Assembly (NCBI GenBank): GCA_045612885.1 | Contig: JAZKZZ010000015.1 | Coordinates: 5,431 to 69,430, forward strand | From: Bacilli bacterium | GTDB taxonomy: Bacteria; Bacillota_I; Bacilli_A; RFN20; DUOF01 | Reading direction: 5' to 3' | Length of the DNA: 64,000 bases | Part shown: positions 1 through 64,000 of the stretch, one piece after another | Layout: the number at the start of each line of letters is the position of its first letter | Position numbering within the stretch: the first letter of the stretch is position 1 | The notes under the pieces: generated by a model | Told to the model about the DNA's origin: nothing | Databases searched by the model: none | The model's input: the letters and a program-made list of their open reading frames with translations, nothing else | Translations under genes and position numbers: made by a program

Positions 1-2033
1 TAGATAACTTAAAAAATGGTGGTACTTTCTTATTAAATACTACTTTAAGTAAAGAAGACATTGCTAAGAGTCTACCTAATCGAATGAAAAAACAATTAGC
101 AGAAAGAAAAGCTAAGTTCTATATTATTAATGCTAGTAAAATTGCTAGAGAAGTTGGAATGGGAAGAAAAACTAATACTGTTCTTCAAAGTGCATTCTTT
201 AAACTAAATCCTGGATTAATGAATTATACTAAAGCTGTTAAATTAATGAAACAATTCGCTAAAAAAGCTTATAGTTATAAAGGTGATGAAATCGTAAAAC
301 GTAACTATGATGCAATAGACAGAGGTTGCGAATTTGAAGAAGTTTATGTAGATCCAAATTGGGTGAATTTAGAAGTTAAAGATATTAAATTAAAATCTGG
401 AGATAATTACTTTGATGAATTTGTAACTCCTATTGGTACATTAGATGGATATGATTTACCTGTATCAACATTTACTAAATATGGATTATTGGATGGTACA
501 ATGCAAAATAATGTTACATTCAAAGAAAAAAGAGAGATTGCTGAAGAAGTTCCTCATTGGATTAAAGAAAATTGTATTCAATGTAACAAGTGTGTATTTG
601 TATGTCCTCATGCTACAATTAGAGCATTCTTATTAGATGGAACTGAATATGAAGCAGCTCCAGAAGTAGTAAAACAAGAATATTTAGAAGCTATGGGTGG
701 TCCTAATGTTAAAGGACTTAAATTTAGAGTTCAAGTTGATCCTAAAAACTGTGTTGGATGTGGATTGTGTGTAACTGAATGTCCTGGAAAAGCTGGAAAT
801 AAAGCTCTTGAAATGAAACCTATTAATGATGAATTACATCAAGATGAAGGGGCTAATTATTTATATAAGAACGTTAAATATAAAACTGAATACTTCCCTA
901 CTTCTACAGTAAAAGGAATCGGATTTGCTAAACCGTATTTTGAAGTTAGTGGTTCATGTGCTGGATGTGGTGAGACTCCTTATTATAGATTATTATCACA
1001 ATTATTTGGTAAGGATATGATTATCGCTAATGCTACTGGATGCTCTTCAATTTATAGTGGGTCTACTCCTTCTACTCCATTCTGTAAAGACGAAAACAAT
1101 AATGGTATTGCCTGGGCTAACTCATTATTCGAAGATAACGCAGAATTTGGTTATGGAATGAAAGTGGCTAATGATTATAAAACTTTACAAATATTAAATG
1201 CTATAAATGATAACTTTGATGAATTAGAGCCTAAGTTACAAGAAGTATTAAAAGTATATCAAGATAACATTAATAACAGAGAAAAACAAAGAGAAATCAA
1301 AGATGAAATCATTACTTTAGTAAAAGAAAGTAAAAATGAAGGAATCAAAACTTTATTAACTTATGAAAATGATTTAGTAACTAAATCTCAATGGATTATT
1401 GGTGGAGATGGATGGGCTTATGATATCGGGTTTGGTGGATTAGACCATGTACTTGCTAATAATGAAAACGTTAACATTTTAGTGCTTGATACAGAAGTTT
1501 ATTCTAATACTGGTGGACAATCTAGTAAATCAAGTCAAACTGGATCCATAGCTAAATTTGCTGCAAGTGGTAAAAAGACCGCTAAAAAAGATTTAGCTGC
1601 TATTGCTAGAAGTTATGGACATGTATATGTAGCTCAAGTTAATATGGGTGCTAATAATATGCAAGTAATTAAAGCTATGAAAGAAGCAGAAAGTTATGAT
1701 GGCCCTTCACTAATTATTGCTTATTGTCCTTGTATTGAACATGGTATAAAGACAGGAATGTGGTCACATCAACAAGTACAAAAGAAAGCTACTGAATGTG
1801 GATACTTCAATATTTATAGATATGATCCTAGATTAAAAGAAGAAGGAAAGAATCCTCTTCAATTAGACTTTAAAGAACCTAATTTTGATAAATTTAAAGA
1901 TTTTGTATTAAATGAAACTAGATTCAATCAACTACCTAGATTAAATCCTGAAAAAGCAGAAGAATTACTAGATCTATCAGCTAAATACGCTAAACAAAGA
2001 TTCGATAAACTAGTGAAAGAAAGCCAAGATTGA
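1..2033 (+). CDS. nifJ: Pyruvate:ferredoxin (flavodoxin) oxidoreductase, C-terminal ~675 aa. The gene starts upstream of the window; the reading frame is open back to nt 3.
   Basis: Two 4Fe-4S ferredoxin motifs (CIQCNKCVFVCP, CVGCGLCVTECP). TPP-binding region GGDGWAYDIGFGG...NTGGQ. A LKNGGTFLLN-type segment is encoded before the first Met. No upstream stop in frame. Confidence 0.88.
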   Translation, partial: DNLKNGGTFLLNTTLSKEDIAKSLPNRMKKQLAERKAKFYIINASKIAREVGMGRKTNTVLQSAFFKLNPGLMNYTKAVKLMKQFAKKAYSYKGDEIVKRNYDAIDRGCEFEEVYVDPNWVNLEVKDIKLKSGDNYFDEFVTPIGTLDGYDLPVSTFTKYGLLDGTMQNNVTFKEKREIAEEVPHWIKENCIQCNKCVFVCPHATIRAFLLDGTEYEAAPEVVKQEYLEAMGGPNVKGLKFRVQVDPKNCVGCGLCVTECPGKAGNKALEMKPINDELHQDEGANYLYKNVKYKTEYFPTSTVKGIGFAKPYFEVSGSCAGCGETPYYRLLSQLFGKDMIIANATGCSSIYSGSTPSTPFCKDENNNGIAWANSLFEDNAEFGYGMKVANDYKTLQILNAINDNFDELEPKLQEVLKVYQDNINNREKQREIKDEIITLVKESKNEGIKTLLTYENDLVTKSQWIIGGDGWAYDIGFGGLDHVLANNENVNILVLDTEVYSNTGGQSSKSSQTGSIAKFAASGKKTAKKDLAAIARSYGHVYVAQVNMGANNMQVIKAMKEAESYDGPSLIIAYCPCIEHGIKTGMWSHQQVQKKATECGYFNIYRYDPRLKEEGKNPLQLDFKEPNFDKFKDFVLNETRFNQLPRLNPEKAEELLDLSAKYAKQRFDKLVKESQD

Positions 2034-2569
2034 TGAATATATGGCACGACATAGATGATTCTAGAATTAAAGAAGAATCATTTATTGTATGTATAGAAAT
2101 CTCTAAAGGTAGTAAGAAAAAATATGAGTTAGATAAAGAAACTGGTTTAATAATTTTAGATAGGATACTTTATACATCTACCCATTACCCTGCAAATTAC
2201 GGTTTTATCCCTAAAACGTACGCAGAAGATGATGATCCACTTGATGTATTAGTATTATGCCAAGAATCACTAGAGCCACTATCTCTAGTAAAATGTAGAC
2301 CACTTGGAGTAGTCAAAATGATTGATAGTGGCGCTGTAGATGAAAAGATTATTTCTGTAGTAGAAAATGATCCTTTCATGGCAAACTATAAAACCATTGA
2401 TGACTTGCCTTCACATATGATTGAAGAAATGATGCATTTTTTCAGAGTATATAAACAACTTGAAGGTAAAGACACATATATAGAAAAAGTAGAAAATATA
2501 GATAGTGCGAAAAATATAATTAATAATTGTATTAAAAGTTATCAAATTAAATTTAAAAATAAAAAATAG
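2030..2569 (+). CDS. ppa: Inorganic pyrophosphatase (family I)
   Basis: DDDPLDVLVL and YPANYGFIP motifs. 179 aa. ATGA overlap with the upstream PFOR stop. Confidence 0.9.
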   Translation: MMNIWHDIDDSRIKEESFIVCIEISKGSKKKYELDKETGLIILDRILYTSTHYPANYGFIPKTYAEDDDPLDVLVLCQESLEPLSLVKCRPLGVVKMIDSGAVDEKIISVVENDPFMANYKTIDDLPSHMIEEMMHFFRVYKQLEGKDTYIEKVENIDSAKNIINNCIKSYQIKFKNKK

Positions 2570-2594
2570 GAATTCAAACGAATTCCTTTTTTTT
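2568..2594. terminator. Bidirectional rho-independent terminator between ppa (+) and the DUF4116 gene (-)
   Basis: ggaattc-aaac-gaattcc hairpin flanked by an A-run on the left and T8 on the right. Confidence 0.7.
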
Positions 2595-3537
2595 ATCTTT
2601 TATTAGTTGAATCTTTAATTACACTTTCTTTAGACTTTTTCTCGCTCAACTCTTCAAATATTTTGTATTCTCTTCGTAAAGAGGATAAAGCTTTAGACTT
2701 ACTGTTTTTAACTTTTTTAGTCTCACTATTTTTATTTTCATTAGCAGCCGCTACAACATCAGGATCATTTTTCATTTCAGGGCTTACGAATCGTATATAA
2801 TATGGATTTTGGCTCACTGCTGCTAGTACAACATCTCTATCACCTTTCAATTCTTCGCTTATGAATCTTATAGAACCTGGCTCATTAGCCACTGCCGCTA
2901 GCGCCACATCTTTATCTCCTTTTAGTTCTTCGCTCGCGTATTGTAAAGCAAATCCATAATTTTTAACTGCCGCCATCACCACCTCTTTATCATTTCTTAG
3001 TTCTTCACTAAGGTACATCAAAGACTCTCCGTTATTATCAAGAGCAGCAAATATTACTTCCCTATCTTTCTTTAACTCTTCACTGGCATAGTTTATAGCA
3101 TTACCTGTATTACTGACTGCCGCTAAAACTACTTCCTTATCATTTTTCAACTTTTCACTGGCATAACGTAAAGCATAACCATCTTTACTAACGGCTGCTA
3201 ATATTACATCTTTATCGCTTCGAAGTTTATCCCCAACATACACCAAAACAGCAGGATTGCGCTTAACTGCCAACAATACCACTTCTTTGTCATTTCGTAG
3301 TTGTTCTCCTGCATATCCGAGCGCAATTCCTTGCTTACTAACAGCAAACTGCACCAACTCTTTGTCATTTCGTAGTTCTTCGCTAGCCCATCTTAAAAAT
3401 GAAGCGTCAACATCTAATAAAGCCAACACAACATCTCTATCCGATAACGCCTCTTTTGTCAAAAATGACTCATAGAAAGTTGGATCTGAATTTTTTATTT
3501 TCTCTATATATATCTTTTTTTCTTCATTAGATAGCAT
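2593..3537 (-). CDS. DUF4116-type repeat protein (seven to eight ~36-aa repeats)
   Basis: Recurring L(R/K)NDKEVVLAAV..G.AL.YASEEL units typical of DUF4116. No signal peptide. Confidence 0.7.
   Translation of the reverse strand: MLSNEEKKIYIEKIKNSDPTFYESFLTKEALSDRDVVLALLDVDASFLRWASEELRNDKELVQFAVSKQGIALGYAGEQLRNDKEVVLLAVKRNPAVLVYVGDKLRSDKDVILAAVSKDGYALRYASEKLKNDKEVVLAAVSNTGNAINYASEELKKDREVIFAALDNNGESLMYLSEELRNDKEVVMAAVKNYGFALQYASEELKGDKDVALAAVANEPGSIRFISEELKGDRDVVLAAVSQNPYYIRFVSPEMKNDPDVVAAANENKNSETKKVKNSKSKALSSLRREYKIFEELSEKKSKESVIKDSTNKR
2728..3390 (-). repeat. Intragenic tandem DNA repeat, ~108-nt period, encoding the DUF4116 repeats
   Basis: Visible periodicity in the DNA: variants of ttcttcact-gcata-cgtaaagc... 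recur about every 108 nt. Confidence 0.55.
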
Positions 3538-3650
3538 GTTAAACCCTCCATCAAATATTATCTATTATTTATTTTAGCTTTTGATATTATCCAAATCAAG
3601 AAAGTTTTCAAGATTACCACATATCATACTTTTATAAAAATAAATTATTT

Positions 3651-4316
3651 TTATTCATTATTCCAATCAATTTCTTCTCTATTATGATTCTTTAGAAATT
3701 CATTTGCTTTAGAGAAATGCTTACACCCAAAAAAGCCATTATAAGCACTAAGAGGAGATGGATGAACTGTCTCTAATACTAAATGATGTGGGTTAGTAAT
3801 TAAAGCCTTTTTAGTTCTAGATGGTCCTCCCCATAAAATAAACACTTTTGGAGTATCATCATCATTTAATTGCTTAATTACTCTATCAGTAAATATTTCC
3901 CATCCTTTATTTTTATGAGCCATGGGTTTAGAATCTACAACACTCATAATTGTATTCAATAATAAAACACCTTGTTTAGCCCATTTAGTTAAATCACCAT
4001 GATTAGGTATGTTATATCCTAAATCACTATTAATTTCTTTATATATATTAACTAAACTTGGAGGTACTTTAATTCCCTTATTAACTGAAAAACATAATCC
4101 ATGAGCTTGATTAACTTGATGATATGGATCTTGCCCTAAAATAACAACTTTAACATCTTTAAAATCAGTTAATTCAAAACATCTAAATATATCTTTTTTA
4201 GCAGGATATACAGTCTTTGTATTATATTCATTAACTAAAAATGATTTTAAATTTTGAAAGTACTCTTGTGCTATTTCATTGTCTATAAATTCTTGCCAAC
4301 CATTTGTAATTTTCAT
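3651..4316 (-). CDS. ung: Uracil-DNA glycosylase (family 1)
   Basis: GQDPYH water-activating motif and HPSPLS leucine-intercalation loop. 221 aa. Confidence 0.9.
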   Translation of the reverse strand: MKITNGWQEFIDNEIAQEYFQNLKSFLVNEYNTKTVYPAKKDIFRCFELTDFKDVKVVILGQDPYHQVNQAHGLCFSVNKGIKVPPSLVNIYKEINSDLGYNIPNHGDLTKWAKQGVLLLNTIMSVVDSKPMAHKNKGWEIFTDRVIKQLNDDDTPKVFILWGGPSRTKKALITNPHHLVLETVHPSPLSAYNGFFGCKHFSKANEFLKNHNREEIDWNNE

Positions 4317-4374
4317 ATTATCACCATAAATATGATACTATAAAAAACGATAAATAAAAAGGTATAAATTCTAT

Positions 4375-6276
4375 TTATACCCTATTATTTTTATGTTTAT
4401 TTATCTGCTTTAAAATTTCTTTTTTTAATATTTTTTGAAGTTCGACATTCACACCTGTTTCTTTAAGAAATAATTCTAAACCTTCAACAAAATCTTCAAC
4501 TCCATTTTCCCAATTCTTATAAATATCCATTTCTCCATGTTTATTTTTTCTAACTTTATTTAAACCATTATATTTATGAAGATGAGTGGTGGTGTCAATC
4601 TTTACAGCTCCTGTGTTTTTATGAGTTCCCTTCTTAATATAATTATCCATTCTTAAAATCTGAATTCTATTACTAATCTCAGGTCCTACTAACAAGTTTA
4701 ATTGAATTTCAAATTTAGTTTTATCTTGAGTAATATCATTTATATCAATATGTAATAGATAATAATTAGCATTATCTTTATCTTTTCTTATCATCGTACC
4801 ATTTTGATTTTTCAAAACTATTCCTAATCGAAGTTTATTATCTACCTTATTAACTTTAATGTCTTCTAGTGAGTATAAACGAGGCAATCTCAATATAGCT
4901 TCATCTGGTACTATAAAATCACTTTGAACTTCTGAAAAGGCAGTACTATTTATTTTGTTTTCATCCTGATATAAATCATTCAAATTTTCCTCTAACTTAT
5001 TTATATCTTCTTCTTTCCACTTTAAATACTTTTTCACTAACCAATTTAAAATAATAGTATTATTAGTTTCTAATAAATATTTCAAATTTTTAGCAAAAAC
5101 AAGATCATTATATAAATCTAAATCTATTCCTTTATTATCTTTTTTGCTTATCAATTGCAAGTTATATATTGATGGGCTATTAGGGTAAAATTTGCTAGCA
5201 ATATGATGAAATAATGCTTCACTATAACCAAGTTGCATTACCCTCATTAAATATTTTGATTGTTCTTTAGGATCATTTAAGTTAGCGTCTTTTAAATCTT
5301 GATAAATATCAGCATTATACTTTTCTTTATAAGCTAGTTCCAATTTGTTAATTACTGGATATGGTATATACATCAATCTATTTATATCTTCTTGAGATAT
5401 TTCTTTTAATAAACCATTTTTACAAGCAAAATAAATAAGTTCAATCATTTGATTAAAGTTAATATCTTCAGTATTATCGAGTTTCTTATAACTTTTAAAG
5501 CCAATTTCTATGAATTTTAAAATAAGATCCAATTCCTCTAAATTCTCTTTCAAATACTCCACTTTAAGAGATTTTTCTAATCTTATCGAATCATTAATTA
5601 CAATATTTCTAAGATATTCACGATATTTTTTACTAGCATTACCTTCTTTAATTTCACTTTCTAATATCTTTCTAATTTCAAATAATAAATGATCGCTTTC
5701 TATAAGGTCTGGATACATTCCTTTTACTTTTACATTTGAAAGGGCGCGTCTAACTTTATTTTGAAGTATATCTATTGTTCTTTTGAAACATCTTATATTT
5801 TCTTCATCAGTTTCATCAATCACTTCACTTGTAAATGGCTGAAATCTACCACTAACCACATTACAATAATTATCTATTTCTGCTCTAAATTGTGCTTTAG
5901 CTTGTTCATCTAATGCCTTATATACTTGTAATATATTCGTGTATAAAGCTGGCAATGAACGCAATGTATTATCAGAATAAATAGCTAAAGTATCTTTTAT
6001 AGAAAAACCATTTTTCTTAACAAATTCATATAACTCACTATATAGTCTAAATGACTTTTGCATATATATAAGCTTATATGAAAAAATATCAGAATTCAGT
6101 TCGCTAATATACTCTTCTTCTTTTTTACTAAGTGAAATATTATATTTATTTAATAATTGTTGATATGACTCTATAGAGTCTGAATCAGATGAAGCAACAA
6201 GTAATTCATCTAGTAATTGATGAAGCGGAAGTTTATTATCTTTAAATAATAAAGAATATATTGTTTCTTTACTCAT
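4375..6276 (-). CDS. Hypothetical protein, 633 aa. No recognisable domain.
   Basis: Long uninterrupted ORF with host-like codon usage. No TM segment or signal peptide. Confidence 0.6.
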   Translation of the reverse strand: MSKETIYSLLFKDNKLPLHQLLDELLVASSDSDSIESYQQLLNKYNISLSKKEEEYISELNSDIFSYKLIYMQKSFRLYSELYEFVKKNGFSIKDTLAIYSDNTLRSLPALYTNILQVYKALDEQAKAQFRAEIDNYCNVVSGRFQPFTSEVIDETDEENIRCFKRTIDILQNKVRRALSNVKVKGMYPDLIESDHLLFEIRKILESEIKEGNASKKYREYLRNIVINDSIRLEKSLKVEYLKENLEELDLILKFIEIGFKSYKKLDNTEDINFNQMIELIYFACKNGLLKEISQEDINRLMYIPYPVINKLELAYKEKYNADIYQDLKDANLNDPKEQSKYLMRVMQLGYSEALFHHIASKFYPNSPSIYNLQLISKKDNKGIDLDLYNDLVFAKNLKYLLETNNTIILNWLVKKYLKWKEEDINKLEENLNDLYQDENKINSTAFSEVQSDFIVPDEAILRLPRLYSLEDIKVNKVDNKLRLGIVLKNQNGTMIRKDKDNANYYLLHIDINDITQDKTKFEIQLNLLVGPEISNRIQILRMDNYIKKGTHKNTGAVKIDTTTHLHKYNGLNKVRKNKHGEMDIYKNWENGVEDFVEGLELFLKETGVNVELQKILKKEILKQINKHKNNRV

Positions 6277-6377
6277 AGCATCACCTTCTACAAATAATTA
6301 TATATTATATTATAGTTTCAATCAAATAAAAAAACAGCCTATAATCACAGGCTGTCTCATATTTTAAAATTATATAT

Positions 6378-7229
6378 CTATATATTAGAATAATAGTTCT
6401 TTCTTTTTTCTTTAGAAAATCTATTCTTAAATCCTACCATTACTTTTTGATACCATTTAATACCAATAACTCTTTCCTTAATTAATCTTTGTATTAACTC
6501 CTTAGCAACTTTATATCCTATATTCATTCTTTCTATGCATCTACTAGCCACAAAATCTAAGGTTCCATCTTTTAACCCTTGGTTATTACTACTACTAACA
6601 AAATCAATAATTAAAGTATTATCATCACTATATTTATATGCATCACTTGTTTCTTTTAAAGGAACTACAAATATAAGATTACATCCTTTATTTTTCAATG
6701 TTTCAACGGGAGTATTATTAACAACTCCTCCATCCATATATTTTATTCCATCTATTACAACAGGTTCAAAAACAATTGGAATAGCACTACTTGCTAATAA
6801 ATATTTGATTATATCATCTTTATTTTTACCATTAACTTTAAATTCTGTAGGCGCATCTTTTATCTTTCTAGTCAAAGGTGTTGCTACTATATAACACTCA
6901 ACTTTTGATTTACTGATTTTCTCAAAATTCATATTATCATTAGCAAGTTTTACAAAACCATCTCTAGAAAAGATACTTCTATTTCTTATTTTACTAGTAA
7001 AACTAGTTTTACTTAAGGCAACATCTTTACTCATATTACCCCAAATATTAATAGCACCATCTACATCCTTTTCTAACACTTTCATAGCATTTAATGCTCC
7101 AATTGAGGTTCCACTAACACAATCAATATGTTTTAATAATTTATATTCTTTTAGAGCTTTTAAAACACCTACTTGATAAGCACCTTTAGCTCCTCCACCA
7201 CCTAAAACTAGTCCTATTTTATTTTTCAT
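6378..7229 (-). CDS. Patatin-like phospholipase
   Basis: Oxyanion loop GLVLGGGGAKGAYQVG near the N-terminus. GTSIG (GxSxG) nucleophile elbow. DGG catalytic Asp motif. Confidence 0.85.
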   Translation of the reverse strand: MKNKIGLVLGGGGAKGAYQVGVLKALKEYKLLKHIDCVSGTSIGALNAMKVLEKDVDGAINIWGNMSKDVALSKTSFTSKIRNRSIFSRDGFVKLANDNMNFEKISKSKVECYIVATPLTRKIKDAPTEFKVNGKNKDDIIKYLLASSAIPIVFEPVVIDGIKYMDGGVVNNTPVETLKNKGCNLIFVVPLKETSDAYKYSDDNTLIIDFVSSSNNQGLKDGTLDFVASRCIERMNIGYKVAKELIQRLIKERVIGIKWYQKVMVGFKNRFSKEKRKNYYSNI

Positions 7230-7231
7230 AT

Positions 7232-8335
7232 CTATACATTAAACTTAAAGAACATGATATCTCCATCCTTAACAACATATTCTTTTCCTTCTATTCTTAG
7301 TTTTCCATTTTCTTTAACTTTTAATTCGCTTTTATAATTCATAATATCTTCATAAGTATAGACTTCAGCTTTAATAAATCCTCGTTTAAAATCGGTATGA
7401 ATAATACCTGCACAATCTGGGGCATTCATTCCCTTTTTAAAAGTCCAAGCTCTAACTTCATCGCTTCCACATGTAAAATATGTTTCAAGTCCTAACAATG
7501 AATACATGGCTTTAGTTAACTTATCTAATCCAGATTCTTCAATTCCAAGCTCACTTAAAAATTCTTGTTTTTCTTCATCCTCTAAAGTTGCTAAATCAGA
7601 CTCTATTTGCGCACTGATTGGTAAAACTAAACTATTTTCTTGTTTAGCATATTCTACTAATTTGTTATATTCTGCATTACTAGTAGGATTACTAACTTCA
7701 CTTTCATTTAAATTAGCAACATAAATAATTGGTTTTAAACTTAACAAATTAAAATTCCTTACTAATAATAATTCTTTTTCATCTAAAGTTAATGATCTTA
7801 AATTTTTCCCTTCAAGTAATGCATTTTTTAATTTCATTAAAGTTTCATATTCAAATACTGCTTCTTTCTCTTTGCTAGTAATTGCTTTTTTATATACTTT
7901 TTCAATTCTTTTTTCTACAATTTCCAAATCAGAAAAAACAAGCTCTAAATTAATAATTTCTACATCTCTAATTGCATCAACACTACCTTCAACGTGAAGT
8001 ATTTCATTATTTTCAAAACATCTTACCACTTGGCAAATCGCATCAGTTTCTCTAATATTGCTTAAAAATTTATTTCCCAATCCTTCACCTTTACTAGCAC
8101 CTTTTACTAAACCTGCAATATCTACAAATTCTAAAGTCGCTCTTATAACCTTTTTTGGACTAAATAAAGGCACCATATCATCAATTCTTTTATCTTTTAC
8201 TTCCACTACTCCACTATTTGGCTCAATTGTAGCAAAAGGGTAATTTGCCGCCTCTACTTGACTTAATGTAATTGCATTAAATAATGTTGATTTACCAACA
8301 TTTGGCATTCCTACTATTCCTGCTTTTAATCCCAT
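7232..8335 (-). CDS. ychF: Ribosome-binding ATPase YchF (Obg-family GTPase)
   Basis: G1 motif GIVGMPNVGKST. TGS-like C-terminal domain. 367 aa. Confidence 0.9.
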   Translation of the reverse strand: MGLKAGIVGMPNVGKSTLFNAITLSQVEAANYPFATIEPNSGVVEVKDKRIDDMVPLFSPKKVIRATLEFVDIAGLVKGASKGEGLGNKFLSNIRETDAICQVVRCFENNEILHVEGSVDAIRDVEIINLELVFSDLEIVEKRIEKVYKKAITSKEKEAVFEYETLMKLKNALLEGKNLRSLTLDEKELLLVRNFNLLSLKPIIYVANLNESEVSNPTSNAEYNKLVEYAKQENSLVLPISAQIESDLATLEDEEKQEFLSELGIEESGLDKLTKAMYSLLGLETYFTCGSDEVRAWTFKKGMNAPDCAGIIHTDFKRGFIKAEVYTYEDIMNYKSELKVKENGKLRIEGKEYVVKDGDIMFFKFNV

Positions 8336-8366
8336 ATTATTTCAACTCCCTTGCTATTATATCACA

Positions 8367-9827
8367 CTATATACCCAAATACTCTTTTATTTTCATCTTT
8401 GTATAATTACTATTACTAAATTCTAACCAAGATTTATCTATACTAACTTTAGAACCATATTTAACAGTAATTATACACCCATTTTTTAATTGCGTGCTAA
8501 AATCACATTCTAGTCCATTAATTAACAATCTTGTAATTCTAGAAGCACTTATACTATCTACTTTAAAAGCGAAATCTAGAGCTGTAGCTCCTATTGGAAG
8601 TACAATTACTTCTCCTTTAGTAGAATACACATAGATATATCTACTCTTATTGAATACATCCTCTTCTAGAATCTTTACATAAGTATTAGAATCCACACCA
8701 TCAACCATATTAATCCTATCTAACTCTTTTATGATAGTTAAGTGATTTCTTATATCTTCTTGCTCTTTTTCTTTTGAATACCCTTTCTTTTCATTATATT
8801 TCCACTTACTTGCTACACCCTCAGTATATATACTTTTCATCACTTTAGTAGAAATGGCAATCTTAATAGGATTTCCACTTGGCCCAATAACAATTGTATG
8901 CAATGCTTGATACATATTATATTTAGGTGAAGAAATATAATCTTTTAGTTTACCAATAAGAGGAGTATAGATTGAGTGAACTACTCCTAAAGCTAAATAA
9001 CAATCTAGATTATCTTCTACTACTATATTAATAACATCTATATCTTCAATTTCTTCAATATTACCAACATAATTAATATATTTATAAATCTTATATATCT
9101 CTTTATTTGTATGATATACATCATTATCTATCCCTACACTTTTTAAAGCTATACTAAGATTTTTATTCATCATTTCAATACCAATTCTATGAGTATTATT
9201 GTGCTCCTTTAGATAATCTGTTATATAAACATATTTCTCATTATCTAAATAATACAAGCATAATTCTTCTAATTCTTTAGCAATAGCATTTAATCCTAAA
9301 TATCTAGCAACAGGTGCATATAGTTCCATGGTTTGTTTAGAAATAGTTATTTGCTTCTTCTTCTCCATAGCAGCTAAAGTTCTCATATTATTCAATCTGT
9401 CAGCAAGTTTTATAATAATTACTCTTACATCATCTCTCATCAAATTAAATAATTTTTGCACTGTCTTATTTTTATTATCTTTTTCTTCACTACTAACTTT
9501 AGTAACAGCTTCTACTAAATCTGCTACATCTTTAGAAAACTCATCTTCTATAGTCTTATAGGTAATATTCTCGATATCTTCAATTGTATCATGTAACAAA
9601 GTAGCCACTATTGTGTTAGGACCAGCATGTAAATCTACTACTATATCACTAGCATCTAATAAATGAGTTAAATATGGACTCCCATCTTTTCTTAAAATAC
9701 CCTCAAAAGCATTCTTAGCAAAACTATAAGCATGCTTTATCGCCAACAAGTCTTCACTATTTTGAATATACTCTAATATTTTTTGATAAATTCCCTCAAA
9801 TTTTAAATCCATATCCATCACACACAC
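8367..9827 (-). CDS. Short RelA/SpoT homologue: HD hydrolase, (p)ppGpp synthetase and TGS domains, no C-terminal regulatory domains
   Basis: HD region HLLDASDIVVDL...LLHDTIED...LVEAVTKV. Synthetase block DCYLALGVVHSIYTPLIGKLKDYISSPKYNMYQALHTIVIGP. TGS-like segment VIVLPIGATALDFAF. The ORF stops 31 nt before ychF. Confidence 0.75.
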   Translation of the reverse strand: MCVMDMDLKFEGIYQKILEYIQNSEDLLAIKHAYSFAKNAFEGILRKDGSPYLTHLLDASDIVVDLHAGPNTIVATLLHDTIEDIENITYKTIEDEFSKDVADLVEAVTKVSSEEKDNKNKTVQKLFNLMRDDVRVIIIKLADRLNNMRTLAAMEKKKQITISKQTMELYAPVARYLGLNAIAKELEELCLYYLDNEKYVYITDYLKEHNNTHRIGIEMMNKNLSIALKSVGIDNDVYHTNKEIYKIYKYINYVGNIEEIEDIDVINIVVEDNLDCYLALGVVHSIYTPLIGKLKDYISSPKYNMYQALHTIVIGPSGNPIKIAISTKVMKSIYTEGVASKWKYNEKKGYSKEKEQEDIRNHLTIIKELDRINMVDGVDSNTYVKILEEDVFNKSRYIYVYSTKGEVIVLPIGATALDFAFKVDSISASRITRLLINGLECDFSTQLKNGCIITVKYGSKVSIDKSWLEFSNSNYTKMKIKEYLGI

Positions 9828-10718
9828 CTACTCTCCTACAAACATTTTTATCTTTTTATGTAAACATTTAACTTCAATATTTTGAAAATCAGATTTATCC
9901 CCATCAATATTCCACAAAACTTTATCTTTTACCTTAACACTTATATTCTTTCCACTATATACTTTGACTGAAGAAAACTTTCTTAAATTTTCAACACCTG
10001 CTACAAACACAGACCAAATATTAACTGGTGTATTAAAGTAATCTTTTTTAATAATAACTAAATCTATAATTCCATCATCTAACTTAGCGTTTTTATTAAA
10101 TTTAGGAAATCCTCCAACTGATTTACTATTTAAAAGTAAAGCTAGAATGCAATCTTCTTCTTTGTATTTTATACTATCTACTTCTATATCTAATTTGTAT
10201 GTTTTAACATGAAAACTCTCTTTTATCGCTGATAATACATATGCGGCTTTACCAATCTTTCTTTTCAGTTTTTGATCTGCATTATATACTCCTGCAGTAT
10301 ATGTACCAATGCCCGCTACATATGACATATAAGAATCATTGATTTTACACAAATCAATTTCTTTTATTTTACCTTCTAAAATCACATCTAAAGCCTTATC
10401 TATATTATGAGACAATTTATGATTATTAGCTAAATCACAACAACTTCCTGAAGGAATATATCCAAGAACCGGCGTGTTTTCTATATCACCTATTCCTTTT
10501 AGAACTTCACTAAATGTTCCATCCCCTCCACAAACAATTATTGCATCATACTTACTAGCAGCATCTTTTCCTATTTCTATAGCCTCTTTAGCATAGTTAG
10601 TAGCTCTAATATCTACTACATCGTATTTAGACTTTAATCTCTCCATTAAAAAGGGTAATTTTCTTATAAATCTCCTACTTCCTCCACTTACAGGATTATA
10701 AATAACTAAACATTTCAT
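9828..10718 (-). CDS. Lipid kinase, diacylglycerol-kinase catalytic-domain family (YegS/BmrU-like)
   Basis: AIIVCGGDGTFSEV motif. N-terminal NAD-kinase-like fold. Confidence 0.8.
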   Translation of the reverse strand: MKCLVIYNPVSGGSRRFIRKLPFLMERLKSKYDVVDIRATNYAKEAIEIGKDAASKYDAIIVCGGDGTFSEVLKGIGDIENTPVLGYIPSGSCCDLANNHKLSHNIDKALDVILEGKIKEIDLCKINDSYMSYVAGIGTYTAGVYNADQKLKRKIGKAAYVLSAIKESFHVKTYKLDIEVDSIKYKEEDCILALLLNSKSVGGFPKFNKNAKLDDGIIDLVIIKKDYFNTPVNIWSVFVAGVENLRKFSSVKVYSGKNISVKVKDKVLWNIDGDKSDFQNIEVKCLHKKIKMFVGE

Positions 10719-10720
10719 AG

Positions 10721-11491
10721 CTAAATATCCTTACTCTCTAATCCTTCAATAATAAAATTATCATAGTACTTTTTCAATTCTTTAATCTTAGTCTTATCAT
10801 TTAAAGTCCAACCAGTAATCTTATATCCCTTATTTTTATAACTCTCCAACAATTTGTAATTAATATTATCAACATCATATGATATAAAATCTGGTTTTAC
10901 TAAGAATTTAAACATATGCTTATTAACTACCAATTTATGAATAAACCCTTTTTTATGATTACTTCCAATTCTCCCTAGAAAAACATCCTTATCTAATTTT
11001 TTATATGCTCTAAGAAGGACAGGATTAAATGATACAATTACATATTTACCTTTATAATCCTTTAATAACTCATATACTTGTTTTACTAATATTTTATTTA
11101 ATTTTGAATTAACACTCTTTAACTCAATCATTAGTTCAACTTTTCCATCTACCATATTTAATACATCTTTGAATAAAGGAACACTAACATCCTCTCTTAA
11201 TTTATTAATTCTTTTATAAGAAATATCACTTACTAATCTATCTCTATTAAATAATCTTTTCAAATTATCATCATGAAAACAAATAACTTTATAATCGCCT
11301 GTTAATTGTACATCAAATTCAAATGGTGATTTATCATCAATTGACAATTTAAATGCTTCCAATGTATTTTCATATATCTTTACATTATCAAATTTTCCCC
11401 TATGATAAATAGGTTTATTGAATAACCATTTGCATTCTTTATCGAATTTAATTTTTCTTTCTTCTTTACTCTTCAATTTTTTTACCTCCAA
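10721..11491 (-). CDS. Glycerophosphodiester phosphodiesterase (GDPD family)
   Basis: HRG...ENTLEAF and EFDVQLTGD motifs. 26-nt overlap with the upstream patatin gene. Confidence 0.75.
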   Translation of the reverse strand: MEVKKLKSKEERKIKFDKECKWLFNKPIYHRGKFDNVKIYENTLEAFKLSIDDKSPFEFDVQLTGDYKVICFHDDNLKRLFNRDRLVSDISYKRINKLREDVSVPLFKDVLNMVDGKVELMIELKSVNSKLNKILVKQVYELLKDYKGKYVIVSFNPVLLRAYKKLDKDVFLGRIGSNHKKGFIHKLVVNKHMFKFLVKPDFISYDVDNINYKLLESYKNKGYKITGWTLNDKTKIKELKKYYDNFIIEGLESKDI

Positions 11492-12335
11492 TATATTTCT
11501 GAATTTTAGAAATCATATTAGTAGCATCTTGATATCCAATATTATAAATATTAGTTAGTTTATCCCCGCTTTTTTCTAGACTATTAATAATTAACGGCTC
11601 GCTAGGATAAATAGCTAAAATCTTTCCTTCTTGTTCAAGAGCATCTATTAAATCTCTTGTTACATTATACTTATTAAATCTATTTTCCATGCTCTTAATC
11701 AAATTAGGATATCTAAAATATTTAGTCTTATATGCATTCATTAACTTATATGGTTTACATTTAAATGATTTATCCCTTGTTAATACTACAATCACCTTAT
11801 CATAATTATCTTCAAGCGCTTTAATAACAGGTATAGAATCACTCATTCCTCCATCTAATAATTTCATATTATCTATTTCAACAACTTTAGAAAACAAAGG
11901 CAAAGATGCACTTGCTTTAATATAATCCCTGTCCCTTTTAAAATACGTAATATTTTTATACACTGGAGCACCAGTAACTATATTAGTACAAGTTACCACA
12001 AAATTTTCCTTGTTATTATCAAAAGCTTCTACATCAAAAGGATCAATTTCATCATTAACTTCATTAAACAAAAAATCTAAATTAAGAACACTTTGTAATC
12101 TTAAAATTCTTTTATAATCAACACACTTTTTTGACAGGGCATATTCTTTATTAATTCTAAAACTTCTTCCTCTTTGTCTTGATAAATACGACAAAGAATT
12201 AAGTGCTCCTGCACTAACTGAATAAATATTAGGAATATATATTTTATTATCCAAAAAAGCATCTAGTACACCCGCAGTATAAGTCCCACGGTTTCCTCCA
12301 CCCTCTAAAACTAAGCAAACTCTCTTCATAGGCAC
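11466..12335 (-). CDS. Patatin-like phospholipase
   Basis: LVLEGGGNRGTYTAGVL oxyanion loop. SVSAGA nucleophile elbow. DGG motif. Confidence 0.85.
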   Translation of the reverse strand: MPMKRVCLVLEGGGNRGTYTAGVLDAFLDNKIYIPNIYSVSAGALNSLSYLSRQRGRSFRINKEYALSKKCVDYKRILRLQSVLNLDFLFNEVNDEIDPFDVEAFDNNKENFVVTCTNIVTGAPVYKNITYFKRDRDYIKASASLPLFSKVVEIDNMKLLDGGMSDSIPVIKALEDNYDKVIVVLTRDKSFKCKPYKLMNAYKTKYFRYPNLIKSMENRFNKYNVTRDLIDALEQEGKILAIYPSEPLIINSLEKSGDKLTNIYNIGYQDATNMISKIQKYIGGKKIEE

Positions 12336-12338
12336 CTC

Positions 12339-12845
12339 TTAATACAATTTTGCGTCTTCAATAGACATAACTTTTGCTAAAACAGCGTTTAGACCATTAG
12401 ATTTATAACTATTGTAAGAGCAAACTAATTCATTATAATATTCTTTAATATAATTTATTTTTAATTCTGATTCATTACATTGATTAATCAATAAACTATC
12501 ATCAAAACTATTCATACAATTAACATAATATTTATTAAATCGTTTTAATCCATCTATATCTAATATTTTTTTACTACTATAATGGTTAATACTCTCAATG
12601 ATATTTGTATATTTTTCTTCTTCAATAATATCCTTATTAATCTCTATATACTCTTTTAATAAACTATGTTTAATACTAACTTGTCCTCTTATTTGTGCTA
12701 AAATATTTTCTAACTTTTTCTTATTTACACGCATTTTAATATACATGACTATTGGATAAATACATCCTATAATAAATATCACACTAAGAGTTCCTATTAG
12801 CCACCAAATAAATTCCATATAAATCTCTCCCCATATTAATACCAT
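12339..12845 (-). CDS. LemA-like membrane protein
   Basis: Single N-terminal TM helix followed by a coiled helical region, as in the LemA family. Motif match is weak. Confidence 0.5.
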   Translation of the reverse strand: MVLIWGEIYMEFIWWLIGTLSVIFIIGCIYPIVMYIKMRVNKKKLENILAQIRGQVSIKHSLLKEYIEINKDIIEEEKYTNIIESINHYSSKKILDIDGLKRFNKYYVNCMNSFDDSLLINQCNESELKINYIKEYYNELVCSYNSYKSNGLNAVLAKVMSIEDAKLY

Positions 12846-12913
12846 TATATCAAATTATCAATATTTTATATTAATATCCTTATTTTTTTATAATTAAAAA
12901 AGTGAATCACAAA

Positions 12914-14689
12914 TTAATTCACTTTAATAATAATTTCTATTTTATTAGGTTCTAGCACGATTTCATTTTGTGTTTTTTCAGTTAATAGTGATTTATACGT
13001 TTTTCCATCGCTATAAACATATGTTTCATCGCTTACATTAGTAAGAATTACAATTTCTTCTTTATCATTTATTCTTTTATATACAATAATTCCATCACTT
13101 GACCTAATAAACTCTAATTTTCCTTCTTTAAATACTTTATGATTCCTAATATTAGCTAATTTTTTATACCAATTTAAGATATCTTTGTTTTCTTTTCCCC
13201 ATGGATAACATCTTCTAGAAAAATCAGGAGCATCCTCCTCAATTCCTACTTCATCACCATAAAATATACTTGGTATTCCATAGAACGTATACTGTAGTCC
13301 ACTTATAATTTTTAACTTATCTATATAATTATCTTTTTCTTTTAATATAGATAATATTCTCCTTGTATCATGACTACCAATTAAATTCATTAAATTATGT
13401 TTAACAAACTCAGGATAGTTGTTTTCTATCATTTGATAAACATAAAATAATTTATTGCAATCATTATCGTAAACATAACTAATAAGTGCATCTTTTAAAG
13501 GGTAATTCATAACACTATTTAACTCTTCGCCCAAAAAGTAACCTCTACGATTACTATAGGCAATTTTTGTAGAAGCATCTTCCCACACTTCACCTATAAT
13601 AAGTGCATCTTTTTTCACACTATAAACGCTAGCACAAATCTTAGTTAATAGCTCATGGTGAATTTCATCTACTACATCTAATCTAAATCCTAGCAACCCC
13701 ATATTCATATACTTAGTGATAATCATAGAAATATACTCTTGTAAATCTTTATTAGATTGATTAACACTAGGTAAAGTTTTTATTCCCCACCAAGAAGCAT
13801 AATCATCTGGCCAATTATTAAAATTAAACCAATCATAATATATAGATTCTTTAGAATTATATGCACCTACTACATCAAAATGATTATTCTTATTAAAGTA
13901 AATACTATCACTACCGATGTGATTAAATACACCATCTAAAACTATCCCTATTTTTCTTTCTTTAGCTTCATTAATTAACTCCTGTAATATTTCTTCATTT
14001 CCATACATTGGATCGATTTTTTCATAATTACTAGTATCATATTTATGATTACTTGGAGCCATAAAAATTGGTGATAAATAAATGATATTTACTCCAATAT
14101 TTTTTAAATAATCGAGTTTATCTATTACCCCTTTTAAATTACCACCAAAGACCTCATAATTTAATAAAGTTCTATCAGTAGTATTCTTAGTAATACTTCC
14201 TCCCCAATCATTTCTATAAACAAATCCATCACGAATATTCACTTTTCCAATTTTATTAAATCTATCGACAAAAATATGATAGATAATTCCACCTTTATAT
14301 AAAGACGAAATATCTCTTTCTCTTTTTATGACGGTAAGTGGAAATTCTTCATTACTAGTAAGACTAGCATCATATCTATTACTTTTATTAACATATAAAA
14401 TTCCATCATTAGTATCAACTTCAAAATGATACCAGTGTAATCCTATATCAGATAATTTAGTATTACATTCATATACAAAATAGTTAATCTCATAAGATGA
14501 TAAATTACACTCTAAAAATTGAGTATAATTATTTTTTTCATACCTTACTACTAACGTTACTTTATTAACTTTTGTATCACATCTTACTTTTATCTTAAAA
14601 TTAATGTTTTGATTTTTTTTAACTGGTCCTGTAGGAAATTTATCGATATTTGGATCAAATATAACCTTTTCCATAACTATAATTTCCAA
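12914..14689 (-). CDS. GH13 alpha-amylase-family enzyme (neopullulanase/cyclomaltodextrinase-like)
   Basis: GH13 regions I-IV: VDGVFNH, GFRLDVVDEI, GEVWE, LIGSHDTRR. An N-terminal N-domain is present. Confidence 0.85.
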   Translation of the reverse strand: MEIIVMEKVIFDPNIDKFPTGPVKKNQNINFKIKVRCDTKVNKVTLVVRYEKNNYTQFLECNLSSYEINYFVYECNTKLSDIGLHWYHFEVDTNDGILYVNKSNRYDASLTSNEEFPLTVIKRERDISSLYKGGIIYHIFVDRFNKIGKVNIRDGFVYRNDWGGSITKNTTDRTLLNYEVFGGNLKGVIDKLDYLKNIGVNIIYLSPIFMAPSNHKYDTSNYEKIDPMYGNEEILQELINEAKERKIGIVLDGVFNHIGSDSIYFNKNNHFDVVGAYNSKESIYYDWFNFNNWPDDYASWWGIKTLPSVNQSNKDLQEYISMIITKYMNMGLLGFRLDVVDEIHHELLTKICASVYSVKKDALIIGEVWEDASTKIAYSNRRGYFLGEELNSVMNYPLKDALISYVYDNDCNKLFYVYQMIENNYPEFVKHNLMNLIGSHDTRRILSILKEKDNYIDKLKIISGLQYTFYGIPSIFYGDEVGIEEDAPDFSRRCYPWGKENKDILNWYKKLANIRNHKVFKEGKLEFIRSSDGIIVYKRINDKEEIVILTNVSDETYVYSDGKTYKSLLTEKTQNEIVLEPNKIEIIIKVN

Positions 14690-17061
14690 ATCTTCTTAAC
14701 GTAATCTTTAATACTTCTATCACTTGAAAAATAATAATTTCTAGCAATACTTAATAAAGTTTTACGATACCATTCATCACCATTTCTATAAGTCATATCC
14801 ATTAATGCATCTGCTCTTATATAATCAGCAAAATCTGCTAAACACATATAAATATCTCTATGAGGAGTTTCTCCTAGTAAATATTGACTAATATCATGGA
14901 AAGATTCACCATTAAATCCATTATCTAGATAAGTAATAACTCTTCTTATTCTCTCATCACTATTGTAGTAATCCATTGGATGATATCCTTTTTCATCAAT
15001 CATAGCTTTTTCTTCTTTTGTTAAACCAAATGAGAATGAGTTATCAATTCCACACTTTTCCATAATTTCAATATTTGCACCATCAATAGTATCAATCATT
15101 AAGGCTCCATTAAAGATAGCTTTCATATTACCAGTACCACTAGCTTCTTTACCCACAAGTGATATTTGTTCACTTACATCCGTAGCAGGTGTCAATAACT
15201 CAGATACAGAAACTGAGAAGTTCTCCACGAATACAACTTTAATTTTCTTGTTAGCAATTGGATCATTCTCAATATGTTTAGCAAGTTGAGTCACCAATCT
15301 AATAATTCTCTTTGCCATATAATAACTACTAGCAGCTTTACCTGCAAAAATAAATGTTTGAGGCGTCATATCCCAATCAGGATTATTTCTTAATTCACTA
15401 TATAAATAAATGATTCTTAAAACATTTAATAATTGCCTTTTATATTCATGAATTCTTTTTGCCTGAACATCGATTCTAGCGTTAGGATCTATCTCAATAC
15501 CTTGAGTTTCTTTTAAATATTTAGCGAATCTTTTCTTATTTTCTAATTTAACTTTCTTTAGTTCTTCTAAAGTTTCACTTTCATGAGCAAATTTTTCTAA
15601 TTTTTTAAGCAAACTAGCATCAGTTAAATATTCTTTTCCTACTCTTTTACTAATAAATTTATCAAGTAATGGATTAGCTTCTGCAACCCATTTTCTATGT
15701 GAAACACCATTAGTAACATTTACAAATTTTTCAGGATAGATACTATAATAATTCTTTAATAAATCGTTCTTTAAAATATCTGTATGTATCTCACTAACTC
15801 CATTTACACTGTGACTTGCATAGACAGCTAAATTCGTCATATAAACTTTCCCATTAGAAAGAATTGCCATATTTTCCACTTTTGCACCATCAAACTTATA
15901 TTCATATTTAAGTTGATCTCTAAGTCGTCTATCTAACTCTCTTAAAATTAGAGCTATACGTGGCATATATTTTTCTACCAACCAATATGGTTGTACCTCT
16001 AATGACTCACTTAAAATAGTGTGATTAGTATAACTTATAGTTTCTCCTACCATTTTAAACGCTTCATCCCAAGATAAATAATATTCATCTAATAAAATTC
16101 TCATTAATTCTACTACCATAAACACAGGATGAGTATCATTTAAATGAACTGCCATATGTTTAGGAAGTGTTGAAATTCTATGTCCTCTTGCGATATGTTC
16201 TTTAATAATATTTTGAATAGCAGCACTTGCTAAAAAATACTCTTGTTTTAATCTTAAAGCCTTACCATACTCATTATCATCAGCAGGATACAAATAATCA
16301 TTAATTGCATTTATATCCCTAGCAATTTGCTCTTCTCTTAGTTTTTCTTCATCAGTTAAAACGCCAGTTTTATTAGAAAGATAATTAGCTTTCCATAAAC
16401 GTAAATATGCATTTCCTTCTAATTTATATCCAGTCATCACCAAATCACAAGGAATAGCCTCTACGCAAATAGGATTATTCAATTTGTAATGGTATGTGCC
16501 AAAATAATCCACATTTTCTTCTAATTCGCCACCAAAATACACTTTAACAGCTTTATCTTTCTTCTCATTTAGCCATACATGACCTTTATCCAACCATTGA
16601 TCTGCTTCTTCTTTTTGTTCTCCATCAACAATTTTTTGTTTAAATAAGCCATATCTATACAAAAGAGAATGTCCCATTGCACGGTAATTTAAAGTAGCCA
16701 ACGATTCTAGAAAACAGGCAGCAAGTCTACCTAAACCACCATTACCTAAACCCGCATCATTTTCTTGTTTAATAACATCTTTAAGATTCTTTTTGTGAGA
16801 TTTAAGTATTTTATCTACTTTACTATATTCTCCCATATTCCATAAGTTATTTTCTAAACAATTACCAATTAAAAATTCTATAGAAATATAGTTAATAGCT
16901 TTCTTTCCTCTATTGTTTGCAATTGTTTCATCTGATTTTTCCACAACTTCCTTACTAACAAGATAAGCCAAAACATCATGAATTTCTTCATTAGTAGCAG
17001 TATCTAAATTCTTATTAAAATCTTTCTTTAATTGCTTATTTAAGATTTCTTCATTAAGCAT
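14677..17061 (-). CDS. glgP: Glycogen/maltodextrin phosphorylase
   Basis: Pyridoxal-phosphate site GKEASGTGNMKAIFNGAL. 794 aa. 13-nt overlap with the amylase gene. Confidence 0.93.
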   Translation of the reverse strand: MLNEEILNKQLKKDFNKNLDTATNEEIHDVLAYLVSKEVVEKSDETIANNRGKKAINYISIEFLIGNCLENNLWNMGEYSKVDKILKSHKKNLKDVIKQENDAGLGNGGLGRLAACFLESLATLNYRAMGHSLLYRYGLFKQKIVDGEQKEEADQWLDKGHVWLNEKKDKAVKVYFGGELEENVDYFGTYHYKLNNPICVEAIPCDLVMTGYKLEGNAYLRLWKANYLSNKTGVLTDEEKLREEQIARDINAINDYLYPADDNEYGKALRLKQEYFLASAAIQNIIKEHIARGHRISTLPKHMAVHLNDTHPVFMVVELMRILLDEYYLSWDEAFKMVGETISYTNHTILSESLEVQPYWLVEKYMPRIALILRELDRRLRDQLKYEYKFDGAKVENMAILSNGKVYMTNLAVYASHSVNGVSEIHTDILKNDLLKNYYSIYPEKFVNVTNGVSHRKWVAEANPLLDKFISKRVGKEYLTDASLLKKLEKFAHESETLEELKKVKLENKKRFAKYLKETQGIEIDPNARIDVQAKRIHEYKRQLLNVLRIIYLYSELRNNPDWDMTPQTFIFAGKAASSYYMAKRIIRLVTQLAKHIENDPIANKKIKVVFVENFSVSVSELLTPATDVSEQISLVGKEASGTGNMKAIFNGALMIDTIDGANIEIMEKCGIDNSFSFGLTKEEKAMIDEKGYHPMDYYNSDERIRRVITYLDNGFNGESFHDISQYLLGETPHRDIYMCLADFADYIRADALMDMTYRNGDEWYRKTLLSIARNYYFSSDRSIKDYVKKIWKL

Positions 17062-17071
17062 CTTATTCCCC

Positions 17072-18580
17072 CTACATTTGTTTATATAAATTCACATAAT
17101 TATTCATTGAGAAACTCCAACTGAAATCTTTTTTCATTACAGTATGAATCTTCTCGGTCCATGACTTTTTATCATGATAATCATTAATTGCTCTTCTTAA
17201 AGAATATTCAAAATCCTCAGAACTACAATTATGGAAAGTATAACCATTTCCACCTTCAATACATCCGAAATCCTTGATAGTATCTTTTAATCCACCAACT
17301 TCTCTAACAAGTGGTACTGCACCATATCTACTTGCAATCATTTGTGATAAACCACATGGTTCACTAATTGAAGGCATCATAAAAATATCACTACCTGCAT
17401 AAATCTTTTTACCAATATCTACTACAAATCCTAAATATACTCCTACTCTAGTAGGATACTTACGATTTAAATAATTTAAAAAATCTTCATATTGTTTGTC
17501 ACCAGTTCCAATTGCTACAAGTTGAGCATCAGTGCTATTTAGTATTCCTTCAATTGTATCTTTAACAAAATCTAGTCCTTTGTTTTGAACTAATCTAGTT
17601 ACTAAAGATAATACTGGAACATTTGGATTAACTTCCACATTAAAGAACTTTTGTAATTCTTCTTTATTTTTCGCTTTATTTTCTAAACTATTACTATCAT
17701 AATTAACCCAAATGGCTTTATCTACACTTGGATTATAGAAAGTATAATCTAACCCATTTACTATACCTGATAATTTATAAGAAACTTGTCGAGCTATGTC
17801 ATCTAATCCATTACCTCCTTCAGGAGTTTGAATTTCTTTTGAATAACTATCACTAACTGTAGTAACTCTATCAGCACATAACATACTAGCCTTCATAAAG
17901 TTTACATCACCATGATGTAATAACAATCCTGAATCTTTTTGATCGAAACCTAATACATCACCTAATATCTCTTTACCATATCTACCTTGATATAAAATAT
18001 TATGAATTGTTATAATAGTTTTCATTTCATTATATTTAGGATTATTCCAATTATATGTCTTCAAATACACTGGAACCAATGCACTTTGCCAATCATTACA
18101 ATGAATAATTTCAGGATAAAAATCTAAAATCGGTAGCACTTCTAAAACACTCTTAGAAAAAAACGCGAATCTTTCAGCATCATCACCATATCCATAATAA
18201 TTGTCTCTTTTGAAATATTTTTCATTATCTAAGAAATAATAAACCACATTATCTTTTTTATAAGTAAATATTCCACAATACTCTTTTCTCCAAGATAAAT
18301 TAACATATGTATTAGCAATATATGTTAATTTTTCTCTTTCAATCTTCATGTTTTTGTAAAGTGGTAAAATAACGCGAATATCACTACCAGGATACTCTTC
18401 CTTTAACTTATTAGGTAAACTACCACATACATCTGCTAAACCACCTGTTGCACAAAAAGGTTGTACCTCACTTGTTACATACAAAATTGATTTTTTGAAA
18501 TCATCACCTTTTTTATTACTAGTTTTGCTAGGTGTTTTCTTTGCTTTTAATACTTCTTTTGCCATAAAAATTTCCCCCAT
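17072..18580 (-). CDS. glgA: Glycogen synthase (GT5)
   Basis: SEVQPFCATGGLADV (K-T-G-G-L motif). GT-B C-terminal domain. An internal Met at codon 6, preceded by a gggga SD, may be the real start. Confidence 0.9.
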   Translation of the reverse strand: MGEIFMAKEVLKAKKTPSKTSNKKGDDFKKSILYVTSEVQPFCATGGLADVCGSLPNKLKEEYPGSDIRVILPLYKNMKIEREKLTYIANTYVNLSWRKEYCGIFTYKKDNVVYYFLDNEKYFKRDNYYGYGDDAERFAFFSKSVLEVLPILDFYPEIIHCNDWQSALVPVYLKTYNWNNPKYNEMKTIITIHNILYQGRYGKEILGDVLGFDQKDSGLLLHHGDVNFMKASMLCADRVTTVSDSYSKEIQTPEGGNGLDDIARQVSYKLSGIVNGLDYTFYNPSVDKAIWVNYDSNSLENKAKNKEELQKFFNVEVNPNVPVLSLVTRLVQNKGLDFVKDTIEGILNSTDAQLVAIGTGDKQYEDFLNYLNRKYPTRVGVYLGFVVDIGKKIYAGSDIFMMPSISEPCGLSQMIASRYGAVPLVREVGGLKDTIKDFGCIEGGNGYTFHNCSSEDFEYSLRRAINDYHDKKSWTEKIHTVMKKDFSWSFSMNNYVNLYKQM

Positions 18581-18640
18581 ATAGTTTTATTTTATTATAA
18601 ATAATAAAAACTAACCATGATTTAGCTCTCTTTTATCGAC

Positions 18641-18665
18641 AAAAAAAGTGCTTTTATTAAAGCAC
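18641..18665 (-). terminator. Rho-independent terminator ending the three-gene unit, upstream of glgA
   Basis: gtgcttt-tatt-aaagcac hairpin, followed by a T-run on the minus strand. Confidence 0.65.
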
Positions 18666-18666
18666 C

Positions 18667-19386
18667 TTACTTTCTTGTATTAATATTTTTGCTATTTTTA
18701 TTTAGAATATTTAAAATTGCATCTTTTAGCATTTTAACATTTGGATAAAAATCCTCATCATAATCGTTATCTAAATCTTCATATGGAAAAACTAAAATTG
18801 TTTTAAGTAATATTTCTTGTGGAATGGTAATAATGCCTGACTTTTCCCCAAAAATTGTATTTTTACTAATGCATATATCATTATGCGTAAAATTATCAAT
18901 TAATTTACTACCATCAGAAAGAATCACATCAACGTTCATTTTAAACGAAGGGAGTCTAAAATCATAAATTATATTTTTTGTTTTAATATCATACCCACGA
19001 ATGCACATATCATCAAGTTGATTTTTTCTATATTTCTTTTTTATTTTTTCAAAAGCCTCTGCTTTTTCTTCATTTTCATTTAATGAAACAATGAAAAAAC
19101 CACCTAACAACACTTCAGATTTAATATTAACATCGTTATTAATCATTTCTAATTCTTCTATTAATTCCTCTACACTAACTTTAATCATTTTATTAGAAAA
19201 TATTCTTGAATATTCATTGTTTAATAATTCATTTATATTTTTTATTTCTTCGTTATATTTCTCTTTTATTTGATTTAATTCTTCACAAAGTTTAATACGC
19301 TTTTCTTTTAATTCTTGTATTTTTATTAAAATCTCATTTAACTCTTTATCCACAATATCACTTTCTTTCAATATTTTGACTATCAA
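18667..19386 (-). CDS. Hypothetical protein, 239 aa. Coiled-coil N-terminus and an unknown C-terminal domain.
   Basis: Third gene of a tight three-gene unit. 29-nt overlap with the preceding ORF. Confidence 0.6.
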   Translation of the reverse strand: MIVKILKESDIVDKELNEILIKIQELKEKRIKLCEELNQIKEKYNEEIKNINELLNNEYSRIFSNKMIKVSVEELIEELEMINNDVNIKSEVLLGGFFIVSLNENEEKAEAFEKIKKKYRKNQLDDMCIRGYDIKTKNIIYDFRLPSFKMNVDVILSDGSKLIDNFTHNDICISKNTIFGEKSGIITIPQEILLKTILVFPYEDLDNDYDEDFYPNVKMLKDAILNILNKNSKNINTRK

Positions 19387-19840
19387 GATGCTTTTTACAA
19401 TTATTTATTGCATTCTCAATCTTTAAAAAATATTCTTTATATTCATTTCTTAAATCTTCTAATTTGCTTAGTAATCTGTTTTCCCTTAAAATAAAATCCT
19501 CTTTTTCTCTAACTAAAGTTTCATTGCACCAATCAAGCATTTTTTGAGCATTTTCTTCCTTATTATCAAAATTGTTTAAAACATATTCCATCCATTTATC
19601 TGATAAAATAAAACTCATTCTTCCAGATATTGAATGAATATAAAACTCACATAAAGAATATTGCACATAGCAAGGTCCTCTAAAGTTATTTCCTTCAAGT
19701 CTCACCTTACTTCCACTTATAAACTCTTCATTATCTTCAACTAAAATTAATCCTGAACCCTTATACACGTTTTCATCCCAACTATATCCATTTTCTAATA
19801 AAAATTTCTTTATATCGCTATTTTTAACTCTAAACCCCAT
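19358..19840 (-). CDS. Hypothetical protein, 160 aa
   Basis: Middle gene of the unit. Its start lies 3 nt after the upstream stop. Confidence 0.6.
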   Translation of the reverse strand: MGFRVKNSDIKKFLLENGYSWDENVYKGSGLILVEDNEEFISGSKVRLEGNNFRGPCYVQYSLCEFYIHSISGRMSFILSDKWMEYVLNNFDNKEENAQKMLDWCNETLVREKEDFILRENRLLSKLEDLRNEYKEYFLKIENAINNCKKHLDSQNIERK

Positions 19841-19842
19841 AG

Positions 19843-20625
19843 TTATTTCCTCCTATAAATGTCTTTATTGTTGATTTCTTTATATTGTCTAGTAGCTAAT
19901 TTTTCCAGTATTCTTATTGCCGCCTTTTTATACTTGTGTTCAGCATTAAATAATAAGATTGATTTAGCAAATGTGAACGCCAATACTTCATCTTTTTCTA
20001 CTAGAACATTAATATTTTTAAATCCATATTTTTTTGTCTCATTAAGAAGATTTTTTATTATTTTTGCATTCATATCTCTTAAATGTTTTTTTGATTCTTT
20101 ACTATCTTTTTCACTATATTCTAGAATGATATCTATATATTCTTGATATATTTCATTTGCATCTTCATACACTATATAATCATTTTCACGTTCAGCTTTT
20201 TTAAAGATACCATTAAGAAGAATTTTATATTCTTTAACTAAATTAATATCGTTAAGCATCTCTCTTGCCATCATTGCTCTAGCAGTATAATGTGACAAAC
20301 CTTCTTCACCTGGTATATGCACTTCATCTATATATCTAGATATTTTTTCTAATTTTTCTATATCACTTTGAGAAATATCTTCATATCTTATTTTCGCAAA
20401 CAAATCATCATATGTATTAAACTTCAAATTCTTAACTTGATTATCAATTATAATATTTTCTCCAGCATACATAAATAAATACCAGTTTTGGATTGCATGT
20501 ATTTCACCTTTTTCTGCTAATAGTTTCAAGTTTTCTAACATACTGTCTGTATATCCATCAAGCAAATATTTACACCAACAAGTAATAAAATCACTGTATA
20601 AGTTAGAAATTTTTCCTCTAGTCAT
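19843..20625 (-). CDS. Hypothetical protein, 260 aa
   Basis: First gene of the unit. Preceded by a TTGAAA-17-TAAAAT promoter-like sequence at 20650-20678. Confidence 0.6.
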   Translation of the reverse strand: MTRGKISNLYSDFITCWCKYLLDGYTDSMLENLKLLAEKGEIHAIQNWYLFMYAGENIIIDNQVKNLKFNTYDDLFAKIRYEDISQSDIEKLEKISRYIDEVHIPGEEGLSHYTARAMMAREMLNDINLVKEYKILLNGIFKKAERENDYIVYEDANEIYQEYIDIILEYSEKDSKESKKHLRDMNAKIIKNLLNETKKYGFKNINVLVEKDEVLAFTFAKSILLFNAEHKYKKAAIRILEKLATRQYKEINNKDIYRRK

Positions 20626-20649
20626 ACACTCACATCCATTCTCGCCTAC

Positions 20650-20678
20650 ATTTTATCATTGTAAATGAGGATTTTCAA
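20650..20678 (-). promoter_or_regulatory. Sigma-A-type promoter for the three-gene unit
   Basis: Minus-strand TTGAAA, 17-nt spacer, then TAAAAT, about 30 nt upstream of the ATG. Confidence 0.45.
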
Positions 20679-20777
20679 TGATTTTTTTAAGCCCTAAAAG
20701 GTCATAAAAAGAAAAAAACTCACTACCAATCTATATAATAGATTTTCATAAGTTTTTATCTAAATTTGTTATAAGTT

Positions 20778-22634
20778 TTAAATCTTCTTTATTAATAATC
20801 CTTGATTAGGTTTTAAATTAATCTTGATAGAATATTTTTTGCCATGCATATTCGCACTGGTAGTATTAATAAATTCATTATCATCATTACCCTCACCACC
20901 ATATTTTTTAGCATTAGAATCTAATATTACTTCATACTTTCCTTGTTTATTAACACCTAATTCATAATTATCTATACTTGCTGGCGCAAAATTAAACAAG
21001 CAAATAAGTTCTTCTCCCTTATGATTCTTTCTAATAAAGGCAATGACATTATTTTTAGTATCAACATTTAACCATTCAAATCCATTCCAAGAGAAATCTT
21101 CTTCATATAGACAAGTATTTTCCCTATATGTCCAGTTTAAATCGTGAACAAATTGTTTCATTTTGTTATGTTTTTCATACTCTAACAAGCAAAAATCAAT
21201 TCCTTCTTTATATGCCCATTCTTTAAATTGCGCAAATTCTGTTCCCATAAAAGTTAGCTTTTTCCCAGGATGTGCAAACATATATAACAAGAACACTCTC
21301 ATTGCATCAAATTTTTGTTCGTAACTACCAAACATTTTATTTAATAAAGAACACTTACCATGAACTACTTCATCATGTGATATTGGTAAAATAAAATTTT
21401 CACTGAAAGCATAATAAAATGAAAATGTTAATTTATTCATATGATGATGTCTAAAAAATGGATCTATTTTGACATATTCTAAACAGTCATTCATCCATCC
21501 CATATTCCATTTGTAATTGAACCCTAAACCTCCAATTTCAATTGGTTTAGTAACCATTGGCCAAGCAGTTGATTCCTCTGCTATCATAAGTGCATAAGGG
21601 TGTTCATTAAATATTGCACTGTTTAACTTTTTAAAGAATGCAATAGCCTCTAAATTCTTGTTTTCTCCATAAGTATTTTTATCCCATTCTCCATCTTTTC
21701 TATCGTAATCAAGATATAGCATACTCGCTACTGCATCAACTCTTATTCCATCTATATGATATTTATCAAATAACATATTAGCACTACTTACTAAGAAACT
21801 TTGTACTTCAGTTTTTCCATAGTTAAATATCCTTGTTCCCCATCCTTTATGTTCCATTCTTTTAGGATTAGGATCTTCATAAACATATCCACCATCAAAC
21901 TCTATTAAACCAAAACTGTCTTTAGCAAAGTGAGCTGGAACCCAGTCCATAATTACGCTAATATTCGCTTGGTGACACTTGTCTACAAAATACATGAAAT
22001 CATGAGGTGTTCCAAATCTACTTGTAATTGCAAAATACCCTGTTGCTTGATATCCCCACGAACCATCAAATGGGAATTCATATAAAGGCATAAGTTCAAT
22101 ATGTGTGTATCCCATCTCTTGAACATAAGGAATTAATTCATCTGCCATTGTTTTATATGAATAGTAATTGCCATCATTATGCTTCTTCCAACTAGCTAAA
22201 TTTATTTCGTATATATTCATTGGACTATTATAATGATTTCTTTTGTTTCTACTTTCTACATATACTCCATCATTCCACTCATATCCTTCAAGAGAATAGA
22301 CCTTACTTGCATCATCCCCATTAGTTTGACTATGAAACGAATATGGATCTGCTTTATTTATCACTTTTCCTCTTTTTGTAGTAATCGCATATTTATAACA
22401 ATCATACACTTTAGCATTATCAACGTACACCTCATATATACCTTGAGATATTTTTTTCATTACATGTGCATTTTTATCCCAATTATTAAAGTCTCCTACT
22501 ACACTAACACTTCTAGCATTAGGAGCATAAACTCTAAACACAAATCCATTACCTTCTTTGTGAGCGCCTAGAAACTCATAACTATGATAATATGTCCCCT
22601 GATGAAATAAATAACTCTTTTCCTCAGTTTTCAT
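20778..22634 (-). CDS. glgB: 1,4-alpha-glucan branching enzyme (GH13)
   Basis: N-terminal CBM48. GH13 catalytic regions GIRVDAV and IAEEST. 618 aa. Confidence 0.9.
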   Translation of the reverse strand: MKTEEKSYLFHQGTYYHSYEFLGAHKEGNGFVFRVYAPNARSVSVVGDFNNWDKNAHVMKKISQGIYEVYVDNAKVYDCYKYAITTKRGKVINKADPYSFHSQTNGDDASKVYSLEGYEWNDGVYVESRNKRNHYNSPMNIYEINLASWKKHNDGNYYSYKTMADELIPYVQEMGYTHIELMPLYEFPFDGSWGYQATGYFAITSRFGTPHDFMYFVDKCHQANISVIMDWVPAHFAKDSFGLIEFDGGYVYEDPNPKRMEHKGWGTRIFNYGKTEVQSFLVSSANMLFDKYHIDGIRVDAVASMLYLDYDRKDGEWDKNTYGENKNLEAIAFFKKLNSAIFNEHPYALMIAEESTAWPMVTKPIEIGGLGFNYKWNMGWMNDCLEYVKIDPFFRHHHMNKLTFSFYYAFSENFILPISHDEVVHGKCSLLNKMFGSYEQKFDAMRVFLLYMFAHPGKKLTFMGTEFAQFKEWAYKEGIDFCLLEYEKHNKMKQFVHDLNWTYRENTCLYEEDFSWNGFEWLNVDTKNNVIAFIRKNHKGEELICLFNFAPASIDNYELGVNKQGKYEVILDSNAKKYGGEGNDDNEFINTTSANMHGKKYSIKINLKPNQGLLIKKI

Positions 22635-24075
22635 CTTTACTCCTCCTACTAGTTACTACTAATTCATTTAAAAATTCAATATTAGTTTGATCATATAACT
22701 TTTTATTACTAGAATATGACCAATTTCCTCCAATAATTCCTGGAGTATTAAATCTATATTCATTTCCTTCGTTTAATAAATCTTGTGGATTAATAATAAT
22801 AACATTGCTATTAGATTCATATAACTTTTTGATTGATTCTCTAATAACTAAAATATTATCACTATTTTCATCTATGTTTAAATATTCACATACTTTAGCT
22901 TTATTTTCTTCATCTTCTAAAAAAGAAGGGAAAGTATCATTATCATGAGTACCTGTATATGCAATACAATTTTCATTATAATTGTGAGGTAAAAAAGGAC
23001 TATTTTCTTCACCAAAAGCAAATTGATAAACCTTCATTCCAGGATAGTTACTATATTCTTTTAATCTAATTACACCTTCACTTATAATACCTAAATCTTC
23101 AAGGATAAGATTATTAATATTATTTTCTTTTAGCAAATCAATAAATGTATATCCTGGCCCTTCCTTCCACTCTCCAACTTTTCCATCTTCACATCCAAAT
23201 GGAATTGTATAGTAATATTCTAAACCTCTAAAATGATCTATTTTTAAATAATCATAAACATTCAATAAATATTTATATTTATTAAGTAAGTATTCATAAC
23301 CATTTTCTTTTATATAATCATAATTATAAATAAGAGTATTCCACACTTGACCAGTGGTCGAAAAATAATCCGGTGGAACACCTGCTACTAATGTAGGAGT
23401 GAAATTTTCATCTAGTAAATACATCTCACTATCTGCCCAAGCCTCTTTACTATCCATTGCACTATTGCAAGGAGAATCTCCAATAATAAATATTCCTTTG
23501 CTATTAGCATATCCCTTTAGTTTAAACCATTGAAAAAAGAATAAGTATTGAGTAAATATATAAAAATTAACTCTATCTTTTTTCTTAGATAAATATTTTT
23601 TACATTCCTCTGATTCCCTATTTTTTAACTCTTTAGGAAACAATCTCAATTCTTTATATTCCTCTAATAAAGTCATAAATTCACCATAAGGAATAACCCA
23701 GTCATTTTCTTTAATAAACTCTCTTATTTGTCTAGAAAAATCAATACCTTTATATACATCATATAAATATTTCATTTTCAACTTTTTATACTCTTGATAA
23801 GTTAATTTTTTATTTTCTTCAATCATTCTATATTCAGATAAACTTACATATCCTTTTAAATCAATAAATAAAGGGTTTCCAGAATTAATACATGTCGAAG
23901 AAAATGGTGATGCATATACATCAACATCATTTATAGGTAAAACTTGCCAGTAAATTTGTCCACTTTTAGCTAAAAAATCCACAAATTCATACGCTTCTTT
24001 ACCCATAGTTCCAAATTTAGACTTGTTTGGCAATGAGAATATTGGCATTAATATCCCTGCTCCTCTTTTCATCAT
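22624..24075 (-). CDS. malQ: 4-alpha-glucanotransferase (amylomaltase, GH77)
   Basis: GH77-type sequence and size (483 aa). Overlaps the glgB start region. Confidence 0.8.
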   Translation of the reverse strand: MMKRGAGILMPIFSLPNKSKFGTMGKEAYEFVDFLAKSGQIYWQVLPINDVDVYASPFSSTCINSGNPLFIDLKGYVSLSEYRMIEENKKLTYQEYKKLKMKYLYDVYKGIDFSRQIREFIKENDWVIPYGEFMTLLEEYKELRLFPKELKNRESEECKKYLSKKKDRVNFYIFTQYLFFFQWFKLKGYANSKGIFIIGDSPCNSAMDSKEAWADSEMYLLDENFTPTLVAGVPPDYFSTTGQVWNTLIYNYDYIKENGYEYLLNKYKYLLNVYDYLKIDHFRGLEYYYTIPFGCEDGKVGEWKEGPGYTFIDLLKENNINNLILEDLGIISEGVIRLKEYSNYPGMKVYQFAFGEENSPFLPHNYNENCIAYTGTHDNDTFPSFLEDEENKAKVCEYLNIDENSDNILVIRESIKKLYESNSNVIIINPQDLLNEGNEYRFNTPGIIGGNWSYSSNKKLYDQTNIEFLNELVVTSRRSKDEN

Positions 24076-25031
24076 TTCACCCCTTTATAATTTTTATAGA
24101 AATTAAAATAAAAACTACTATCTACTTCTTTTAATATTTGTTTAATCCCTAAAGATACGGCACCATAAACTGTCTTTTTATTTGTTACATTCACTAAGTA
24201 TTTATCTCCTATATATTTTTTAAATAAATCCACAATAAATTCATTGTTTTCAAATATCCCACCAAATAAATAAACTTCAACAGTACCACTGATATCCTTA
24301 GTTTTACTAATTACTATACTAGATAAATTTTCTAATCGCTTATTTACTATATTTTTAGCTACTTTATCATCTTTTTTATATGCTTCTATAACAAGTTTAG
24401 ACAAAGAGGCAACCCCTTTTATTCCTTCATTATAAATTTGAGCCATACTATACCATAATGAATGTCCATAGTGTTCTTCTAATAAATTCACTAGAATCGT
24501 ATCTTCCTTTACTCCATTTATCGCTCCACTACTAGCTATTAGGGCATCTTTTCCTAAATCAAATCCACAAAAATAATCATCAGGAAGATATCCCCAACCT
24601 CCAACGTGACTGAATTCATTATTTTTCTTTATAGCCATATTAAATCCAGTTCCAGATATTATAACTACTCCATTATTCTTATTTCCTAAACTGGCTTCTT
24701 TTACACTAGCCAAGTCGCCTTCTACTACTATATTTTCAAATTTCAAACTTGATTGAAGTTTTTCTTTTAATATCGTTTTAGAATCACCAAATTCAATGCC
24801 TGCAATTGCTAAAAGTACACATTCTACTTCCAAATTTTCATCATTGGCAATTGTTAACATGTCCTTTAGAGCATTATTTAGAGTAGAAAATGAATTTTCC
24901 ATTCCAACATCATTAGGATTAGTACAATTAACAATTTTGTGAGCAAAAATATTTCCTAATGTATCCACTAGAACCAACTCTGTTTTACTACCTCCACCAT
25001 CAACTGCAATAAATCCTTTCATGTTATTCAC
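24072..25031 (-). CDS. BadF/BadG/BcrA/BcrD-type ATPase (GlcNAc-kinase-like sugar kinase; probable glucokinase in this context)
   Basis: IAVDGGGSKTELVL phosphate-1 motif. ASKHA fold. Confidence 0.65.
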   Translation of the reverse strand: MNNMKGFIAVDGGGSKTELVLVDTLGNIFAHKIVNCTNPNDVGMENSFSTLNNALKDMLTIANDENLEVECVLLAIAGIEFGDSKTILKEKLQSSLKFENIVVEGDLASVKEASLGNKNNGVVIISGTGFNMAIKKNNEFSHVGGWGYLPDDYFCGFDLGKDALIASSGAINGVKEDTILVNLLEEHYGHSLWYSMAQIYNEGIKGVASLSKLVIEAYKKDDKVAKNIVNKRLENLSSIVISKTKDISGTVEVYLFGGIFENNEFIVDLFKKYIGDKYLVNVTNKKTVYGAVSLGIKQILKEVDSSFYFNFYKNYKGVK

Positions 25032-26403
25032 CTACTTCTTTTAATAATTTGTTAATCAAAGTATCCATTTCAAGACGAATAACTCTCAAGTTTTCTTCAC
25101 TATTAGCCTCATATCTAATAGTCAAATTAGGTCCCGTATTAGAAAATCTAACAAGTGCCCAGCCATTATCAAACTCAATTCTTATTCCATCCATTTCAAA
25201 TGAATTATAACCCTTGCTATGAGAATACTCTTTAACTTTCTCTACAACTCTTCTTTTTCCTTGTTCTCCTGCTTTAACTTCATAATATACTGAATAGTAA
25301 ACATTAACTGTATTTAATAATTCACTGACTTTGGTACCAGTATTTACTAACATTTCCACAAATCTACAACCAGCATAGATTCCATCATCAAATCCAGCCC
25401 ATCTATCTCTATAAAATACATGTCCAGAATATTCTCCACCGAGTGAAAAATTATCTTCTTTCATTTTCTTATTTAAATATGAATTTCCTGTTCTATACAT
25501 TACGCCATTTATATTTTTCTCATTTAATCCATCAATCAATGCTTTAGAACATTTAACATCATATAAGACTTTATTTTCATTTAAAGCATCTTTTAAATAT
25601 CTAGCCATAAATAACAAATATAAATCTGCTTGTACATACTCTCCTTTTTCACTAACTATAGCTACTCTATCTCCATCACCATCAATACCAATACCTAAAT
25701 CATAACCTAATTCCACTACTTTATTTTTCAAATCAATCAAATTGCTTTCAACTGATGGATCTGCATCATGATTAGGGAAAGTTCCATCACTCTCACAATA
25801 AAGAAGATAGTACTCGATTCCTAATCTATCTAAAACGTCTTTGATAATTATAGAGCCAACACCATTACCACAATCTACTACAACTTTGATATCTTTATGT
25901 TTTAAATTAATAGAGTTAGCAAAGTAATCTAAATAGCTTTCTTTTATATCAAAATAGGTATATGTTCCCTCTCCCATTTTATGTTTTTTTTCTACACAAA
26001 ACTTATAAAAATCTTGAATGTATGGTCCATAGGCATTTCCTATCTCATTAAACGAGATTTTAAAACCATTATATTCTTTAGGGTTATGACTTGCTGTAAC
26101 CATAATACCTGCATATAATTTCAAAGAATATCTAGCAAAATAGAACATTGGAGTAGTAACTTCACCAAGATCAACCACACCGCATCCAGTACTAGTAATC
26201 CCCTTAATTAAAGCACTAGCAAATAAAGGAGATTCTTTACGGTTATCATGACCTATAACAACCATATGAATTCCTAAATCTTGTACATAGCTACCATAAT
26301 TTACTCCTAAAGTATAAGCAACGTCTTCATCAATAAGTTCTCCTACTATACCTCTTAAATCATATTCTCTAAATAAAACTGGATTTAAATCAACTATTTT
26401 CAT
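25024..26403 (-). CDS. Phosphoglucomutase/phosphomannomutase (alpha-D-phosphohexomutase)
   Basis: Active-site Ser motif TASHNP. Metal loop DGDGDR. 459 aa. Confidence 0.85.
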   Translation of the reverse strand: MKIVDLNPVLFREYDLRGIVGELIDEDVAYTLGVNYGSYVQDLGIHMVVIGHDNRKESPLFASALIKGITSTGCGVVDLGEVTTPMFYFARYSLKLYAGIMVTASHNPKEYNGFKISFNEIGNAYGPYIQDFYKFCVEKKHKMGEGTYTYFDIKESYLDYFANSINLKHKDIKVVVDCGNGVGSIIIKDVLDRLGIEYYLLYCESDGTFPNHDADPSVESNLIDLKNKVVELGYDLGIGIDGDGDRVAIVSEKGEYVQADLYLLFMARYLKDALNENKVLYDVKCSKALIDGLNEKNINGVMYRTGNSYLNKKMKEDNFSLGGEYSGHVFYRDRWAGFDDGIYAGCRFVEMLVNTGTKVSELLNTVNVYYSVYYEVKAGEQGKRRVVEKVKEYSHSKGYNSFEMDGIRIEFDNGWALVRFSNTGPNLTIRYEANSEENLRVIRLEMDTLINKLLKEVGE

Positions 26404-27611
26404 TATTTTACCTCCAAAGCATCATGTAATAAGTTTTTATATTCACTAACTCCTGGTTGATCAAAAGGATTAACATCTAATAAATATCCACCAACAGCAG
26501 CAGCAACTTCAAAAAAATAAATTAAACTACCAACATTCTCTTCATTAAGTTTATCAAGTTTAAACATCAATGATGGAGTATGACCATTAAAGTGAGCTTT
26601 AGCCACTCTATCACTAGCTACTAAATTAATCTCATTTAAATCTTGCTTATACTTATCAAGTTTAACCTTAATATTATCTTCAACAACAATTACAGACTCA
26701 AATAATATTGGATTTCCTTCTTGTAAGAATTGTCCTAAAGAATGTAAATCTCTACTATTCACAAGAGAAACAGGGAAAATACCTAAGTTATTTTTACCTT
26801 GAGTTTCTCCATACAATTGTTTTAGCCATTCACTAAAGTAATAAAGTTTTGGCTCATAAACTGTATAAGATTCTACTAGTTTCCCTTTTCTGTATAAAAT
26901 ATCTCTAATACAAGCATATTCGAATGCTTCATTTAAATAATTCTTACCTTTTTTAGCGCCTTTTAATAATTTAGAAGCAGAAATTCCTGCTACCTCGATT
27001 GGAAGTAATCCCACAGGTGATAATACTGAATATCTACCACCAATTTTATCTGGAACAGTAAAAGTAGTATACCCCTCACTATCTGCAAGTTTTTTTAATT
27101 CTCCCTTTTCTTTATCTGTTGTCACTATAATTCTTTCTTTTAATTCTTCTTTACTATATTTTTTATTCATAAGTTTTAAAATTAAATCAAAAGCAATTGC
27201 AGGTTCTAAAGTAGTACCACTTTTACTTACTACATTCACATAAACATTTTTGTCTTTGATATATTCTAATAGTTCACTAGTATAGGTACTTGATAAATTA
27301 TATCCAGCATAAAGAATTTCTATTTTTTCCTTTTTAAAATAACTAGAGAACATATCTATAACAGCTTTAGCTCCTAAATAAGATCCTCCGATTCCAACAA
27401 CCACTAAAACATCAGCATCATTTCTTATTTTCTTAGCTACTTTTTTTAGTCTTTTTAACTCTTCTTCACTAATACAAGTCTCGACATCATACCAATCTAA
27501 CATATCTTCTTTATTTTCTAATATCGGTTTAATATTTTCTATTTTTTCTTTATATGTTACTTTCTCGCTTTCTAAATCTTCTATATATGTTTTAAAATCA
27601 AATTTTAACAT
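26403..27611 (-). CDS. pgi: Glucose-6-phosphate isomerase
   Basis: SIS-domain motifs VVVGIGGSYLGAKAV and later PGI signature regions. 402 aa. Confidence 0.85.
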   Translation of the reverse strand: MLKFDFKTYIEDLESEKVTYKEKIENIKPILENKEDMLDWYDVETCISEEELKRLKKVAKKIRNDADVLVVVGIGGSYLGAKAVIDMFSSYFKKEKIEILYAGYNLSSTYTSELLEYIKDKNVYVNVVSKSGTTLEPAIAFDLILKLMNKKYSKEELKERIIVTTDKEKGELKKLADSEGYTTFTVPDKIGGRYSVLSPVGLLPIEVAGISASKLLKGAKKGKNYLNEAFEYACIRDILYRKGKLVESYTVYEPKLYYFSEWLKQLYGETQGKNNLGIFPVSLVNSRDLHSLGQFLQEGNPILFESVIVVEDNIKVKLDKYKQDLNEINLVASDRVAKAHFNGHTPSLMFKLDKLNEENVGSLIYFFEVAAAVGGYLLDVNPFDQPGVSEYKNLLHDALEVK

Positions 27612-27708
27612 TAATAATCACCTCATATCCCTATACTAACATAATTAAAAAAATTTTATTATTAAATAATAAAATTATATTTTAAATATAAAAAAAATAG
27701 GCTTTTAC

Positions 27709-28509
27709 CTATTTATTTTTTAAATCTTCATCAATAAGTTCTGCAAAACTCTCTACTTCTAATACATCCTTTGTATCATCTATATCAAGAGTTAAGAAAT
27801 CTAATCCTTTTGGATAATTTATGGTTAACTCTTTTGGATAGTTTACTACTAACTTAGAATTGAAATTAGCAGCAACACATCTCATTTCTGTTATAAGATA
27901 ATTTGAAGACACGTCATATTCCCACACTAATTCATCTTCTGTAAATGTTAAAGTATATGTATTGTCTGCATTTTTTACATATGTTGCCTTTTCTTTTAAA
28001 TTTTCGAAATTAAATCCTTCTAATTTATTTTCCATAACAATAGAAGAAAAATTTTCTCTATCATAAGTAGCATTTAATCTTTCCAATGTATCTTTAGCCT
28101 CTACAACAACATTTTTAATATCATCCTTTAGGATTACATTTGCACCGTTATGAGGATATATAATATATAATTTTTGATTTTTAGCATAGATATCGACATT
28201 CTTATCATTAAGCTTTGCTTTAGCTGATAAATCCCAATCAATTTTTTTATCTTTAGTTAAAGCGTTATATTCAATAACATAAGTTCCTTTAGTGTTAGTT
28301 AAAGTATATGTTCCACTAACAGCATTAACTTTCTTCATCATTGTTTCCACATTGCTAACTAATGAATTGATATCACCAACAGCAGCCAAACCAGTAGAAT
28401 CTAAGTTATTTGAAGCGCTTCTATTAAACACTTTAGAAAAACATCCAGAAAAAGAAAAACACATGACCAAACAAGTTAAAATTCTAATAACTTTTTTCAT
28501 CGCTTTCAC
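27709..28509 (-). CDS. Putative lipoprotein of unknown function
   Basis: Signal peptide with an FSGC lipobox (..MCFSFSGCFS). Confidence 0.6.
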   Translation of the reverse strand: MKAMKKVIRILTCLVMCFSFSGCFSKVFNRSASNNLDSTGLAAVGDINSLVSNVETMMKKVNAVSGTYTLTNTKGTYVIEYNALTKDKKIDWDLSAKAKLNDKNVDIYAKNQKLYIIYPHNGANVILKDDIKNVVVEAKDTLERLNATYDRENFSSIVMENKLEGFNFENLKEKATYVKNADNTYTLTFTEDELVWEYDVSSNYLITEMRCVAANFNSKLVVNYPKELTINYPKGLDFLTLDIDDTKDVLEVESFAELIDEDLKNK

Positions 28510-28922
28510 CTCTTTTTTCTTTTATTTTTCCACACTATTGCTATTATTATACTAACACTTAAAAACATTAAAATCAATATTTTGAATTCTTGATAAAACA
28601 TTATTAACGAATCTATATTTATCAAAACTGATACTCCTAATGATATTAAACAACTATTGCAAATAATTATCCCTAAACTAGAAAGTAAAAGAAAATTCAA
28701 ATATTTTTGATGATATATACCTGCTAATAAAGAAATAGCTAGTTTAGAAAAGGGCATTAACTTGCAAATAAAGACAGAAACATTACCATATTTACTAAAT
28801 AAAGTCTGTCCTTTCTTTAGTTTGTTCTCATATCTACTTAAAATCCTATATCCCCCATAATAACCAACGCTATATATCCCTATATTAAAAAGAAGAGAAA
28901 AAATGCTACTAAGCAAAATCAA
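28506..28922 (-). CDS. Short DedA/VTT-domain-like membrane protein (138 aa)
   Basis: Segment FICKLMPFSKLAISLLAGIY...LSSLGIIICNSCLISLG resembles the DedA C-terminal core. Shorter than typical DedA. Confidence 0.45.
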   Translation of the reverse strand: MILLSSIFSLLFNIGIYSVGYYGGYRILSRYENKLKKGQTLFSKYGNVSVFICKLMPFSKLAISLLAGIYHQKYLNFLLLSSLGIIICNSCLISLGVSVLINIDSLIMFYQEFKILILMFLSVSIIIAIVWKNKRKKR

Positions 28923-28990
28923 ACCAAGTATACTATTCCTCCTTTAAATACTCTTTAAATCATATGTAATAATAAATAAAGATATTAAAA

Positions 28991-29011
28991 AACTGTTTTT
29001 TACAAACAGTT
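28991..29011 (-). terminator. Terminator hairpin overlapping the stop of the 584-aa gene
   Basis: aactgttt-tttac-aaacagtt, followed by a T-run on the minus strand. Confidence 0.55.
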
Positions 29012-30754
29012 CTTTTTGTTAATTATGTTATCTTTATTTATCGTTTCTTTCAAAAGTTTACTTTCTTTCCTTATGTTTTCTATTAATTCTTCTCTACTTA
29101 TATTAAGTTTAGAAATTATTCCTTTTGACATACTGTCACTAAAAGAATATTTATATGCTATTTTTAAATAAGGATTATCATGAATTTTTTCATATACGTC
29201 AATAATTTGATTTCTATCCATATCTAAGAATTCTTCAACACTACACTCAAATACATAAATATAGAAGGCTAAAGCATATTGCGTTAAGCATTGCACTCCT
29301 GATTTAGTTAATTTATTGTGCATTTTTATTTTTTCTTGTCTTAAATACATATTTAAAGGAATCTTATTAACATTTACTACTCTTGCTATTTCTCCTTTGC
29401 TTATTCCTTTTACCATCGCAGTATAAAAAACTCCTTTATCTTTGATACTATTTCGTATCTTATCATCTTCTTCTTTTTCTTCTTTTATATTTTCAAATAT
29501 TCCTTGCTCTGATAAGATCAATTTAACCAAATCCAAATTATAGGTAATTGTATGCGATTTAACTTCGCCATTACTAAGCAGTTCTTTAACTGTCCTTTTA
29601 TTAACAAAAAATTCAATAAAATAAGGAGAATTATTAATTATTTCAACAAGCATATTTCTTATTTTACCTTCTTGCAGATTCAGAATAGATTTATCTAAAT
29701 TTAATCTTTTTAAAAATCTAAATAAAACTTCATCAACAATCACATCACTAATGATAGTATCCGTTTTTTCAACGTTATAATTTTTGAGTTTATTTTTTAC
29801 TCTTTCTACTTCATTTTTAAATAAATTAATAGATTCCTCTTGAAATTTAGACATAACAAAAGTACTTTTTCCCCTATAATTGGTATCAATACACATCTTC
29901 TTTATGATTTTATTAGATTTCATCTCTTCATAAATAAATTTTATTTTTTCTTCGCTTATATTTACAATATCATCAACCGAACAGTCAAAAACGCTCAAAT
30001 AAAATTTCAATCCTCTTTTGGATAATCTGTTTACACCCTTACTTGCTAAAATTTCTATCAGTCTATGTCTTTCAGCACTTGTTTTAATACTAATGTGATT
30101 ATAATCAACATTAATAACATGTGCAATTTGTTCTGCGCTATAACCATAAATATACATAGCACCTAAAACACCATATTTAGTTATTTTATATCTAAGATCT
30201 TTATTATCTTCTAGTGAACTGCTTTCAATATCATATATACCTTTTTCCGCTAATTTAATTTTCACTTTTGCCCATTGTTCATATGTTTTTAATGATATTG
30301 CTTGTGTTGTCATATTTCCTTCACTTGCTTTTACACTTAACTTTGTTTGTCTTATAAATCTTTCTAATAATAAAGGATCATTATTAATTTCTTTTAATAG
30401 TGTTGATCTATATGCGGCATTATATTGATTAAGTACCTTTTCCAATGCTAAGGATTTTTTATTATCTTTAATACCTCGAGCATATTTAAAAAATGAATCT
30501 TCCAATTTGTTATAAATTAGCTCTAAATAGTCTTCTTTGTATTTAGCAATCTGATAAATATCTTCTCCAAAAAAATCAGTGATAATCTCTTGTACGATAT
30601 CATTATCAAGTTGATAACTATATTTATCAAATATCTTAGAAATAAGTTTATAGATAACTTTTACTTCTCTTTCCCCAAAGATATACTTTCTATCCAAAAT
30701 TGCATCTCTATTGCTTGTTATAATTTCATCTAATCTAGGTTGCTTAATATTCAT
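29000..30754 (-). CDS. Hypothetical 584-aa protein with two diverged copies of an HTH-like module
   Basis: The internal repeat GYSAEQIAHVINV...KGVNRL...FYLSVFDCSVDDI aligns with GISKGEIARVVNV...SGVQCL...FYIYVFECSVEEF. Confidence 0.6.
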   Translation of the reverse strand: MNIKQPRLDEIITSNRDAILDRKYIFGEREVKVIYKLISKIFDKYSYQLDNDIVQEIITDFFGEDIYQIAKYKEDYLELIYNKLEDSFFKYARGIKDNKKSLALEKVLNQYNAAYRSTLLKEINNDPLLLERFIRQTKLSVKASEGNMTTQAISLKTYEQWAKVKIKLAEKGIYDIESSSLEDNKDLRYKITKYGVLGAMYIYGYSAEQIAHVINVDYNHISIKTSAERHRLIEILASKGVNRLSKRGLKFYLSVFDCSVDDIVNISEEKIKFIYEEMKSNKIIKKMCIDTNYRGKSTFVMSKFQEESINLFKNEVERVKNKLKNYNVEKTDTIISDVIVDEVLFRFLKRLNLDKSILNLQEGKIRNMLVEIINNSPYFIEFFVNKRTVKELLSNGEVKSHTITYNLDLVKLILSEQGIFENIKEEKEEDDKIRNSIKDKGVFYTAMVKGISKGEIARVVNVNKIPLNMYLRQEKIKMHNKLTKSGVQCLTQYALAFYIYVFECSVEEFLDMDRNQIIDVYEKIHDNPYLKIAYKYSFSDSMSKGIISKLNISREELIENIRKESKLLKETINKDNIINKKNCL

Positions 30755-30816
30755 CTTATCACCATTCCTAGTTTATTTTAACATGATAAACTTATTGCTT
30801 CAAGGGCAAAATTTCT

Positions 30817-30842
30817 TTTAAAAAAGATGCCGAAGCATCTTT
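30817..30842 (-). terminator. eno terminator
   Basis: agatgc-cgaa-gcatct hairpin, followed by a T-run on the minus strand. Confidence 0.65.
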
Positions 30843-30843
30843 A

Positions 30844-32151
<1,308 letters not shown>

Positions 32152-32278
32152 TTATACATCTACCATTAATGTATCATTTTTATTTTCATTTAGCAATTAA
32201 AGAGCCCTTAAGATTTAAAAACATCATATTTTTAATATATTAAAAATTATAATAGGACTTTCTTTTACCAACATTATA

Positions 32279-32306
32279 AAAAACACCTATCATCTGACAG
32301 GTGTTT
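32279..32306 (-). terminator. Terminator after the two anchored-protein genes, upstream of eno
   Basis: acacct-gtcagatgat-aggtgt hairpin, followed by T6 on the minus strand. Confidence 0.55.
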
Positions 32307-32312
32307 TAATTA

Positions 32313-32990
32313 TTATTCATAATCAGTTAAATCAGGAAAATCAATATCTTTGCTTGAGTAACTAATTTCTAAAGTTGTATCTTTTTGAGCGTCTATTTTA
32401 ACATTTCTCAATCTACCTTTAAGATCATATTTAATTTCATATTCTACATCATCTTTTTTATAAGAATATCCAATTCCTATAACATAGAAAGGAGAGAATG
32501 AAAATGCAATATAAGTTTTTGATTTTTCGTTTAAAGTAAATAAGCCATCAACACCGCTAAGCGCTCTTCCAAGTGAAGGATATTGACTTATAAAATAATT
32601 ATAGCTCATGCTTTCTACAGACTTTATTCCATCTTCTTCTTTATACAAATAACCATCTGCATAATAATATGTAATTTCTTTATCTTCAACTTCACATACC
32701 GTTTTCACGTTCACACTACCATCTGCCTCAACATAATATTGAGCTTCAAAAGATTCACAATTGTCTACATTTTCACCTTTAACTTGGATTCCTGTATGTA
32801 TTTTAAGCCCATTATATGTATATACCAGTTTAGCTTCAGACATTTGTACCATTTCTTCATATTTTTCTTTTTCATATGTAAACATAAGTGCCCCATAGGA
32901 TGATTTAAAAGCAAAGATATTGAAAAACACGCTAAATACTAATGCTATAAACATAAGTACTATTAAAGTAATTTTTAAACCTTTTTTCAT
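32313..32990 (-). CDS. Membrane-anchored hypothetical protein, 225 aa
   Basis: N-terminal signal anchor MKKGLKITLIVLMFIALVFSVFF. Beta-rich extracytoplasmic part. Confidence 0.55.
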   Translation of the reverse strand: MKKGLKITLIVLMFIALVFSVFFNIFAFKSSYGALMFTYEKEKYEEMVQMSEAKLVYTYNGLKIHTGIQVKGENVDNCESFEAQYYVEADGSVNVKTVCEVEDKEITYYYADGYLYKEEDGIKSVESMSYNYFISQYPSLGRALSGVDGLFTLNEKSKTYIAFSFSPFYVIGIGYSYKKDDVEYEIKYDLKGRLRNVKIDAQKDTTLEISYSSKDIDFPDLTDYE

Positions 32991-32993
32991 TAC

Positions 32994-33695
32994 CTATCCC
33001 TCCAATACAAAATCATCGAATTTAGGGAAACTTAAAGCAGTTTCTTTCTTTTTAACCTCTAAATAATCCCCATTTTCATAAGAAATTTTCTCTAAACAAT
33101 CCTTACCATTAACTTCATATTCAACAACTGTTTTTGTTTCCTTTTCTTTTTGTTCAAGTTTAATATTTTTTCTTAACTCAAACTGAGAAAAATCAACTTT
33201 AAGCCTTGTCTTATAAGTTAGATAAGAATCACCACTTGAATATTCTTCTTGAATTAAATCATATGCACCAAGAATGAAGTTTTCCGTATAAGTTTCAATT
33301 ATTTCATTTATATGGGTATTTTCATAAACTCTTTTTGTTTTAAGAGTATCTTTAACTGTATATTTATATCCGTCTCCAGGCATATATGAAACTTCTAATT
33401 GAGTACCTGCTTTATTATATTTTTTCTCAACTATCTTACATTGCATTGCTTCAAGATTTTGACAAAGAATTTGTCCTATAACATAATGTTCCTCATCTAA
33501 TTTAGTTTTATAATTAAAATAATTTACATTTTCAAATTCTACTTCTGTTCTTGCTATTATTTTTTCTCTTCCTCTAGTATTATCTTTAAATACCATTCCA
33601 TAATTTGTAGAAAGACCTAAAATAATACTAAGACTAACACTAAGTATAAAAGCCAACGTTAAGAACGCTATTGAAAAAGTTTTTAAATACTTCAT
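32994..33695 (-). CDS. Membrane-anchored hypothetical protein, 233 aa
   Basis: N-terminal signal anchor. Architecture similar to the 225-aa neighbour. 3-nt spacing from it. Confidence 0.55.
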   Translation of the reverse strand: MKYLKTFSIAFLTLAFILSVSLSIILGLSTNYGMVFKDNTRGREKIIARTEVEFENVNYFNYKTKLDEEHYVIGQILCQNLEAMQCKIVEKKYNKAGTQLEVSYMPGDGYKYTVKDTLKTKRVYENTHINEIIETYTENFILGAYDLIQEEYSSGDSYLTYKTRLKVDFSQFELRKNIKLEQKEKETKTVVEYEVNGKDCLEKISYENGDYLEVKKKETALSFPKFDDFVLEG

Positions 33696-33696
33696 A

Positions 33697-35274
33697 TTAA
33701 TACTCCTTTTTCCTTTCTATTAAAATATTGCCCGTCATTTCTTCTGGAACTCCATATCCCATAAGTTCTAACAAAGTCGGAGCTATATCTGATAGTTTTC
33801 CTCTTTCGACACTAAATTTCACCTTTCCATCAGTAATTAAAAACGGAACTGGACTTGTTGTGTGACTTGTAACTAAATTGTTATTTTCATCGTATACTAT
33901 ATCAGCATTTCCATGATCAGCAGTAAGTAACATTACTCCACCAACATGTTCATTTGCATGATATATTCTACCAACACATTCATCTACTGCCTCTACAGCT
34001 TTCACTATAGAATCAAATACTGCAGTGTGACCTACCATATCACAATTTGCAAAGTTAACAATAATTACATCATACTTTTCTTCTTCAATTGCCTCTACTA
34101 ATTTATCCGTAACTTCATATATAGACATTTCAGGTTTTAAATCATATGTAGCTACTTTTGGGGAATTAATTAAAATTCTATCGCACATATTCAATTCTGG
34201 TTGCTCAACACCATCATGATTTTTTGTTCCATCTAAGAAGAAAGTAACATGTGGATATTTTTCAGTTTCTGCTATACGAAGCTGAGTATGATTATTATTT
34301 GCTAAATATTCTCCTATTGTGTTCTTTAAATCATCTAATTTAAACGCAATATGACCATGCACGGAATCAGCGTATTTCATCATACATGTATAATCTAAAT
34401 TAGATATTTTTATTTCGGGAACTAGTTTATCTTGATAAAAATATGGATTAGTAAATAAAGTTGATAATTGAATTGCTCTATCTGGTCTAAAATTTAAGAA
34501 AATTATACCATCATTATCAGCTATTCCCTCTTTTATTTCTTTATTGAATGCAGGAATAATAAATTCATCGCTATCATCAAATCCTATTGATGGTAAATCA
34601 GAATATTGGGCTTTAACATAGTCCATCGGATTGATAAAACTATTTCCTTCTAAATTAACCATTGCTTTATAGGCTTTATATGTTCTATCAATATTTGTAT
34701 CTCTGTCCATTGAGTAATATCTACCGGAAATTGAAGCGACAACTCCTATTCCTAATTCTTTTATCTTCTCTTCTAGTTTAGGATAAAACTCTAAGAACCC
34801 ATGTTTGTCAACATCTCTTCCATCTAAAAATAAATGTAATCTTAAATCTTTTACATTTTCTTTTTTTGCCATTTCCATCATTGCAAATAAATGATTCATA
34901 TGAGAGTGTACACCACCATCACTAAATAATATAAATAAATTTAATTTAGAATCATTTTTATTCACATGCTTAATTGTATGTAATAGTTGTTCGTTAGTAT
35001 AAAAAGTTCCATCTTCTATCTCTTTGTTTATAAGGGTTAAAGATTGATAAACTATTCTTCCTGCTCCTATGTTCATATGTCCTACTTCACTATTTCCCAT
35101 TTGACCATCAGGTAAACCTACTGGTTCACCACTAGCATCAAGCAAGATATGTGGATATTGTTTCATTAAATGATCAATATTTGGTGTGTTACTAGCTTTA
35201 ATTGCATTTCCTTGTTCTTCTTCTCTTATACCATATCCATCCATGATACAAAGAATTGCATGCTTATAACTCAT
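33697..35274 (-). CDS. gpmI: 2,3-bisphosphoglycerate-independent phosphoglycerate mutase
   Basis: iPGM metalloenzyme motifs, including ILCIMDGYG at the N-terminus. 525 aa. Confidence 0.93.
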   Translation of the reverse strand: MSYKHAILCIMDGYGIREEEQGNAIKASNTPNIDHLMKQYPHILLDASGEPVGLPDGQMGNSEVGHMNIGAGRIVYQSLTLINKEIEDGTFYTNEQLLHTIKHVNKNDSKLNLFILFSDGGVHSHMNHLFAMMEMAKKENVKDLRLHLFLDGRDVDKHGFLEFYPKLEEKIKELGIGVVASISGRYYSMDRDTNIDRTYKAYKAMVNLEGNSFINPMDYVKAQYSDLPSIGFDDSDEFIIPAFNKEIKEGIADNDGIIFLNFRPDRAIQLSTLFTNPYFYQDKLVPEIKISNLDYTCMMKYADSVHGHIAFKLDDLKNTIGEYLANNNHTQLRIAETEKYPHVTFFLDGTKNHDGVEQPELNMCDRILINSPKVATYDLKPEMSIYEVTDKLVEAIEEEKYDVIIVNFANCDMVGHTAVFDSIVKAVEAVDECVGRIYHANEHVGGVMLLTADHGNADIVYDENNNLVTSHTTSPVPFLITDGKVKFSVERGKLSDIAPTLLELMGYGVPEEMTGNILIERKKEY

Positions 35275-35276
35275 AC

Positions 35277-36035
35277 TTATTCCTCAATACTTTCAATCAT
35301 TTCAATAAATGAACTAGCTTCTAAAGATGCTCCTCCAACTAAAGCTCCATCAATATTTTCATCATCCAAATATTCTTTAATATTGTTAGGTTTTACACTT
35401 CCCCCATACAACATATAAACTCCACTTGATACATCTTCACCATATTTTTCTTTAATTACTTCAATAATATATCCACACATTTCACTAGCAATTTCTTTAC
35501 TAGCGTTTTTACCTGTTCCAATTGACCAAACTGGTTCATAAGCAATTGTTAAATTAGATATATAATCTTCACTTAGTCCTTCTAATCCTTGTAAAACCTG
35601 TTTCTTTAAAACATCTTTAGTTTTACCTTCCTCATATTCTTTTAAAGTTTCTCCAACACAATAAACAGCATTCATTTGGTGTGCTTCTAAGGCTTTAAGT
35701 TTTAAATTACAAGTATTATTAGTTTCATTGAAATATTGTCTTCTTTCGCTATGTCCTACTAAAGATCCCATAACTCCTATTTCTTCTAACATAGGAATTG
35801 AAACTTCTCCAGTAAAAGCACCCTTCTCTTCATAATGTACATTTTGAGCGAAAGTTAAAAGACTACCCCCTAATTTTTTTAAGATTGGCAAACATAAATA
35901 TCCAGGTGCAATACCAAGAATTATATTTTTCTTTTCAACTTCATTTGCTTTTTCTCTTACAACATTAGCAAACTCAATTGCTTGTTGCATAGTTTTATTC
36001 ATCTTCCAGTTACCAATTAATATTTTTCTTTTCAT
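35277..36035 (-). CDS. tpiA: Triosephosphate isomerase
   Basis: GNWKMN, VGHSERR and AYEPVWSIGTG motifs. Confidence 0.95.
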   Translation of the reverse strand: MKRKILIGNWKMNKTMQQAIEFANVVREKANEVEKKNIILGIAPGYLCLPILKKLGGSLLTFAQNVHYEEKGAFTGEVSIPMLEEIGVMGSLVGHSERRQYFNETNNTCNLKLKALEAHQMNAVYCVGETLKEYEEGKTKDVLKKQVLQGLEGLSEDYISNLTIAYEPVWSIGTGKNASKEIASEMCGYIIEVIKEKYGEDVSSGVYMLYGGSVKPNNIKEYLDDENIDGALVGGASLEASSFIEMIESIEE

Positions 36036-36044
36036 TTTTCTCCC

Positions 36045-37253
36045 CTACTTATCTTGAATTATTTCTATACCTGGTAATACACCATTATTTTCAATCATTT
36101 CTAGTGATGCTCCCCCACCAGTAGAAACATGTGAAAATTTATCTTTATATCCAAATTCTTTACTAGCAGCAGCACTGTCCCCACCACCAATAACACTAAA
36201 GGCATTATCTAGTGAGGCAATATAAGCACATACACTCTTAGTACCATTGCTAAACCTAGAATCTTCAAATACTCCCATTGGACCGTTCCAGAAGATAACT
36301 TTTGCATCACTTAATACACTTTTATATAATTCGATAGTTTCTTCTCCAATATCAAGTCCCATAAACCCATCTTCAATTTCACCCTTACATAGTTTAATCT
36401 CATTTGGATTCTCAAAATCATCAGCACATACATGATCAACTGGTAAAACTATTTTTCCATTTGCCTTTTCTAAACAATTTTTAGCAAAATCTAATTGATC
36501 TTGTTCAACTCTACTCTTACCAATGTTAATTCCTTTACTTGCTAAGAAGGTATACGCCATTGCTCCACCAATAATAATTTTATCTACTTTTTCAAGTAAA
36601 GACTCTATTACTTTTATCTTATCACTTACTTTAGCTCCACCTAAAACCGCTACATAAGGATGTTCTTTTGCTTCAACACACTTACTTAATGAATCTACTT
36701 CTTTTTCCATTAAAAAGCCTAACGCTGTTTCTTTACCTTCATTAGTTAAAATCTCTGCTACACCATAAGTAGAACTGTGACTTCTATGAGCGCTACCAAA
36801 TGCATCCATAACAAATACATCTTTATTTTTTGCCAATTCTTTAGCTAGTTCAGGATCATTTTTAGTTTCTCCTTTTATATATCTAGTGTTTTGAATAAGC
36901 ATTACTTCTCCCTGTTTTAAGCTAGCCCATGTGTTATCAACTTTTTCTCCATAGACTTCATCAACATAAGTTACTTTTTTACCTAAAAGTTCTTCTAACT
37001 TACTGACAACAAATTTCATATCATTTTTAGCTTTGTCAAGAGGAGTTTTTTCAGGATCCTTAAAATCTATCTTTCCTAAATGTGAACATAGACACACTTT
37101 AGCTCCATTGTCTAATAAGTAATTTATTGTAGGTAAAGCCTCTTTAATTCTATTATCATCTTTAACTTTTCCTTCTTTTAAAGGTACGTTGAAATCTACT
37201 CTAACAAGTACTCCTTTACCCTTAAAATCTATATCTTTTATTGTTTTCTTCAT
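36045..37253 (-). CDS. pgk: Phosphoglycerate kinase
   Basis: RVDFNVP N-terminal motif and the later GGGA/ATP-binding regions. 402 aa. Confidence 0.95.
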   Translation of the reverse strand: MKKTIKDIDFKGKGVLVRVDFNVPLKEGKVKDDNRIKEALPTINYLLDNGAKVCLCSHLGKIDFKDPEKTPLDKAKNDMKFVVSKLEELLGKKVTYVDEVYGEKVDNTWASLKQGEVMLIQNTRYIKGETKNDPELAKELAKNKDVFVMDAFGSAHRSHSSTYGVAEILTNEGKETALGFLMEKEVDSLSKCVEAKEHPYVAVLGGAKVSDKIKVIESLLEKVDKIIIGGAMAYTFLASKGINIGKSRVEQDQLDFAKNCLEKANGKIVLPVDHVCADDFENPNEIKLCKGEIEDGFMGLDIGEETIELYKSVLSDAKVIFWNGPMGVFEDSRFSNGTKSVCAYIASLDNAFSVIGGGDSAAASKEFGYKDKFSHVSTGGGASLEMIENNGVLPGIEIIQDK

Positions 37254-37298
37254 TTATATTCTCCTTTTAAAAAAAGTACCCTTGTGGGTACTTATTTA

Positions 37299-38330
37299 TT
37301 ATTTTAAGTTAAGTACTTCAGCAAGTTTATTAGCAATTCTTATATATTGGCAAGTATATGAGAATTCATTATCATACCATGCTACAACTTTAACATATTG
37401 TTTTCCTTCTGGATTAGTTAATACTACTGTTTGAGTAGCATCAAACAATGAACCGTTTTCAAGTCCAATAATGTCGCTAGAAACGATAGGTTCTTCTGTA
37501 TAACCTAAAACGTCCTTTAGTGTAGTTTCACTTGCTTTTTTCATAGCAGCATTAATTTCTTCTTTAGTAACTTCTTTCTTTAAAGTTAAAGTTAAATCTA
37601 CCAAAGACCCATCAATTACAGGAACTCTTATAGCTCCACCTTGTAATTTTCCTTTTAATGCAGGAATAACTAAGTGTAGTGCTTTAGCAGCACCTGTGCT
37701 TGTAGGAATTATATTAGCAGCACTTGCTCTTCCTCTTCTGAAATCTTTTTCTTTTACTAAATCTAGAGTAGTTTGATCATTTGTATAAGCGTGAACTGTA
37801 GTCATAAATCCACCCTCTACTCCAAAGTTATCTTCTAATACTTTCATAACAGGCGCTAAACAGTTAGTAGTACAACTTGCTCCTGAAATTACAGCCATAT
37901 CTTTAGTTAATTCATTATCATTTACTCCATAAACAAATGTAGGAGTTTCGCTATCTGCAGGAGCACTAATTACTACACCTTTAACTCCACCAACGTTGAT
38001 ATGAACACTAGCATCGGCTTTACCTTTGAATCTACCAGTACACTCAAGTACTAACTCTGCACCATAGTCACTCCATTTAATATTATTAGGATCTTTTTCT
38101 CCTATTACTGGAATCTTTCTTCCATCAAAAATTATGTTTTTTTCATCTGATTCGATAGTGTGTCCCTTGAATTGCTTTTGAGCACTATCATATTTTAATA
38201 AGTAAGCTAAGTTCTTAGCACTTGATAAGTCATTGATAGCTACAACTTCAAATTCTCCTGTTTCTACACCTCTTCTGAACGCTAAACGTCCAATTCTTCC
38301 AAATCCATTAATTGCAATTTTAACTGCCAT
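37299..38330 (-). CDS. gap: Glyceraldehyde-3-phosphate dehydrogenase
   Basis: INGFGRIGR NAD-binding motif. ASCTTNCLAP catalytic-Cys motif. Confidence 0.95.
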   Translation of the reverse strand: MAVKIAINGFGRIGRLAFRRGVETGEFEVVAINDLSSAKNLAYLLKYDSAQKQFKGHTIESDEKNIIFDGRKIPVIGEKDPNNIKWSDYGAELVLECTGRFKGKADASVHINVGGVKGVVISAPADSETPTFVYGVNDNELTKDMAVISGASCTTNCLAPVMKVLEDNFGVEGGFMTTVHAYTNDQTTLDLVKEKDFRRGRASAANIIPTSTGAAKALHLVIPALKGKLQGGAIRVPVIDGSLVDLTLTLKKEVTKEEINAAMKKASETTLKDVLGYTEEPIVSSDIIGLENGSLFDATQTVVLTNPEGKQYVKVVAWYDNEFSYTCQYIRIANKLAEVLNLK

Positions 38331-38423
38331 ATTAATTTCCCCCTTATAATTTCATTATAACCACTTTTAGAGATTACATCAATTTTAGAGGTAATAATTT
38401 AATAATATTCTATTATTACGAGT

Positions 38424-38449
38424 AAGAAAAAAACGATGGAACCCATCGT
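38424..38449 (-). terminator. Terminator of the Sel1-repeat gene, upstream of the gap promoter region
   Basis: aacgatgg-aac-ccatcgtt hairpin, followed by a T-run on the minus strand. Confidence 0.6.
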
Positions 38450-38458
38450 TTTAATTTT

Positions 38459-40174
38459 CTATTCTTGACTACCAGCCATTTGTTTAATATATTCTAATTT
38501 TTCCTCATCATAATAAGCTTCACTGCCATAAATAGTAGCTAAAAGTTCATAAGCTTTCTTATTTCCACCTTCCATAGCTATATTTAACCAATACATAGCA
38601 GTTTGATAATCTTGTATTGACTCTTCATTTATATAAAGTTCACCAAGTTTTAATGCGCTATCTAAATGACCATCGGTAGCAGCACTAGTATATGCATTTA
38701 CCGCGCTAGTAATATCTTTAATAGTGCCTATTCCCTTTTCATAACAATATCCTAAATTAAATTTAGCGTTAGTAACATTTCCTTCACTTGCTTTTTTAAA
38801 CCAATAAACTCCTAGTTCCTTAGAAACTTTTACACCTTTACCATTAATATATGCGATTCCTAAATTACACATAGCACTATAATGATTCAAATCACTTGCT
38901 TTTGAGTAAAGTTCAAACGCTTTTTTATCATCTTTTACCACAATGTGTCCTGCAGAATACCATCTTGCTAATTTATAATAAGCTTCTGCATTAGCTAATT
39001 TCGCACATTTTTCTAATAGCATTAGTGCTTTATGTGAATCTGTTGACTCAATCCTACTAGCCAATAATAACATAGCATCAACATTTTCCCCATCACAAGC
39101 TAATTCTAAATAATACATTGCTCTATCTTCATCAGCATTTAATCCATAACCGTTAAAATACATCAACGCTAAATAGTAACTACTAGTAGCATCTCCTTGT
39201 TCACTAGCTTTATAAAAACATTCAAACGCTTTCTTGTAATCTAATTGAGCGATTTCTCCCTCATAACATAAGATACCTAATTCTCTTAAGCAATCAACAT
39301 CATTTTGCCCTTTTAATAACCATTCAATTCGACGTAAATGATCTTCTTTTTCTAAATAAATTTGACTTAAGTAGTAACAAGCTTTATATGATCCTTGCGC
39401 ATAAGCATTTTCATAACAATCAATGATAACTTGCTCATCACTACCCTTATCTTGATAACACTTAGCTAAATACGTATAAGATAATGAATGATCCATATCA
39501 GCAGATTTTTTAAATAAACCTATTGCTCTTTCTGTATCTTTACTAACTCCAAAGCCTTCTTTATAACACATACCAAGATTGAAAATAGCAACTACATTAT
39601 CTTCTCTAGCAGCACTATTGTAATATTCAGCAGCAAGAGTAGGATTCTTTTCTACTCCAACTCCATTAGCGTAGCAATATCCAACATTAACCATTGCCTT
39701 TACATGACCATTATCGCTAGCTTTTTTAAACCACACAAATGCACTTTGGAAATCTTGATTAGTTCCCCAACCATGCTTAGCCATTAAAGCCAATTGATAT
39801 AATGCATCTGGATTTTCGCTTGTTGCACTTGCTCTATAATATAAATCAAATGCTAATTTCATATCTTTTTCAGTTCCTAAACCATCTTTATACAAATTAG
39901 CTAATTTGATTAATGCTTCTGTATTTCCATAGGTGCTAGCTCTTGTGTACCACAAAACAGACTTTTGAAAGTCTTGTTTAATAAATATTCCATTAGCGTA
40001 ATAATCTCCAATTTTAATTTGAGCTTCAATATGCCCATCATTAGCAGATTCTAAAAACCAACGAAAAGCCTCACGAAACTTTTCCTCTTTTTCAAAACTA
40101 ATCCCAGCTAAATATTTAGATTCAGCGCCATTATTTTTTGCCACTCTTACAACTTCTTTTAATTCTTTATTCAT
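38459..40174 (-). CDS. Sel1/TPR-like repeat protein, 571 aa
   Basis: More than 12 Sel1-type repeats (A..YY..A...G...A...LG..Y..G.GV..D...A..W..KAA). No signal peptide. Confidence 0.8.
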   Translation of the reverse strand: MNKELKEVVRVAKNNGAESKYLAGISFEKEEKFREAFRWFLESANDGHIEAQIKIGDYYANGIFIKQDFQKSVLWYTRASTYGNTEALIKLANLYKDGLGTEKDMKLAFDLYYRASATSENPDALYQLALMAKHGWGTNQDFQSAFVWFKKASDNGHVKAMVNVGYCYANGVGVEKNPTLAAEYYNSAAREDNVVAIFNLGMCYKEGFGVSKDTERAIGLFKKSADMDHSLSYTYLAKCYQDKGSDEQVIIDCYENAYAQGSYKACYYLSQIYLEKEDHLRRIEWLLKGQNDVDCLRELGILCYEGEIAQLDYKKAFECFYKASEQGDATSSYYLALMYFNGYGLNADEDRAMYYLELACDGENVDAMLLLASRIESTDSHKALMLLEKCAKLANAEAYYKLARWYSAGHIVVKDDKKAFELYSKASDLNHYSAMCNLGIAYINGKGVKVSKELGVYWFKKASEGNVTNAKFNLGYCYEKGIGTIKDITSAVNAYTSAATDGHLDSALKLGELYINEESIQDYQTAMYWLNIAMEGGNKKAYELLATIYGSEAYYDEEKLEYIKQMAGSQE

Positions 40175-40374
40175 TATCCATCATCTCCATATCTAAACTG
40201 CACTTATATTCTAAACTACACAAGCGATAATTTCAATAAGAATTTTATACAAAACATGTATAATTCTATAAAAAAAAACATTGAATCTCAACTTTTTTTA
40301 TTTATTTTATAAATATTTCTTTTTTTAGTTATAAAAACAGGAAAAAATCCCATATTTATTAAAGAGGCGATACT

Positions 40375-40947
40375 ATGATAATACCTACTGTTAGTCAAAA
40401 TTTTGGAAATTCAGAAAAATCGATGGATATCTATTCTTTACTTTTAGATGAAAGAATTATCATCTTAAATGGCGAAATAGATGATAATTTGGCAATGAAT
40501 GTTGTTGCACAACTTTTATATTTGTATAATAAAAATTCTAGTAAAGATATAAGTTTATACATCAATTCTCCCGGAGGGAGCATAAGTGCAGGTATGGCAA
40601 TTTATGATACTATGAACTTTATAAAATGTGATGTTAGTACTATCGGAATAGGGATGTGCGCTAGTATGGGAGCTTTTTTACTTTCTAGTGGAGCAAAAGG
40701 AAAAAGATATGCCCTTAAAAATAGCGAAATCATGATACATCAACCCCTTGGTGGAGCCAAAGGCCAAGTAAGTGACATATCTATAGTTACTAAAAGATTA
40801 TTATCAATCAAAGATAACATAAATAAAATATTATCCATCAATACAGGTAAAGAATTAAAGCAAATTGAATCCGATTGTGAACGCGACTATTATATGAATA
40901 GTGATGAAGCAAAAGACTATGGTTTAATCGATAAGATTATTGAATAG
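40375..40947 (+). CDS. clpP: ATP-dependent Clp protease proteolytic subunit
   Basis: Catalytic triad context: GMAASMGA with the active-site Ser, and the later His/Asp regions. 190 aa. Confidence 0.95.
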
Positions 40948-41992
40948 TCTTTTCTTTTTTATTCATAGTTTTAATAAAGAAGACAAAACCAATAACAATT
41001 GGCACAAAATAAGTAAGGGTTCTCCACACTAAAACTGTACTAACAAGATATGCTTGCTCAAATAAAGCGTTATAAACAAGTAAAAAACTAAACTCTATTG
41101 CGCCACTTGCTCCAGGAATTGGAATTATACTTCCTATATAATAGATAAGTTGCGACAACATAAAGCTATATAAAAACATTCCTAAATCAAATCCACTCTT
41201 AGAAATCAATAGATAGGAAATGTATGGAACACTACCCCAAATTAAATTTTTAACTATGTAGAAAAATAACACTAATATAGATTCTTTAAAATTTAATAAA
41301 AAATTTTTAATTACCTGTCTATATAAACTTAATTTTCCTTCTTGTTCTTTACAATATTTATCAACATCTGTAATTCTTTTTAACTTTAGTAAAACCCAAG
41401 AACTTCCTTTTATAAATAATGTTTGTAAAAAAGAGTTAAAAGCAACAAGTAAACAAATAACTAACATTAAAAAATTGTATATCAATCCAATTAATGCTAC
41501 TAATCCCAAATCGACATGTATCTCCCCAAGAAATATCGTTATATCGTGACTATAACAAAAAAACATACAAACAGAACATGTTAAAATAGTATTTAAAACC
41601 CATATAAAATTACCTTCAATAAACGACGCTATAGCTTTATCTAGTTTTAACCCTGACTTAGTATAACAATAAACAATTGAAGGAGCATTCCCTAATTTTA
41701 AAGGTGTTATATTCGAAAATAACGCACCTGTACAATAAGAGCCTATCGCATCTATGTATTCAATATTTTCATCATTACTTTTTATTACTAATTTTGTTAT
41801 ATAGCCTTCAATTAGAATATTAGTTAAATATACTGTTAACAATATTAAAATACCCACAATACCAATATTTGTTATAGCCTTTAATTTTTCTTTGGGATTT
41901 TCTTTTAATAGATTAAAAACAGTAAGTGATGTTATTAATAAAATAACAATTATATCAATGATATATATTATTTTTTTCTTTTTATTCATCAA
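40937..41992 (-). CDS. Polytopic membrane protein (UPF0104/flippase-like family?)
   Basis: About 8 TM helices. Segment [21 protein letters not shown] resembles UPF0104 (LPG-synthase TM-region family). Confidence 0.5.
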
Positions 41993-43088
41993 TGTTACTC
42001 CTTTTTCTTATTGATTCATTTATTACAAATGAACATGAAAAAGCAAATTGCAAATTGTATCCTCCACACATACCATCACAATCTAAGACTTCTCCACCAA
42101 TAAATATATTGCTATTATCTTTTAAAGATAAATCCGAATTAATTTGATTTAAATTAACTCCTCCAGAGACTACTTGAGCATTCTTTATCTCTTCCATTCC
42201 CTTAACATTAAATTCTATATTTGTTAAATCATTAATATTATATAAAGTAATATATTCCTCCATTTTAGGATGAACTAGTCCTAACAAATCATCACTATTA
42301 ATATCTGAATATGAATCATGTAATAAATCTAGTACAATTTTATATTCATTATTTATATCCCTATTTATAATGCTAGACATATTAAAAATTACTATTCCAC
42401 TTAATGAATTTTCTTTAAATAACACTTCTCCAGTTTCGTTATAAAAAAACTCGCCATTTTTAAATAGTTTAACTAAGCATTTAACCCTAACTCCCTCTAA
42501 TAGTTTTAGATTTTCTTTAACTACAACAGGGACTAGGCTTGGTTTTAATTCTGTTATATTCAATCCATATTCTTTTAAATATGAATATGCATGTTCACTT
42601 CCTAAGTTACTAGCACTACTACCACTTGAACATACAACATAGTCAAAAGGTTCAACCTTATTATTATAGTGTACGTCAATTTGTTCATTATTTTTTTCTA
42701 ATTTTACAACTTTACTATCTAATAATATTCTTGTTTTATTTAATCCTTTTTTTAATATGTTCAATAAACTAAGGCTGGACTCACTTAAAGGGTATGCTCT
42801 ATTTTCATTATCAACTCTATAAGCTAAGCCAAGTGAAGTTAAATAATTTCTAAAATAATAACTATTATATTGATCTACTATTTTATTAGCAAAACCATTA
42901 TTATATTTTCCTTTATAATTTCCAATATTAGTAAAATTACACTTACCATTACCACTAGCAAGTATCTTTTTTCCTAATTTATTGTTCTTTTCAAATAAAG
43001 TTACATCAAAATCATCTTTTAATAAATTAGCTAATAATATCCCACAAGCTCCCGCTCCTATAATAGCTACTCTTTTCAAAATCATCAC
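41982..43088 (-). CDS. HI0933-like FAD-dependent oxidoreductase (BaiN/aminoacetone-oxidase family)
   Basis: N-terminal GAGACG dinucleotide-binding motif. SGNGKCNFTN family motif. Confidence 0.7.
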   Translation of the reverse strand: MMILKRVAIIGAGACGILLANLLKDDFDVTLFEKNNKLGKKILASGNGKCNFTNIGNYKGKYNNGFANKIVDQYNSYYFRNYLTSLGLAYRVDNENRAYPLSESSLSLLNILKKGLNKTRILLDSKVVKLEKNNEQIDVHYNNKVEPFDYVVCSSGSSASNLGSEHAYSYLKEYGLNITELKPSLVPVVVKENLKLLEGVRVKCLVKLFKNGEFFYNETGEVLFKENSLSGIVIFNMSSIINRDINNEYKIVLDLLHDSYSDINSDDLLGLVHPKMEEYITLYNINDLTNIEFNVKGMEEIKNAQVVSGGVNLNQINSDLSLKDNSNIFIGGEVLDCDGMCGGYNLQFAFSCSFVINESIRKRSNIDE

Positions 43089-44111
43089 CTACTTTAATTC
43101 ATATTTTATTTTACACTTTCCTTTTTTATAGTCAATATTAGCATATCCACCATTTATAATAGGAAAATTCGGACTTACATGTCCAAAATCAGCATCAATT
43201 ACTACAGGAATATTCATATCCTCAAGTTCACTATAATTCGCTTCCTTATAATTAACATCAAACATATCTTCTTTATTATTTGGTCTTCCAATTATTATAG
43301 CTTTAGCATATTTGAACCAACCGGCATGTTTAAGTTGCCATAAAGCTCTAGTTTGACCTAAAACGTTTAAATCACAACTCTCTATAAACCAAATAAATCC
43401 ATCATTTTTATATTTTTCAATAAATTCATTAACTTTATCATATTTAGTTCCACACAATGTCACTAAGATATCCAAACATCCAGCTAAAACTCTTCCTTCT
43501 ACATTAAAATTATCATGTTTAGAAAGAGTGCTCCAAACAGATTTTTCAGTCAAGTTATAACTATCTAGTTCTTGCCCTGGTATTTTTTTAGTAGACTCTA
43601 TTTCATATTTAGAATAATTCTTAATCGTAGGGATATCTCCTTTCAATATAGAGTAAGTTTCCTTAACATTATCATACCATTTTTTCATTCCAAACTCGGG
43701 AAAACATATTCCATATATACTAGTTACATTTGCGATAGTAGTTAGAGTAAAAGTTAAAATGGTATTATCGCTATAACCTAAAAACCATTTAGGTTCTATT
43801 TTAGATATTTTTTCAAAATCAATATAATCTAAAATTTCACACATTAATTCTCCACCAGCTTCACTAATAACTACATCAATATTTTCATCTTCATACACTG
43901 ACATAAATTCTTTAGCACGTACCTTAGCACTTGCACTTCTAGCTTTTTCCATTTTTCTAACACTTTCAGTCAGTACTACTTCATGCCCTTTTTTATTTAA
44001 TTTTTTTATCGCATTATCTAATCTTGATATATATGGTTCAATCGTAGAACCAAAACTAGGAGCACATACTCCTATAGTACCTTTTTTTGTTAAACTTTTA
44101 GGATATCTCAT
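43089..44111 (-). CDS. LD-carboxypeptidase (peptidase S66)
   Basis: Nucleophile motif LGYSDNT. Size 340 aa. Confidence 0.75.
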   Translation of the reverse strand: MRYPKSLTKKGTIGVCAPSFGSTIEPYISRLDNAIKKLNKKGHEVVLTESVRKMEKARSASAKVRAKEFMSVYEDENIDVVISEAGGELMCEILDYIDFEKISKIEPKWFLGYSDNTILTFTLTTIANVTSIYGICFPEFGMKKWYDNVKETYSILKGDIPTIKNYSKYEIESTKKIPGQELDSYNLTEKSVWSTLSKHDNFNVEGRVLAGCLDILVTLCGTKYDKVNEFIEKYKNDGFIWFIESCDLNVLGQTRALWQLKHAGWFKYAKAIIIGRPNNKEDMFDVNYKEANYSELEDMNIPVVIDADFGHVSPNFPIINGGYANIDYKKGKCKIKYELK

Positions 44112-44581
44112 ATTTTTCCCTCCAAATATTTATTTACTCTTGCAGGTACATACTTTTTAACACTCTTATTATACTTCAATAGTTCTCGAACAAAGCTAGA
44201 ACTTATAATTCCATACTTTCCTGCTCTAATATAGATAGTATCTATACCGATTAATTCCTCATTTATAGCAGCCAAATTTTCTTCATATTCATAATCCATC
44301 CCATTACGAACGCCCCTTACAAAATGAGTCGCACCAACAGATTTAGCACAATCGATTGTTAAACCAGAATAGGCAATAACTTCAACGTTAGATATTCCTT
44401 CATCTTTTAAAGATTCACTTATTATTTCTTTCATTTCGTCTTGTTTATAATATCTAGTTTTACCAGGATTAACACCAATACCCACATACACTTTATCAAA
44501 CAAGTTAGAAGCTTCTTTTACTACATGCATATGTCCATTGGTGAAAGGATCAAAACTCCCTGCATAAAAACATATTTTCAT
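44108..44581 (-). CDS. coaD: Phosphopantetheine adenylyltransferase
   Basis: FYAGSFDPFTNGHMHVV (H/TxGH motif). 157 aa. Confidence 0.9.
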   Translation of the reverse strand: MKICFYAGSFDPFTNGHMHVVKEASNLFDKVYVGIGVNPGKTRYYKQDEMKEIISESLKDEGISNVEVIAYSGLTIDCAKSVGATHFVRGVRNGMDYEYEENLAAINEELIGIDTIYIRAGKYGIISSSFVRELLKYNKSVKKYVPARVNKYLEGKI

Positions 44582-44906
44582 CCTACATCTCTCCTTTTCA
44601 TTTTATTTAGATTTCAATAGTATTTTTTTAAAACTATCTCAACTACATTTATTGAATCCCTTATGGCAATAATCAATGAAATAACCATGAATACCTTTCA
44701 TCCCTTCAACTGTAATGAATCTAAAAGATATCAATTATTGCACCATTTAATATCAATGAAGGTAGTAGTACACATTTTGATCATAGTCCTTTCATATATA
44801 AACCTTGTATAAATGTTAAATACATTACTGCAATAATTTTATCATGATTCTTATTCATTTCATATTAATATCAATAAAATATTCCTTGCTAAAATTCATC
44901 TAGAAA

Positions 44907-44927
44907 ATAAAAAAACCCCATTAGGGG
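44907..44927 (-). terminator. Terminator downstream of tRNA-Ser
   Basis: cccc-atta-gggg hairpin, followed by T8 on the minus strand. Confidence 0.65.
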
Positions 44928-44941
44928 ATTTTCTTTTAAAA

Positions 44942-45032
44942 TGGCGGAACAGGCGAGACTCGAACTCGCGCGCCAGTTTCCCGACCTATATCCTTAGCAG
45001 GGATACCTCTTCACCAACTTGAGTACTGTTCC
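44942..45032 (-). tRNA. tRNA-Ser (anticodon GCU), type II with a long variable arm, 91 nt, CCA encoded
   Basis: Hand-folded cloverleaf: acceptor stem GGAACAG/CTGTTCC; 3-bp D stem; anticodon loop CUGCUAA; 19-nt variable arm; T-loop TTCGAGT; discriminator G; CCA. Confidence 0.85.
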
Positions 45033-45086
45033 AAATTAATGCTCTTAGATATTAGCATACTTAAGAGCACTTTTCAACATTTAGTT

Positions 45087-46031
45087 TTATTTATTTTTAT
45101 TTAAATCATTAATAGCATCATTTAACATTTTTTTATGTTCTTTTAAGTATTCTTGATTAACATCTATACAGAAATCTCTGTAGTTTAATTCTATAAATAA
45201 TACCGCTGGGAACATAGATACAAAGAATACTAATGAACTTATTAAATCTAATGTTGTAGGTGAATAAACTGGATTAAGTGATAAAAGTACATAAGTAAGA
45301 ACAGTCAATCCTACTGGTAATAAGTACCATAAATGAACTAATGTAGACTTTAAATAGTATGCCCATCTTCTAGTATCTAATACTTTTTTAGTATGAGTTA
45401 ATACACCTTCCATAGACTTTCCTTCTAAGTTAGTTAAACGCAAAAAACTAATATAAGGCAAAATAGCTCTACTTAATTTCACTATATAAAATGTAAGTAG
45501 TGACACTACAAGCGCTATTCCCTGACAAATCATAATACCTTTCATAATTGCTTCATTTTTAAGCATTGAATTTATTAAATCCACAGATGTAGGATTATCC
45601 CCTAAAGAATTCATTAATGCTTCAACTTCTCCTCCAAGTGCAAAATCCATTACTACACCGCCAACTAAATTAGTAGCAAAGAATGCAATAAATGCAAACA
45701 AAATTGCCTTTGCGTTAGTAGTAAAAAATATTTTTACATATGAAGCAAAATTTAAATAACCACATATCATACTAAGCTTAAATCCATCAATTAAAGTTTC
45801 TCCAGACGCAGGACCAAACCAAATAAAATGCTTGAATCCCATAATGAATGGAATATCTACAAAGATAAAAATAAGGATAGCTAATAAAGGAATAAAATAT
45901 GCTACAACAAAAGTAACAAATAACATCAAACAAAATATTAATGATAATCCTAAATATTCTAACTTATTTTCCTTAAAAGATTTTCTTTTTAATGCTTCTT
46001 GAATTTTTTCTTCTATATTTAATTCAGGCAT
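45087..46031 (-). CDS. Polytopic membrane protein of unknown function (314 aa)
   Basis: Multiple TM helices and a charged C-terminal tail. Confidence 0.55.
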   Translation of the reverse strand: MPELNIEEKIQEALKRKSFKENKLEYLGLSLIFCLMLFVTFVVAYFIPLLAILIFIFVDIPFIMGFKHFIWFGPASGETLIDGFKLSMICGYLNFASYVKIFFTTNAKAILFAFIAFFATNLVGGVVMDFALGGEVEALMNSLGDNPTSVDLINSMLKNEAIMKGIMICQGIALVVSLLTFYIVKLSRAILPYISFLRLTNLEGKSMEGVLTHTKKVLDTRRWAYYLKSTLVHLWYLLPVGLTVLTYVLLSLNPVYSPTTLDLISSLVFFVSMFPAVLFIELNYRDFCIDVNQEYLKEHKKMLNDAINDLNKNK

Positions 46032-46152
46032 ATCATCACCTCGTGCTCTTTAATTATTGCAAAAATATCTTCAAAATACAATTGTTAAGAGCCTTAAAGT
46101 GATTTTTAAACATAATAAAACTCCAAGTATTTTAGACTTGGAGTAATCTTAA

Positions 46153-47160
46153 TTATTTATTCCATGAAACCTCAATACCATTAGCAATATCTAAATAAGT
46201 ATTCACAGTTAAACTATCACCATAAATCACTACTTCTACATTGTTATAAATATAACTAACTTTATTATCCTCTAATATACCAAAACCATTAATAGTCATA
46301 ACAAGTTCTCCGTTTGTATCTATGATTTCTAATTCACTATAACTACTACATACTCTTTCTAAAACAGTGAAATTACTATCTCCTGAATACACTAACATAT
46401 GTAATTCTTCACCATCTATTTTAGTAGTTACATTATCTTTTAATTCAATATTTAAATCACTTCCTGTTAAAAGTAAAGGTAATTCAAATTCTTTTTCTTC
46501 TCCTCCACTAACAAGATTTTCTCTAGCAGCCACCATATTTTTATCCACATCAAAGTAATTCTCTTCAAAAGTAATTCCTGTTTCAACTTTAGTAAAAGTA
46601 ACTTTTGCTAAAACTTCGTCTTTTTCATTATAAAGATTTACCCATAAAGGAATTAATTCATTACTAAATTTTATTTCTTGTTTTGAATATGCTGGTGAAT
46701 TTTTAAATTCTATATCGCTTACCACTACAAAACCATCATCTAACTTTTCAATATCATAATCACCATTAAAGACATCTAATAAAGATTGATAAATATATGG
46801 CTTAGCGCTGTTAAGTGGCCAGCCAGATTTAAAATTATAAGCTTGATTTAAACTAGGAGTTAAGACATATACTCCCTCTTTATTTCTAAGCATAATTTGT
46901 TCTTGATTTATATTTGTATCATATAAACTAACTCTAAATAAATCATTCTCACCATCTTTTAAATAAGATACTTTTACGGTAAAGTTTCTTTTTTCTTCAC
47001 CATTTATTAATTCCATATTTGCTTCTAAACTATAAGAATTTAAATTTTCTGTTACATTTTCTAGTTTGTCATTAATTGTTTCCTCACTAAAAAATATTTT
47101 CCACACTCCCAATCCAATTAATAATAATATTACAACTGAAATTATTATTTTTTTTACCAT
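46153..47160 (-). CDS. Membrane-anchored hypothetical protein (335 aa)
   Basis: N-terminal signal anchor MVKKIIISVVILLLIGLGVW. Large beta-rich ectodomain. Confidence 0.55.
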   Translation of the reverse strand: MVKKIIISVVILLLIGLGVWKIFFSEETINDKLENVTENLNSYSLEANMELINGEEKRNFTVKVSYLKDGENDLFRVSLYDTNINQEQIMLRNKEGVYVLTPSLNQAYNFKSGWPLNSAKPYIYQSLLDVFNGDYDIEKLDDGFVVVSDIEFKNSPAYSKQEIKFSNELIPLWVNLYNEKDEVLAKVTFTKVETGITFEENYFDVDKNMVAARENLVSGGEEKEFELPLLLTGSDLNIELKDNVTTKIDGEELHMLVYSGDSNFTVLERVCSSYSELEIIDTNGELVMTINGFGILEDNKVSYIYNNVEVVIYGDSLTVNTYLDIANGIEVSWNK

Positions 47161-47264
47161 TATTTTCCCTTCCTTCTCTAATTAATACTTATGCTTTTAA
47201 AATAAAAAAAATGATGCATTATTTTAAAAAAACTACACATATTAATTATAAAGGGAGGTAAATT

Positions 47265-47498
47265 ATGAATATTTTGCAAAAATCTTGTCTATTTTTTACA
47301 ATAGTTGGTGCTATTAACTGGGGGCTTATTGGATTATTCAATTTTGATTTAGTTGCAACATTGTTTGGACCTATGTCTGTTGTATCTAGAGTAATCTATA
47401 CAATCGTAGGTATAGCTGGTCTTGTAAATATCATTTTATTCTTTGTAGATTTAGATGATGTGACAGTGTTAGAAACACCAAGAGCAAACGCTCGTTAA
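47265..47498 (+). CDS. DUF378-family small membrane protein
   Basis: Characteristic IVGAINWGLIGLFNFDLVA motif. Two TM helices. 77 aa. Confidence 0.7.
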   Translation: MNILQKSCLFFTIVGAINWGLIGLFNFDLVATLFGPMSVVSRVIYTIVGIAGLVNIILFFVDLDDVTVLETPRANAR

Positions 47499-47556
47499 TT
47501 TAGACATTTACATAAAAATAAATAGACAAATAACATTTTATTATTTGTCTTTTTTA

Positions 47557-47796
47557 TTATATTTTGGCTAAATTTCTATTTTTATACCTTTCATCATCAC
47601 TAACTTCTTTAATCAATTTAACAAACTGAGGAATTTGTACTTTTTGATCTTCTACTCTTAATTCAACTTCCATTATTGCCATATTTTTCCAAAAAGGAAA
47701 AATATCAATTTCATAATAAATATCTTTGTACATTATACAATATCTAGATTTTTTTATTTGCTTATATTTAGAAACTTGTTTCATAAGCAATTCCAA
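47557..47796 (-). CDS. Small hypothetical protein (75-79 aa). The start may be the internal ATG rather than the tracked TTG.
   Basis: ORF preceded by a strong promoter-like element and a GGAGGG Shine-Dalgarno. Confidence 0.45.
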   Translation of the reverse strand: MELLMKQVSKYKQIKKSRYCIMYKDIYYEIDIFPFWKNMAIMEVELRVEDQKVQIPQFVKLIKEVSDDERYKNRNLAKI

Positions 47797-47815
47797 ATAT
47801 TCATCTTATCCCTCC

Positions 47816-47843
47816 ATTATACCATTACCTATAGACTTTTCAA
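47816..47843 (-). promoter_or_regulatory. Near-consensus sigma-A promoter (TTGAAA-16-TGgTATAAT) driving the small ORF
   Basis: Read on the minus strand: ttgaaa, 16-nt spacer, then an extended -10 tggtataat, then ggaggg. Confidence 0.55.
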
Positions 47844-47888
47844 TTTCACTTTTGTCGAATATTGGTAGAAAAAAAGTAATGAATTAAC

Positions 47889-48554
47889 TCATTCACTACT
47901 TTTTTTCTTTTCATTTAGTGTCTTATAAGTAACTAACGATTCACTATGATAATCATATATTTTTTGAGTAGCTTCTTCGATTGATTTAACAGTGAAACTA
48001 TTTAAACTACTCTTCTTTTCATATCTTTCTATACTTTTTTCAAAATCATGTTCTAATAATACCAATTCTCTAGGTTTGCTAGAAACAATTTTACTTGCTA
48101 CTACTGGTCTAGATAAAAATACAACATTTACAAAATCTTCCATTTTATCATCTAAAAGATTGGCTAGTATTCTTATTCTTTTTTCATTATTTTTCAAAGG
48201 ATTTTCTAAGTGTATAAGCTTATCTCTTCTATATAGTAGCCACTTTTCATCACTAGTATCAGCACATAAATATCCATAATAACATTTACTAGTTATTACA
48301 TAAATATATTTATTCCCGAACATAATATGCTCTATCTTAATAAATTTATCTTCTCTTACTTGGATAACAACATTACTAAGAAGTGGAAAATCATGATCTA
48401 TAGCAAATTTTTTCAATTTAGACGATACTCTTTTATTTTTAAACAAACTTGATAATACATTAGCGATATCTTCAAAAAAGATAAATATCAAAGTTATTAT
48501 TAAAAATCTAATAAAGAAGAATATAGTACTCCATAATGCTGCTTGCGATATCAT
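47889..48554 (-). CDS. NERD-domain (nuclease-related domain) protein with an N-terminal TM anchor
   Basis: Hydrophobic N-terminus, then IDHDFPLLSNVV...KIEHIMFGNKYIYVITSKCYYGYLCADTSDEKWL...NPL.. resembling the NERD core. Confidence 0.55.
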   Translation of the reverse strand: MISQAALWSTIFFFIRFLIITLIFIFFEDIANVLSSLFKNKRVSSKLKKFAIDHDFPLLSNVVIQVREDKFIKIEHIMFGNKYIYVITSKCYYGYLCADTSDEKWLLYRRDKLIHLENPLKNNEKRIRILANLLDDKMEDFVNVVFLSRPVVASKIVSSKPRELVLLEHDFEKSIERYEKKSSLNSFTVKSIEEATQKIYDYHSESLVTYKTLNEKKKSSE

Positions 48555-48556
48555 AA

Positions 48557-49267
48557 TTAAGCCTCCAATGCAGTCTCTAAAGCAATCTCCATCATAGTCT
48601 TAAATCCATTTTCTCTTTCAAGTGGTGTTGTTTCTTCTTTGCTTACTAAGCTATCACTTACGCTCATAATTGTTAATGCTTTTTTATTTAATCTACTAGC
48701 ATTAATATATAAAGCATAACTTTCCATCTCTGCTGCTAGAACATTTAATTTAGACCATTTTTTCCAATAATCTCTATCCTCATCATAGAATATATCTGTA
48801 GTTAAAACATTACCAAAATGAGTTTTAACTGGATATTTTTTACTAACATAATCACAAATTCTAAGTAAACCAAAATCTGCACAAGCACTATAAGTACCAT
48901 TTAAATTAAATTGACTAGCATAATTAGAGTTACTGCTAGCTGCAACTGCAACAACGATATCCCTAACATGCACATTTTCTTTATATGAACCACATGTACC
49001 AACTCTAATAATAGTATCCACATCATATACGCTATATAACTCATATGAATATATTCCCATTGATGGAACTCCCATTCCACTTCCCATAACACTTATTTCT
49101 TTACCTTTATAAGTACCTGTAAAACAATACATGTTTCTAACTTCATTAACTAGTTTTACATCACTTAGATAATTATCTGCAATATACTTGGCACGTAATG
49201 GATCTCCACACATTAAAACTACCTTCGCAATTTCTCCTACTTTTGCTTTATTGTGAGCTGTTGACAT
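48557..49267 (-). CDS. deoD: Purine nucleoside phosphorylase, DeoD type
   Basis: PNP family-1 motifs (VLMCGDPLRAKYIA, GSGMGVPS, AAEMES). 236 aa. Confidence 0.9.
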   Translation of the reverse strand: MSTAHNKAKVGEIAKVVLMCGDPLRAKYIADNYLSDVKLVNEVRNMYCFTGTYKGKEISVMGSGMGVPSMGIYSYELYSVYDVDTIIRVGTCGSYKENVHVRDIVVAVAASSNSNYASQFNLNGTYSACADFGLLRICDYVSKKYPVKTHFGNVLTTDIFYDEDRDYWKKWSKLNVLAAEMESYALYINASRLNKKALTIMSVSDSLVSKEETTPLERENGFKTMMEIALETALEA

Positions 49268-49268
49268 A

Positions 49269-49733
49269 TTAAATATCCTCCTTTATATCTATAACTTTAG
49301 TTTTAGAAAAAACATCTGCTAAACTCTTTCTATCTTCTCTTACTACCATAATAATAAATGAAACAAAACTTGATATTCCAAGAGATACAGTCCTTACTAA
49401 AATTCTACAAATTGCTTCTCTAAAAAACAACACTTTATAATCTACATCTTTATCTTCTTCATCTACAACTTTAATTTTAAACACTTTTTTCCCTATTGTT
49501 TGTCCCTTAAAAAACATTGGTATCAAGATATAATAAAATAATAAGAACAAAGCATAAACTATACCAACTCTTAAAACTTTAATAATCATGTATGCGTTAA
49601 TCGAAAAATCTTTAATTATAGCATACAATAATTGTGGCCACACACCAATAAGCAATAGAAACATAACCCAAAAAATAATTAAATTATCTAGAATAGTTGC
49701 CATAACTCTATGTCTAATCTTGGCTAATTTCAT
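49269..49733 (-). CDS. RDD-family membrane protein
   Basis: GQTIGKKVFKIKVV motif. Three TM helices. Confidence 0.6.
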   Translation of the reverse strand: MKLAKIRHRVMATILDNLIIFWVMFLLLIGVWPQLLYAIIKDFSINAYMIIKVLRVGIVYALFLLFYYILIPMFFKGQTIGKKVFKIKVVDEEDKDVDYKVLFFREAICRILVRTVSLGISSFVSFIIMVVREDRKSLADVFSKTKVIDIKEDI

Positions 49734-49747
49734 GCTTTCCCTCCTAA

Positions 49748-51124
49748 CTAAAATAATGGTAATAAAAATGATGTAGCAATTCCAAAATAAATTAGAATCG
49801 CAATTGCATCAGCAATAGTAGTAACTAAAGGTCCGGCCATTAAAGCTGGATCTAGTTTTAATGCTTTTGCAATAATTGGTAATGTTGTAGCAATCATTTT
49901 TGCTACTATTACAACAGAGCAAATACTAATAGCTACCACTAAGAACACTTGATGAGTATTAACATCTACATTAACAATTCCTAATAATTGTTCTACCCAT
50001 AACCATCCATAACATACTAAAGCTAAGGAAACTCCTACCATCATTCCCACTAAAATTTCTTTAAATAATGCCTTAAGAAAATCTTTTACTTCTATTGTTC
50101 CTAAAGATAATCCTCTTATTAACAAAGCTGTAGTTTGACTACCAGCGTTACCAGCTGTAGCGGTAATCATTGGCATGAAAGTAGCAAGACAAGCAACAGT
50201 AGCAATAGCTCCTTCTGCTTTACTTAAAATAATAGCACTAAAAGTAGTAGCAAATAATAATACAATTAACCACCCTATTCTTTTAGTAAACATTTTAAAA
50301 GCACTTACTTCAAAATATTCTTCATCAAGTGGAACCATAGTAGCCATCTTTTCAATATCCTCTGTTGCTTCTTCTTCGATAACATCGATAATATCATCAG
50401 CAGTAATAATACCTAGCATTTTATTATCTTTATTAGTCACCGCAATTGAACTTAAATCATACTTTTTAAATGTAGCAGCAACCTCTTCTTTATCATCATC
50501 AACACAAACACTAATAATATCTTTCTCCATAATTTCACTAATTAAAACATCATCTTCTGCAACAAGAATTTCTTTTAAAGAAATATAACCAATCAAATCT
50601 CTTTTAGAGTTAATAACGTAACTATAAGAAATAGTTTCTACTTCTTTTGCATATTCTCTAATCTTTTTTATAGCACTACTACAAGTATCGGTTTGCTTTA
50701 ATTCAACATACTCTATATTCATCATTGTACCAGCACTATCTTCTCTATAACTTAGTAATTTATTAATATCTGAACGTAAACTTTTATCAATTGATCCTAA
50801 TATTTTTCTTACGATATTAGCAGGCATGTCTTCAATTACATCGACAATTTCATCACTATATAACTCTTCTAAAATCTTTTTTAAATCTGCAACTTTTAGA
50901 GATTCAATAATCTCTTCTTGATAATCTTCATTTAAATATGTAAAAACATCTGCAGTCAAAGATGAAGGGACAGTAGTAAAAGAAAATATTGCTTTCTTTA
51001 CTGGTAAACTTTCAAGTAATTCTGCTATATCAACACTATTATATTCATCAAATATCTTTCTAAGCGATTTTACATCTCTAGAATCTATTACCGTTAATAA
51101 CCTTTCTAAAGTCAACTCTTCCAT
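49748..51124 (-). CDS. mgtE: Magnesium transporter MgtE
   Basis: N-terminal MgtE_N domain, tandem CBS domains, C-terminal 5-TM MgtE domain. 458 aa. Confidence 0.9.
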   Translation of the reverse strand: MEELTLERLLTVIDSRDVKSLRKIFDEYNSVDIAELLESLPVKKAIFSFTTVPSSLTADVFTYLNEDYQEEIIESLKVADLKKILEELYSDEIVDVIEDMPANIVRKILGSIDKSLRSDINKLLSYREDSAGTMMNIEYVELKQTDTCSSAIKKIREYAKEVETISYSYVINSKRDLIGYISLKEILVAEDDVLISEIMEKDIISVCVDDDKEEVAATFKKYDLSSIAVTNKDNKMLGIITADDIIDVIEEEATEDIEKMATMVPLDEEYFEVSAFKMFTKRIGWLIVLLFATTFSAIILSKAEGAIATVACLATFMPMITATAGNAGSQTTALLIRGLSLGTIEVKDFLKALFKEILVGMMVGVSLALVCYGWLWVEQLLGIVNVDVNTHQVFLVVAISICSVVIVAKMIATTLPIIAKALKLDPALMAGPLVTTIADAIAILIYFGIATSFLLPLF

Positions 51125-51221
51125 ACAATCTCCTCCATTACATAATTATACTATAATTAAATAAAAATCGATTCGTTAGAGTTTATTTTTTATTAAAATT
51201 AAAAAATCCTCCTAAGAGGAC

Positions 51222-52103
51222 TTATCTTTTTTTATTTTGTATAATTTCTTTTTCTAATATTTCTAAATTCATTTTAATTGCTTTCATGTCACTAGCAAAC
51301 AACACTTTTTCTAATTCTTTGATATGTTTTTTAAAATCTTCATATGATTCATTCACTAACTTTAATCCTTCATCTATTTCACGATCAATTATCAATGTTA
51401 ATCCATAATACATCTTTGCACTAATAGAACCGTTATTCATTCCTTGTTCATACTTATATTGAGCATATCCATACGCATCAAAATCGGTAATGATTGGTCT
51501 TTTACCCTCTAGTACTCTTTTTGCACTTTCCACTAAATCAGCAAATCCATAATATAATTCTCCTAGTAATGTTGGTGCCTCTTGACTTTTATAAAATACT
51601 GATATTGCAATTTTTTCACCTTTTTTAGTATCTCCTAATCTATCTTCTAAATCAGCTAAATCTAAATAGGCATCATAATACCCTTTACTTTTAGCGTTTT
51701 CAAAGCACTTTTTAGCTTTTTGATAAAACTTTTCTTTAGCTTCTAAATTTTTAGTATTCATACATAAATATCCATATGCTTTACCTTCTATTGAATCCAA
51801 AAATCCTCTAGCACTTTTAGAAAAATTTCTTTTAAATGCGTATCTTCTTTGAATTAATTCAATAGTCTTTATAACTTTAAGTGGAGAATTCTCTTGTAAC
51901 GCTAAAGAAACAAAGGCAAAAGTTGGCATATTGCTAACTTTATCGCTTGTTATTTCTTCTTTACTAGGATTTCTTAATTTGATTTCGTTCTCTAACCTTG
52001 CAGTAAAGCCAGGTATTGCTACATCTAACGCTAAATCTTCATTGGTCAATTTCACTTTTTTCATGTACATCACCTGACTTAATTTTAATACAACTATATT
52101 CAC
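51222..52103 (-). CDS. Hypothetical protein, possibly Sel1/TPR-like (293 aa)
   Basis: A..YY..A weak repeats. No TM segments. Confidence 0.45.
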   Translation of the reverse strand: MNIVVLKLSQVMYMKKVKLTNEDLALDVAIPGFTARLENEIKLRNPSKEEITSDKVSNMPTFAFVSLALQENSPLKVIKTIELIQRRYAFKRNFSKSARGFLDSIEGKAYGYLCMNTKNLEAKEKFYQKAKKCFENAKSKGYYDAYLDLADLEDRLGDTKKGEKIAISVFYKSQEAPTLLGELYYGFADLVESAKRVLEGKRPIITDFDAYGYAQYKYEQGMNNGSISAKMYYGLTLIIDREIDEGLKLVNESYEDFKKHIKELEKVLFASDMKAIKMNLEILEKEIIQNKKR

Positions 52104-52113
52104 ATTTCAATTA

Positions 52114-53187
52114 TTATTTTATTGTAAAGATTATATTTCTTTCTATTAACTCGTTACTCTTATTGGAAAAGAAAATATCCCGCTTAGCTTCCCTTATCAC
52201 GATATCTAATATTTCTAAAAAATCATATTTATGATCCCATAAATAAAACGAATATGAACCCGGTATTGCATTTATTTCATTAACATACAATTTATCTTTA
52301 TACAAATAATCTATCCTTATTACCCCACTACCATTAAATTCCTTATATATTCTTTTACTTGTTTCCTCTATTTCATTCTTTAATTTTTCATCTATCTTTT
52401 TAGAACTTTTTTTCCTTTTTTTATTAGCTAATCCTTTCTTTTTATTACCACTCAAATATTTTTCTTCAAAAGTAAATATTTCACTCTTCAATACCTCTTC
52501 AATCTTGCTAGTTTCAATAACGCCTCCATTATTTATCACGGATATATTATATTCACTAGAACCCTCTAAATAATCTTCTACAATAATTTCATCGTCTATC
52601 CTAAAAGCATATGAAATAGCCTTTTCTAATTCAATAAAATTATTAGCAATTGTAATCCCTAAAGACGATCCTAAATTATTAGGCTTAACTATGCATGGAA
52701 ATGTGAAATCTTCTCCTTTATATTCATCACCTCTAGAAATCACTTTATATTTAACATTATTTATCCCTAATCCATCTAACACTTTTTTTGTCATAGCTTT
52801 ATTTTGAGCCAACGAATAAAAAAGTGAATTATTTCCTACTATTGGAAATCCCTTAAACTTAAAATAACTTAGTACACTTCCATCTTCACATCCTTTTCCA
52901 TGAACAATAGGAAAAATTAAATCAAAATAAGTCCTAGCTCCCTTTAAATAAAATCCTTTTTGAGTCTTTATAAAGTTAACTTTATTTTTCTTCTTTAAAA
53001 TTTTCTTTCCTGATTTAAAATAATCCACACTCTGCATCTTCTTATCATAATAAAACTCATTATCCTTAGAAATATACACTGGAGTAACATCATACTTAAT
53101 TTTTAAAGCCTCTATAACCTGAAAAGCACTTATAATACTTATTTCATGCTCTACACTTTTTCCACCAAACAGTACCACTATATTCAT
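52114..53187 (-). CDS. ddl: D-alanine--D-alanine ligase
   Basis: MNIVVLFGGKSVEHEISIISA N-terminus. ATP-grasp motifs. Confidence 0.9.
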   Translation of the reverse strand: MNIVVLFGGKSVEHEISIISAFQVIEALKIKYDVTPVYISKDNEFYYDKKMQSVDYFKSGKKILKKKNKVNFIKTQKGFYLKGARTYFDLIFPIVHGKGCEDGSVLSYFKFKGFPIVGNNSLFYSLAQNKAMTKKVLDGLGINNVKYKVISRGDEYKGEDFTFPCIVKPNNLGSSLGITIANNFIELEKAISYAFRIDDEIIVEDYLEGSSEYNISVINNGGVIETSKIEEVLKSEIFTFEEKYLSGNKKKGLANKKRKKSSKKIDEKLKNEIEETSKRIYKEFNGSGVIRIDYLYKDKLYVNEINAIPGSYSFYLWDHKYDFLEILDIVIREAKRDIFFSNKSNELIERNIIFTIK

Positions 53188-53200
53188 AAAAACATCCCCT

Positions 53201-54679
53201 TTAATTCAAATATATGTCTGGTAAGTCGTTTTCTATTAACACTATTTTTTCACTCTTTATTTTTTTTATATCCTCCATTGCCTCTTTAAAAGAATCTTTA
53301 TAACTATACAATTGATAATTTACACTATTAAAATACTCTTTTATATGTTTACTGTTTTCACTAATCAAGTAAACATAGTCAACTTTCTTAATTATTTCTT
53401 TGGCAATCTCGATGCTTAATTGTTTATTATTATCTCCTTGTTCTATTATTCCTGGAGTAACAATTATTTTATATTTTTCTGATAAATTTAAAATTTCTAA
53501 CGCCTCTTTAAATCCTTTAATATTACTATTATAAGAATCATCTAAAACTTCTATATTTTCGATAATTTTAGGTTCAAGTCGATGTTCTATAGGTTTTACA
53601 TTTTTTATATTTTTTAAAATTTCTTCTATACTCATATCAAGCGCTAAACACACAGTGATAACACATAAAATATTTTCCACACTATGATATGAAACCAAAT
53701 TAATACTAACTTTTGAAATATATTTATTTTTTATATACAACTCAAATTCACTTTTATTAGAAAAGAGTTTTATATTCTTAGCCATCACATCGCTATTTTC
53801 TTTAATTCCATATCTTAAAACATTCTTATTCCCATAGTCATAATTTCTTAATAAATCATTATCATTATTGATAATACCAATGCCTTTCGAGTCTAAACAT
53901 TCTATAAGTTTTATCTTTTCTTTTAAAATGTTATCTTTGTTTTTAAATGACAAAAGATGTTGATTTCCAATTTCAGTTATAACAGCAATATTTGGTTTAA
54001 CAATATTAATTAACTTATTCATTCCTCTTTTTCTATCTACACCATATTCACAAATAAAGTAATCATCATATTTATCCACATAATCATTAATACTCTTAGT
54101 AATTCCTACCCTATTATTATAGGATTTTGGAGTTTTAGAAACATTAAATTTATTAATCATCATATCATAAACAATATTCTTAACACTTGTTTTTCCACAA
54201 CTCCCAGTAATTCCAATAACGAATTTATTTTTAATCTTTTTCTTTGCCTTTTTTAAAAACTTTATAAATACTATTTTTTCTATTAAAAGAGATAAACAAT
54301 GTAATAACAATAAATATAAAAAAGGCACAATAAAAACATATTTTAAAACATCACAAACACACATAATAGACAATAATAGAAAATGAATCACTAGCACCCT
54401 TTTAATCCTAAAAGTATATTTTAATCTGATTGTTTGCCTAATTAAATACATTAATAAAGGGATAGTCAACGCTATATATAACAAATTCATTTTAATTACA
54501 AAAATTCCCAATAAAAAATATAAAAAATAAAGATATTCTTTTTTATTTTTCTTTAGATGATAAATATATTTATTAAATTCGTAATGATAAATCTGAATTA
54601 TTGTATATTCTTTTAGAACCACAAAAGTAATAGTTAACATAAATAAAGCATTAGAGATAATATTCACGTTTCTTTTCAT
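53201..54679 (-). CDS. murF: MurF-like Mur ligase (UDP-MurNAc-tripeptide--D-Ala-D-Ala ligase) with an atypical ~150-aa hydrophobic N-terminal region
   Basis: Central ITGSCGKTS P-loop. EYGVD...PNIAVITEIGNQHL. C-terminal HRLE...DDSYNSN. It sits in the classic ddl-murF pairing. The first 150 aa read as about four TM helices rather than the canonical N-terminal substrate-binding domain. Confidence 0.75.
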   Translation of the reverse strand: MKRNVNIISNALFMLTITFVVLKEYTIIQIYHYEFNKYIYHLKKNKKEYLYFLYFLLGIFVIKMNLLYIALTIPLLMYLIRQTIRLKYTFRIKRVLVIHFLLLSIMCVCDVLKYVFIVPFLYLLLLHCLSLLIEKIVFIKFLKKAKKKIKNKFVIGITGSCGKTSVKNIVYDMMINKFNVSKTPKSYNNRVGITKSINDYVDKYDDYFICEYGVDRKRGMNKLINIVKPNIAVITEIGNQHLLSFKNKDNILKEKIKLIECLDSKGIGIINNDNDLLRNYDYGNKNVLRYGIKENSDVMAKNIKLFSNKSEFELYIKNKYISKVSINLVSYHSVENILCVITVCLALDMSIEEILKNIKNVKPIEHRLEPKIIENIEVLDDSYNSNIKGFKEALEILNLSEKYKIIVTPGIIEQGDNNKQLSIEIAKEIIKKVDYVYLISENSKHIKEYFNSVNYQLYSYKDSFKEAMEDIKKIKSEKIVLIENDLPDIYLN

Positions 54680-55379
54680 TCTCCTTTATGAAATTATTTA
54701 TTTCCATAGAAACAATATTTCTATTATCTAAATATGCAAAATGATCTCCTTTAATAACTCTTAAACGGCTTTTTCTAACTTTTTTATTTATCCTTTTTGC
54801 TTTCTTATACTCCACTTTACAATCTTCTTTTGAATATATTAGTAATAATGGAATCTTAATTTCTTTTAATCTTTTATTATAATGGGTATTTACTACACTA
54901 ATAAAGAATCCCTTCATTTCATCTTTAGTATTTTTATAATCATTACTTCCCATATAATTTTTAATTCTTAATAATTTTTTCAATTTATACAAATAAACTT
55001 TAAAATAATATTTTAATCCCCTTTTAGGTTTTAATAATGGTGAAGCAATCAATGTAATTCCTTTAATTTTCCCATATTTCAAATAATAATGTACGCCTAC
55101 TTTTCCTCCAAAAGAATGTCCTATTACATATTTAGGTGTTAAATGTAATTTAAATAGTAAAAAATCATGTATTCTAGTACAATATTCATCTATATTTTTC
55201 TCATTATTATATTCGCTATTGCCAAATCCCGGCATATCTATGAAAACACACTTATATTTTTTAAAAAGATTCTCACTTATAGGATACATCATCTCTTTAT
55301 TTTGTCCCCAACCATGCAAAAATAAAATTACAGGTCCTTCTCCTAAAATAAAATAATCTAGTTCAGGCAAATGAATCAC
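54651..55379 (-). CDS. Alpha/beta-fold hydrolase
   Basis: HGWGQN oxyanion region. GHSFGG nucleophile elbow. 29-nt overlap with the murF start. Confidence 0.75.
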   Translation of the reverse strand: MIHLPELDYFILGEGPVILFLHGWGQNKEMMYPISENLFKKYKCVFIDMPGFGNSEYNNEKNIDEYCTRIHDFLLFKLHLTPKYVIGHSFGGKVGVHYYLKYGKIKGITLIASPLLKPKRGLKYYFKVYLYKLKKLLRIKNYMGSNDYKNTKDEMKGFFISVVNTHYNKRLKEIKIPLLLIYSKEDCKVEYKKAKRINKKVRKSRLRVIKGDHFAYLDNRNIVSMEINNFIKENEKKREYYL

Positions 55380-55418
55380 CTCATACTAGATTATGTTATT
55401 TATTATATTTTGTGATGA

Positions 55419-56213
55419 TTATAAACTTTCTAAATATTCAACTTTATTCTTAGCATTTTCCATAAATCGCATTTTCTCTTCTTTAGTTAAATAGTTATCT
55501 AAATAAACATCTTTATTTTTAAATTCTAGGGCTATATTAAAATTCCTAATAGATTTTTTTAAATCATATTTTGAACTTTCTTTATCCATATAAATTAAGC
55601 CTAAACAAATATAAGCTAAATAATTTTCCTCATCCCATTTTGTAGCATAAATCAAATCTTTTTCTGATTTACTTATCCTATCTTTTACACTCATTCCTAT
55701 TATCTCACCATTTACAATATATTGATAAGACCTCAGTGCTAAAGCGTATGCTTTTAAAGTTCTATTTTTTGTTTGTTTTTCTAAGTAATCAACCCAATCA
55801 TTTCCATCTTCAATATTAACTGATTTATGGCTTCCAGTATGACTATACGCAATATTTGTTTGCCCATAGAGTGCTTGAATGAGTATAATCATAGTTTCGG
55901 GATTATTATATGGTCTACTAGATAATTCATATAAAATCTCTCTAGCAAACTCTATGTAATCTCTTTTTTTATCTTTAATTATTTCATTATCAAAATCAAA
56001 GTTTTTAGCTATTAAAGTAGCAACTTTTTCGCCATATTTTTCTCTTGCTAGAGAATCTTGTTCTTTTTCGGCAGTGGAAAGCAATTCGTAATTTTCATTA
56101 AATTGTTTTAAATATTCAGGTGCTTTTTTTAATAGATTTTTTTCTATAAATAAATCATCATTAATTTTAGTAACTTTTTTCAATTTGTTTTTTGTATCTA
56201 TCACAAAAATCAC
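55419..56213 (-). CDS. Hypothetical protein, 264 aa
   Basis: Clean ORF divergent from the transglutaminase-like gene. No motifs recognised. Confidence 0.55.
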   Translation of the reverse strand: MIFVIDTKNKLKKVTKINDDLFIEKNLLKKAPEYLKQFNENYELLSTAEKEQDSLAREKYGEKVATLIAKNFDFDNEIIKDKKRDYIEFAREILYELSSRPYNNPETMIILIQALYGQTNIAYSHTGSHKSVNIEDGNDWVDYLEKQTKNRTLKAYALALRSYQYIVNGEIIGMSVKDRISKSEKDLIYATKWDEENYLAYICLGLIYMDKESSKYDLKKSIRNFNIALEFKNKDVYLDNYLTKEEKMRFMENAKNKVEYLESL

Positions 56214-56340
56214 CTCATTAAAATTAGAATATCATAAATTATGCTCCATTTAATCAATATATACGATTTATTTTAAAAATTTAGAAAATACTAAGGACAA
56301 TTATTTATTATTTTATATAATAAACTAAGAGGTGTTTTAG

Positions 56341-58092
56341 ATGGAAAAAGTAGTTAATTACACATATTATGCAATATTGCAAGATGATAATAACTTAATT
56401 AAAAAAGATAAAATTTTTGTTCAGCATAATAATGCAAGATTACTATTTCCAATAAGTTTTGATAAAGAAACATTGGAAAAAAACTACAGCATATATAAAG
56501 AGATGCTCGAAGAAGGATTTATACATAGTCAAGAAATTAATAAATTATCATTTAACCTGTTAGAAATACATAAAAGTTTAACCTGTGATAATTGGAAAAT
56601 TTTAATTGATTTTGCAAAAGAACATAATATCAATTTTAGAGTCAATATCAAAGAAGAATATACTCCCGAGGAAATGTCTAATTATATCCAATCTTTTATA
56701 AAAAAAGAAAATGGCATAGAAACATTTGTTTTTAAAAGAGAACAATTAGAAAACCCAGAAAATCCATTTCTAGAAGGTATAGAAAATGATGAAAATATTT
56801 TTAAAGATTCAAATGTAAATACTTGTTTTTATATTAACAATGAATTTAGAGATAATTTCAAGTCGCAAATTCATAAATCACTAGAAAGATTTAATGGCCA
56901 GATGACATTAAATTTACAAAGTGGTAAAAGTTTCGATAATGACGCTAAGGAAGAAGTGATTTGGAGGATTAATTACTTAAAAGAAAATTACCCTGATAAA
57001 AAAATTGATATCACTTTTTCGACTGCTAATAGATATTATCTTAAAGAGGAATTCATTAAAATTTTAGAAATCGAAGAATACATCAAAAATAACTATAATC
57101 CTGAATATGAGTTGCGATTTACAGGAAATAATAAATTTTACAATAAAGAACAAATAGTATCCGCTAATAGTAAAATTAATAGAACAGTAGATAAATTAAA
57201 ACTTTCTAATTTATCACCATACGAAAAAGTAATGTTTATAACAAAATTATTAAATGAAAAAAAGTATTACAAATGTAAAAGTAATGATTCTCTTTCAAGA
57301 GATTTATATAGCATATTAAACACTAGAAATATTATCTGTACAGGATATGCTTATTTGATGGATGTAATCTTAAATGAATTAAATGATGAAAATATCAAAT
57401 CTAAAAGTGAAACTATTATTCAAACTGATTATTTTAACCAAGAAGAATATCATGAAGTCAATTGTGTTTATATAAAAGATGAAAAATATGGCATTGAAGG
57501 ATATTATAACTTAGATATTAATTTTTATGGGGAAAATTATAATCATTTTATGACTCCAGTAACAGATATCGATTCATTGTATGCGTCTCGATATAAATCT
57601 GTACTAAAAGCTACAGAAACAACAAGGGGAAATCTTGGTGATCAAACCATGCCAATTTATCCTAATAATGAAAGCTACTATACTATTTTTACTAAATTAA
57701 AAAATAGTAATAATTGGCAAGATAATGTATTAAATAGTACAAAACAATTTTTAAGTACCCCTATGGGAAATAAAATAGCAGACAATATGGGAATTACCAT
57801 CAAAAAAGATTCAGACGCATTAAAAATCATTAATGAGATAATAGCTCAATCTCCCCCTATACCTATTGAATGCACACAAAAAGCATTAGAAGTAGTAAGT
57901 AAGTCATATTTAGGATTAAACAGTGCTCAAGCAGCAGAATATTCAAGAAATAAAATCGTAGAAAATATTTTTGATAGTTTGTTTTTACAAGAAAGAAAAA
58001 ATTGTAAAAATTGTTTTGCTAAACTTAGTAAAGAAATTGAAGAAGAAAATCTAAATAAAAATAAGGTGTGTCACGATTCTAGACATATTTGA
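56341..58092 (+). CDS. Cytoplasmic transglutaminase-like (papain-fold Cys-His-Asp) protein, 583 aa
   Basis: NIICTGYAYLMDVIL (CxGxA nucleophile context), then HEVNCVYI, then YYNLD, spaced like a transglutaminase-core triad. No signal peptide. Confidence 0.55.
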   Translation: MEKVVNYTYYAILQDDNNLIKKDKIFVQHNNARLLFPISFDKETLEKNYSIYKEMLEEGFIHSQEINKLSFNLLEIHKSLTCDNWKILIDFAKEHNINFRVNIKEEYTPEEMSNYIQSFIKKENGIETFVFKREQLENPENPFLEGIENDENIFKDSNVNTCFYINNEFRDNFKSQIHKSLERFNGQMTLNLQSGKSFDNDAKEEVIWRINYLKENYPDKKIDITFSTANRYYLKEEFIKILEIEEYIKNNYNPEYELRFTGNNKFYNKEQIVSANSKINRTVDKLKLSNLSPYEKVMFITKLLNEKKYYKCKSNDSLSRDLYSILNTRNIICTGYAYLMDVILNELNDENIKSKSETIIQTDYFNQEEYHEVNCVYIKDEKYGIEGYYNLDINFYGENYNHFMTPVTDIDSLYASRYKSVLKATETTRGNLGDQTMPIYPNNESYYTIFTKLKNSNNWQDNVLNSTKQFLSTPMGNKIADNMGITIKKDSDALKIINEIIAQSPPIPIECTQKALEVVSKSYLGLNSAQAAEYSRNKIVENIFDSLFLQERKNCKNCFAKLSKEIEEENLNKNKVCHDSRHI

Positions 58093-58158
58093 ATATAATA
58101 ACTATTTTATAAACTTTTTTAAGTTTAATTGATATAATAATAAAAAGGAGTGATGTGA

Positions 58159-58623
58159 GTGGAATCTATTTTAGAAATAATGCCCTGGATTTGGGGAGGC
58201 ATATTTGTAGTGACTCTTGTTATAGAATTTGAAAGTTCTGATTTGGATGCTTTATGGTTTTCAATCGGTGCATTAGTATCGCTTATTGTGGATTTATTCT
58301 TCCCTGAATTAGGAATAGTATGGCAACTTCTAATATTCATTCTAACAACTGTTTTGTTACTATTCACTTTAGGACGTTGGGCTAAAAAGAAATTTAGGAC
58401 AGAACATATTTCTACTAACGCGGATGCTTTAGTAGGTAAAGAAATTCTAATTTTAGAGGATTGTAGTGAATTTGATAAAGGTAGTGGGTCTGTAAATGAT
58501 GTTGTATGGACAACTATTTGTCAATCAGGATATTCTTTAAAAAAAGGTGATCATGCAATTATAGTTGCAATTGAAGGTAATAAACTTATAGTAAAAAACA
58601 AGGAGGAAGAAAAAAATGTCTAA
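58159..58623 (+). CDS. NfeD-like membrane protein (partner of SPFH proteins)
   Basis: N-terminal TM helices plus a C-terminal OB-fold-like segment. 8-nt overlap with the downstream SPFH gene. Confidence 0.75.
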   Translation: MESILEIMPWIWGGIFVVTLVIEFESSDLDALWFSIGALVSLIVDLFFPELGIVWQLLIFILTTVLLLFTLGRWAKKKFRTEHISTNADALVGKEILILEDCSEFDKGSGSVNDVVWTTICQSGYSLKKGDHAIIVAIEGNKLIVKNKEEEKNV

Positions 58624-59536
58624 TGTTGTTATTTTTATTTTAATAGCACTAGCTATATTTGTACTTATAATTATTTCAAAATCAATTGTTGTCGTTAAAC
58701 AATCAACAGCTTATGTTATAGAAAGATTAGGAGCTTATAATAGAACTTTAGGAGTAGGATTACATGTTATTGTGCCATTCTTTGATAGAATAGCAAATAA
58801 AGTAACATTAAAAGAAACAGTAGAGGATTTTCCTCCTCAACCAGTTATCACAAAAGATAATGTTACAATGCAAATTGACACTGTTGTATATTTTCAAATA
58901 ACAGATCCAAAATTATTTGCATATGGAGTTCATAATCCTATTAATGCATTAGCGAATCTGACTGCTACTACATTAAGAAACATCATTGGTGACTTGGAGT
59001 TAGATGAAACTCTAACAAGTAGAGATACTATTAATGGTAAAATGCGTTTAATCCTTGATGAAGCTACTGATCCTTGGGGTATTAAAGTTAATAGAGTGGA
59101 AGTTAAAAATATTCTTCCTCCTAGGGATATTCAAGATGCTATGGAAAAACAAATGAGAGCAGAAAGAGAAAGAAGAGAAGCTATTCTTAAAGCTGAAGGA
59201 GAAAAGAAAGCTGCAATCCTAACAGCAGAGGGTGAAAAAGAATCAACAATCCTTAGAGCAGAAGCTAAAAAACAAGCTGAAATTGCAGAAGCAGAAGGTA
59301 AAGCAGAAGCGCAAAAACTACTTGCAGATGCTCAAGCATACTCAATAGATGTAATTAATAAAGCTAATCCTAATATGGCTTATGTTACTTTAAAAGGTTA
59401 TGAGTCTTTGGAAAAAGTTGCTAATGGACAATCTACAAAGCTTATTATCCCATCTAATTTACAAGAAAGTGCAAGTTTTATCTCTTCATTAGCAGAAGTT
59501 GCTACAACAAAAAAAGCTAAAGAAGAAAAAAAATAA
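58616..59536 (+). CDS. SPFH/band-7 (stomatin/prohibitin-like) protein
   Basis: N-terminal TM anchor. SPFH core (YFQITDP...ALANLTATTLRNIIG). Coiled-coil EA-rich C-terminal tail. Confidence 0.9.
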   Translation: MSNVVIFILIALAIFVLIIISKSIVVVKQSTAYVIERLGAYNRTLGVGLHVIVPFFDRIANKVTLKETVEDFPPQPVITKDNVTMQIDTVVYFQITDPKLFAYGVHNPINALANLTATTLRNIIGDLELDETLTSRDTINGKMRLILDEATDPWGIKVNRVEVKNILPPRDIQDAMEKQMRAERERREAILKAEGEKKAAILTAEGEKESTILRAEAKKQAEIAEAEGKAEAQKLLADAQAYSIDVINKANPNMAYVTLKGYESLEKVANGQSTKLIIPSNLQESASFISSLAEVATTKKAKEEKK

Positions 59537-59547
59537 GTAATAAAAAA

Positions 59548-59575
59548 CTTAGATAATGTTATCTAAGTTTTTTTA
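59548..59575. terminator. Bidirectional terminator between the SPFH gene (+) and the 429-aa gene (-)
   Basis: cttagataa-tg-ttatctaag palindrome with an A-run on the left and T8 on the right. Confidence 0.7.
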
Positions 59576-60862
59576 TTTTCTAGAATTAATTGGATCATAT
59601 TTTATCATATAATCATGTAAGATATTCATTGTTAAAATATTAATATCTTTTAATGTTAATGTTCCTATATATTCTATGTTTTTTTCTATTTCTTTAATTG
59701 ATTTATCTTTAGTAGTTTTATCTATTATTCCATCATAAAAATTGAATCCGTCTTCATAATTGTAATAGAACCTACCATGCATTATTGAGTTACGCAATTT
59801 ATTAAAATCTATTTTGCAGTCTTTTAAATATTCTTTTACACTTTCTGGATCCATATATGTGAAAATACTAAATAAAATATTATTGGCAAGACAGGCTTCA
59901 AATCTTGATGGATACCCAAGATAATCTTGAATAGCTATTATATCTACAGGTTCTTCTTTTTCTATTTTACTATCGAAAACCTTATGCATAAATTCATTTC
60001 TAGTGATGTATTTATCTTTTAATATCGATAAGTAATTTATTGTCATACAACAATCTTTGATGGCGTTATTAGCATTGCATTTAAATGGGAATTTTAGTAT
60101 AAAGAACGAGGGATCGTAAGGGTGTATTCCCATATTTATAGTAGCTTCATCTAATCCATCACTATTTTTAATTATACAATTATATAAGGCTTTCTTTTGA
60201 AGTTTATCCATTGGAATATCAACTTTAGCATTTGGATCAAAAGCATGTATATATTTATGGACATTAAAAGGATTAAGTTTCTTATTCAATACAGCATTAC
60301 TTAACCTACTTGCATACATACTAATTCCTAAACTAGGAGGATTAATAGCATTAGTTAGGTATATATTAGCTAGGCTAACCAATTCATCAATATGTATTTT
60401 TAACTTGATTTCTTGAGATTTTAATTTTCTATGAATAATTACATTATCTTTATCATCCCACATCCAATTAGGAACTATATTTCCATCATCATTATGTGCA
60501 AAAGATTGTCTTATAATATCAAATAATTTTTTAGAATTAATTGTCTTTAAATTGCCATTTACATCAATATTAAATTTTAATTTAGAAAAATCCTTTTTAC
60601 TCTTCTTTAATGATTCATCAAAATTATCATTTACTACCTCATACAAATAGACAAAATATTGCGTTATTAAAGACCTCATAGTCAATCTTTTCATATGAGT
60701 TAATAAGCTATAGTGTTGCTCTTTATAGTATTTATTTAAACTATCTGGCAAATGATTCATTAACTTAGTATTAGGCACATATTTCCATTCATATAAAGTA
60801 TGATAAAAAAACAATTGAACTAATAAAGAATATCTATTTCCTTTCATAACTTCATTACTCAT
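59573..60862 (-). CDS. Hypothetical 429-aa protein with a C-terminal HEPN-like R-N-x3-H-G motif (candidate Abi-like RNase)
   Basis: KLRNSIMHGRFYY near the C-terminus fits the Rx4-6H HEPN signature. The rest is unrecognised. Confidence 0.5.
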   Translation of the reverse strand: MSNEVMKGNRYSLLVQLFFYHTLYEWKYVPNTKLMNHLPDSLNKYYKEQHYSLLTHMKRLTMRSLITQYFVYLYEVVNDNFDESLKKSKKDFSKLKFNIDVNGNLKTINSKKLFDIIRQSFAHNDDGNIVPNWMWDDKDNVIIHRKLKSQEIKLKIHIDELVSLANIYLTNAINPPSLGISMYASRLSNAVLNKKLNPFNVHKYIHAFDPNAKVDIPMDKLQKKALYNCIIKNSDGLDEATINMGIHPYDPSFFILKFPFKCNANNAIKDCCMTINYLSILKDKYITRNEFMHKVFDSKIEKEEPVDIIAIQDYLGYPSRFEACLANNILFSIFTYMDPESVKEYLKDCKIDFNKLRNSIMHGRFYYNYEDGFNFYDGIIDKTTKDKSIKEIEKNIEYIGTLTLKDINILTMNILHDYMIKYDPINSRK

Positions 60863-61026
60863 ATTACCACTCCAACAATATTTTATTAGAGTTAGTTATG
60901 AGTGTCAATTATAATATTTTACTCACAATAATAGTATCTATGTAGACAACAACATTTTGTATAGATGCAGCAACTAAACAAGCTATTAATCTGTTTGAAA
61001 GAAAAGGTGATTATAGTGTTTCGTAC

Positions 61027-61389
61027 TTGAGATATATCATACAAATTGCTCAAGAAAACATAGAGAAAGAGTTCAACTATCCAGTCAGTGAATACTCGGA
61101 CTGGTATATAGTTAAGTGTAAGATGACTGATGAAGAAGCTAGACAGTCAGAGATGGAACACAGAGTATTTCAAATAACAGAGAATAGGAAGATAATCTCA
61201 CTATTCACTGAAGAATTGAAAAAGAGAGAAGAGTTAACTATGGATGAAATCTATAATCATCTGAAAGATAAGTATTACTTGTGTGTTAGTAAAGATAAGA
61301 GTGAGAGTGACTCATATATGAAAGGTGTATATGTAGGCGTGGCACTAGCATATCAAGACATATGTCAGTTGCTTAAGATGGAGTTATGA
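61027..61389 (+). CDS. Small ORF (120 aa, TTG start) inside a GC-richer segment. Probably a 5'-truncated gene remnant.
   Basis: The frame stays open back to 60946 with no ATG and no good SD. Codon usage is unlike the host. Confidence 0.35.
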   Translation: MRYIIQIAQENIEKEFNYPVSEYSDWYIVKCKMTDEEARQSEMEHRVFQITENRKIISLFTEELKKREELTMDEIYNHLKDKYYLCVSKDKSESDSYMKGVYVGVALAYQDICQLLKMEL

Positions 61390-61577
61390 CATACAAGGAA
61401 CAACTAAATGAGTTCAAGAGTCAAGATAGACTAAATCATGTAGAGATAGCAATAGCACTGGAAGTAGAATCATACTTTGAGAATGCAAGTGATGATCAAT
61501 TTGAATCTATATGCAGTTACATCAAAAGAATCTACCATACTAAGAGCAGAAGCCAAAAAGTTAGCCCAAATAGCTGA
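61386..61577 (+). CDS. Small ORF (63 aa), ATGA-coupled to the previous one, running into the SPFH-fragment frame junction
   Basis: Overlapping start/stop atgA. C-terminus out of frame with the adjacent SPFH fragment. Confidence 0.3.
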   Translation: MTYKEQLNEFKSQDRLNHVEIAIALEVESYFENASDDQFESICSYIKRIYHTKSRSQKVSPNS

Positions 61578-61809
61578 AGCAGAAGGGCAAGCACAGGCTG
61601 AAAAAGCCATATACGAGGCACAAGCTTATGGTATTAAAATAGTCAACGAAGCCAACCCAGGAAATGCTTACTTAACGATAAAAGCCTATGAGGCACTGAA
61701 AAATCTAGCAGAGGGCCAATCGACTAAAATCATAGTTCCTTCTAATTTACAAGAACTGGCAGGCCTAATCACTTCTATAAAAGAAATCGCTGACGACAAA
61801 AATAAATAA
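61537..61809 (+). pseudogene. 3' fragment (last ~90 codons) of a second, divergent SPFH/band-7 gene. No start codon.
   Basis: It encodes SKESTILRAEAKK...AQAYGIKIVNEANPGNAYLTIKAYEALKNLAEGQSTKIIVPSNLQE. This is colinear with the C-terminus of the intact SPFH at 59230-59536 (KESTILRAEAKK...GQSTKLIIPSNLQE) and shows clear nucleotide divergence from it. Confidence 0.7.
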
Positions 61810-61821
61810 CACGCATGTAAA

Positions 61822-61858
61822 AACCTCCAAAGTAGAAAAATCTATCTGGAGGTTTTCT
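61822..61858 (+). terminator. Rho-independent terminator after the SPFH fragment
   Basis: cctcca-(17-nt loop)-tggagg followed by ttttctt. Confidence 0.55.
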
Positions 61859-61964
61859 TGTGCGCTCCCACTTTAATTCGCATTTGAATTCTACAATGCG
61901 GTAAACAAGATCATAAGCGTACACATCTACTATACTTATAAATCTTTTGTTTTTATAGTAAAAG

Positions 61965-62507
61965 TTAGAATCTAAATTGTTTTATTTCTGCGTTTTTAAA
62001 ACTTCTTAAATGATTATCATTATTAAAATCAACATCAATCTGTAAAAGCAAGTCTTCTAAAAACGTAGCATTGCAATTATGCGTTATGATTAATATACTA
62101 TCAAACACGCAATTATTTTTTATGTCTATAAGAAAATCTTTTGTTCTATCATACGCACTTTGATAACTTTCCATACCACAAGATTCTGACCTGGAATATT
62201 TAAGTGTTTTTTCCTTTTCAGTCAAATCATATTTGCTTCTACCTGTAAAAATCCCTTGATCTATTTCAATAAGTCTTTTGTCTTTTATAACTTTTACATT
62301 ATGAAATTTATTCATTATGTTTGCAGTTTGCACAGTTCTCATAAGTGGTGAGCAATAGATTATATCGAAATTAGTATTCTTATATTTTTCAGCGACCTCT
62401 TCTGTCAACGCTATTCCTTTTTTGCTTAGCCTATTATTAGTATGTCCTTGTGTAATACCTTTTTCATTCCAAATTGTTGTCCCATGTCTCATTATATACA
62501 ATTTCAT
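61965..62507 (-). CDS. Histidine phosphatase (phosphoglycerate-mutase-like superfamily)
   Basis: N-terminal LYIMRHGTT (RHG catalytic motif) and a later H in ITHN. 180 aa. Confidence 0.8.
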   Translation of the reverse strand: MKLYIMRHGTTIWNEKGITQGHTNNRLSKKGIALTEEVAEKYKNTNFDIIYCSPLMRTVQTANIMNKFHNVKVIKDKRLIEIDQGIFTGRSKYDLTEKEKTLKYSRSESCGMESYQSAYDRTKDFLIDIKNNCVFDSILIITHNCNATFLEDLLLQIDVDFNNDNHLRSFKNAEIKQFRF

Positions 62508-62726
62508 TTACACATCTCCTAAACACATCATTAATTCTTCTTATATACTTATTGTAAATCAGTTGATTGCATTTTTCAAGCAACTAAAAAAAGCAATTTG
62601 TTTTGTTTTTTACAAATTAATTGCATATTATGATGACAATATTGTAATTATCTGTAATTCCCTAGATAAATCCTTAAAAAGAAAAAACAAACCCTTTAAT
62701 TTAAAAGAGTTCGCATATGACTTTCA

Positions 62727-62800
62727 TGGTGCTCTTTACCAGAATTGAACTGATACTTAATCCTTACCATGGATTTGGTCTACCATTAACCTAAAAGAGC
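62727..62800 (-). tRNA. tRNA-Thr (anticodon GGU), 74 nt, CCA encoded. Not represented in the ORF track.
   Basis: Hand-folded cloverleaf: acceptor GCTCTTT/AAAGAGC; D-loop AATGGTA; anticodon stem AATCC/GGATT; loop ATGGTAA (U33, GGU, A37); T-arm ATCAG-TTCAATT-CTGGT; discriminator A; CCA. Confidence 0.8.
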
Positions 62801-62810
62801 AAGTGTAATT

Positions 62811-62839
62811 ATTATCTATTAAAAAACTATAGTTTTCAA
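62811..62839 (-). promoter_or_regulatory. Sigma-A promoter TTGAAA-17-GATAAT, about 10 nt upstream of the tRNA-Thr 5' end
   Basis: Minus strand: ttgaaa actatagttttttaata gataat, ending 10 nt before the mature 5' G. Confidence 0.6.
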
Positions 62840-62878
62840 TAGTTTTAGTTACTTTTATACACCTACAAATTGCATATA

Positions 62879-62910
62879 TAAAAAAGCCTTTATTGATAAG
62901 GCTTTTTTAA
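62879..62910 (-). terminator. Terminator overlapping the stop of the biotin ligase gene
   Basis: aagcctt-attgat-aaggctt hairpin with flanking A and T runs. Confidence 0.6.
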
Positions 62911-63615
62911 TACTATTTCTCCACTAGATATTTTTCCCAATTTATCATCTTTTTTTATTAATAAGCAATTGTCTTCATCTATTCCTATAATTTCAATTAA
63001 TATTTCTTTATCATTTTGTTTTAAATATGCTGTTTTATTCTTTAAATAATTATTTTCTTTAACTACTTGTAAATATGAATTATCATCATTTTTAAGTTTT
63101 TTTAACATATTAATAATTTTTGAGTATAATACTTTTTTTATATTATTTAAATTTTTCTTATCTTTAGTTTCCAAGAAAATTGAAGTGGCAGGAATCTCAA
63201 ATTCGCTAGAATTAACATTTAATCCTATTCCAATAACTATAGCTTCAATATCATTTCCATTGGATATTCCCTCTAATAATATACCTGATATCTTTTTATC
63301 ATTTACATATACGTCATTAGGCCACTTAATAGATACATTTACTACATTTAATTCTAATAATAATTCATAAACACAAACAGCACTAGCTAAAGATAAAGAT
63401 GCATATCTGTTAATTATGCTTTTATCTTTAATAAGAACAGAAAAAAGGAGATCTTCTCCTTTTTTACTAATCCAAACACGATTATATCTTCCATGCCCTT
63501 TAAATTGGAAATCAGCACTAACAAAAGTTAAATTTTTTTCATTTGTATAATTATTCTTTAAATATATAGATGTAGAATCAATTTCACTAAAATGATACTC
63601 TTTCATCTCAATCAC
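62890..63615 (-). CDS. birA: Biotin--[acetyl-CoA-carboxylase] ligase, group I (no N-terminal HTH)
   Basis: GHGRYNRVW (GRGRxGRxW-type biotin-binding loop). BPL_LplA_LipB fold. 241 aa. Confidence 0.8.
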   Translation of the reverse strand: MIEMKEYHFSEIDSTSIYLKNNYTNEKNLTFVSADFQFKGHGRYNRVWISKKGEDLLFSVLIKDKSIINRYASLSLASAVCVYELLLELNVVNVSIKWPNDVYVNDKKISGILLEGISNGNDIEAIVIGIGLNVNSSEFEIPATSIFLETKDKKNLNNIKKVLYSKIINMLKKLKNDDNSYLQVVKENNYLKNKTAYLKQNDKEILIEIIGIDEDNCLLIKKDDKLGKISSGEIVLKKPYQ

Positions 63616-63619
63616 CTAA

Positions 63620-64000
63620 TTATAAGAATAAAAGCATTAAGATACCTGCTGCTACTGCTGAACCTATAACACCAGCTACATTTGGTCCCATTGCGTGCAT
63701 TAATAAGAAGTTGTCTGGATCTTCATCTTTTCCTATTTTATGTACTACACGAGCTGCCATTGGAACTGCAGATACTCCGGCAGCTCCAATCATTGGATTT
63801 ACTTTTCCTTTGCTACATACACACATTAGTTTACCTACCAACACTCCACAAGCAGTAGAAATAGAAAAAGCAAAGATTCCTAAAGCGAATATCTTTAGAG
63901 TTCCTAAAGTCAAGAATGTTTCTGCAGTAGCAGTAGCACCTACACTTAATCCTAAAAGGATAGTAACTATATATAACATTGAATTAGATAATGTTTCTGT
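63620..64000 (-). CDS. C-terminal ~125 aa of a Na+-transporting decarboxylase beta subunit (OadB/GcdB-like). The 5' end lies beyond the window.
   Basis: [18 protein letters not shown] and [21 protein letters not shown] match the conserved C-terminal helices of OadB/GcdB. The frame is open to the window edge upstream of the tracked Met. Confidence 0.6.

Follow-up and report, generated by a model that had tools for sequence, protein, structure and literature searches.

The Firmicute glycogen operon has the order glgBCDAP (PMC10395257), in which the subunits of ADP-glucose pyrophosphorylase, GlgC and GlgD, are encoded between the branching enzyme gene glgB and the glycogen synthase gene glgA. 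What, then, are the three minus-strand ORFs, here named A, B and C, that fill this gap in the ORF list of a 64,000-nucleotide stretch of a Bacilli bacterium genome (hereafter the window, meaning the whole of the DNA analysed)? The original prediction saw in them an autonomous unit put in the place of glgCD, and offered as candidates either a glycogen-associated function or a small defence or accessory cassette. The locus is laid out as follows.

17072–18580, minus strand: glgA, GT5 glycogen synthase (Pfam Glyco_transf_5 at 2.6e-78), downstream edge of the variable slot
18645–18668, minus strand: intrinsic terminator of the cassette (terminator scan), overlapping the stop of C, 64 nt upstream of the glgA start codon
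18667–19353, minus strand: gene C, 228 aa from the GTG at 19353 (a TTG start at 19386 would make 239 aa)
19358–19840, minus strand: gene B, ORF of 160 aa
19843–20625, minus strand: gene A, ORF of 260 aa
20650–20678, minus strand: cassette promoter of sigma-70 type (TTGAAA, 17 nt, TAAAAT, TG extended −10; 10/12 in the consensus scan)
20705–20761, minus strand: AT-rich hairpin and U-run just past the glgB stop (fold −15.5 kcal/mol, z = −2.5), a tentative weak terminator
20778–22634, minus strand: glgB, branching enzyme (Pfam CBM_48, Alpha-amylase, GlgB_N), upstream edge of the variable slot

A three-gene operon with its own signals

A, B and C are longer than chance ORFs: over 500 shuffles, the longest stop-free run averaged 80 codons and reached 170 at most. 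The sizes first proposed, 260, 160 and 239 aa, stand for A and B and have to be corrected for C, which measures 228 aa because its homologues and the NCBI gene call (P0004, 228 aa) start at the GTG at 19353, 4 nt past the stop of B. The tight packing is real between A and B, which are separated by 2 nt, and the reported 29-nt overlap of B and C vanishes, as it arises only with the TTG start at 19386.

The promoter proposed at 20650–20678 is supported by its 10/12 match and by its persistence in a sister lineage, represented by contigs L006 to L010. L006, L007 and L008 have the same two hexamers and the same extended −10, in DNA that around them is some 70% identical. Such sites are no more frequent than expected in this AT-rich window, where 95 promoter-like sequences were counted for 115 expected. 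Gene B is preceded by a perfect AGGAGG ribosome-binding site located within the 3' end of A, and the ribosome-binding sites of the cassette are conserved in the sister lineage. At the other end, the terminator anticipated ahead of glgA was recovered by the scan, which found 6 terminators in the window for 2.3 expected; its fold reaches −12.9 kcal/mol (z = −3.5), and in L007 the stem is kept with an altered loop.

The hairpin at 20705–20761 is partly conserved in the sister lineage and could insulate the cassette from glgB read-through, a terminator role that stays tentative because the scan did not call the hairpin. With a promoter and a terminator of its own, both conserved in the sister species, the cassette is self-contained as first suggested, and positions 18645–20678 are a genuine, insulated three-gene operon.

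The place of glgC and glgD

The order glgB-glgC-(glgD)-glgA was found in 67 of 80 Clostridia loci, in agreement with the expectation that glgC and glgD usually occupy the slot. This position alone speaks for A, B and C being highly diverged GlgC/GlgD. Their lengths of 260, 160 and 228 aa compare with about 370–430 aa for the pyrophosphorylase subunits, and none of the three has an NTP_transferase match in Pfam or NCBIfam at E ≤ 1. The nucleotidyltransferase motif GGxGxRL is missing from the trio, as first noted: a regex for GGxGx[RK]L or GxG[ST]R[LFM] over all ORFs of the 64-kb window returned nothing in A, B or C and one spurious match internal to GlgB, and the sister contigs contain no glgC-type motif either. 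Furthermore, A is predicted to be all-helical, C is modelled as a long helix with a small alpha/beta domain that finds no PDB match, and none of the 134 relatives of A adjoins glycogen genes. On this motif, length and fold evidence we reject the diverged pyrophosphorylase, to which we leave a practically nil chance.

Nor is the trio a stand-in for glgCD, because an operon type devoid of glgCD exists without the cassette. The closest operons (L011 and L012, and also L077) read malQ-glgB-glgA-glgP-amy, without glgCD and without A, B or C. The glgB–glgA gap is empty in L011, and in L012 it is occupied by an 800-aa low-complexity N-terminal extension fused to GlgA. The best match to the window GlgA among GTDB species representatives is 55% identical and comes from a sheep-rectum Clostridia MAG.

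The idea that the trio takes the place of glgCD as a replacement is consequently not supported. With the GlgC and GlgD of glgBCDAP (PMC10395257), it shares the gap and the strand; it differs from them in sequence, motif, length and fold, and the gap can be empty. A tempting inference is thereby corrected, since a gene at the glgCD position need not substitute for glgCD.

Descent and variability of the slot

The sister contigs L006–L010 carry an orthologous cassette of five genes between glgB and glgA, in the order A'-B'-ankyrin-906-aa-C', where the window has three, and the window C begins where the ankyrin gene would begin. The original prediction had named, as a finding that would speak against it, the same triplet at this position throughout the clade with glgCD encoded elsewhere; this has partly come true, the cassette being there in each of the two lineages known from this narrow clade. 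The conserved flanking core genes enclose a content that differs from genome to genome, as a variable islet does: nothing in L011, a GlgA extension in L012, three genes in the window and five in the sister lineage. Contigs L006, L009 and L010 have a LysR gene that L007 lacks. The sister spacer also holds a 61-aa C-terminal remnant of HepT (PF01934, E = 1.2e-11), in a stretch missing from the window; as a mere fragment confined to the sister lineage, it does not make the cassette a HepT/MntA type II toxin–antitoxin system.

Window and sister differ sharply inside and outside the slot. Flank proteins are 89–96% identical (GlgB 92%, GlgA 96%) and the flanks 84–89% identical in nucleotides, against 39–44% identity for the A, B and C proteins and their sister orthologues (44% for B). 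The block of high-identity DNA ends exactly at the glgB stop, at 20778, and resumes at 18634, past the terminator. For A, B and C, dS is 0.79–1.23 and dN/dS 0.43–0.56; for the glycogen genes, these values are 0.42–0.93 and 0.04–0.08. By dS, the divergence of the trio is therefore about as old as that of the glycogen genes on either side, and dS values similar to those of the flanks combined with a higher dN/dS indicate that the cassette was inherited vertically and that its proteins evolved about ten times faster. Among strains of the sister lineage, divergence is likewise unevenly spread: it is concentrated on the 906-aa gene and C', where dS is about 0.06 vs 0–0.03 in the flanks.

The suggestion that the cassette recently landed in the operon is not supported, given these dS values and a GC content close to that of its surroundings (0.245 for the cassette, 0.277 for the window). 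No insertion scars or meaningful flanking repeats were found around the cassette, and no integrase, transposase or other mobility gene in the slot; composition, dS excess, mobility genes and repeats all failed to indicate horizontal acquisition. An origin from phages or plasmids is not supported either, as searches found no relatives of A, B or C in IMG/VR and none of A or of the sister 906-aa protein in plasmids.

These data bear on the first candidate function, that of a glycogen-linked module: in a clade of low-GC Clostridia with a glgCD-less glycogen operon, A, B and C would be non-catalytic proteins that act on GlgA or on the storage granule as a scaffold, a primer-holder or a regulator. 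In the two known lineages, which are separated by a dS of about 1, the cassette has indeed kept its strand and its place in the glgB–glgA gap, the glgC-type motif is missing from the window and the sister contigs, and the extended GlgA of L012 implies that the clade innovates at this junction. However, L011, the closest glgCD-less operon, has an empty gap, A-family genes in six other genomic contexts never adjoin glycogen genes, and the 80 Clostridia glycogen loci contain no relative of A, B or C. The ten-fold higher dN/dS also sets the trio apart from the glycogen enzymes, and with separate transcription signals, a promoter and a terminator, it is uncoupled from the glg genes. A literature search on bacterial glycogen-granule scaffold proteins found nothing. 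We consider a glycogen-linked module quite improbable, since all the comparisons of the analysis speak against it; if true, it would amount to a new mode of control over bacterial glycogen synthesis.

Could the window cassette instead be a decaying relic, left with little or no function under relaxed selection after the loss of its ankyrin and 906-aa genes? The reduction from five genes to three, with C starting at the expected ankyrin start, is consistent with such decay, as is the dN/dS of 0.43–0.56. In a Tajima relative-rate test, A shows 43 window-specific changes for 19–21 sister-specific ones, about twice as many, and the window A has lost 22 family-consensus residues vs 8 in A', including the MLEY..F..LD N-terminus. 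On the other side, three intact ORFs are maintained in DNA of 25% GC, where shuffled stop-free runs average 80 codons, dN/dS stays below 1 with conserved blocks present, and the promoter hexamers, ribosome-binding sites and terminator stem are all conserved. Without a cassette-bearing outgroup, a gain of two genes in the sister is as likely as their loss in the window. Decay to a relic is, in our view, unlikely.

Encoded proteins, candidate role and known systems

Judged from its sequence, A is a member of an undescribed helical family. A profile search brought up 134 cluster representatives (P0012–P0143) at E ≤ 1e-3, of which 63 pass E ≤ 1e-10. Members are about 250–300 aa long and align in full, most of them over residues 1 to about 250. 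They share an N-terminal block, MLEYxFxxLDxDFITxWS...LAELGQINAIQxWYLF; the window A gives a full-length profile match and retains the DFITCW and LAEKG..AIQNWYLF blocks, its MLEY start being lost. Within the most conserved segment of A falls a Sel1-like N-terminal motif (A-E-x-G-x-x-x-A-I-Q-x-W-Y; LAEKGEIHAIQNWYLF), present in one copy and read by eye. None of 45 family members matched Pfam or NCBIfam, Sel1 and TPR included, at E ≤ 0.01, and the window A did not match Pfam Sel1 (PF08238) or TPR even at E ≤ 1. The protein is predicted to be soluble, without a transmembrane segment, and is all-helical in a structure model of low confidence (pLDDT 54), and a profile of the 45 sequences gave weak PDB matches to designed helical-repeat proteins. 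The A family spans over 130 sequence clusters in low-GC Firmicutes and is not covered by a Pfam model, which makes it a candidate for description as a new family.

In five of the six other genomic contexts, the A homologue is a solitary chromosomal gene amid unrelated housekeeping genes. One homologue (L092) adjoins a cluster of AAA-family ATPases and a DUF7192 protein. Small genes adjoining other A homologues proved unrelated to B and C by hhalign, and metagenomes scanned with the A profile yielded just 4 loci.

In B, about 100 N-terminal residues make up a domain, and the C-terminal part is a heptad or coiled-coil helix. In C, for which only one of five models was confident, residues 2–54 form a single helix; an alpha/beta domain comes next, with a helix at its end. 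Heptad-like stretches at residues 114–150 of B and 1–35 of C, together with the long N-terminal helix of the C model, support the coiled-coil segments that had been announced in two of the ORFs. B has no family or PDB match, and the fold of C none in the PDB.

The statement that the trio carries no recognised domain also survived the profile searches. Against Pfam, NCBIfam, PADLOC and PHROGs, A, B and C gave nothing significant. The best PADLOC-DB v2 scores (E = 0.006–0.03, to Csx1 and Csm3) fell on the coiled-coil tail of B, with nothing for A or C. In PDB searches with the three single sequences and with profiles of A (45 sequences), B and C, the only matches, all of them weak, were designed helical repeats and coiled coils of GCN4 type. 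No signal peptide, membrane segment or recognisable catalytic domain was detected in A, B or C. The five sister genes fared similarly in Pfam, NCBIfam, PADLOC and PHROGs, with nothing significant save ankyrin repeats; the one PADLOC match of the set is of ankyrin type, to PDC-M72A. The sister 906-aa protein has a weak match to a Microcystis phage hypothetical protein, with which it shares a domain. A Cys-His-Asp triad of papain/transglutaminase type considered in this protein was dropped, because the histidine is a glutamine in the phage homologue.

A complete, undescribed anti-phage defence or toxin–antitoxin-like module, with A, B or C as a cryptic effector, would agree with the variable, hotspot-like site, the sister HepT remnant and the LysR gene found in some contigs only. 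Fast protein evolution, a recombination-like strain divergence in the 3' half of the sister cassette, the domain common to the 906-aa protein and Microcystis phage proteins and the ATPase and DUF7192 neighbours of L092 point the same way. Such a module should nevertheless be rated unlikely: PADLOC returned no match, A, B and C contain no recognisable nuclease, ATPase, NAD-ase or membrane effector, inheritance is vertical without mobility genes, and A homologues are mostly solitary among core genes. Between the two functions first offered, the accessory or defence-like one still fits better, A homologues being found away from glycogen genes and the slot being variable; its defence component finds no known family match.

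The anatomical and evolutionary description of the cassette is, we believe, very probably right. As an overall explanation, we favour a reduced, lineage-restricted accessory cassette of non-catalytic binding proteins lodged in the glgB–glgA gap of a glgCD-less operon, a proposal whose chances we put at about even. A, B and C would form a non-enzymatic binding complex in which A acts as a putative Sel1-like helical adaptor, and the C-terminal helix of B and the N-terminal helix of C would pair the two proteins through a coiled coil. This complex would bind or neutralise a fast-changing partner, in a conflict-type, immunity-type or niche-specific role, and would not serve glycogen synthesis. In the five-gene form, the trio would work with the ankyrin and 906-aa proteins. 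The conflict- or immunity-type reading specifically is more tentative, its chances being somewhat below even.

Several observations run counter to a conflict role. No defence, toxin or immunity family matches A, B or C, the window version comprises no enzyme or effector, and no trace of horizontal transfer was seen, nor any relative in phages or plasmids. The mostly solitary A-family genes among housekeeping genes fit an ordinary cellular role equally well, and the high dN/dS could reflect merely a low constraint on coiled-coil and helical proteins. The cassette has also been kept in a glycogen operon, on the same strand, across a dS of about 1, which leaves some probability to a glycogen-linked role.

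If the accessory-cassette reading is true, a core-metabolism operon carries a long-lived, insulated and fast-evolving accessory cassette in an intergenic gap. Three protein families without annotation are also flagged. The practical value is modest unless a conflict, immunity or glycogen-handling function is demonstrated.

Three groups of known systems invite comparison. With Sel1-like repeat (SLR) and TPR adaptors, A shares a predicted all-helical build, an SLR-like motif and weak matches to designed repeats; it differs in having no Pfam Sel1 or TPR match, one motif only and a low-confidence model. Ankyrin- or SLR-type immunity proteins are known from polymorphic toxin–immunity cassettes. The glg cassette differs from these in that no secretion genes lie nearby and the window has no large protein, and the 906-aa protein contains no recognisable trafficking (LXG, RHS, WXG-linked) or toxin domain. 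By analogy, the small, fast-evolving, non-catalytic repeat proteins may still recall such cassettes, as may the sister ankyrin protein beside a large protein with a distinct C-terminal domain, and the scattered solitary A homologues might be likened to orphan immunity genes.

Core-genome defence hotspots are variable islets between conserved core genes, as in Pseudomonas aeruginosa (PMC10250203). The glg islet departs from them by its vertical inheritance with flank-like dS and without integrase or repeats, by a cargo without known defence family and by its location within one metabolic operon, not between core genes that are unrelated. It resembles them in its conserved flanks and varying content (0, 3 or 5 genes, LysR and the HepT remnant being present or absent), and in a divergence that rises within the islet whether species or strains are compared.

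Gene content and transcription signals of the trio

ORF calling combined with Pfam places a glycogen cluster on the minus strand of the window, in the gene order from pgi to an alpha-amylase-family gene, with three further ORFs, A, B and C, in the gap between glgB and glgA.

Genes of the glycogen cluster
26403-27611, minus strand, pgi
25024-26403, minus strand, pgm
24072-25031, minus strand, BadF-type sugar kinase
22624-24075, minus strand, malQ
20778-22634, minus strand, glgB
19843-20625, minus strand, A, 260 aa
19358-19840, minus strand, B, 160 aa
from GTG 19353, minus strand, C, 228 aa
17072-18580, minus strand, glgA
14677-17061, minus strand, glgP
12914-14689, minus strand, alpha-amylase-family gene

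The three ORFs are tightly packed. A gap of 2 nt separates A from B, the ribosome-binding site of B, a perfect AGGAGG, lies within the end of A, and the start codon of C falls 4 nt past the B stop. The original prediction gave C 239 aa and a 29-nt overlap, which needs a start at TTG 19386; the database copy of C (P0004, an NCBI gene call) and all homologues begin at the position of GTG 19353, and C is therefore 228 aa long. Stop-free runs in the shuffled region have a mean of 80 codons and a maximum of 170, and a second lineage keeps all three reading frames open as well. A, B and C are real genes.

Transcription signals around the trio
20678-20650, minus strand, promoter, consensus match (TTGAAA, 17 nt, TAAAAT, with TG in front)
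18668-18645, minus strand, terminator (fold -12.9 kcal/mol, z = -3.5)
~20705-20761, minus strand, AT-rich hairpin and U-run past the glgB stop (fold -15.5 kcal/mol, z = -2.5)

A consensus match by itself says little, because the AT-rich window holds 95 of them against 115 expected. The two hexamers, the extended -10 and the 5' leader are unchanged in the sister lineage, against only ~70% identity for the DNA around them, and the folding terminator keeps its stem with an altered loop in the sister contig L007. With these conserved signals, the proposed self-contained transcription unit holds at the level of the sequence. The hairpin past glgB received no call in a terminator scan; it may insulate the cassette upstream.

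The place of glgC and glgD

To map the glg genes, 80 loci around GlgA relatives were collected from GTDB species representatives. The usual position of glgC and glgD between glgB and glgA is borne out by 67 of them, which run glgB, GlgC-like ORF, a gap of ~1.1 kb at the glgD position and glgA, consistent with the published operon order glgBCDAP (PMC10395257). The trio does not, however, stand in for glgCD. The two nearest loci, L011 and L012 (GlgA 55% and 50% identical to that of the window), share the operon type of the window, malQ-glgB-glgA-glgP-amy without glgCD; the glgB-glgA gap is empty in L011 and is taken up in L012 by a low-complexity stretch of 800 aa that extends GlgA at its N-terminus, and in a further locus, L077, glgA directly follows glgB. 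The glgCD-less operon therefore occurs independently of the trio.

The glycogen synthase ORF of L012 (5770-9585; CALWJZ010000006.1, an uncultured Clostridia MAG) reaches 1271 aa, its ~800-aa extension, with abundant acidic residues, Lys, Ser and Asn, being fused to the GT5 domain. GlgA of the window is extended N-terminally by a short Lys-rich stretch of ~30 aa.

Searches of A, B and C for nucleotidyltransferase profiles and motifs came up empty, and the reported lack of GGxGxRL in the trio was confirmed and extends to the remainder of the 64 kb. Likewise, window 1-64000 is free of GlgC-type and other sugar-nucleotidyltransferase motifs, and no nucleotidyltransferase is annotated among the genes of the sister contigs L006-L009. 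Within the reach of the sequence and fold evidence, diverged GlgC/GlgD are excluded. GlgA of this clade may draw its donor substrate from a glgC located elsewhere, from UDP-glucose or from a MalQ-based route.

A fast-evolving slot shared with a sister lineage

In word-indexed searches of 5.8 billion proteins, homologues of A, B and C were very rare, comprising only the trio protein itself and a few metagenome proteins of ~40% identity. The contigs of the latter (L001-L010) belong to a sister organism that shares the operon and whose glgB-glgA gap encodes A' (256 aa), B' (154 aa), an ankyrin-repeat protein (188 aa), a 906-aa protein without any Pfam domain, and C' (228 aa). A divergently oriented LysR-family gene lies between C' and glgA in L006, L009 and L010; it is missing from L007. 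The glgB-A' spacer contains a 61-aa ORF (L001 937-1122, ~L006 5510-5700) that is the C-terminal remnant of a HepT toxin (PF01934, HEPN ribonuclease, E = 1.2e-11, profile positions 69-120 of 120). The ankyrin and 906-aa genes, LysR and the HepT remnant are all missing from the window. Its C begins at the point where the sister lineage has the start of the ankyrin gene, which fits either a deletion in the window or an insertion in the sister lineage.

Residues 628-806 of the 906-aa protein (L006 7692-10412) show ~25% identity to hypothetical proteins of Microcystis phages, among them ORF68L of Microcystis phage MaMV-DC (L103 1585-3678), with conserved motifs CC..G.G..C, SW.W and D..E. No Pfam model covers the common region, which may be an undescribed domain of phages and the sister cassette.

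Divergence between the lineages changes sharply at the edges of the cassette. Flank proteins are 89-96% identical (72% for the BadF-type kinase, dN/dS 0.28) versus 39%, 44% and 42% for A, B and C, and DNA blocks of 84-89% identity end precisely with the glgB stop codon (20778) and restart at 18634, just beyond the terminator. The dN/dS of A, B and C is 0.43-0.56 against 0.04-0.08 for the glycogen genes, with dN ~10x higher in the cassette. The dS is 0.79-1.23 against 0.42-0.93, and the differing fraction among identical-amino-acid codons is 0.27-0.38 against 0.19-0.29. Since dS is similar inside and outside, and since GC (0.245 versus 0.277 for the window) and the absence of flanking repeats agree, the suggestion that the cassette recently landed in the operon was not sustained. 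Comparison of the two lineages instead indicates an orthologous cassette, vertically inherited and fast-evolving in place.

In a Tajima test with family outgroups, the A of the window accumulated 43 changes against 19-21 in A' (~2x, chi-square 7-9), and it lost 22 family-consensus residues against 8. Beside these losses stand the retained ORFs and signals, and we regard a relic under relaxed selection as unlikely.

Sister strains hardly differ in the flanks, A' and B' (flank dS 0-0.03), and dS is ~0.04-0.075 in the 906-aa gene (dN/dS ~0.1) and C', a local diversity peak suggestive of recombination within the islet's 3' half. A 653-bp ENA contig, L005 (coverage 1.4), is ~99.8% identical to window 18950-19433, spanning the B end and C up to its codon 140, and beyond this stretch the two sequences part abruptly on either side; L005 represents an assembly chimera or else a strain in which the cassette is rearranged.

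Protein families and possible roles

A, B and C appear soluble and slightly acidic, with no membrane segment in any of them. A profile of A and A' against 1.84 billion cluster representatives retrieved 134 proteins at E<=1e-3 (63 at E<=1e-10), mostly of 250-300 aa and aligned end to end. They share a strongly conserved N-terminal block (MLEYxFxxLDxDFITxWS...LAELGQINAIQxWYLF), its second half resembling Sel1-like repeats, followed by a helical body that varies and by a conserved pair of C-terminal helices. None of 45 members had a Pfam or NCBIfam match, the profile met only weak PDB matches to designed helical repeats, and the structure model of A is all-helical at low confidence. B consists of a ~100-aa domain followed by a heptad-like helix (114-150). 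For C, the model predicts a 54-residue N-terminal helix, with pLDDT 85-93 across residues 1-40, and after it an alpha/beta domain with a C-terminal helix cap; fold searches returned nothing significant. The three proteins are outside every described family, and the A family merits a family description.

Genomic contexts of A homologues
L098, methionine gamma-lyase-family gene on one side, sigF operon on the other
L099, past ftsA, ftsZ and an ABC transporter, then a DinB-like (Y-family) DNA polymerase recognized by eye
L102, close to ruvX and polA
L104, upstream of scpA and scpB
L106, ku/ligD on one side, an epimerase gene on the other
L092, then an AAA-family ATPase cluster and a DUF7192 protein
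L091, short contig with small unknown genes around

None of these contexts adjoins glycogen genes or includes B or C, and the 80 glycogen loci from Clostridia likewise lack any relative of A, B or C; for all its position in the operon, a glycogen-linked scaffold or regulator is improbable. In L092 (10884-17099), the A homologue P0147 is followed by AAA (490 aa), DUF7192 (297 aa), AAA (492 aa), AAA_5 (255 aa) and an unknown protein (481 aa), a cluster inserted amid housekeeping genes and showing only generic AAA similarity in PADLOC.

As read from its sequence, the trio is an insulated, conserved, translated-looking operon for three seemingly non-catalytic soluble proteins, fast-evolving in a gap whose content varies among related genomes. 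A, B and C would assemble into a binding complex, with A as a helical adaptor and B and C linked through adjacent coiled coils. Its partner would itself be changing, because dN is high while ORFs and signals are retained. The sister ankyrin protein, the large protein with a domain in common with phage proteins, the HepT remnant, the patchy LysR gene and the strain-level diversity peak together suggest an accessory module that is niche-specific or of the conflict or immunity type, and the window would have it in a reduced three-gene form; we hold this reading tentatively. That the trio is in itself a complete new defence system is unlikely, and most of what remains falls to some other cellular role.

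Unannotated genes are common in uncultured low-GC lineages, and two more ORFs a few kb away, just upstream of pgi (27709-28509, minus strand, 266 aa; 29000-30754, minus strand, 584 aa), have no Pfam match, so that missing annotation alone is unremarkable. The significance of the cassette would climb sharply only with a demonstrated link to glycogen control or a new defence mechanism. Variable islets between conserved genes are a known kind of feature (e.g. PMC10250203); compared with them, the cassette is unusual in its vertical inheritance, its lack of mobility genes, its unannotated cargo and its location inside a metabolic operon.

Follow-up and report, generated by a model that had tools for sequence, protein, structure and literature searches.

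A probable recombination scar joining a piece of a tRNA-Thr island to a foreign SPFH gene end in a Bacilli bacterium

A segment of about 1 kb (60940-61940) in a 64,000-nucleotide stretch of DNA from a Bacilli bacterium (the window) is probably a non-functional recombination scar and not a gene set: a piece of a tRNA-Thr island is fused to the tail of a foreign SPFH gene. The initial annotation had described a mosaic of truncated foreign genes, either the remnant of a mobile element or the footprint of recombination. Both the remnant and illegitimate recombination found support, the former in 579 bp of the island with 93.8% nucleotide identity to relatives, the latter in a microhomology of 9-13 nucleotides that joins the island piece to the foreign SPFH end. 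The source contig is possibly from a metagenome assembly, and the joints were read from the assembled contig.

The segment has a GC content of 35.4%, compared with 27.7% for the whole window, and is the GC-richest 1-kb stretch of the 64 kb: no other 1-kb stretch is as high (z = 2.8), and in tetranucleotide distance the segment has a z-score of 4.0. These sliding-window checks had been proposed by the initial annotation, and they place the segment at the extreme of the window and not inside host variance. The annotation was right to call it GC-richer and foreign-looking, but its figures of high 30s against about 25% were somewhat exaggerated; 39% is reached in the SPFH fragment only. GC3 (GC at third codon positions) is a sharper composition test than overall GC: the gene fragments ORF1', ORF2' and SPFH' have values of 0.33, 0.30 and 0.30, respectively, against a mean of 0.163 (standard deviation 0.029) for the genes of the window, and values of 0.298 or more occur in just 0.14% of 94-codon windows within these genes.

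The left part of the scar (60958-61536) corresponds to an internal piece of the island at loci L002 and L012 of relatives (93.8% nucleotide identity), with sharp ends inside two genes; nucleotide identity to the island of L004, L005 and L007 is 75%. ORF1' (60956-61389, forward strand) is an island gene of about 155 amino acids at full length that lacks its first 12 codons: its homologues (P0001-P0009) have 153-161 amino acids, and ORF1' aligns to them from 'CIDAATKQ' onward. The 120-amino-acid ORF with a TTG start (61027-61389) is the in-frame remainder of ORF1', and its frame is open upstream from position 60946, after a TAG stop. In ORF1', 17 codons differ synonymously from L012 and 11 non-synonymously, and none is a stop; an AlphaFold model of ORF1 had too low a confidence to be of use (pLDDT 51). 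ORF2' (61386-61535, forward strand) consists of the first 50 codons of the next gene of the island and is 98% identical to L002 over 50 amino acids (tblastn). The listed 63-amino-acid ORF (61386-61577) is ORF2' running into out-of-frame SPFH sequence. Homologues of ORF2 have 93 amino acids, with full-length versions in L004, L007 and L012, or are longer forms fused to a DUF3846 domain; the description of the 120- and 63-amino-acid ORFs as truncated genes stands, as the homologues of both are longer. The arrangement of ORF1 and then ORF2 with an ATGA overlap is collinear with the island genes, as expected of an island remnant. No other island genes (integrase, replication genes) were found elsewhere in the 64-kb window, indicating an island remnant and not an element. 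Blastn of 60863-61964 against phage and plasmid collections returned no matches, no relatives of ORF1 were found in IMG/VR, and ORF1', ORF2', the 429-amino-acid protein to the left of the scar and a 583-amino-acid protein had no match in Pfam, PHROG, PADLOC or NCBIfam. No contig with exactly the SPFH, histidine phosphatase or P0014 sequence of the window was retrieved.

The parent is a small integrative island of related gut Bacilli. It encodes a tyrosine integrase, a DUF927 primase-helicase, DUF3846 and VWA proteins, members of the ORF1 and ORF2 families and sometimes a DprA-like protein, and it adjoins tRNA-Thr(GGT), its integration target. The order in L005 is tRNA-Thr, ORF1, ORF2, DUF3846, VWA, DUF927 primase-helicase and integrase, followed by a repeat of the tRNA 5' half; L004, L007 and L012 have the same island order. 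The island-borne tRNA 5' half is common to L002, L004, L005, L007 and L012, and the island-borne att arm is identical between L005 and L007. The island family rebuilds the 5' half of its target tRNA, and a mismatched hybrid tRNA was left in at least one host. Phage satellites and tRNA-gene islands (PICI-like, P4-like) carry an integrase and a primase-helicase. The parent island resembles them in its tyrosine integrase, DUF927/primase-helicase, small accessory genes and tRNA target with duplicated att (PHROG and Pfam matches), and also in being GC-richer than its hosts and near-identical in several species. Unlike these islands, it supplies the 5' half of the tRNA and a promoter and not the usual 3' part, and because no capsid, packaging or regulatory hallmarks were identified we do not class it as a PICI. 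The window, in turn, has just the 579 bp, on the wrong side of the tRNA.

The right part of the scar, SPFH' (61528-61809, forward strand), is made up of the last 93 codons and the stop codon of a 'B type' SPFH gene that is foreign by identity and GC3. An out-of-frame junction into the 3' end of an SPFH gene had been noted before and is indeed present: the SPFH sequence starts at 61524 or 61528, in a frame that differs from that of ORF2. At the amino acid level, SPFH' is 95.6%, 93.4% and 91% identical to the full-length sister-lineage genes P0075, P0070 and P0064, respectively, but only 61.5% identical to the C-terminus of the resident SPFH protein of the window. Nucleotide identity to L016 is 80.5%; of the codon differences, 40 are synonymous and 7 non-synonymous, and the frame has no stop. 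By these identities and by its GC3, the fragment comes from a GC-richer sister lineage and is not a copy of the resident gene. No donor above about 80% nucleotide identity was present among the sequences searched, and a metagenome scan with the fragment returned just distant SPFH genes (57% identity or less). Directly after the stop codon lies the intrinsic-terminator hairpin of the foreign gene (61812-61864, forward strand; -23.8 kcal/mol, z = -6.3 against shuffles), followed by TTTTCTT. The initial annotation had recognised this terminator, which a simple terminator scan missed because of its long loop; it is kept in the full-length gene of L016, whose match extends through the hairpin to 61859. 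The GC-rich spacer that follows (61865-61964; forward-strand folding z = -3.4) has no match in any fetched locus and no Rfam hit. The gene downstream of SPFH in L016 was considered as a histidine phosphatase, and hence as a donor-type arrangement, but it is another gene.

The resident SPFH/Band-7 gene (58616-59536, forward strand; 306 amino acids, 'A type', Pfam Band_7 1.8e-40) is intact. Together with NfeD and the 429-amino-acid gene it is collinear with the closest relative, L007, at about 84% nucleotide identity. L007 and L008 are both collinear with the resident SPFH at backbone-like identity, and its GC3 (0.12 in the 5' part, 0.09 in the 3' part) is like that of the host; by synteny and composition, it is the native copy. 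From the names of SPFH homologues, the host is an Erysipelotrichales-like member of the Bacilli. Our first hypothesis was an element that integrates into the 3' part of SPFH genes and brings its own replacement end. Positions 61524-61809 would then be the displaced native tail, the tail from 59236 onward would be element-borne, and the 429-amino-acid gene and ORF1'/ORF2' would be cargo. As with known elements in the 3' ends of protein genes, accessory DNA separates the intact gene from a second, diverged copy of its 3' end: a direct repeat (59236-59536 and 61524-61809, 72-78% nucleotide identity) flanks 2.3 kb of accessory DNA, there seemed at first sight to be two C-terminal types with similar overall N-terminal identity, and a second truncated B-type tail, in L017, is broken within about 20 nucleotides of the same place. 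However, it is the resident tail whose GC3 fits its own 5' part and the host, and the 'displaced' tail that is foreign, the opposite of what this mechanism produces. Moreover, the SPFH genes of L007 and L008 end in the A-type tail, a displaced fragment is missing there and the downstream genes differ. An integrase is absent, and what borders the joint on the left is the interior of a gene from an island whose target is tRNA-Thr and not SPFH. When identity is followed along the protein, the N- and C-termini both diverge gradually between clades, with intermediates (P0054, P0058) as in ordinary divergence and not as in a module swap, while tail and core co-diverge within clade A. GC3, synteny and this identity profile largely refute the element, and we give it a minimal chance. 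Two discrete, swapped C-terminal 'modules' were also rejected, as divergence starts about 18 codons past the joint, the N-terminus is affected too and intermediates exist.

The two parts of the scar meet at AAAAGAATC(TACC) (61524-61536, forward strand), a recombination joint with microhomology identified by alignment with both parental types. ORF2 in L012, L002 and L007 and SPFH in L016, L012 and L017 have 9 perfectly common nucleotides here, and the microhomology would reach up to 13 nucleotides if the donor gene had synonymous TCT ACC codons. AAAAGAATC is thus common to both parents and homology switches at most 4 nucleotides after it, as expected of a crossover at short homology. In every relative the gene order is SPFH, variable genes, tRNA-Thr, ORF1, ORF2; the slot between SPFH and tRNA-Thr holds variable accessory genes. 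The order of the pieces in the window is a circular permutation of this order, so that the joint of an ORF2 5' part with an SPFH 3' part is reciprocal to the one that a deletion would leave. The permuted order points to a joint of the duplication, aberrant-excision or foreign-DNA-insertion type and not to a simple deletion. A tandem duplication in situ, spanning the SPFH 3' end, tRNA-Thr and the ORF2 5' end and followed by deletions, would have the right joint orientation, with microhomology, would fit the gene order of the relatives and would involve no foreign DNA. However, the two SPFH tails are of different clades and share just 61.5% of amino acids and about 72% of nucleotides, their GC3 values are 0.30 and 0.09, and the prevalence of synonymous differences to clade-B genes (40 versus 7) reflects purifying selection, indicating that SPFH' diverged as a working gene in another lineage. 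A recent duplication in situ is ruled out by the divergence of the tails and an ancient one by the intact reading frames; there is next to no chance of it.

At the left junction, homology to L007 upstream of the 429-amino-acid gene ends at about 60908-60916 and island homology begins at about 60956. Between the ends of the two homologies lies a filler of about 47 nucleotides (60909-60955) that has no match elsewhere among the fetched loci. The 429-amino-acid gene itself (59573-60862, reverse strand), with a promoter-like TTGACA-17-TAAAAT at 60908-60880, is the left neighbour of the scar, lies outside it and is in the same place in L007. It encodes two Rx4H (HEPN-type) motifs, R117-x4-H122 and R356-N357-x3-H361, both invariant in the 38 members of its family, eight of which match the Pfam HEPN family pEK499_p136. 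The family with these two HEPN motifs is uncharacterised, and no structural relative of it was found.

Comparison across genomes, which the initial annotation had also proposed, revealed that L007 has 206 nucleotides in place of 60917-62725. The histidine phosphatase gene to the right of the scar (61965-62507, reverse strand; Pfam His_Phos_1) is therefore missing at this position in L007, and it may have arrived with the foreign block. With the third highest GC3 of 56 genes (0.221) it is only mildly atypical, so the right-hand limit of the foreign DNA can be placed no more closely than between 61865 and 62726. Further right, 0.9 kb from the scar, is the attachment site of the island family, a native and unoccupied tRNA-Thr(GGT) (62727-62800, reverse strand; ARAGORN and Rfam) with the att core CCTTACCATGG at 62762-62772; Rfam found nothing besides this tRNA in 59400-63000. 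The 3' half of the tRNA is identical to the native 3' half in L007, and 8 of the 39 positions of its 5' half differ from the island-borne version. The island fragment lies 1.2 kb from the tRNA on its 3' side, not on the 5' side between att repeats, and the tRNA has no island-borne 5' half. The att core of the island is absent from both joints of the scar, making integrase-mediated recombination there unlikely.

As the pieces derive from different lineages, all relatives found are metagenomic and the source contig has no second copy in the searched collections, the contig could be an assembly chimera that joins reads of two or three related organisms from a mixed sample. False joins usually occur at long conserved repeats, however, and the 9-13 common nucleotides on one side, with none on the other side where the filler lies, are far below the k-mer lengths at which they arise in graph assemblers. 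The flanks also fit a single genome, with the tRNA 3' half identical to that of L007 and the left flank collinear with it. We consider a chimera highly unlikely.

The chance is very slim that ORF1' (120 amino acids), the 63-amino-acid ORF or a C-terminal SPFH peptide (105-110 amino acids) is a functional small gene, expressed and retained by selection. All three frames are without internal stops, ORF2' retains its native ribosome-binding sequence (GGAG before ATG), and short proteins of the SPFH C-terminus only are common among database matches, but most of these matches come from contigs of 0.5-2.5 kb, whose ends may have cut off the rest of the gene. Moreover, the start codon and 12 conserved residues are missing from ORF1', no ribosome-binding site precedes its TTG, the last 13 residues of the 63-amino-acid product are out of frame, the promoter-proximal region of the island is gone, and the same truncated forms occur in no second genome of those searched. 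Nowhere in the scar are a start signal and an intact frame found together, so no function is expected.

The joint of the scar could have arisen in a genome in which a B-type SPFH gene and the island are close together, as in L012. Illegitimate recombination between ORF2 of the island and the flanking SPFH gene would make the joint, either by aberrant excision, as for specialised transducing particles, or by tandem duplication. The block from ORF1 through the ORF2'/SPFH' joint to the terminator, possibly with the histidine phosphatase and the tRNA flank, would then have entered the lineage and been fixed beside the native tRNA-Thr through recombination at the tRNA or close to it. At 60909-60957, another illegitimate event would have removed the tRNA-proximal end of the island and the first 36 nucleotides of ORF1. 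Alternatively, in one step, a resident copy of the island could have acquired sister-lineage DNA at a microhomology, by homology-facilitated illegitimate recombination (HFIR), with this DNA taking the place of the rest of the island. Against the proposed origin of the scar, the intermediate is carried by no sampled genome, two or more illegitimate joints are required and the filler is not accounted for. The sole candidates for a homologous anchor on the other side are tRNA-Thr and its flank, and the tRNA is fully native; since its 3' half is identical to the native one of L007, the imported block would end at or before the tRNA, with a short homologous anchor only. It is a tentative idea, and rather unlikely, that the region from 60958 to about 62726, with the island piece, SPFH', terminator, spacer, histidine phosphatase gene and tRNA flank, stems from the integration of a tRNA-Thr island that had been excised aberrantly.

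In the Campbell model, the specialised transducing genomes lambda dgal and dbio are products of aberrant (illegitimate) excision of integrated elements. Like them, the scar joins element and neighbouring chromosome at a short common sequence, the one within ORF2 and the other within SPFH, and it combines an att-proximal part of the element with adjacent host DNA in circularly permuted order. Unlike in these genomes, the att-proximal end and the tRNA copy are deleted and the integrase end is absent; there is also no sign of packaging or of a helper for the island, and the scar is known from sequence alone. HFIR resembles the scar in that foreign DNA from a diverged relative is joined by a microhomology of few bases on one side; tRNA-Thr and its flank would be the candidate homologous region on the other. 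For transformable bacteria, such joints are on record with lengths of 3-10 bp (PMC6382021; the studies of de Vries & Wackernagel 2002, Prudhomme et al. 2002 and Meier & Wackernagel 2003 are cited as summarised there). The 9-13 nucleotides of the scar are at the upper end of this range or above it, the possible anchor is very short and a second illegitimate joint is needed.

The scar is ordinary genome wear and tear and in itself matters little; its main practical use is in annotation, where the 120-, 63- and 105/110-amino-acid ORFs should be entered as pseudogene fragments. It is unusually legible, with both parental sequences identifiable and the crossover placed to within a few bases, and its permuted order shows that island and chromosomal flank recombined and moved together. 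The rebuilding of the tRNA by the island, the accessory slot between SPFH and tRNA-Thr and the 429-amino-acid HEPN-motif family may be worth more than the scar. If the region were indeed the product of an aberrantly excised island, a satellite-like island would have carried flanking chromosomal genes between species of gut Bacilli and been caught before decay, so that specialised transfer by an island would be seen here to cross a species boundary in nature.

Between a 429-aa gene (59573-60862, minus strand) and a histidine phosphatase gene (61965-62507, minus strand) lies the compositionally most extreme kilobase of the window: its GC content is 35.4%, compared with 27.7% for the whole window (z = 2.8), no other 1-kb window across the 64 kb attains this value, and its tetranucleotide distance has a z of 4.0. 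Third-codon GC (GC3) sets the segment apart more clearly than overall GC: it is 0.33 in ORF1' (a 120-aa ORF extended upstream), 0.30 in ORF2' (the first 50 codons of the next gene) and 0.30 in an SPFH fragment, against 0.163 ± 0.029 in 56 window genes, and a value of 0.298 or more occurs in just 0.14% of 94-codon windows. The GC-richer segment described by the initial annotation is borne out, and the reading frames are laid out as described there: a 120-aa ORF with a TTG start (61027-61389, plus strand; frame open upstream to 60946), a 63-aa ORF coupled to it by an ATGA overlap (61386-61577, plus strand), the 3' end of an SPFH gene in a different frame from the 63-aa ORF (from 61524/61528 to 61809, plus strand) and a strong terminator hairpin (61812-61864, plus strand; -23.8 kcal/mol, z = -6.3). 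The GC-rich spacer between this foreign terminator and the histidine phosphatase gene (61865-61964) folds on its plus strand beyond shuffled sequences (z = -3.4); it has no Rfam match and no counterpart in any retrieved locus.

Used as query in a protein search, the extended ORF1 frame returned 13 relatives, mostly of 153-161 aa; the first 12 codons are missing from ORF1' and the alignment begins at 'CIDAATKQ'. At the DNA level, 60958-61536 is 93.8% identical to the metagenomic contigs L002 and L012, two contigs with the same sequence throughout this stretch. The match breaks off abruptly, 36 nt into ORF1 at the left and past codon 50 of ORF2 at the right; usual forms of ORF2 are a 93-aa gene or the N-terminal portion of a DUF3846 protein. 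In the relatives, ORF1 and ORF2 are the start of a small island directly adjoining tRNA-Thr(GGT). Its order in L005, a Bacilli MAG, is tRNA-Thr, ORF1, ORF2, DUF3846, VWA, zinc-ribbon protein, DUF927 primase-helicase, tyrosine integrase and a repeated tRNA 5' half; the same gene order is found in L004, L007 (the closest relative) and L012, with a DprA-like gene as an extra in L002 and L012. GC content is 31-35% in the islands versus 28% in the hosts. The island was not found in IMG/VR or in the phage and plasmid collections searched, and the window contains no further island genes besides the ORF1' and ORF2' pieces.

The island/tRNA arrangement was compared between L005 (9686-9830 and 18806-18905), L007 (12508-12680) and the window (62727-62870). 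The anticodon loop of tRNA-Thr(GGT) is where this island family inserts, and the tRNA 5' half and about 100 nt of upstream sequence come from the island, with the integrase adjoining the displaced 5' half. The arrangement mirrors that of typical tRNA-integrating elements, in which the 3' part is replaced. In the hybrid tRNA of L007 the acceptor and anticodon stems contain mismatched pairs (G4.G69, C5.A68, G28.A40), and the island may therefore damage its target tRNA in this host. Right of the L005 island the tRNA 5' half occurs twice in succession, about 1 kb apart (18806-18905 and 19795-19893), which suggests a second, decayed tandem insertion; 8 kb leftwards (1441-1533) there is another, separate relic, made up of the tRNA 3' end with its flank.

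The window also has an intact, resident NfeD-SPFH operon (58159-59536). Judged by sequence, the fragment at 61528-61809 is no copy of the resident SPFH tail: the two share 61.5% amino acid and about 72% nucleotide identity. Among full-length homologues, the resident gene clusters with P0049-P0057 (A type) and the fragment with P0058-P0077 (B type; 95.6% identity to P0075, 93.4% to P0070 and 91% to P0064). In DNA the fragment shares just 79-81% identity with the B-type genes sampled, and the codon differences are 40 synonymous and 7 non-synonymous with zero stops, indicating that it had been part of a functional gene evolving in a different lineage until its recent truncation. The match to the B-type locus L016 extends past the SPFH end through the terminator hairpin as far as 61859. 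GC3 (0.30 in the fragment versus 0.09 in the resident tail and 0.12 in the resident 5' part) marks the fragment as foreign and the resident gene as native; even the GC-richest sampled B-type gene, that of L016, stays below the fragment (0.22-0.25). The native status of the resident gene is supported by the collinearity of SPFH, NfeD and the 429-aa gene with L007 (83.7% nucleotide identity, near the backbone value of 81%) and by the identity profile along the SPFH protein, in which a nearly invariant core is flanked by two regions of A/B divergence, residues 1-30 and those from about 226 on. A swapped C-terminal module was rejected, as both termini differ and P0054 and P0058 are intermediates between the types, consistent with ordinary lineage divergence. 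No displaced SPFH fragment was found in L007 or L008.

One further B-type tail, 91% identical to the window fragment, sits in frame behind the first 39 codons of a P-type ATPase on a 665-bp contig (L017 1-665; ENA ERZ28633767 scaffold_242803), a fusion that may be a small-contig artefact. The breakpoints of L017 and the window are 12-20 nt apart, both within a purine-rich tract (periodicity 33 nt) that codes for AEGEK repeats and offers microhomology with many A-rich sequences; with two cases only, the tract may be read as a fragile or permissive, not specific, breakage site.

At the right joint the ORF2 parent reads ...ACATCAAAAGAATCTAC|CTAAAG..., the SPFH parent ...GGCGAAAAAGAATCAACAATAYTAAG... 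and the window ...ACATCAAAAGAATCTACCATACTAAGAG..., and the 9 nt AAAAGAATC are perfectly common to both parents; the shared run could reach 13 nt if the donor gene had synonymous TCT ACC codons. At the left joint, L007-type homology upstream of the 429-aa gene stops at about 60908-60916, with a strong promoter-like site of this gene immediately inside its end, and island homology starts at about 60956, leaving roughly 47 nt without a match in any sequence searched. Neither joint resembles the island att core CCTTACCATGG. That the contig is an assembly chimera is unlikely, as no more than 13 nt are shared at the joints and the flanking sequences on the two sides are mutually consistent.

The chromosomal order in L004, L007 and L012 is NfeD(-SPFH), variable genes, tRNA-Thr, ORF1, ORF2. 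Had SPFH and ORF2 been brought together by a deletion, the SPFH 5' part would be joined to the ORF2 3' part; the window has the reciprocal joint, ORF2 5' part to SPFH 3' part. Possible sources are a tandem duplication, circularisation of the interval by aberrant excision, or incoming DNA joined to the resident island of another genome; the two SPFH tails are too far diverged for a duplication in situ, which is thereby excluded. Our first hypothesis, an element targeting the SPFH 3' end, is rejected by GC3, clade affinity, L007/L008 synteny, the identity profile and this gene order.

The tRNA-Thr of the window (62727-62800, minus strand) is native and unoccupied: its 3' half equals that of L007 exactly. 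The islands bring a 5' half of their own, the same sequence in L005 and L007 with near-identical versions in L002, L004 and L012, and the 5' half of the window tRNA departs from it at 8 of 39 positions. Where L007 has 206 nt, the window has 1.8 kb (60917-62725), consisting of filler, island piece, SPFH tail, terminator, spacer, histidine phosphatase gene and a tRNA 3' flank that resembles L004, L012 and L002, unlike L007. GC3 of the histidine phosphatase gene is 0.22, the third highest in the window, a hint rather than proof that the gene came with the block.

The SPFH-to-tRNA-Thr interval is a variable accessory-gene slot (window 59537-62726; L008 10925-17631; L012 10901-15400; L004 2472-4004). 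Its cargo is a HEPN-like gene (the 429-aa gene) in the window, HD, acetyltransferase, LOR, PemK toxin, metallophosphatase and radical-SAM genes in L008, L009 and L010, HD, KilA-N and two RhuM genes in L012, and NUDIX and histidine phosphatase genes in L004. Upstream, between a 264-aa gene and NfeD, an AT-rich insert (56284-58098) carries a 583-aa orphan gene (56341-58092, plus strand; about 24% GC) with no match in any family library and absent from this position in L007, L008 and L012.

As the most likely history of the scar, two routes are put forward without preference, since neither an intermediate nor a close SPFH donor was found among the sampled sequences. In the first, the joint would have arisen where a B-type SPFH gene and the island adjoin, as in L012, and the block would later have been transferred and fixed next to the native tRNA-Thr, followed by deletion of its att-proximal end. 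In the second, microhomology would have linked DNA of a B-type relative to an island copy already resident, with the incoming DNA taking the place of the island's remainder; such an event would be homology-facilitated illegitimate recombination, which yields joints of 3-10 bp (summarised in PMC6382021). Under either route the product would be dead, because ORF1' has neither a start codon nor a ribosome-binding site and is short of 12 conserved residues, ORF2' continues into 13 out-of-frame codons and the SPFH tail has no start. The alternative that ORF1', the 63-aa ORF or the SPFH tail work as small proteins is unsupported, the same truncated forms occurring in no second genome among those searched.

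The earlier reading as a decayed mobile-element remnant or a footprint of illegitimate recombination is supported by an island fragment and a foreign SPFH end meeting at a 9-nt (at most 13-nt) joint. What remains is an unusually well-resolved but otherwise ordinary scar, left by mobile-element decay and illegitimate recombination. The neighbouring observations, among them the tRNA-rebuilding island, the accessory slot and the orphan gene, are probably worth more than the scar.

Follow-up and report, generated by a model that had tools for sequence, protein, structure and literature searches.

The second SPFH tail in the analysed DNA (the window, i.e. the whole stretch of 64 kb) was assigned, with a probability of about 0.8, as the non-functional 3′ remnant of a clade-B SPFH gene, located within a 1.8-kb patchwork of foreign DNA (60917–62726) that is a scar of horizontal transfer. 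A clade-B SPFH gene is the source of the fragment and its terminator, and an out-of-frame join via a 12-nt microhomology connects the fragment, at its 5′ end, to codon 50 of the 93-aa gene of an integrase element. The finding is an ordinary recombination scar of a well-known kind, in a tidy instance. Gene remnants of this sort are common in island hot spots and are of little importance alone. The value lies in a clean worked example: both parents of the illegitimate junction were identified to the base, and the topology shows the capture of chromosomal DNA beside an integrase element and its passage between two related but distinct lineages of gut Bacilli. In annotations, the 105-aa open reading frame (ORF) within the fragment should be flagged as a pseudogene fragment, not as "SPFH domain protein", and 60917–62726 should be treated as a decayed island. 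Coordinates of all features are compiled in Table 1.

Table 1. Features of the SPFH locus, the foreign patchwork and the adjoining tRNA gene (positions refer to the window; a point denotes no strand)
Feature	Position	Strand	Evidence or remark
nfeD, resident clade-A operon	58159–58623	+	Pfam NfeD, E 3e-9; syntenic in L022, L026, L027
Intact SPFH gene, QmcA-like, clade A	58616–59536	+	Pfam Band_7, E 2e-40, 139 bits
429-aa gene, native to the slot in the closest relative L026	59573–60862	-	58099–60916 aligns with L026 9484–12301, 83.7% nt identity
Filler at left breakpoint, 39 nt	60917–60955	.	both flanks aligned; no match to any locus compared
155-aa element gene remnant, 5′-truncated	60956–61389	+	tblastn, residues 13–155, 92%
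93-aa element gene, first 50 codons	61386–61535	+	tblastn, residues 1–50 of 93, 98% identity
Junction microhomology AAAAGAATCTAC, 12 nt	61524–61535	+	three-way alignment: window, L022/L026 element gene, L031/L022 SPFH-B
SPFH-B 3′ fragment, 94 codons and stop	61525–61809	+	homology to clade-B SPFH genes
Native clade-B SPFH terminator hairpin	61812–61864	+	fold -23.8 kcal/mol, z -6.5; stem sequence conserved in L033
14-nt direct repeat TTCGCATTTGAATT, left flank of His_Phos cassette	61877–61890	+	tentatively att-like
Histidine-phosphatase gene, island cargo	61965–62507	-	Pfam His_Phos_1, E 1e-34
tRNA-Thr 3′ flank, clade-B type	62549–62726	.	matches L031 (78–86%), L032 (78%), L022 (75%)
tRNA-Thr(GGT), syntenic anchor	62727–62800	-	ARAGORN; same tRNA in L022, L026, L027, L028

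The fragment was aligned colinearly with the last 94 codons of the intact SPFH gene, its counterpart being codons 208–306 of that gene (59237–59536). The MAFFT alignment (59236–59536 against 61525–61809) was gap-free internally except for the last few codons, and tblastn placed the 94-aa fragment on 59237–59500 with 62.5% amino acid identity (E 1.3e-32). In register, the nucleotide identity was 65.6% over 270 nt, with 93 mismatches (52 at codon position 3, 31 at position 1 and 10 at position 2), and identical stretches were no longer than 15 nt. The similarity is homology over the whole conserved C-terminal block and not a matter of EA-rich composition. The preliminary description, which had reported a second colinear copy of the tail and had asked whether low-complexity coiled-coil composition might account for it, was thereby confirmed on this point. 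It had placed the copy at 61537–61809; the stop end of this range held, while the start did not, as the homology begins 12 nt earlier (61524/61525, at codon K of KESTIL). Homology to the clade-B loci continues beyond the stop codon to approximately 61859, taking in the terminator hairpin. A simple terminator scan, limited to loops of 3–8 nt, missed this hairpin with its interrupted stem, and it was detected by folding.

The intact protein matched QmcA from E. coli (PDB 8z5g) over residues 8–300 (E 1e-64), and its gene overlaps with nfeD to form an operon. Relative to such SPFH proteins of the QmcA/YbbK type, partnered by NfeD, the homology covers residues 208–300, the C-terminal helical and tail region, starting at codon 208 of the parent gene; unlike them, the fragment lacks the N-terminal membrane anchor and the SPFH domain. 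In keeping with this, the Pfam search with the 110-aa ORF gave no PF01145 and only a sub-threshold match to Band_7_C (E 9e-4, 19.6 bits, cut-off 29.1 bits). Neither a start codon nor a ribosome-binding site of SPFH origin is present in the fragment; the DNA 5′ of it belongs to the element gene, in a different reading frame. No further remnant of nfeD or of an SPFH N-terminus was found anywhere within the 64-kb window.

For the assignment to clades, homologues were collected by a search with the full-length protein, and each was given three separate scores, one for the N part, one for the resident tail and one for the fragment. Tails of clade A (P0048–P0056) showed 88–98% identity to the resident tail and 61–71% to the fragment, whereas those of clade B (P0058–P0076) showed 82–96% identity to the fragment and 64–70% to the resident tail. 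On average, the fragment was 85% identical to clade B and 62% to clade A, and the C part of the intact gene 89% identical to clade A and 63% to clade B. The central SPFH core is near-invariant (96–97% identity within and between clades). The variable regions are the N-terminal 60 residues (74% within clades, 60% between) and the C part (82–86% within, 63% between), and both place the intact gene in clade A, its N-terminal 60 residues being 71% identical to clade A and 59% to clade B. A mosaic gene, i.e. a clade-B host gene that had received an element-borne clade-A tail, was first suggested by identities of 85% for the N part and 65% for the C part; it was rejected, as the core is ultra-conserved and the clade differences also appear in the N-terminal 60 residues, where the intact gene is clade A.

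A protein search with the fragment only returned nothing but short proteins, some of which were SPFH genes split into two ORFs (L017, L019), and scans of genomes and metagenomes with the fragment peptide gave, among the matches listed, a best identity of 57%, mostly to distant SPFH genes. The close clade-B relatives were found via the full-length protein search. Exact look-ups of the 105-aa protein (P0001) and of the intact SPFH protein returned no contig; the latter is 94% identical to P0048 at the amino acid level.

Both clades occupy one syntenic slot, comprising genes for NERD, PNP, RDD, MgtE, Ddl, a Mur ligase, a hydrolase, a 260–290-aa gene, nfeD and SPFH. Because of this common slot, clades A and B are orthologues from two related lineages and not paralogues. 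The 8.5 kb upstream of nfeD showed 81% identity to L026 (clade A), 74.5% to L027 (clade A) and 68% to L022 (clade B). Backbone and intact gene are both clade A, and therefore the host is a clade-A organism and the fragment is foreign. The named homologues at about 70% identity belong to Erysipelotrichaceae and other Bacilli, and we infer that the host is an uncultured relative of the Erysipelotrichaceae/Bacilli group. The relatives carry one SPFH copy each and no fragment in the locus sequence compared; this includes the closest relative, L026, which has SPFH-A followed by the 429-aa gene. The 429-aa and 583-aa ORFs had no match in Pfam, PHROGs, PADLOC or NCBIfam, and a PDB match of the 429-aa ORF to RecA concatemers was without a significant stretch and was taken as spurious.

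The closest full-length relatives of the fragment, which the preliminary description had proposed to search for, were thus clade-B genes. Amino acid identity reached 96% (P0069 and P0074), and nucleotide identity was 84.3% to L031, 80.5% to L033 and 79.2% to L022. Its reading of the copy as diverged in DNA and codon usage, and as xenologous and not a recent tandem duplication, was borne out by this assignment and by the GC content at third codon positions (GC3), which was 0.30 in the fragment against 0.09–0.10 in the tail of the intact gene. The window is AT-rich (~27% GC). Chromosomal SPFH genes had GC3 values of 0.06–0.24, and the adjoining element remnants 0.28–0.33. The value of the fragment was matched by no sampled clade-B gene, the highest being 0.24 (L033), and with a best nucleotide identity of 84% among the clade-B genes compared, the donor itself was not found.

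Left of the fragment, the 39-nt filler separates L026-like sequence from the element remnant. The stretch 60956–61536 was 93.8% identical in nucleotides to L022 16597–17175 and 74.6% identical to L026 12819–13404. The remnant of the 155-aa gene lacks about 12 codons and the start codon and is listed as a 120-aa ORF at 61027–61389. The ORF of the 93-aa gene (ORF63) enters the SPFH fragment out of frame and stops at 61577. In the relatives the element comprises genes for DprA (L022 only), the 155-aa and 93-aa proteins, DUF3846, small ORFs and VWA, and in L022 the gene run ends in a tyrosine integrase (phrog_1, E 9e-65). No other part of the element and no integrase homologue were found in the window. 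The integrase was the only protein of the element with a match in PHROGs; no phage packaging functions were identified, and the 155-aa protein was not found in IMG/VR. A phage or plasmid origin was dismissed after blastn of 60880–61960 against phage and plasmid collections gave no match.

The transition from element to SPFH gene was resolved by three-way alignment. The window tracks the element gene to ...AGTTACATCAAAAGAATCTAC(C) and then SPFH-B from AAAAGAATCTAC (in L031: GGAGAAAAAGAATCTACGATT...). The 12-nt word AAAAGAATCTAC occurs in both parents, i.e. in the 93-aa gene of the element (L022, L026) and in SPFH-B (L031), and the identity to each parent ends at opposite edges of the word. The junction is a signature of short-homology illegitimate recombination, with the overlap located exactly at the switch point. 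Action of the integrase at a secondary attP in the 93-aa gene was rejected, since this gene is intact inside the integrated element of L022 and L026. The junction pattern had no match in JGI metagenome or IMG/VR contigs.

The preliminary description had taken the copy as a possible mark of the place where an incoming element carrying nfeD and SPFH recombined with the resident locus. Of this, the involvement of a mobile element was retained. There was no sign of an element carrying nfeD and SPFH: the integrase element of the relatives carries no SPFH gene, and the fragment comes from the adjacent clade-B chromosome. Recombination with the resident SPFH locus was likewise not supported, as the junction lies in the 93-aa gene of the element, 2 kb away, and the resident gene is not mosaic.

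Downstream of the terminator, the 14-nt motif TTCGCATNNGANTT has just two matches in the window (61877–61890 and 62710–62723), which bracket the phosphatase cassette; the second lies inside the tRNA-Thr 3′ flank. The motif also flanks the KilA-N/RhuM island beside tRNA-Thr in L022. Between the repeats, the homology block 61903–62542 was 87.5% identical in nucleotides to L032, where the phosphatase follows a RhuM gene, and includes the final 11 nt of that gene. The RhuM gene of L032 is in turn 89.5% identical to the RhuM gene of the clade-B locus L022. Up to the tRNA, the right side of the foreign piece follows the clade-B loci L031, L032 and L022 colinearly, and from the tRNA on the sequence is L026-like. 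Clade-A L026 matched only from 62726 rightwards, its identity over the tRNA and right flank (85.6%) being the highest. The tRNA-Thr is the probable homologous crossover point. Where L026 has 206 nt from the 429-aa gene to the 3′ end of the tRNA, the window has 1.8 kb (60917–62726), consisting of the element remnant, the SPFH-B tail and the clade-B-type island on the tRNA side.

This region resembles tRNA-linked islands in that it abuts the tRNA-Thr 3′ end, contains 14-nt direct repeats, a His_Phos cargo and truncated genes, and occupies a slot of variable gene content (different among L022, L026, L027 and L031); in relatives, the cargo of the tRNA-Thr island is RhuM and KilA-N. It differs from such islands by having no integrase homologue of its own in the window, and in relatives the integrase element is situated on the 5′ side of the tRNA.

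Gene order was compared between the window and the relatives. L022 and L026 run from SPFH (+) through variable genes to tRNA-Thr (-) and then the element with the 155-aa and 93-aa genes (+), whereas the window has the truncated 155-aa and 93-aa genes (+) joined to the truncated SPFH-B (+), followed by the His_Phos island and tRNA-Thr (-), which is a circular permutation. In L022, SPFH-B (10001–10900, +) and the 93-aa gene (17025–17306, +) lie in direct orientation within a few kb, so that direct orientation and circular permutation, the pair expected of aberrant excision or duplication, were both found. The join links the 5′ part of the downstream gene with the 3′ part of the upstream one while both keep their orientation, and this requires an excised circle or a tandem duplication. 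The foreign piece in the window is exactly the SPFH-to-element interval, opened at the tRNA.

The route preferred on the basis of these comparisons is as follows. A clade-B donor would have been ordered SPFH-B, small island, tRNA-Thr and element. In this donor, illegitimate recombination at AAAAGAATCTAC between the 93-aa gene and SPFH-B would have produced the junction of the two truncated genes, the product being either a circle (by aberrant excision, as in lambda gal/bio) or a tandem duplication. DNA carrying the junction would then have entered a clade-A genome, with recombination at the conserved tRNA-Thr or close to it, and the duplicated tRNA, together with the start of the 155-aa gene, would have been lost by a later deletion. 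Alternatively, a junction of identical chemistry could have formed in one step by homology-facilitated illegitimate recombination (HFIR), with the tRNA-Thr as the anchor and the 12-nt microhomology as the illegitimate end; by this route, the element would have been located between the 429-aa gene and the tRNA of the recipient. An origin of element remnant and fragment from a single clade-B donor is mildly favoured, as the remnant is 94% identical to its counterpart in a clade-B genome. The order of events was inferred from one genome.

Specialised transducing genomes of lambda gal/bio arise by illegitimate excision via short-homology recombination. The present case is similar in that an internal site of the element is joined to a nearby chromosomal gene via a short (12-nt) homology, the circularly permuted product is part element and part adjacent host DNA and lacks the integrase end, and the captured host DNA ends in another genome. 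It is dissimilar in that no packaging functions were identified in the element, which is also absent from IMG/VR, and in that just a decayed 1.8-kb remnant is left; a tandem duplication could give the same junction. For HFIR, microhomologies of 3–10 bp were reported (PMC6382021). As in HFIR, the foreign piece has one end in a conserved anchor, here the tRNA-Thr with its flank, and an internal end formed by a microhomology join. In contrast, the overlap here is 12 nt, and the two pieces that it joins, element and SPFH-B, both look foreign, so that this is not a join of demonstrably foreign to resident DNA.

As to its present role, the fragment is most likely inert. Transcription is possible, and the terminator kept with it is predicted to be working; a promoter scan gave weak matches only, at background level. 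Compared with four clade-B sequences, 17 of the changes unique to the fragment branch were synonymous and 1 was non-synonymous (an L replaced by I within ALYEA), and the unique changes included 12 from AT to GC and 0 from GC to AT, in a host with 27% GC. The substitution pattern together with GC3 therefore indicates that the fragment spent its separate history under selection as coding sequence, in surroundings less rich in AT. As there has been no drift yet to the composition of the host, the truncation and the arrival should be recent, and the data argue for a recent arrival in particular.

Among the rival explanations, a functional fragment was considered improbable. According to this explanation, the fragment is expressed as a peptide of ~105 aa that joins or perturbs the QmcA-like cage, or it serves as a silent cassette for gene conversion. 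It would account for the reading frame that is open over 94 codons, the dN/dS of 0.03 versus clade-B genes and the retained terminator; internal ATGs give the 105-aa ORF P0001, which is called in the source annotation. The intact frame and the low dN/dS would also fit selection acting on the fragment itself. The low dN/dS does not argue for a present function, because recent truncation explains it equally well; synonymous changes prevail 17 to 1, with the directional ones all from AT to GC. No Shine–Dalgarno sequence was seen before the internal ATGs when the sequence was read by eye, and the frame does not continue that of the upstream ORF. Furthermore, P0001 forms a singleton cluster among 15 billion proteins, and the junction did not turn up in JGI metagenomes or IMG/VR. 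Gene conversion of the C-terminal tail, which the preliminary description had suggested for such partial copies, is unlikely, given 66% identity, no exact run above 15 nt, just one copy and no recombinase; a silent-cassette conversion system was rejected on the same grounds of copy number, identity and run length.

The main support for a functional fragment is a 91%-identical fragment in another contig (L016/P0002), whose start lies within 12–24 nt of this breakpoint and which forms an in-frame fusion with a leader of the Cation_ATPase_N type (P-type ATPase) that has a good ribosome-binding site. If real, it would be a hint of a hot spot or of selection. The contig is 665 nt long and may be an assembly chimera formed at a shared purine-rich word of ~20 nt. 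Seen as a long shot, the fragment could be alive, the hinge at the AEGEKE repeats of QmcA-like SPFH genes being a recurrent breakpoint and free C-terminal modules, such as the ~105-aa ORF here and the in-frame fusion in L016, being expressed to co-assemble with, or poison, the resident SPFH cage. If true, this would make it, for example, a mobile-element-borne modulator of a complex for membrane quality control or linked to defence.

Decay in place of a second resident nfeD-SPFH operon, i.e. an old paralogue, is very unlikely. A start-less tail with its own terminator is the expected residue of such in situ decay, but in relatives of both clades a single operon occupies this locus, with none downstream, and no other remnant of nfeD or of an SPFH N-terminus is present in the window. 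On its upstream side the fragment is joined cleanly, via the microhomology, to an element gene, the fragment itself shows no decay, and the sharing of one syntenic slot by A and B identifies them as orthologues.

An assembly artefact, in which the contig would be a chimera of clade-A and clade-B genomes from the same sample, was rated as equally unlikely. Organisms of both clades were found in similar metagenomes, and the source appears to be poorly sampled, its proteins being singleton clusters on one 82-kb NCBI contig. Against this, the junctions share only 12 nt or have a 39-nt filler, which is far under assembler k-mer sizes, and no junction word of at least 16 nt recurs in the window. A chimera formed at the tRNA-Thr, the one long shared word, would leave SPFH-A and the SPFH-B fragment on the same side.

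Integration of e14 or phage 21 into icd leaves a 163-bp icd′ 3′ pseudogene, created by e14 (PMC6379469), and an att-site copy of this type, where an element inserted in the SPFH 3′ part would have brought a replacement tail and left the original at its far end, has such a precedent, a superficially fitting geometry (intact gene, 2.3 kb of other genes, divergent start-less tail in the same orientation a few kb downstream, mobile-element-linked) and several database proteins with unrelated N-termini fused to SPFH tails near the AEGEKE repeat on its side, but is the least probable explanation: it predicts a displaced tail of the host clade and a foreign replacement, whereas the intact gene is clade A and the fragment clade B; L026 has SPFH-A and the 429-aa gene that lies between the copies, without a fragment in the locus sequence compared; no integrase or integrase-bearing element is present between the two SPFH copies; the upstream neighbour of the fragment is an internally truncated element gene and not an element end; the 93-aa gene is intact inside the element in L022/L026 and hence without attP; and the longest shared run of 15 nt is located away from the boundary.

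A template/variable pair of a DGR was also considered, prompted by a DGR-type reverse transcriptase on L018. No RVT domain was found by Pfam in the neighbouring ORFs (55419–63615), and the candidate was rejected, as the mismatches between the fragment and the intact tail span all four bases.

Several database proteins (P0002, P0025, P0031 and P0036) were found to carry SPFH C-terminal tails joined to unrelated N-termini, the fusion point lying in each case no more than about 30 residues from the AEGEKE repeats, the hinge region of QmcA-like SPFH proteins. Among these N-termini, one is a Cation_ATPase_N leader, another looks like an AddA/UvrD-type N-terminus and the others are unknown sequences. 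The tail on the metagenome contig L016 shares 91% amino acid identity with the start-less SPFH tail fragment of the window, and its SPFH homology begins just 12 nt upstream of the position corresponding to the start of that fragment. Such fusions near the AEGEKE repeats could reflect a recombination hot spot, ascertainment by the search, or assembly chimeras formed at a purine-rich word.

The 4.3-kb metagenome contig carrying P0031 also encodes, about 0.9 kb upstream of the fusion ORF, a reverse transcriptase whose IGxxxSQ motif is typical of diversity-generating retroelements. In some metagenome contigs (L017 and L019), the SPFH gene is present as two adjacent ORFs, a split caused by frameshifts or sequencing errors; the many short "proteins" recovered with the tail-only search are due in part to such splitting.

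Coordinates of the features described, by locus
Feature	Locus	Positions	Strand
583-aa ORF	window	56341-58092, within 56284-58098	+
429-aa ORF	window	59573-60862	-
14-nt direct repeat TTCGCATNNGANTT	window	61877-61890 and 62710-62723	
14-nt direct repeat TTCGCATNNGANTT	L022	13436-13449 and 15436-15449	
Integrase element	L022	15746-20306	
Integrase element	L026	12791-15992	
SPFH-tail fusion P0002	L016	1-665	
SPFH-tail fusion ORF P0031	L018		
Reverse transcriptase	L018	1065-2102	
Split SPFH gene	L017	1588-2499	
Split SPFH gene	L019	9489-10378	

The integrase element of the syntenic relatives L022 and L026 is about 5 kb long and comprises a DprA-like gene (L022), the 155-aa and 93-aa genes, DUF3846, small ORFs and VWA, with the tyrosine integrase at its far end. 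It is located on the 5' side of tRNA-Thr, an unusual position among tRNA-associated elements; clear flanking repeats were not found, and IMG/VR returned no match. Immediately beside the tRNA-Thr 3' end, the TTCGCATNNGANTT pair flanks a small cassette without an integrase, which holds His_Phos in the window and KilA-N plus RhuM in L022. The repeat resembles an att site belonging to a family of small islands at tRNA-Thr.

Upstream of the SPFH gene, the 583-aa ORF, for which no family match was found, is an insertion between a conserved 264-aa gene and nfeD; L026, L027 and L022 lack it, the 264-aa gene there adjoining nfeD. Pfam, PHROGs, PADLOC and NCBIfam gave no match for the 429-aa ORF, whose sequence includes three R-x4-H motifs (RQSFAH, RNEFMH and RNSIMH) resembling those of HEPN nucleases. 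It is kept at the same position in L026, the slot being taken by an HD-domain gene in other relatives, and it may represent a defence-type gene in a variable slot.
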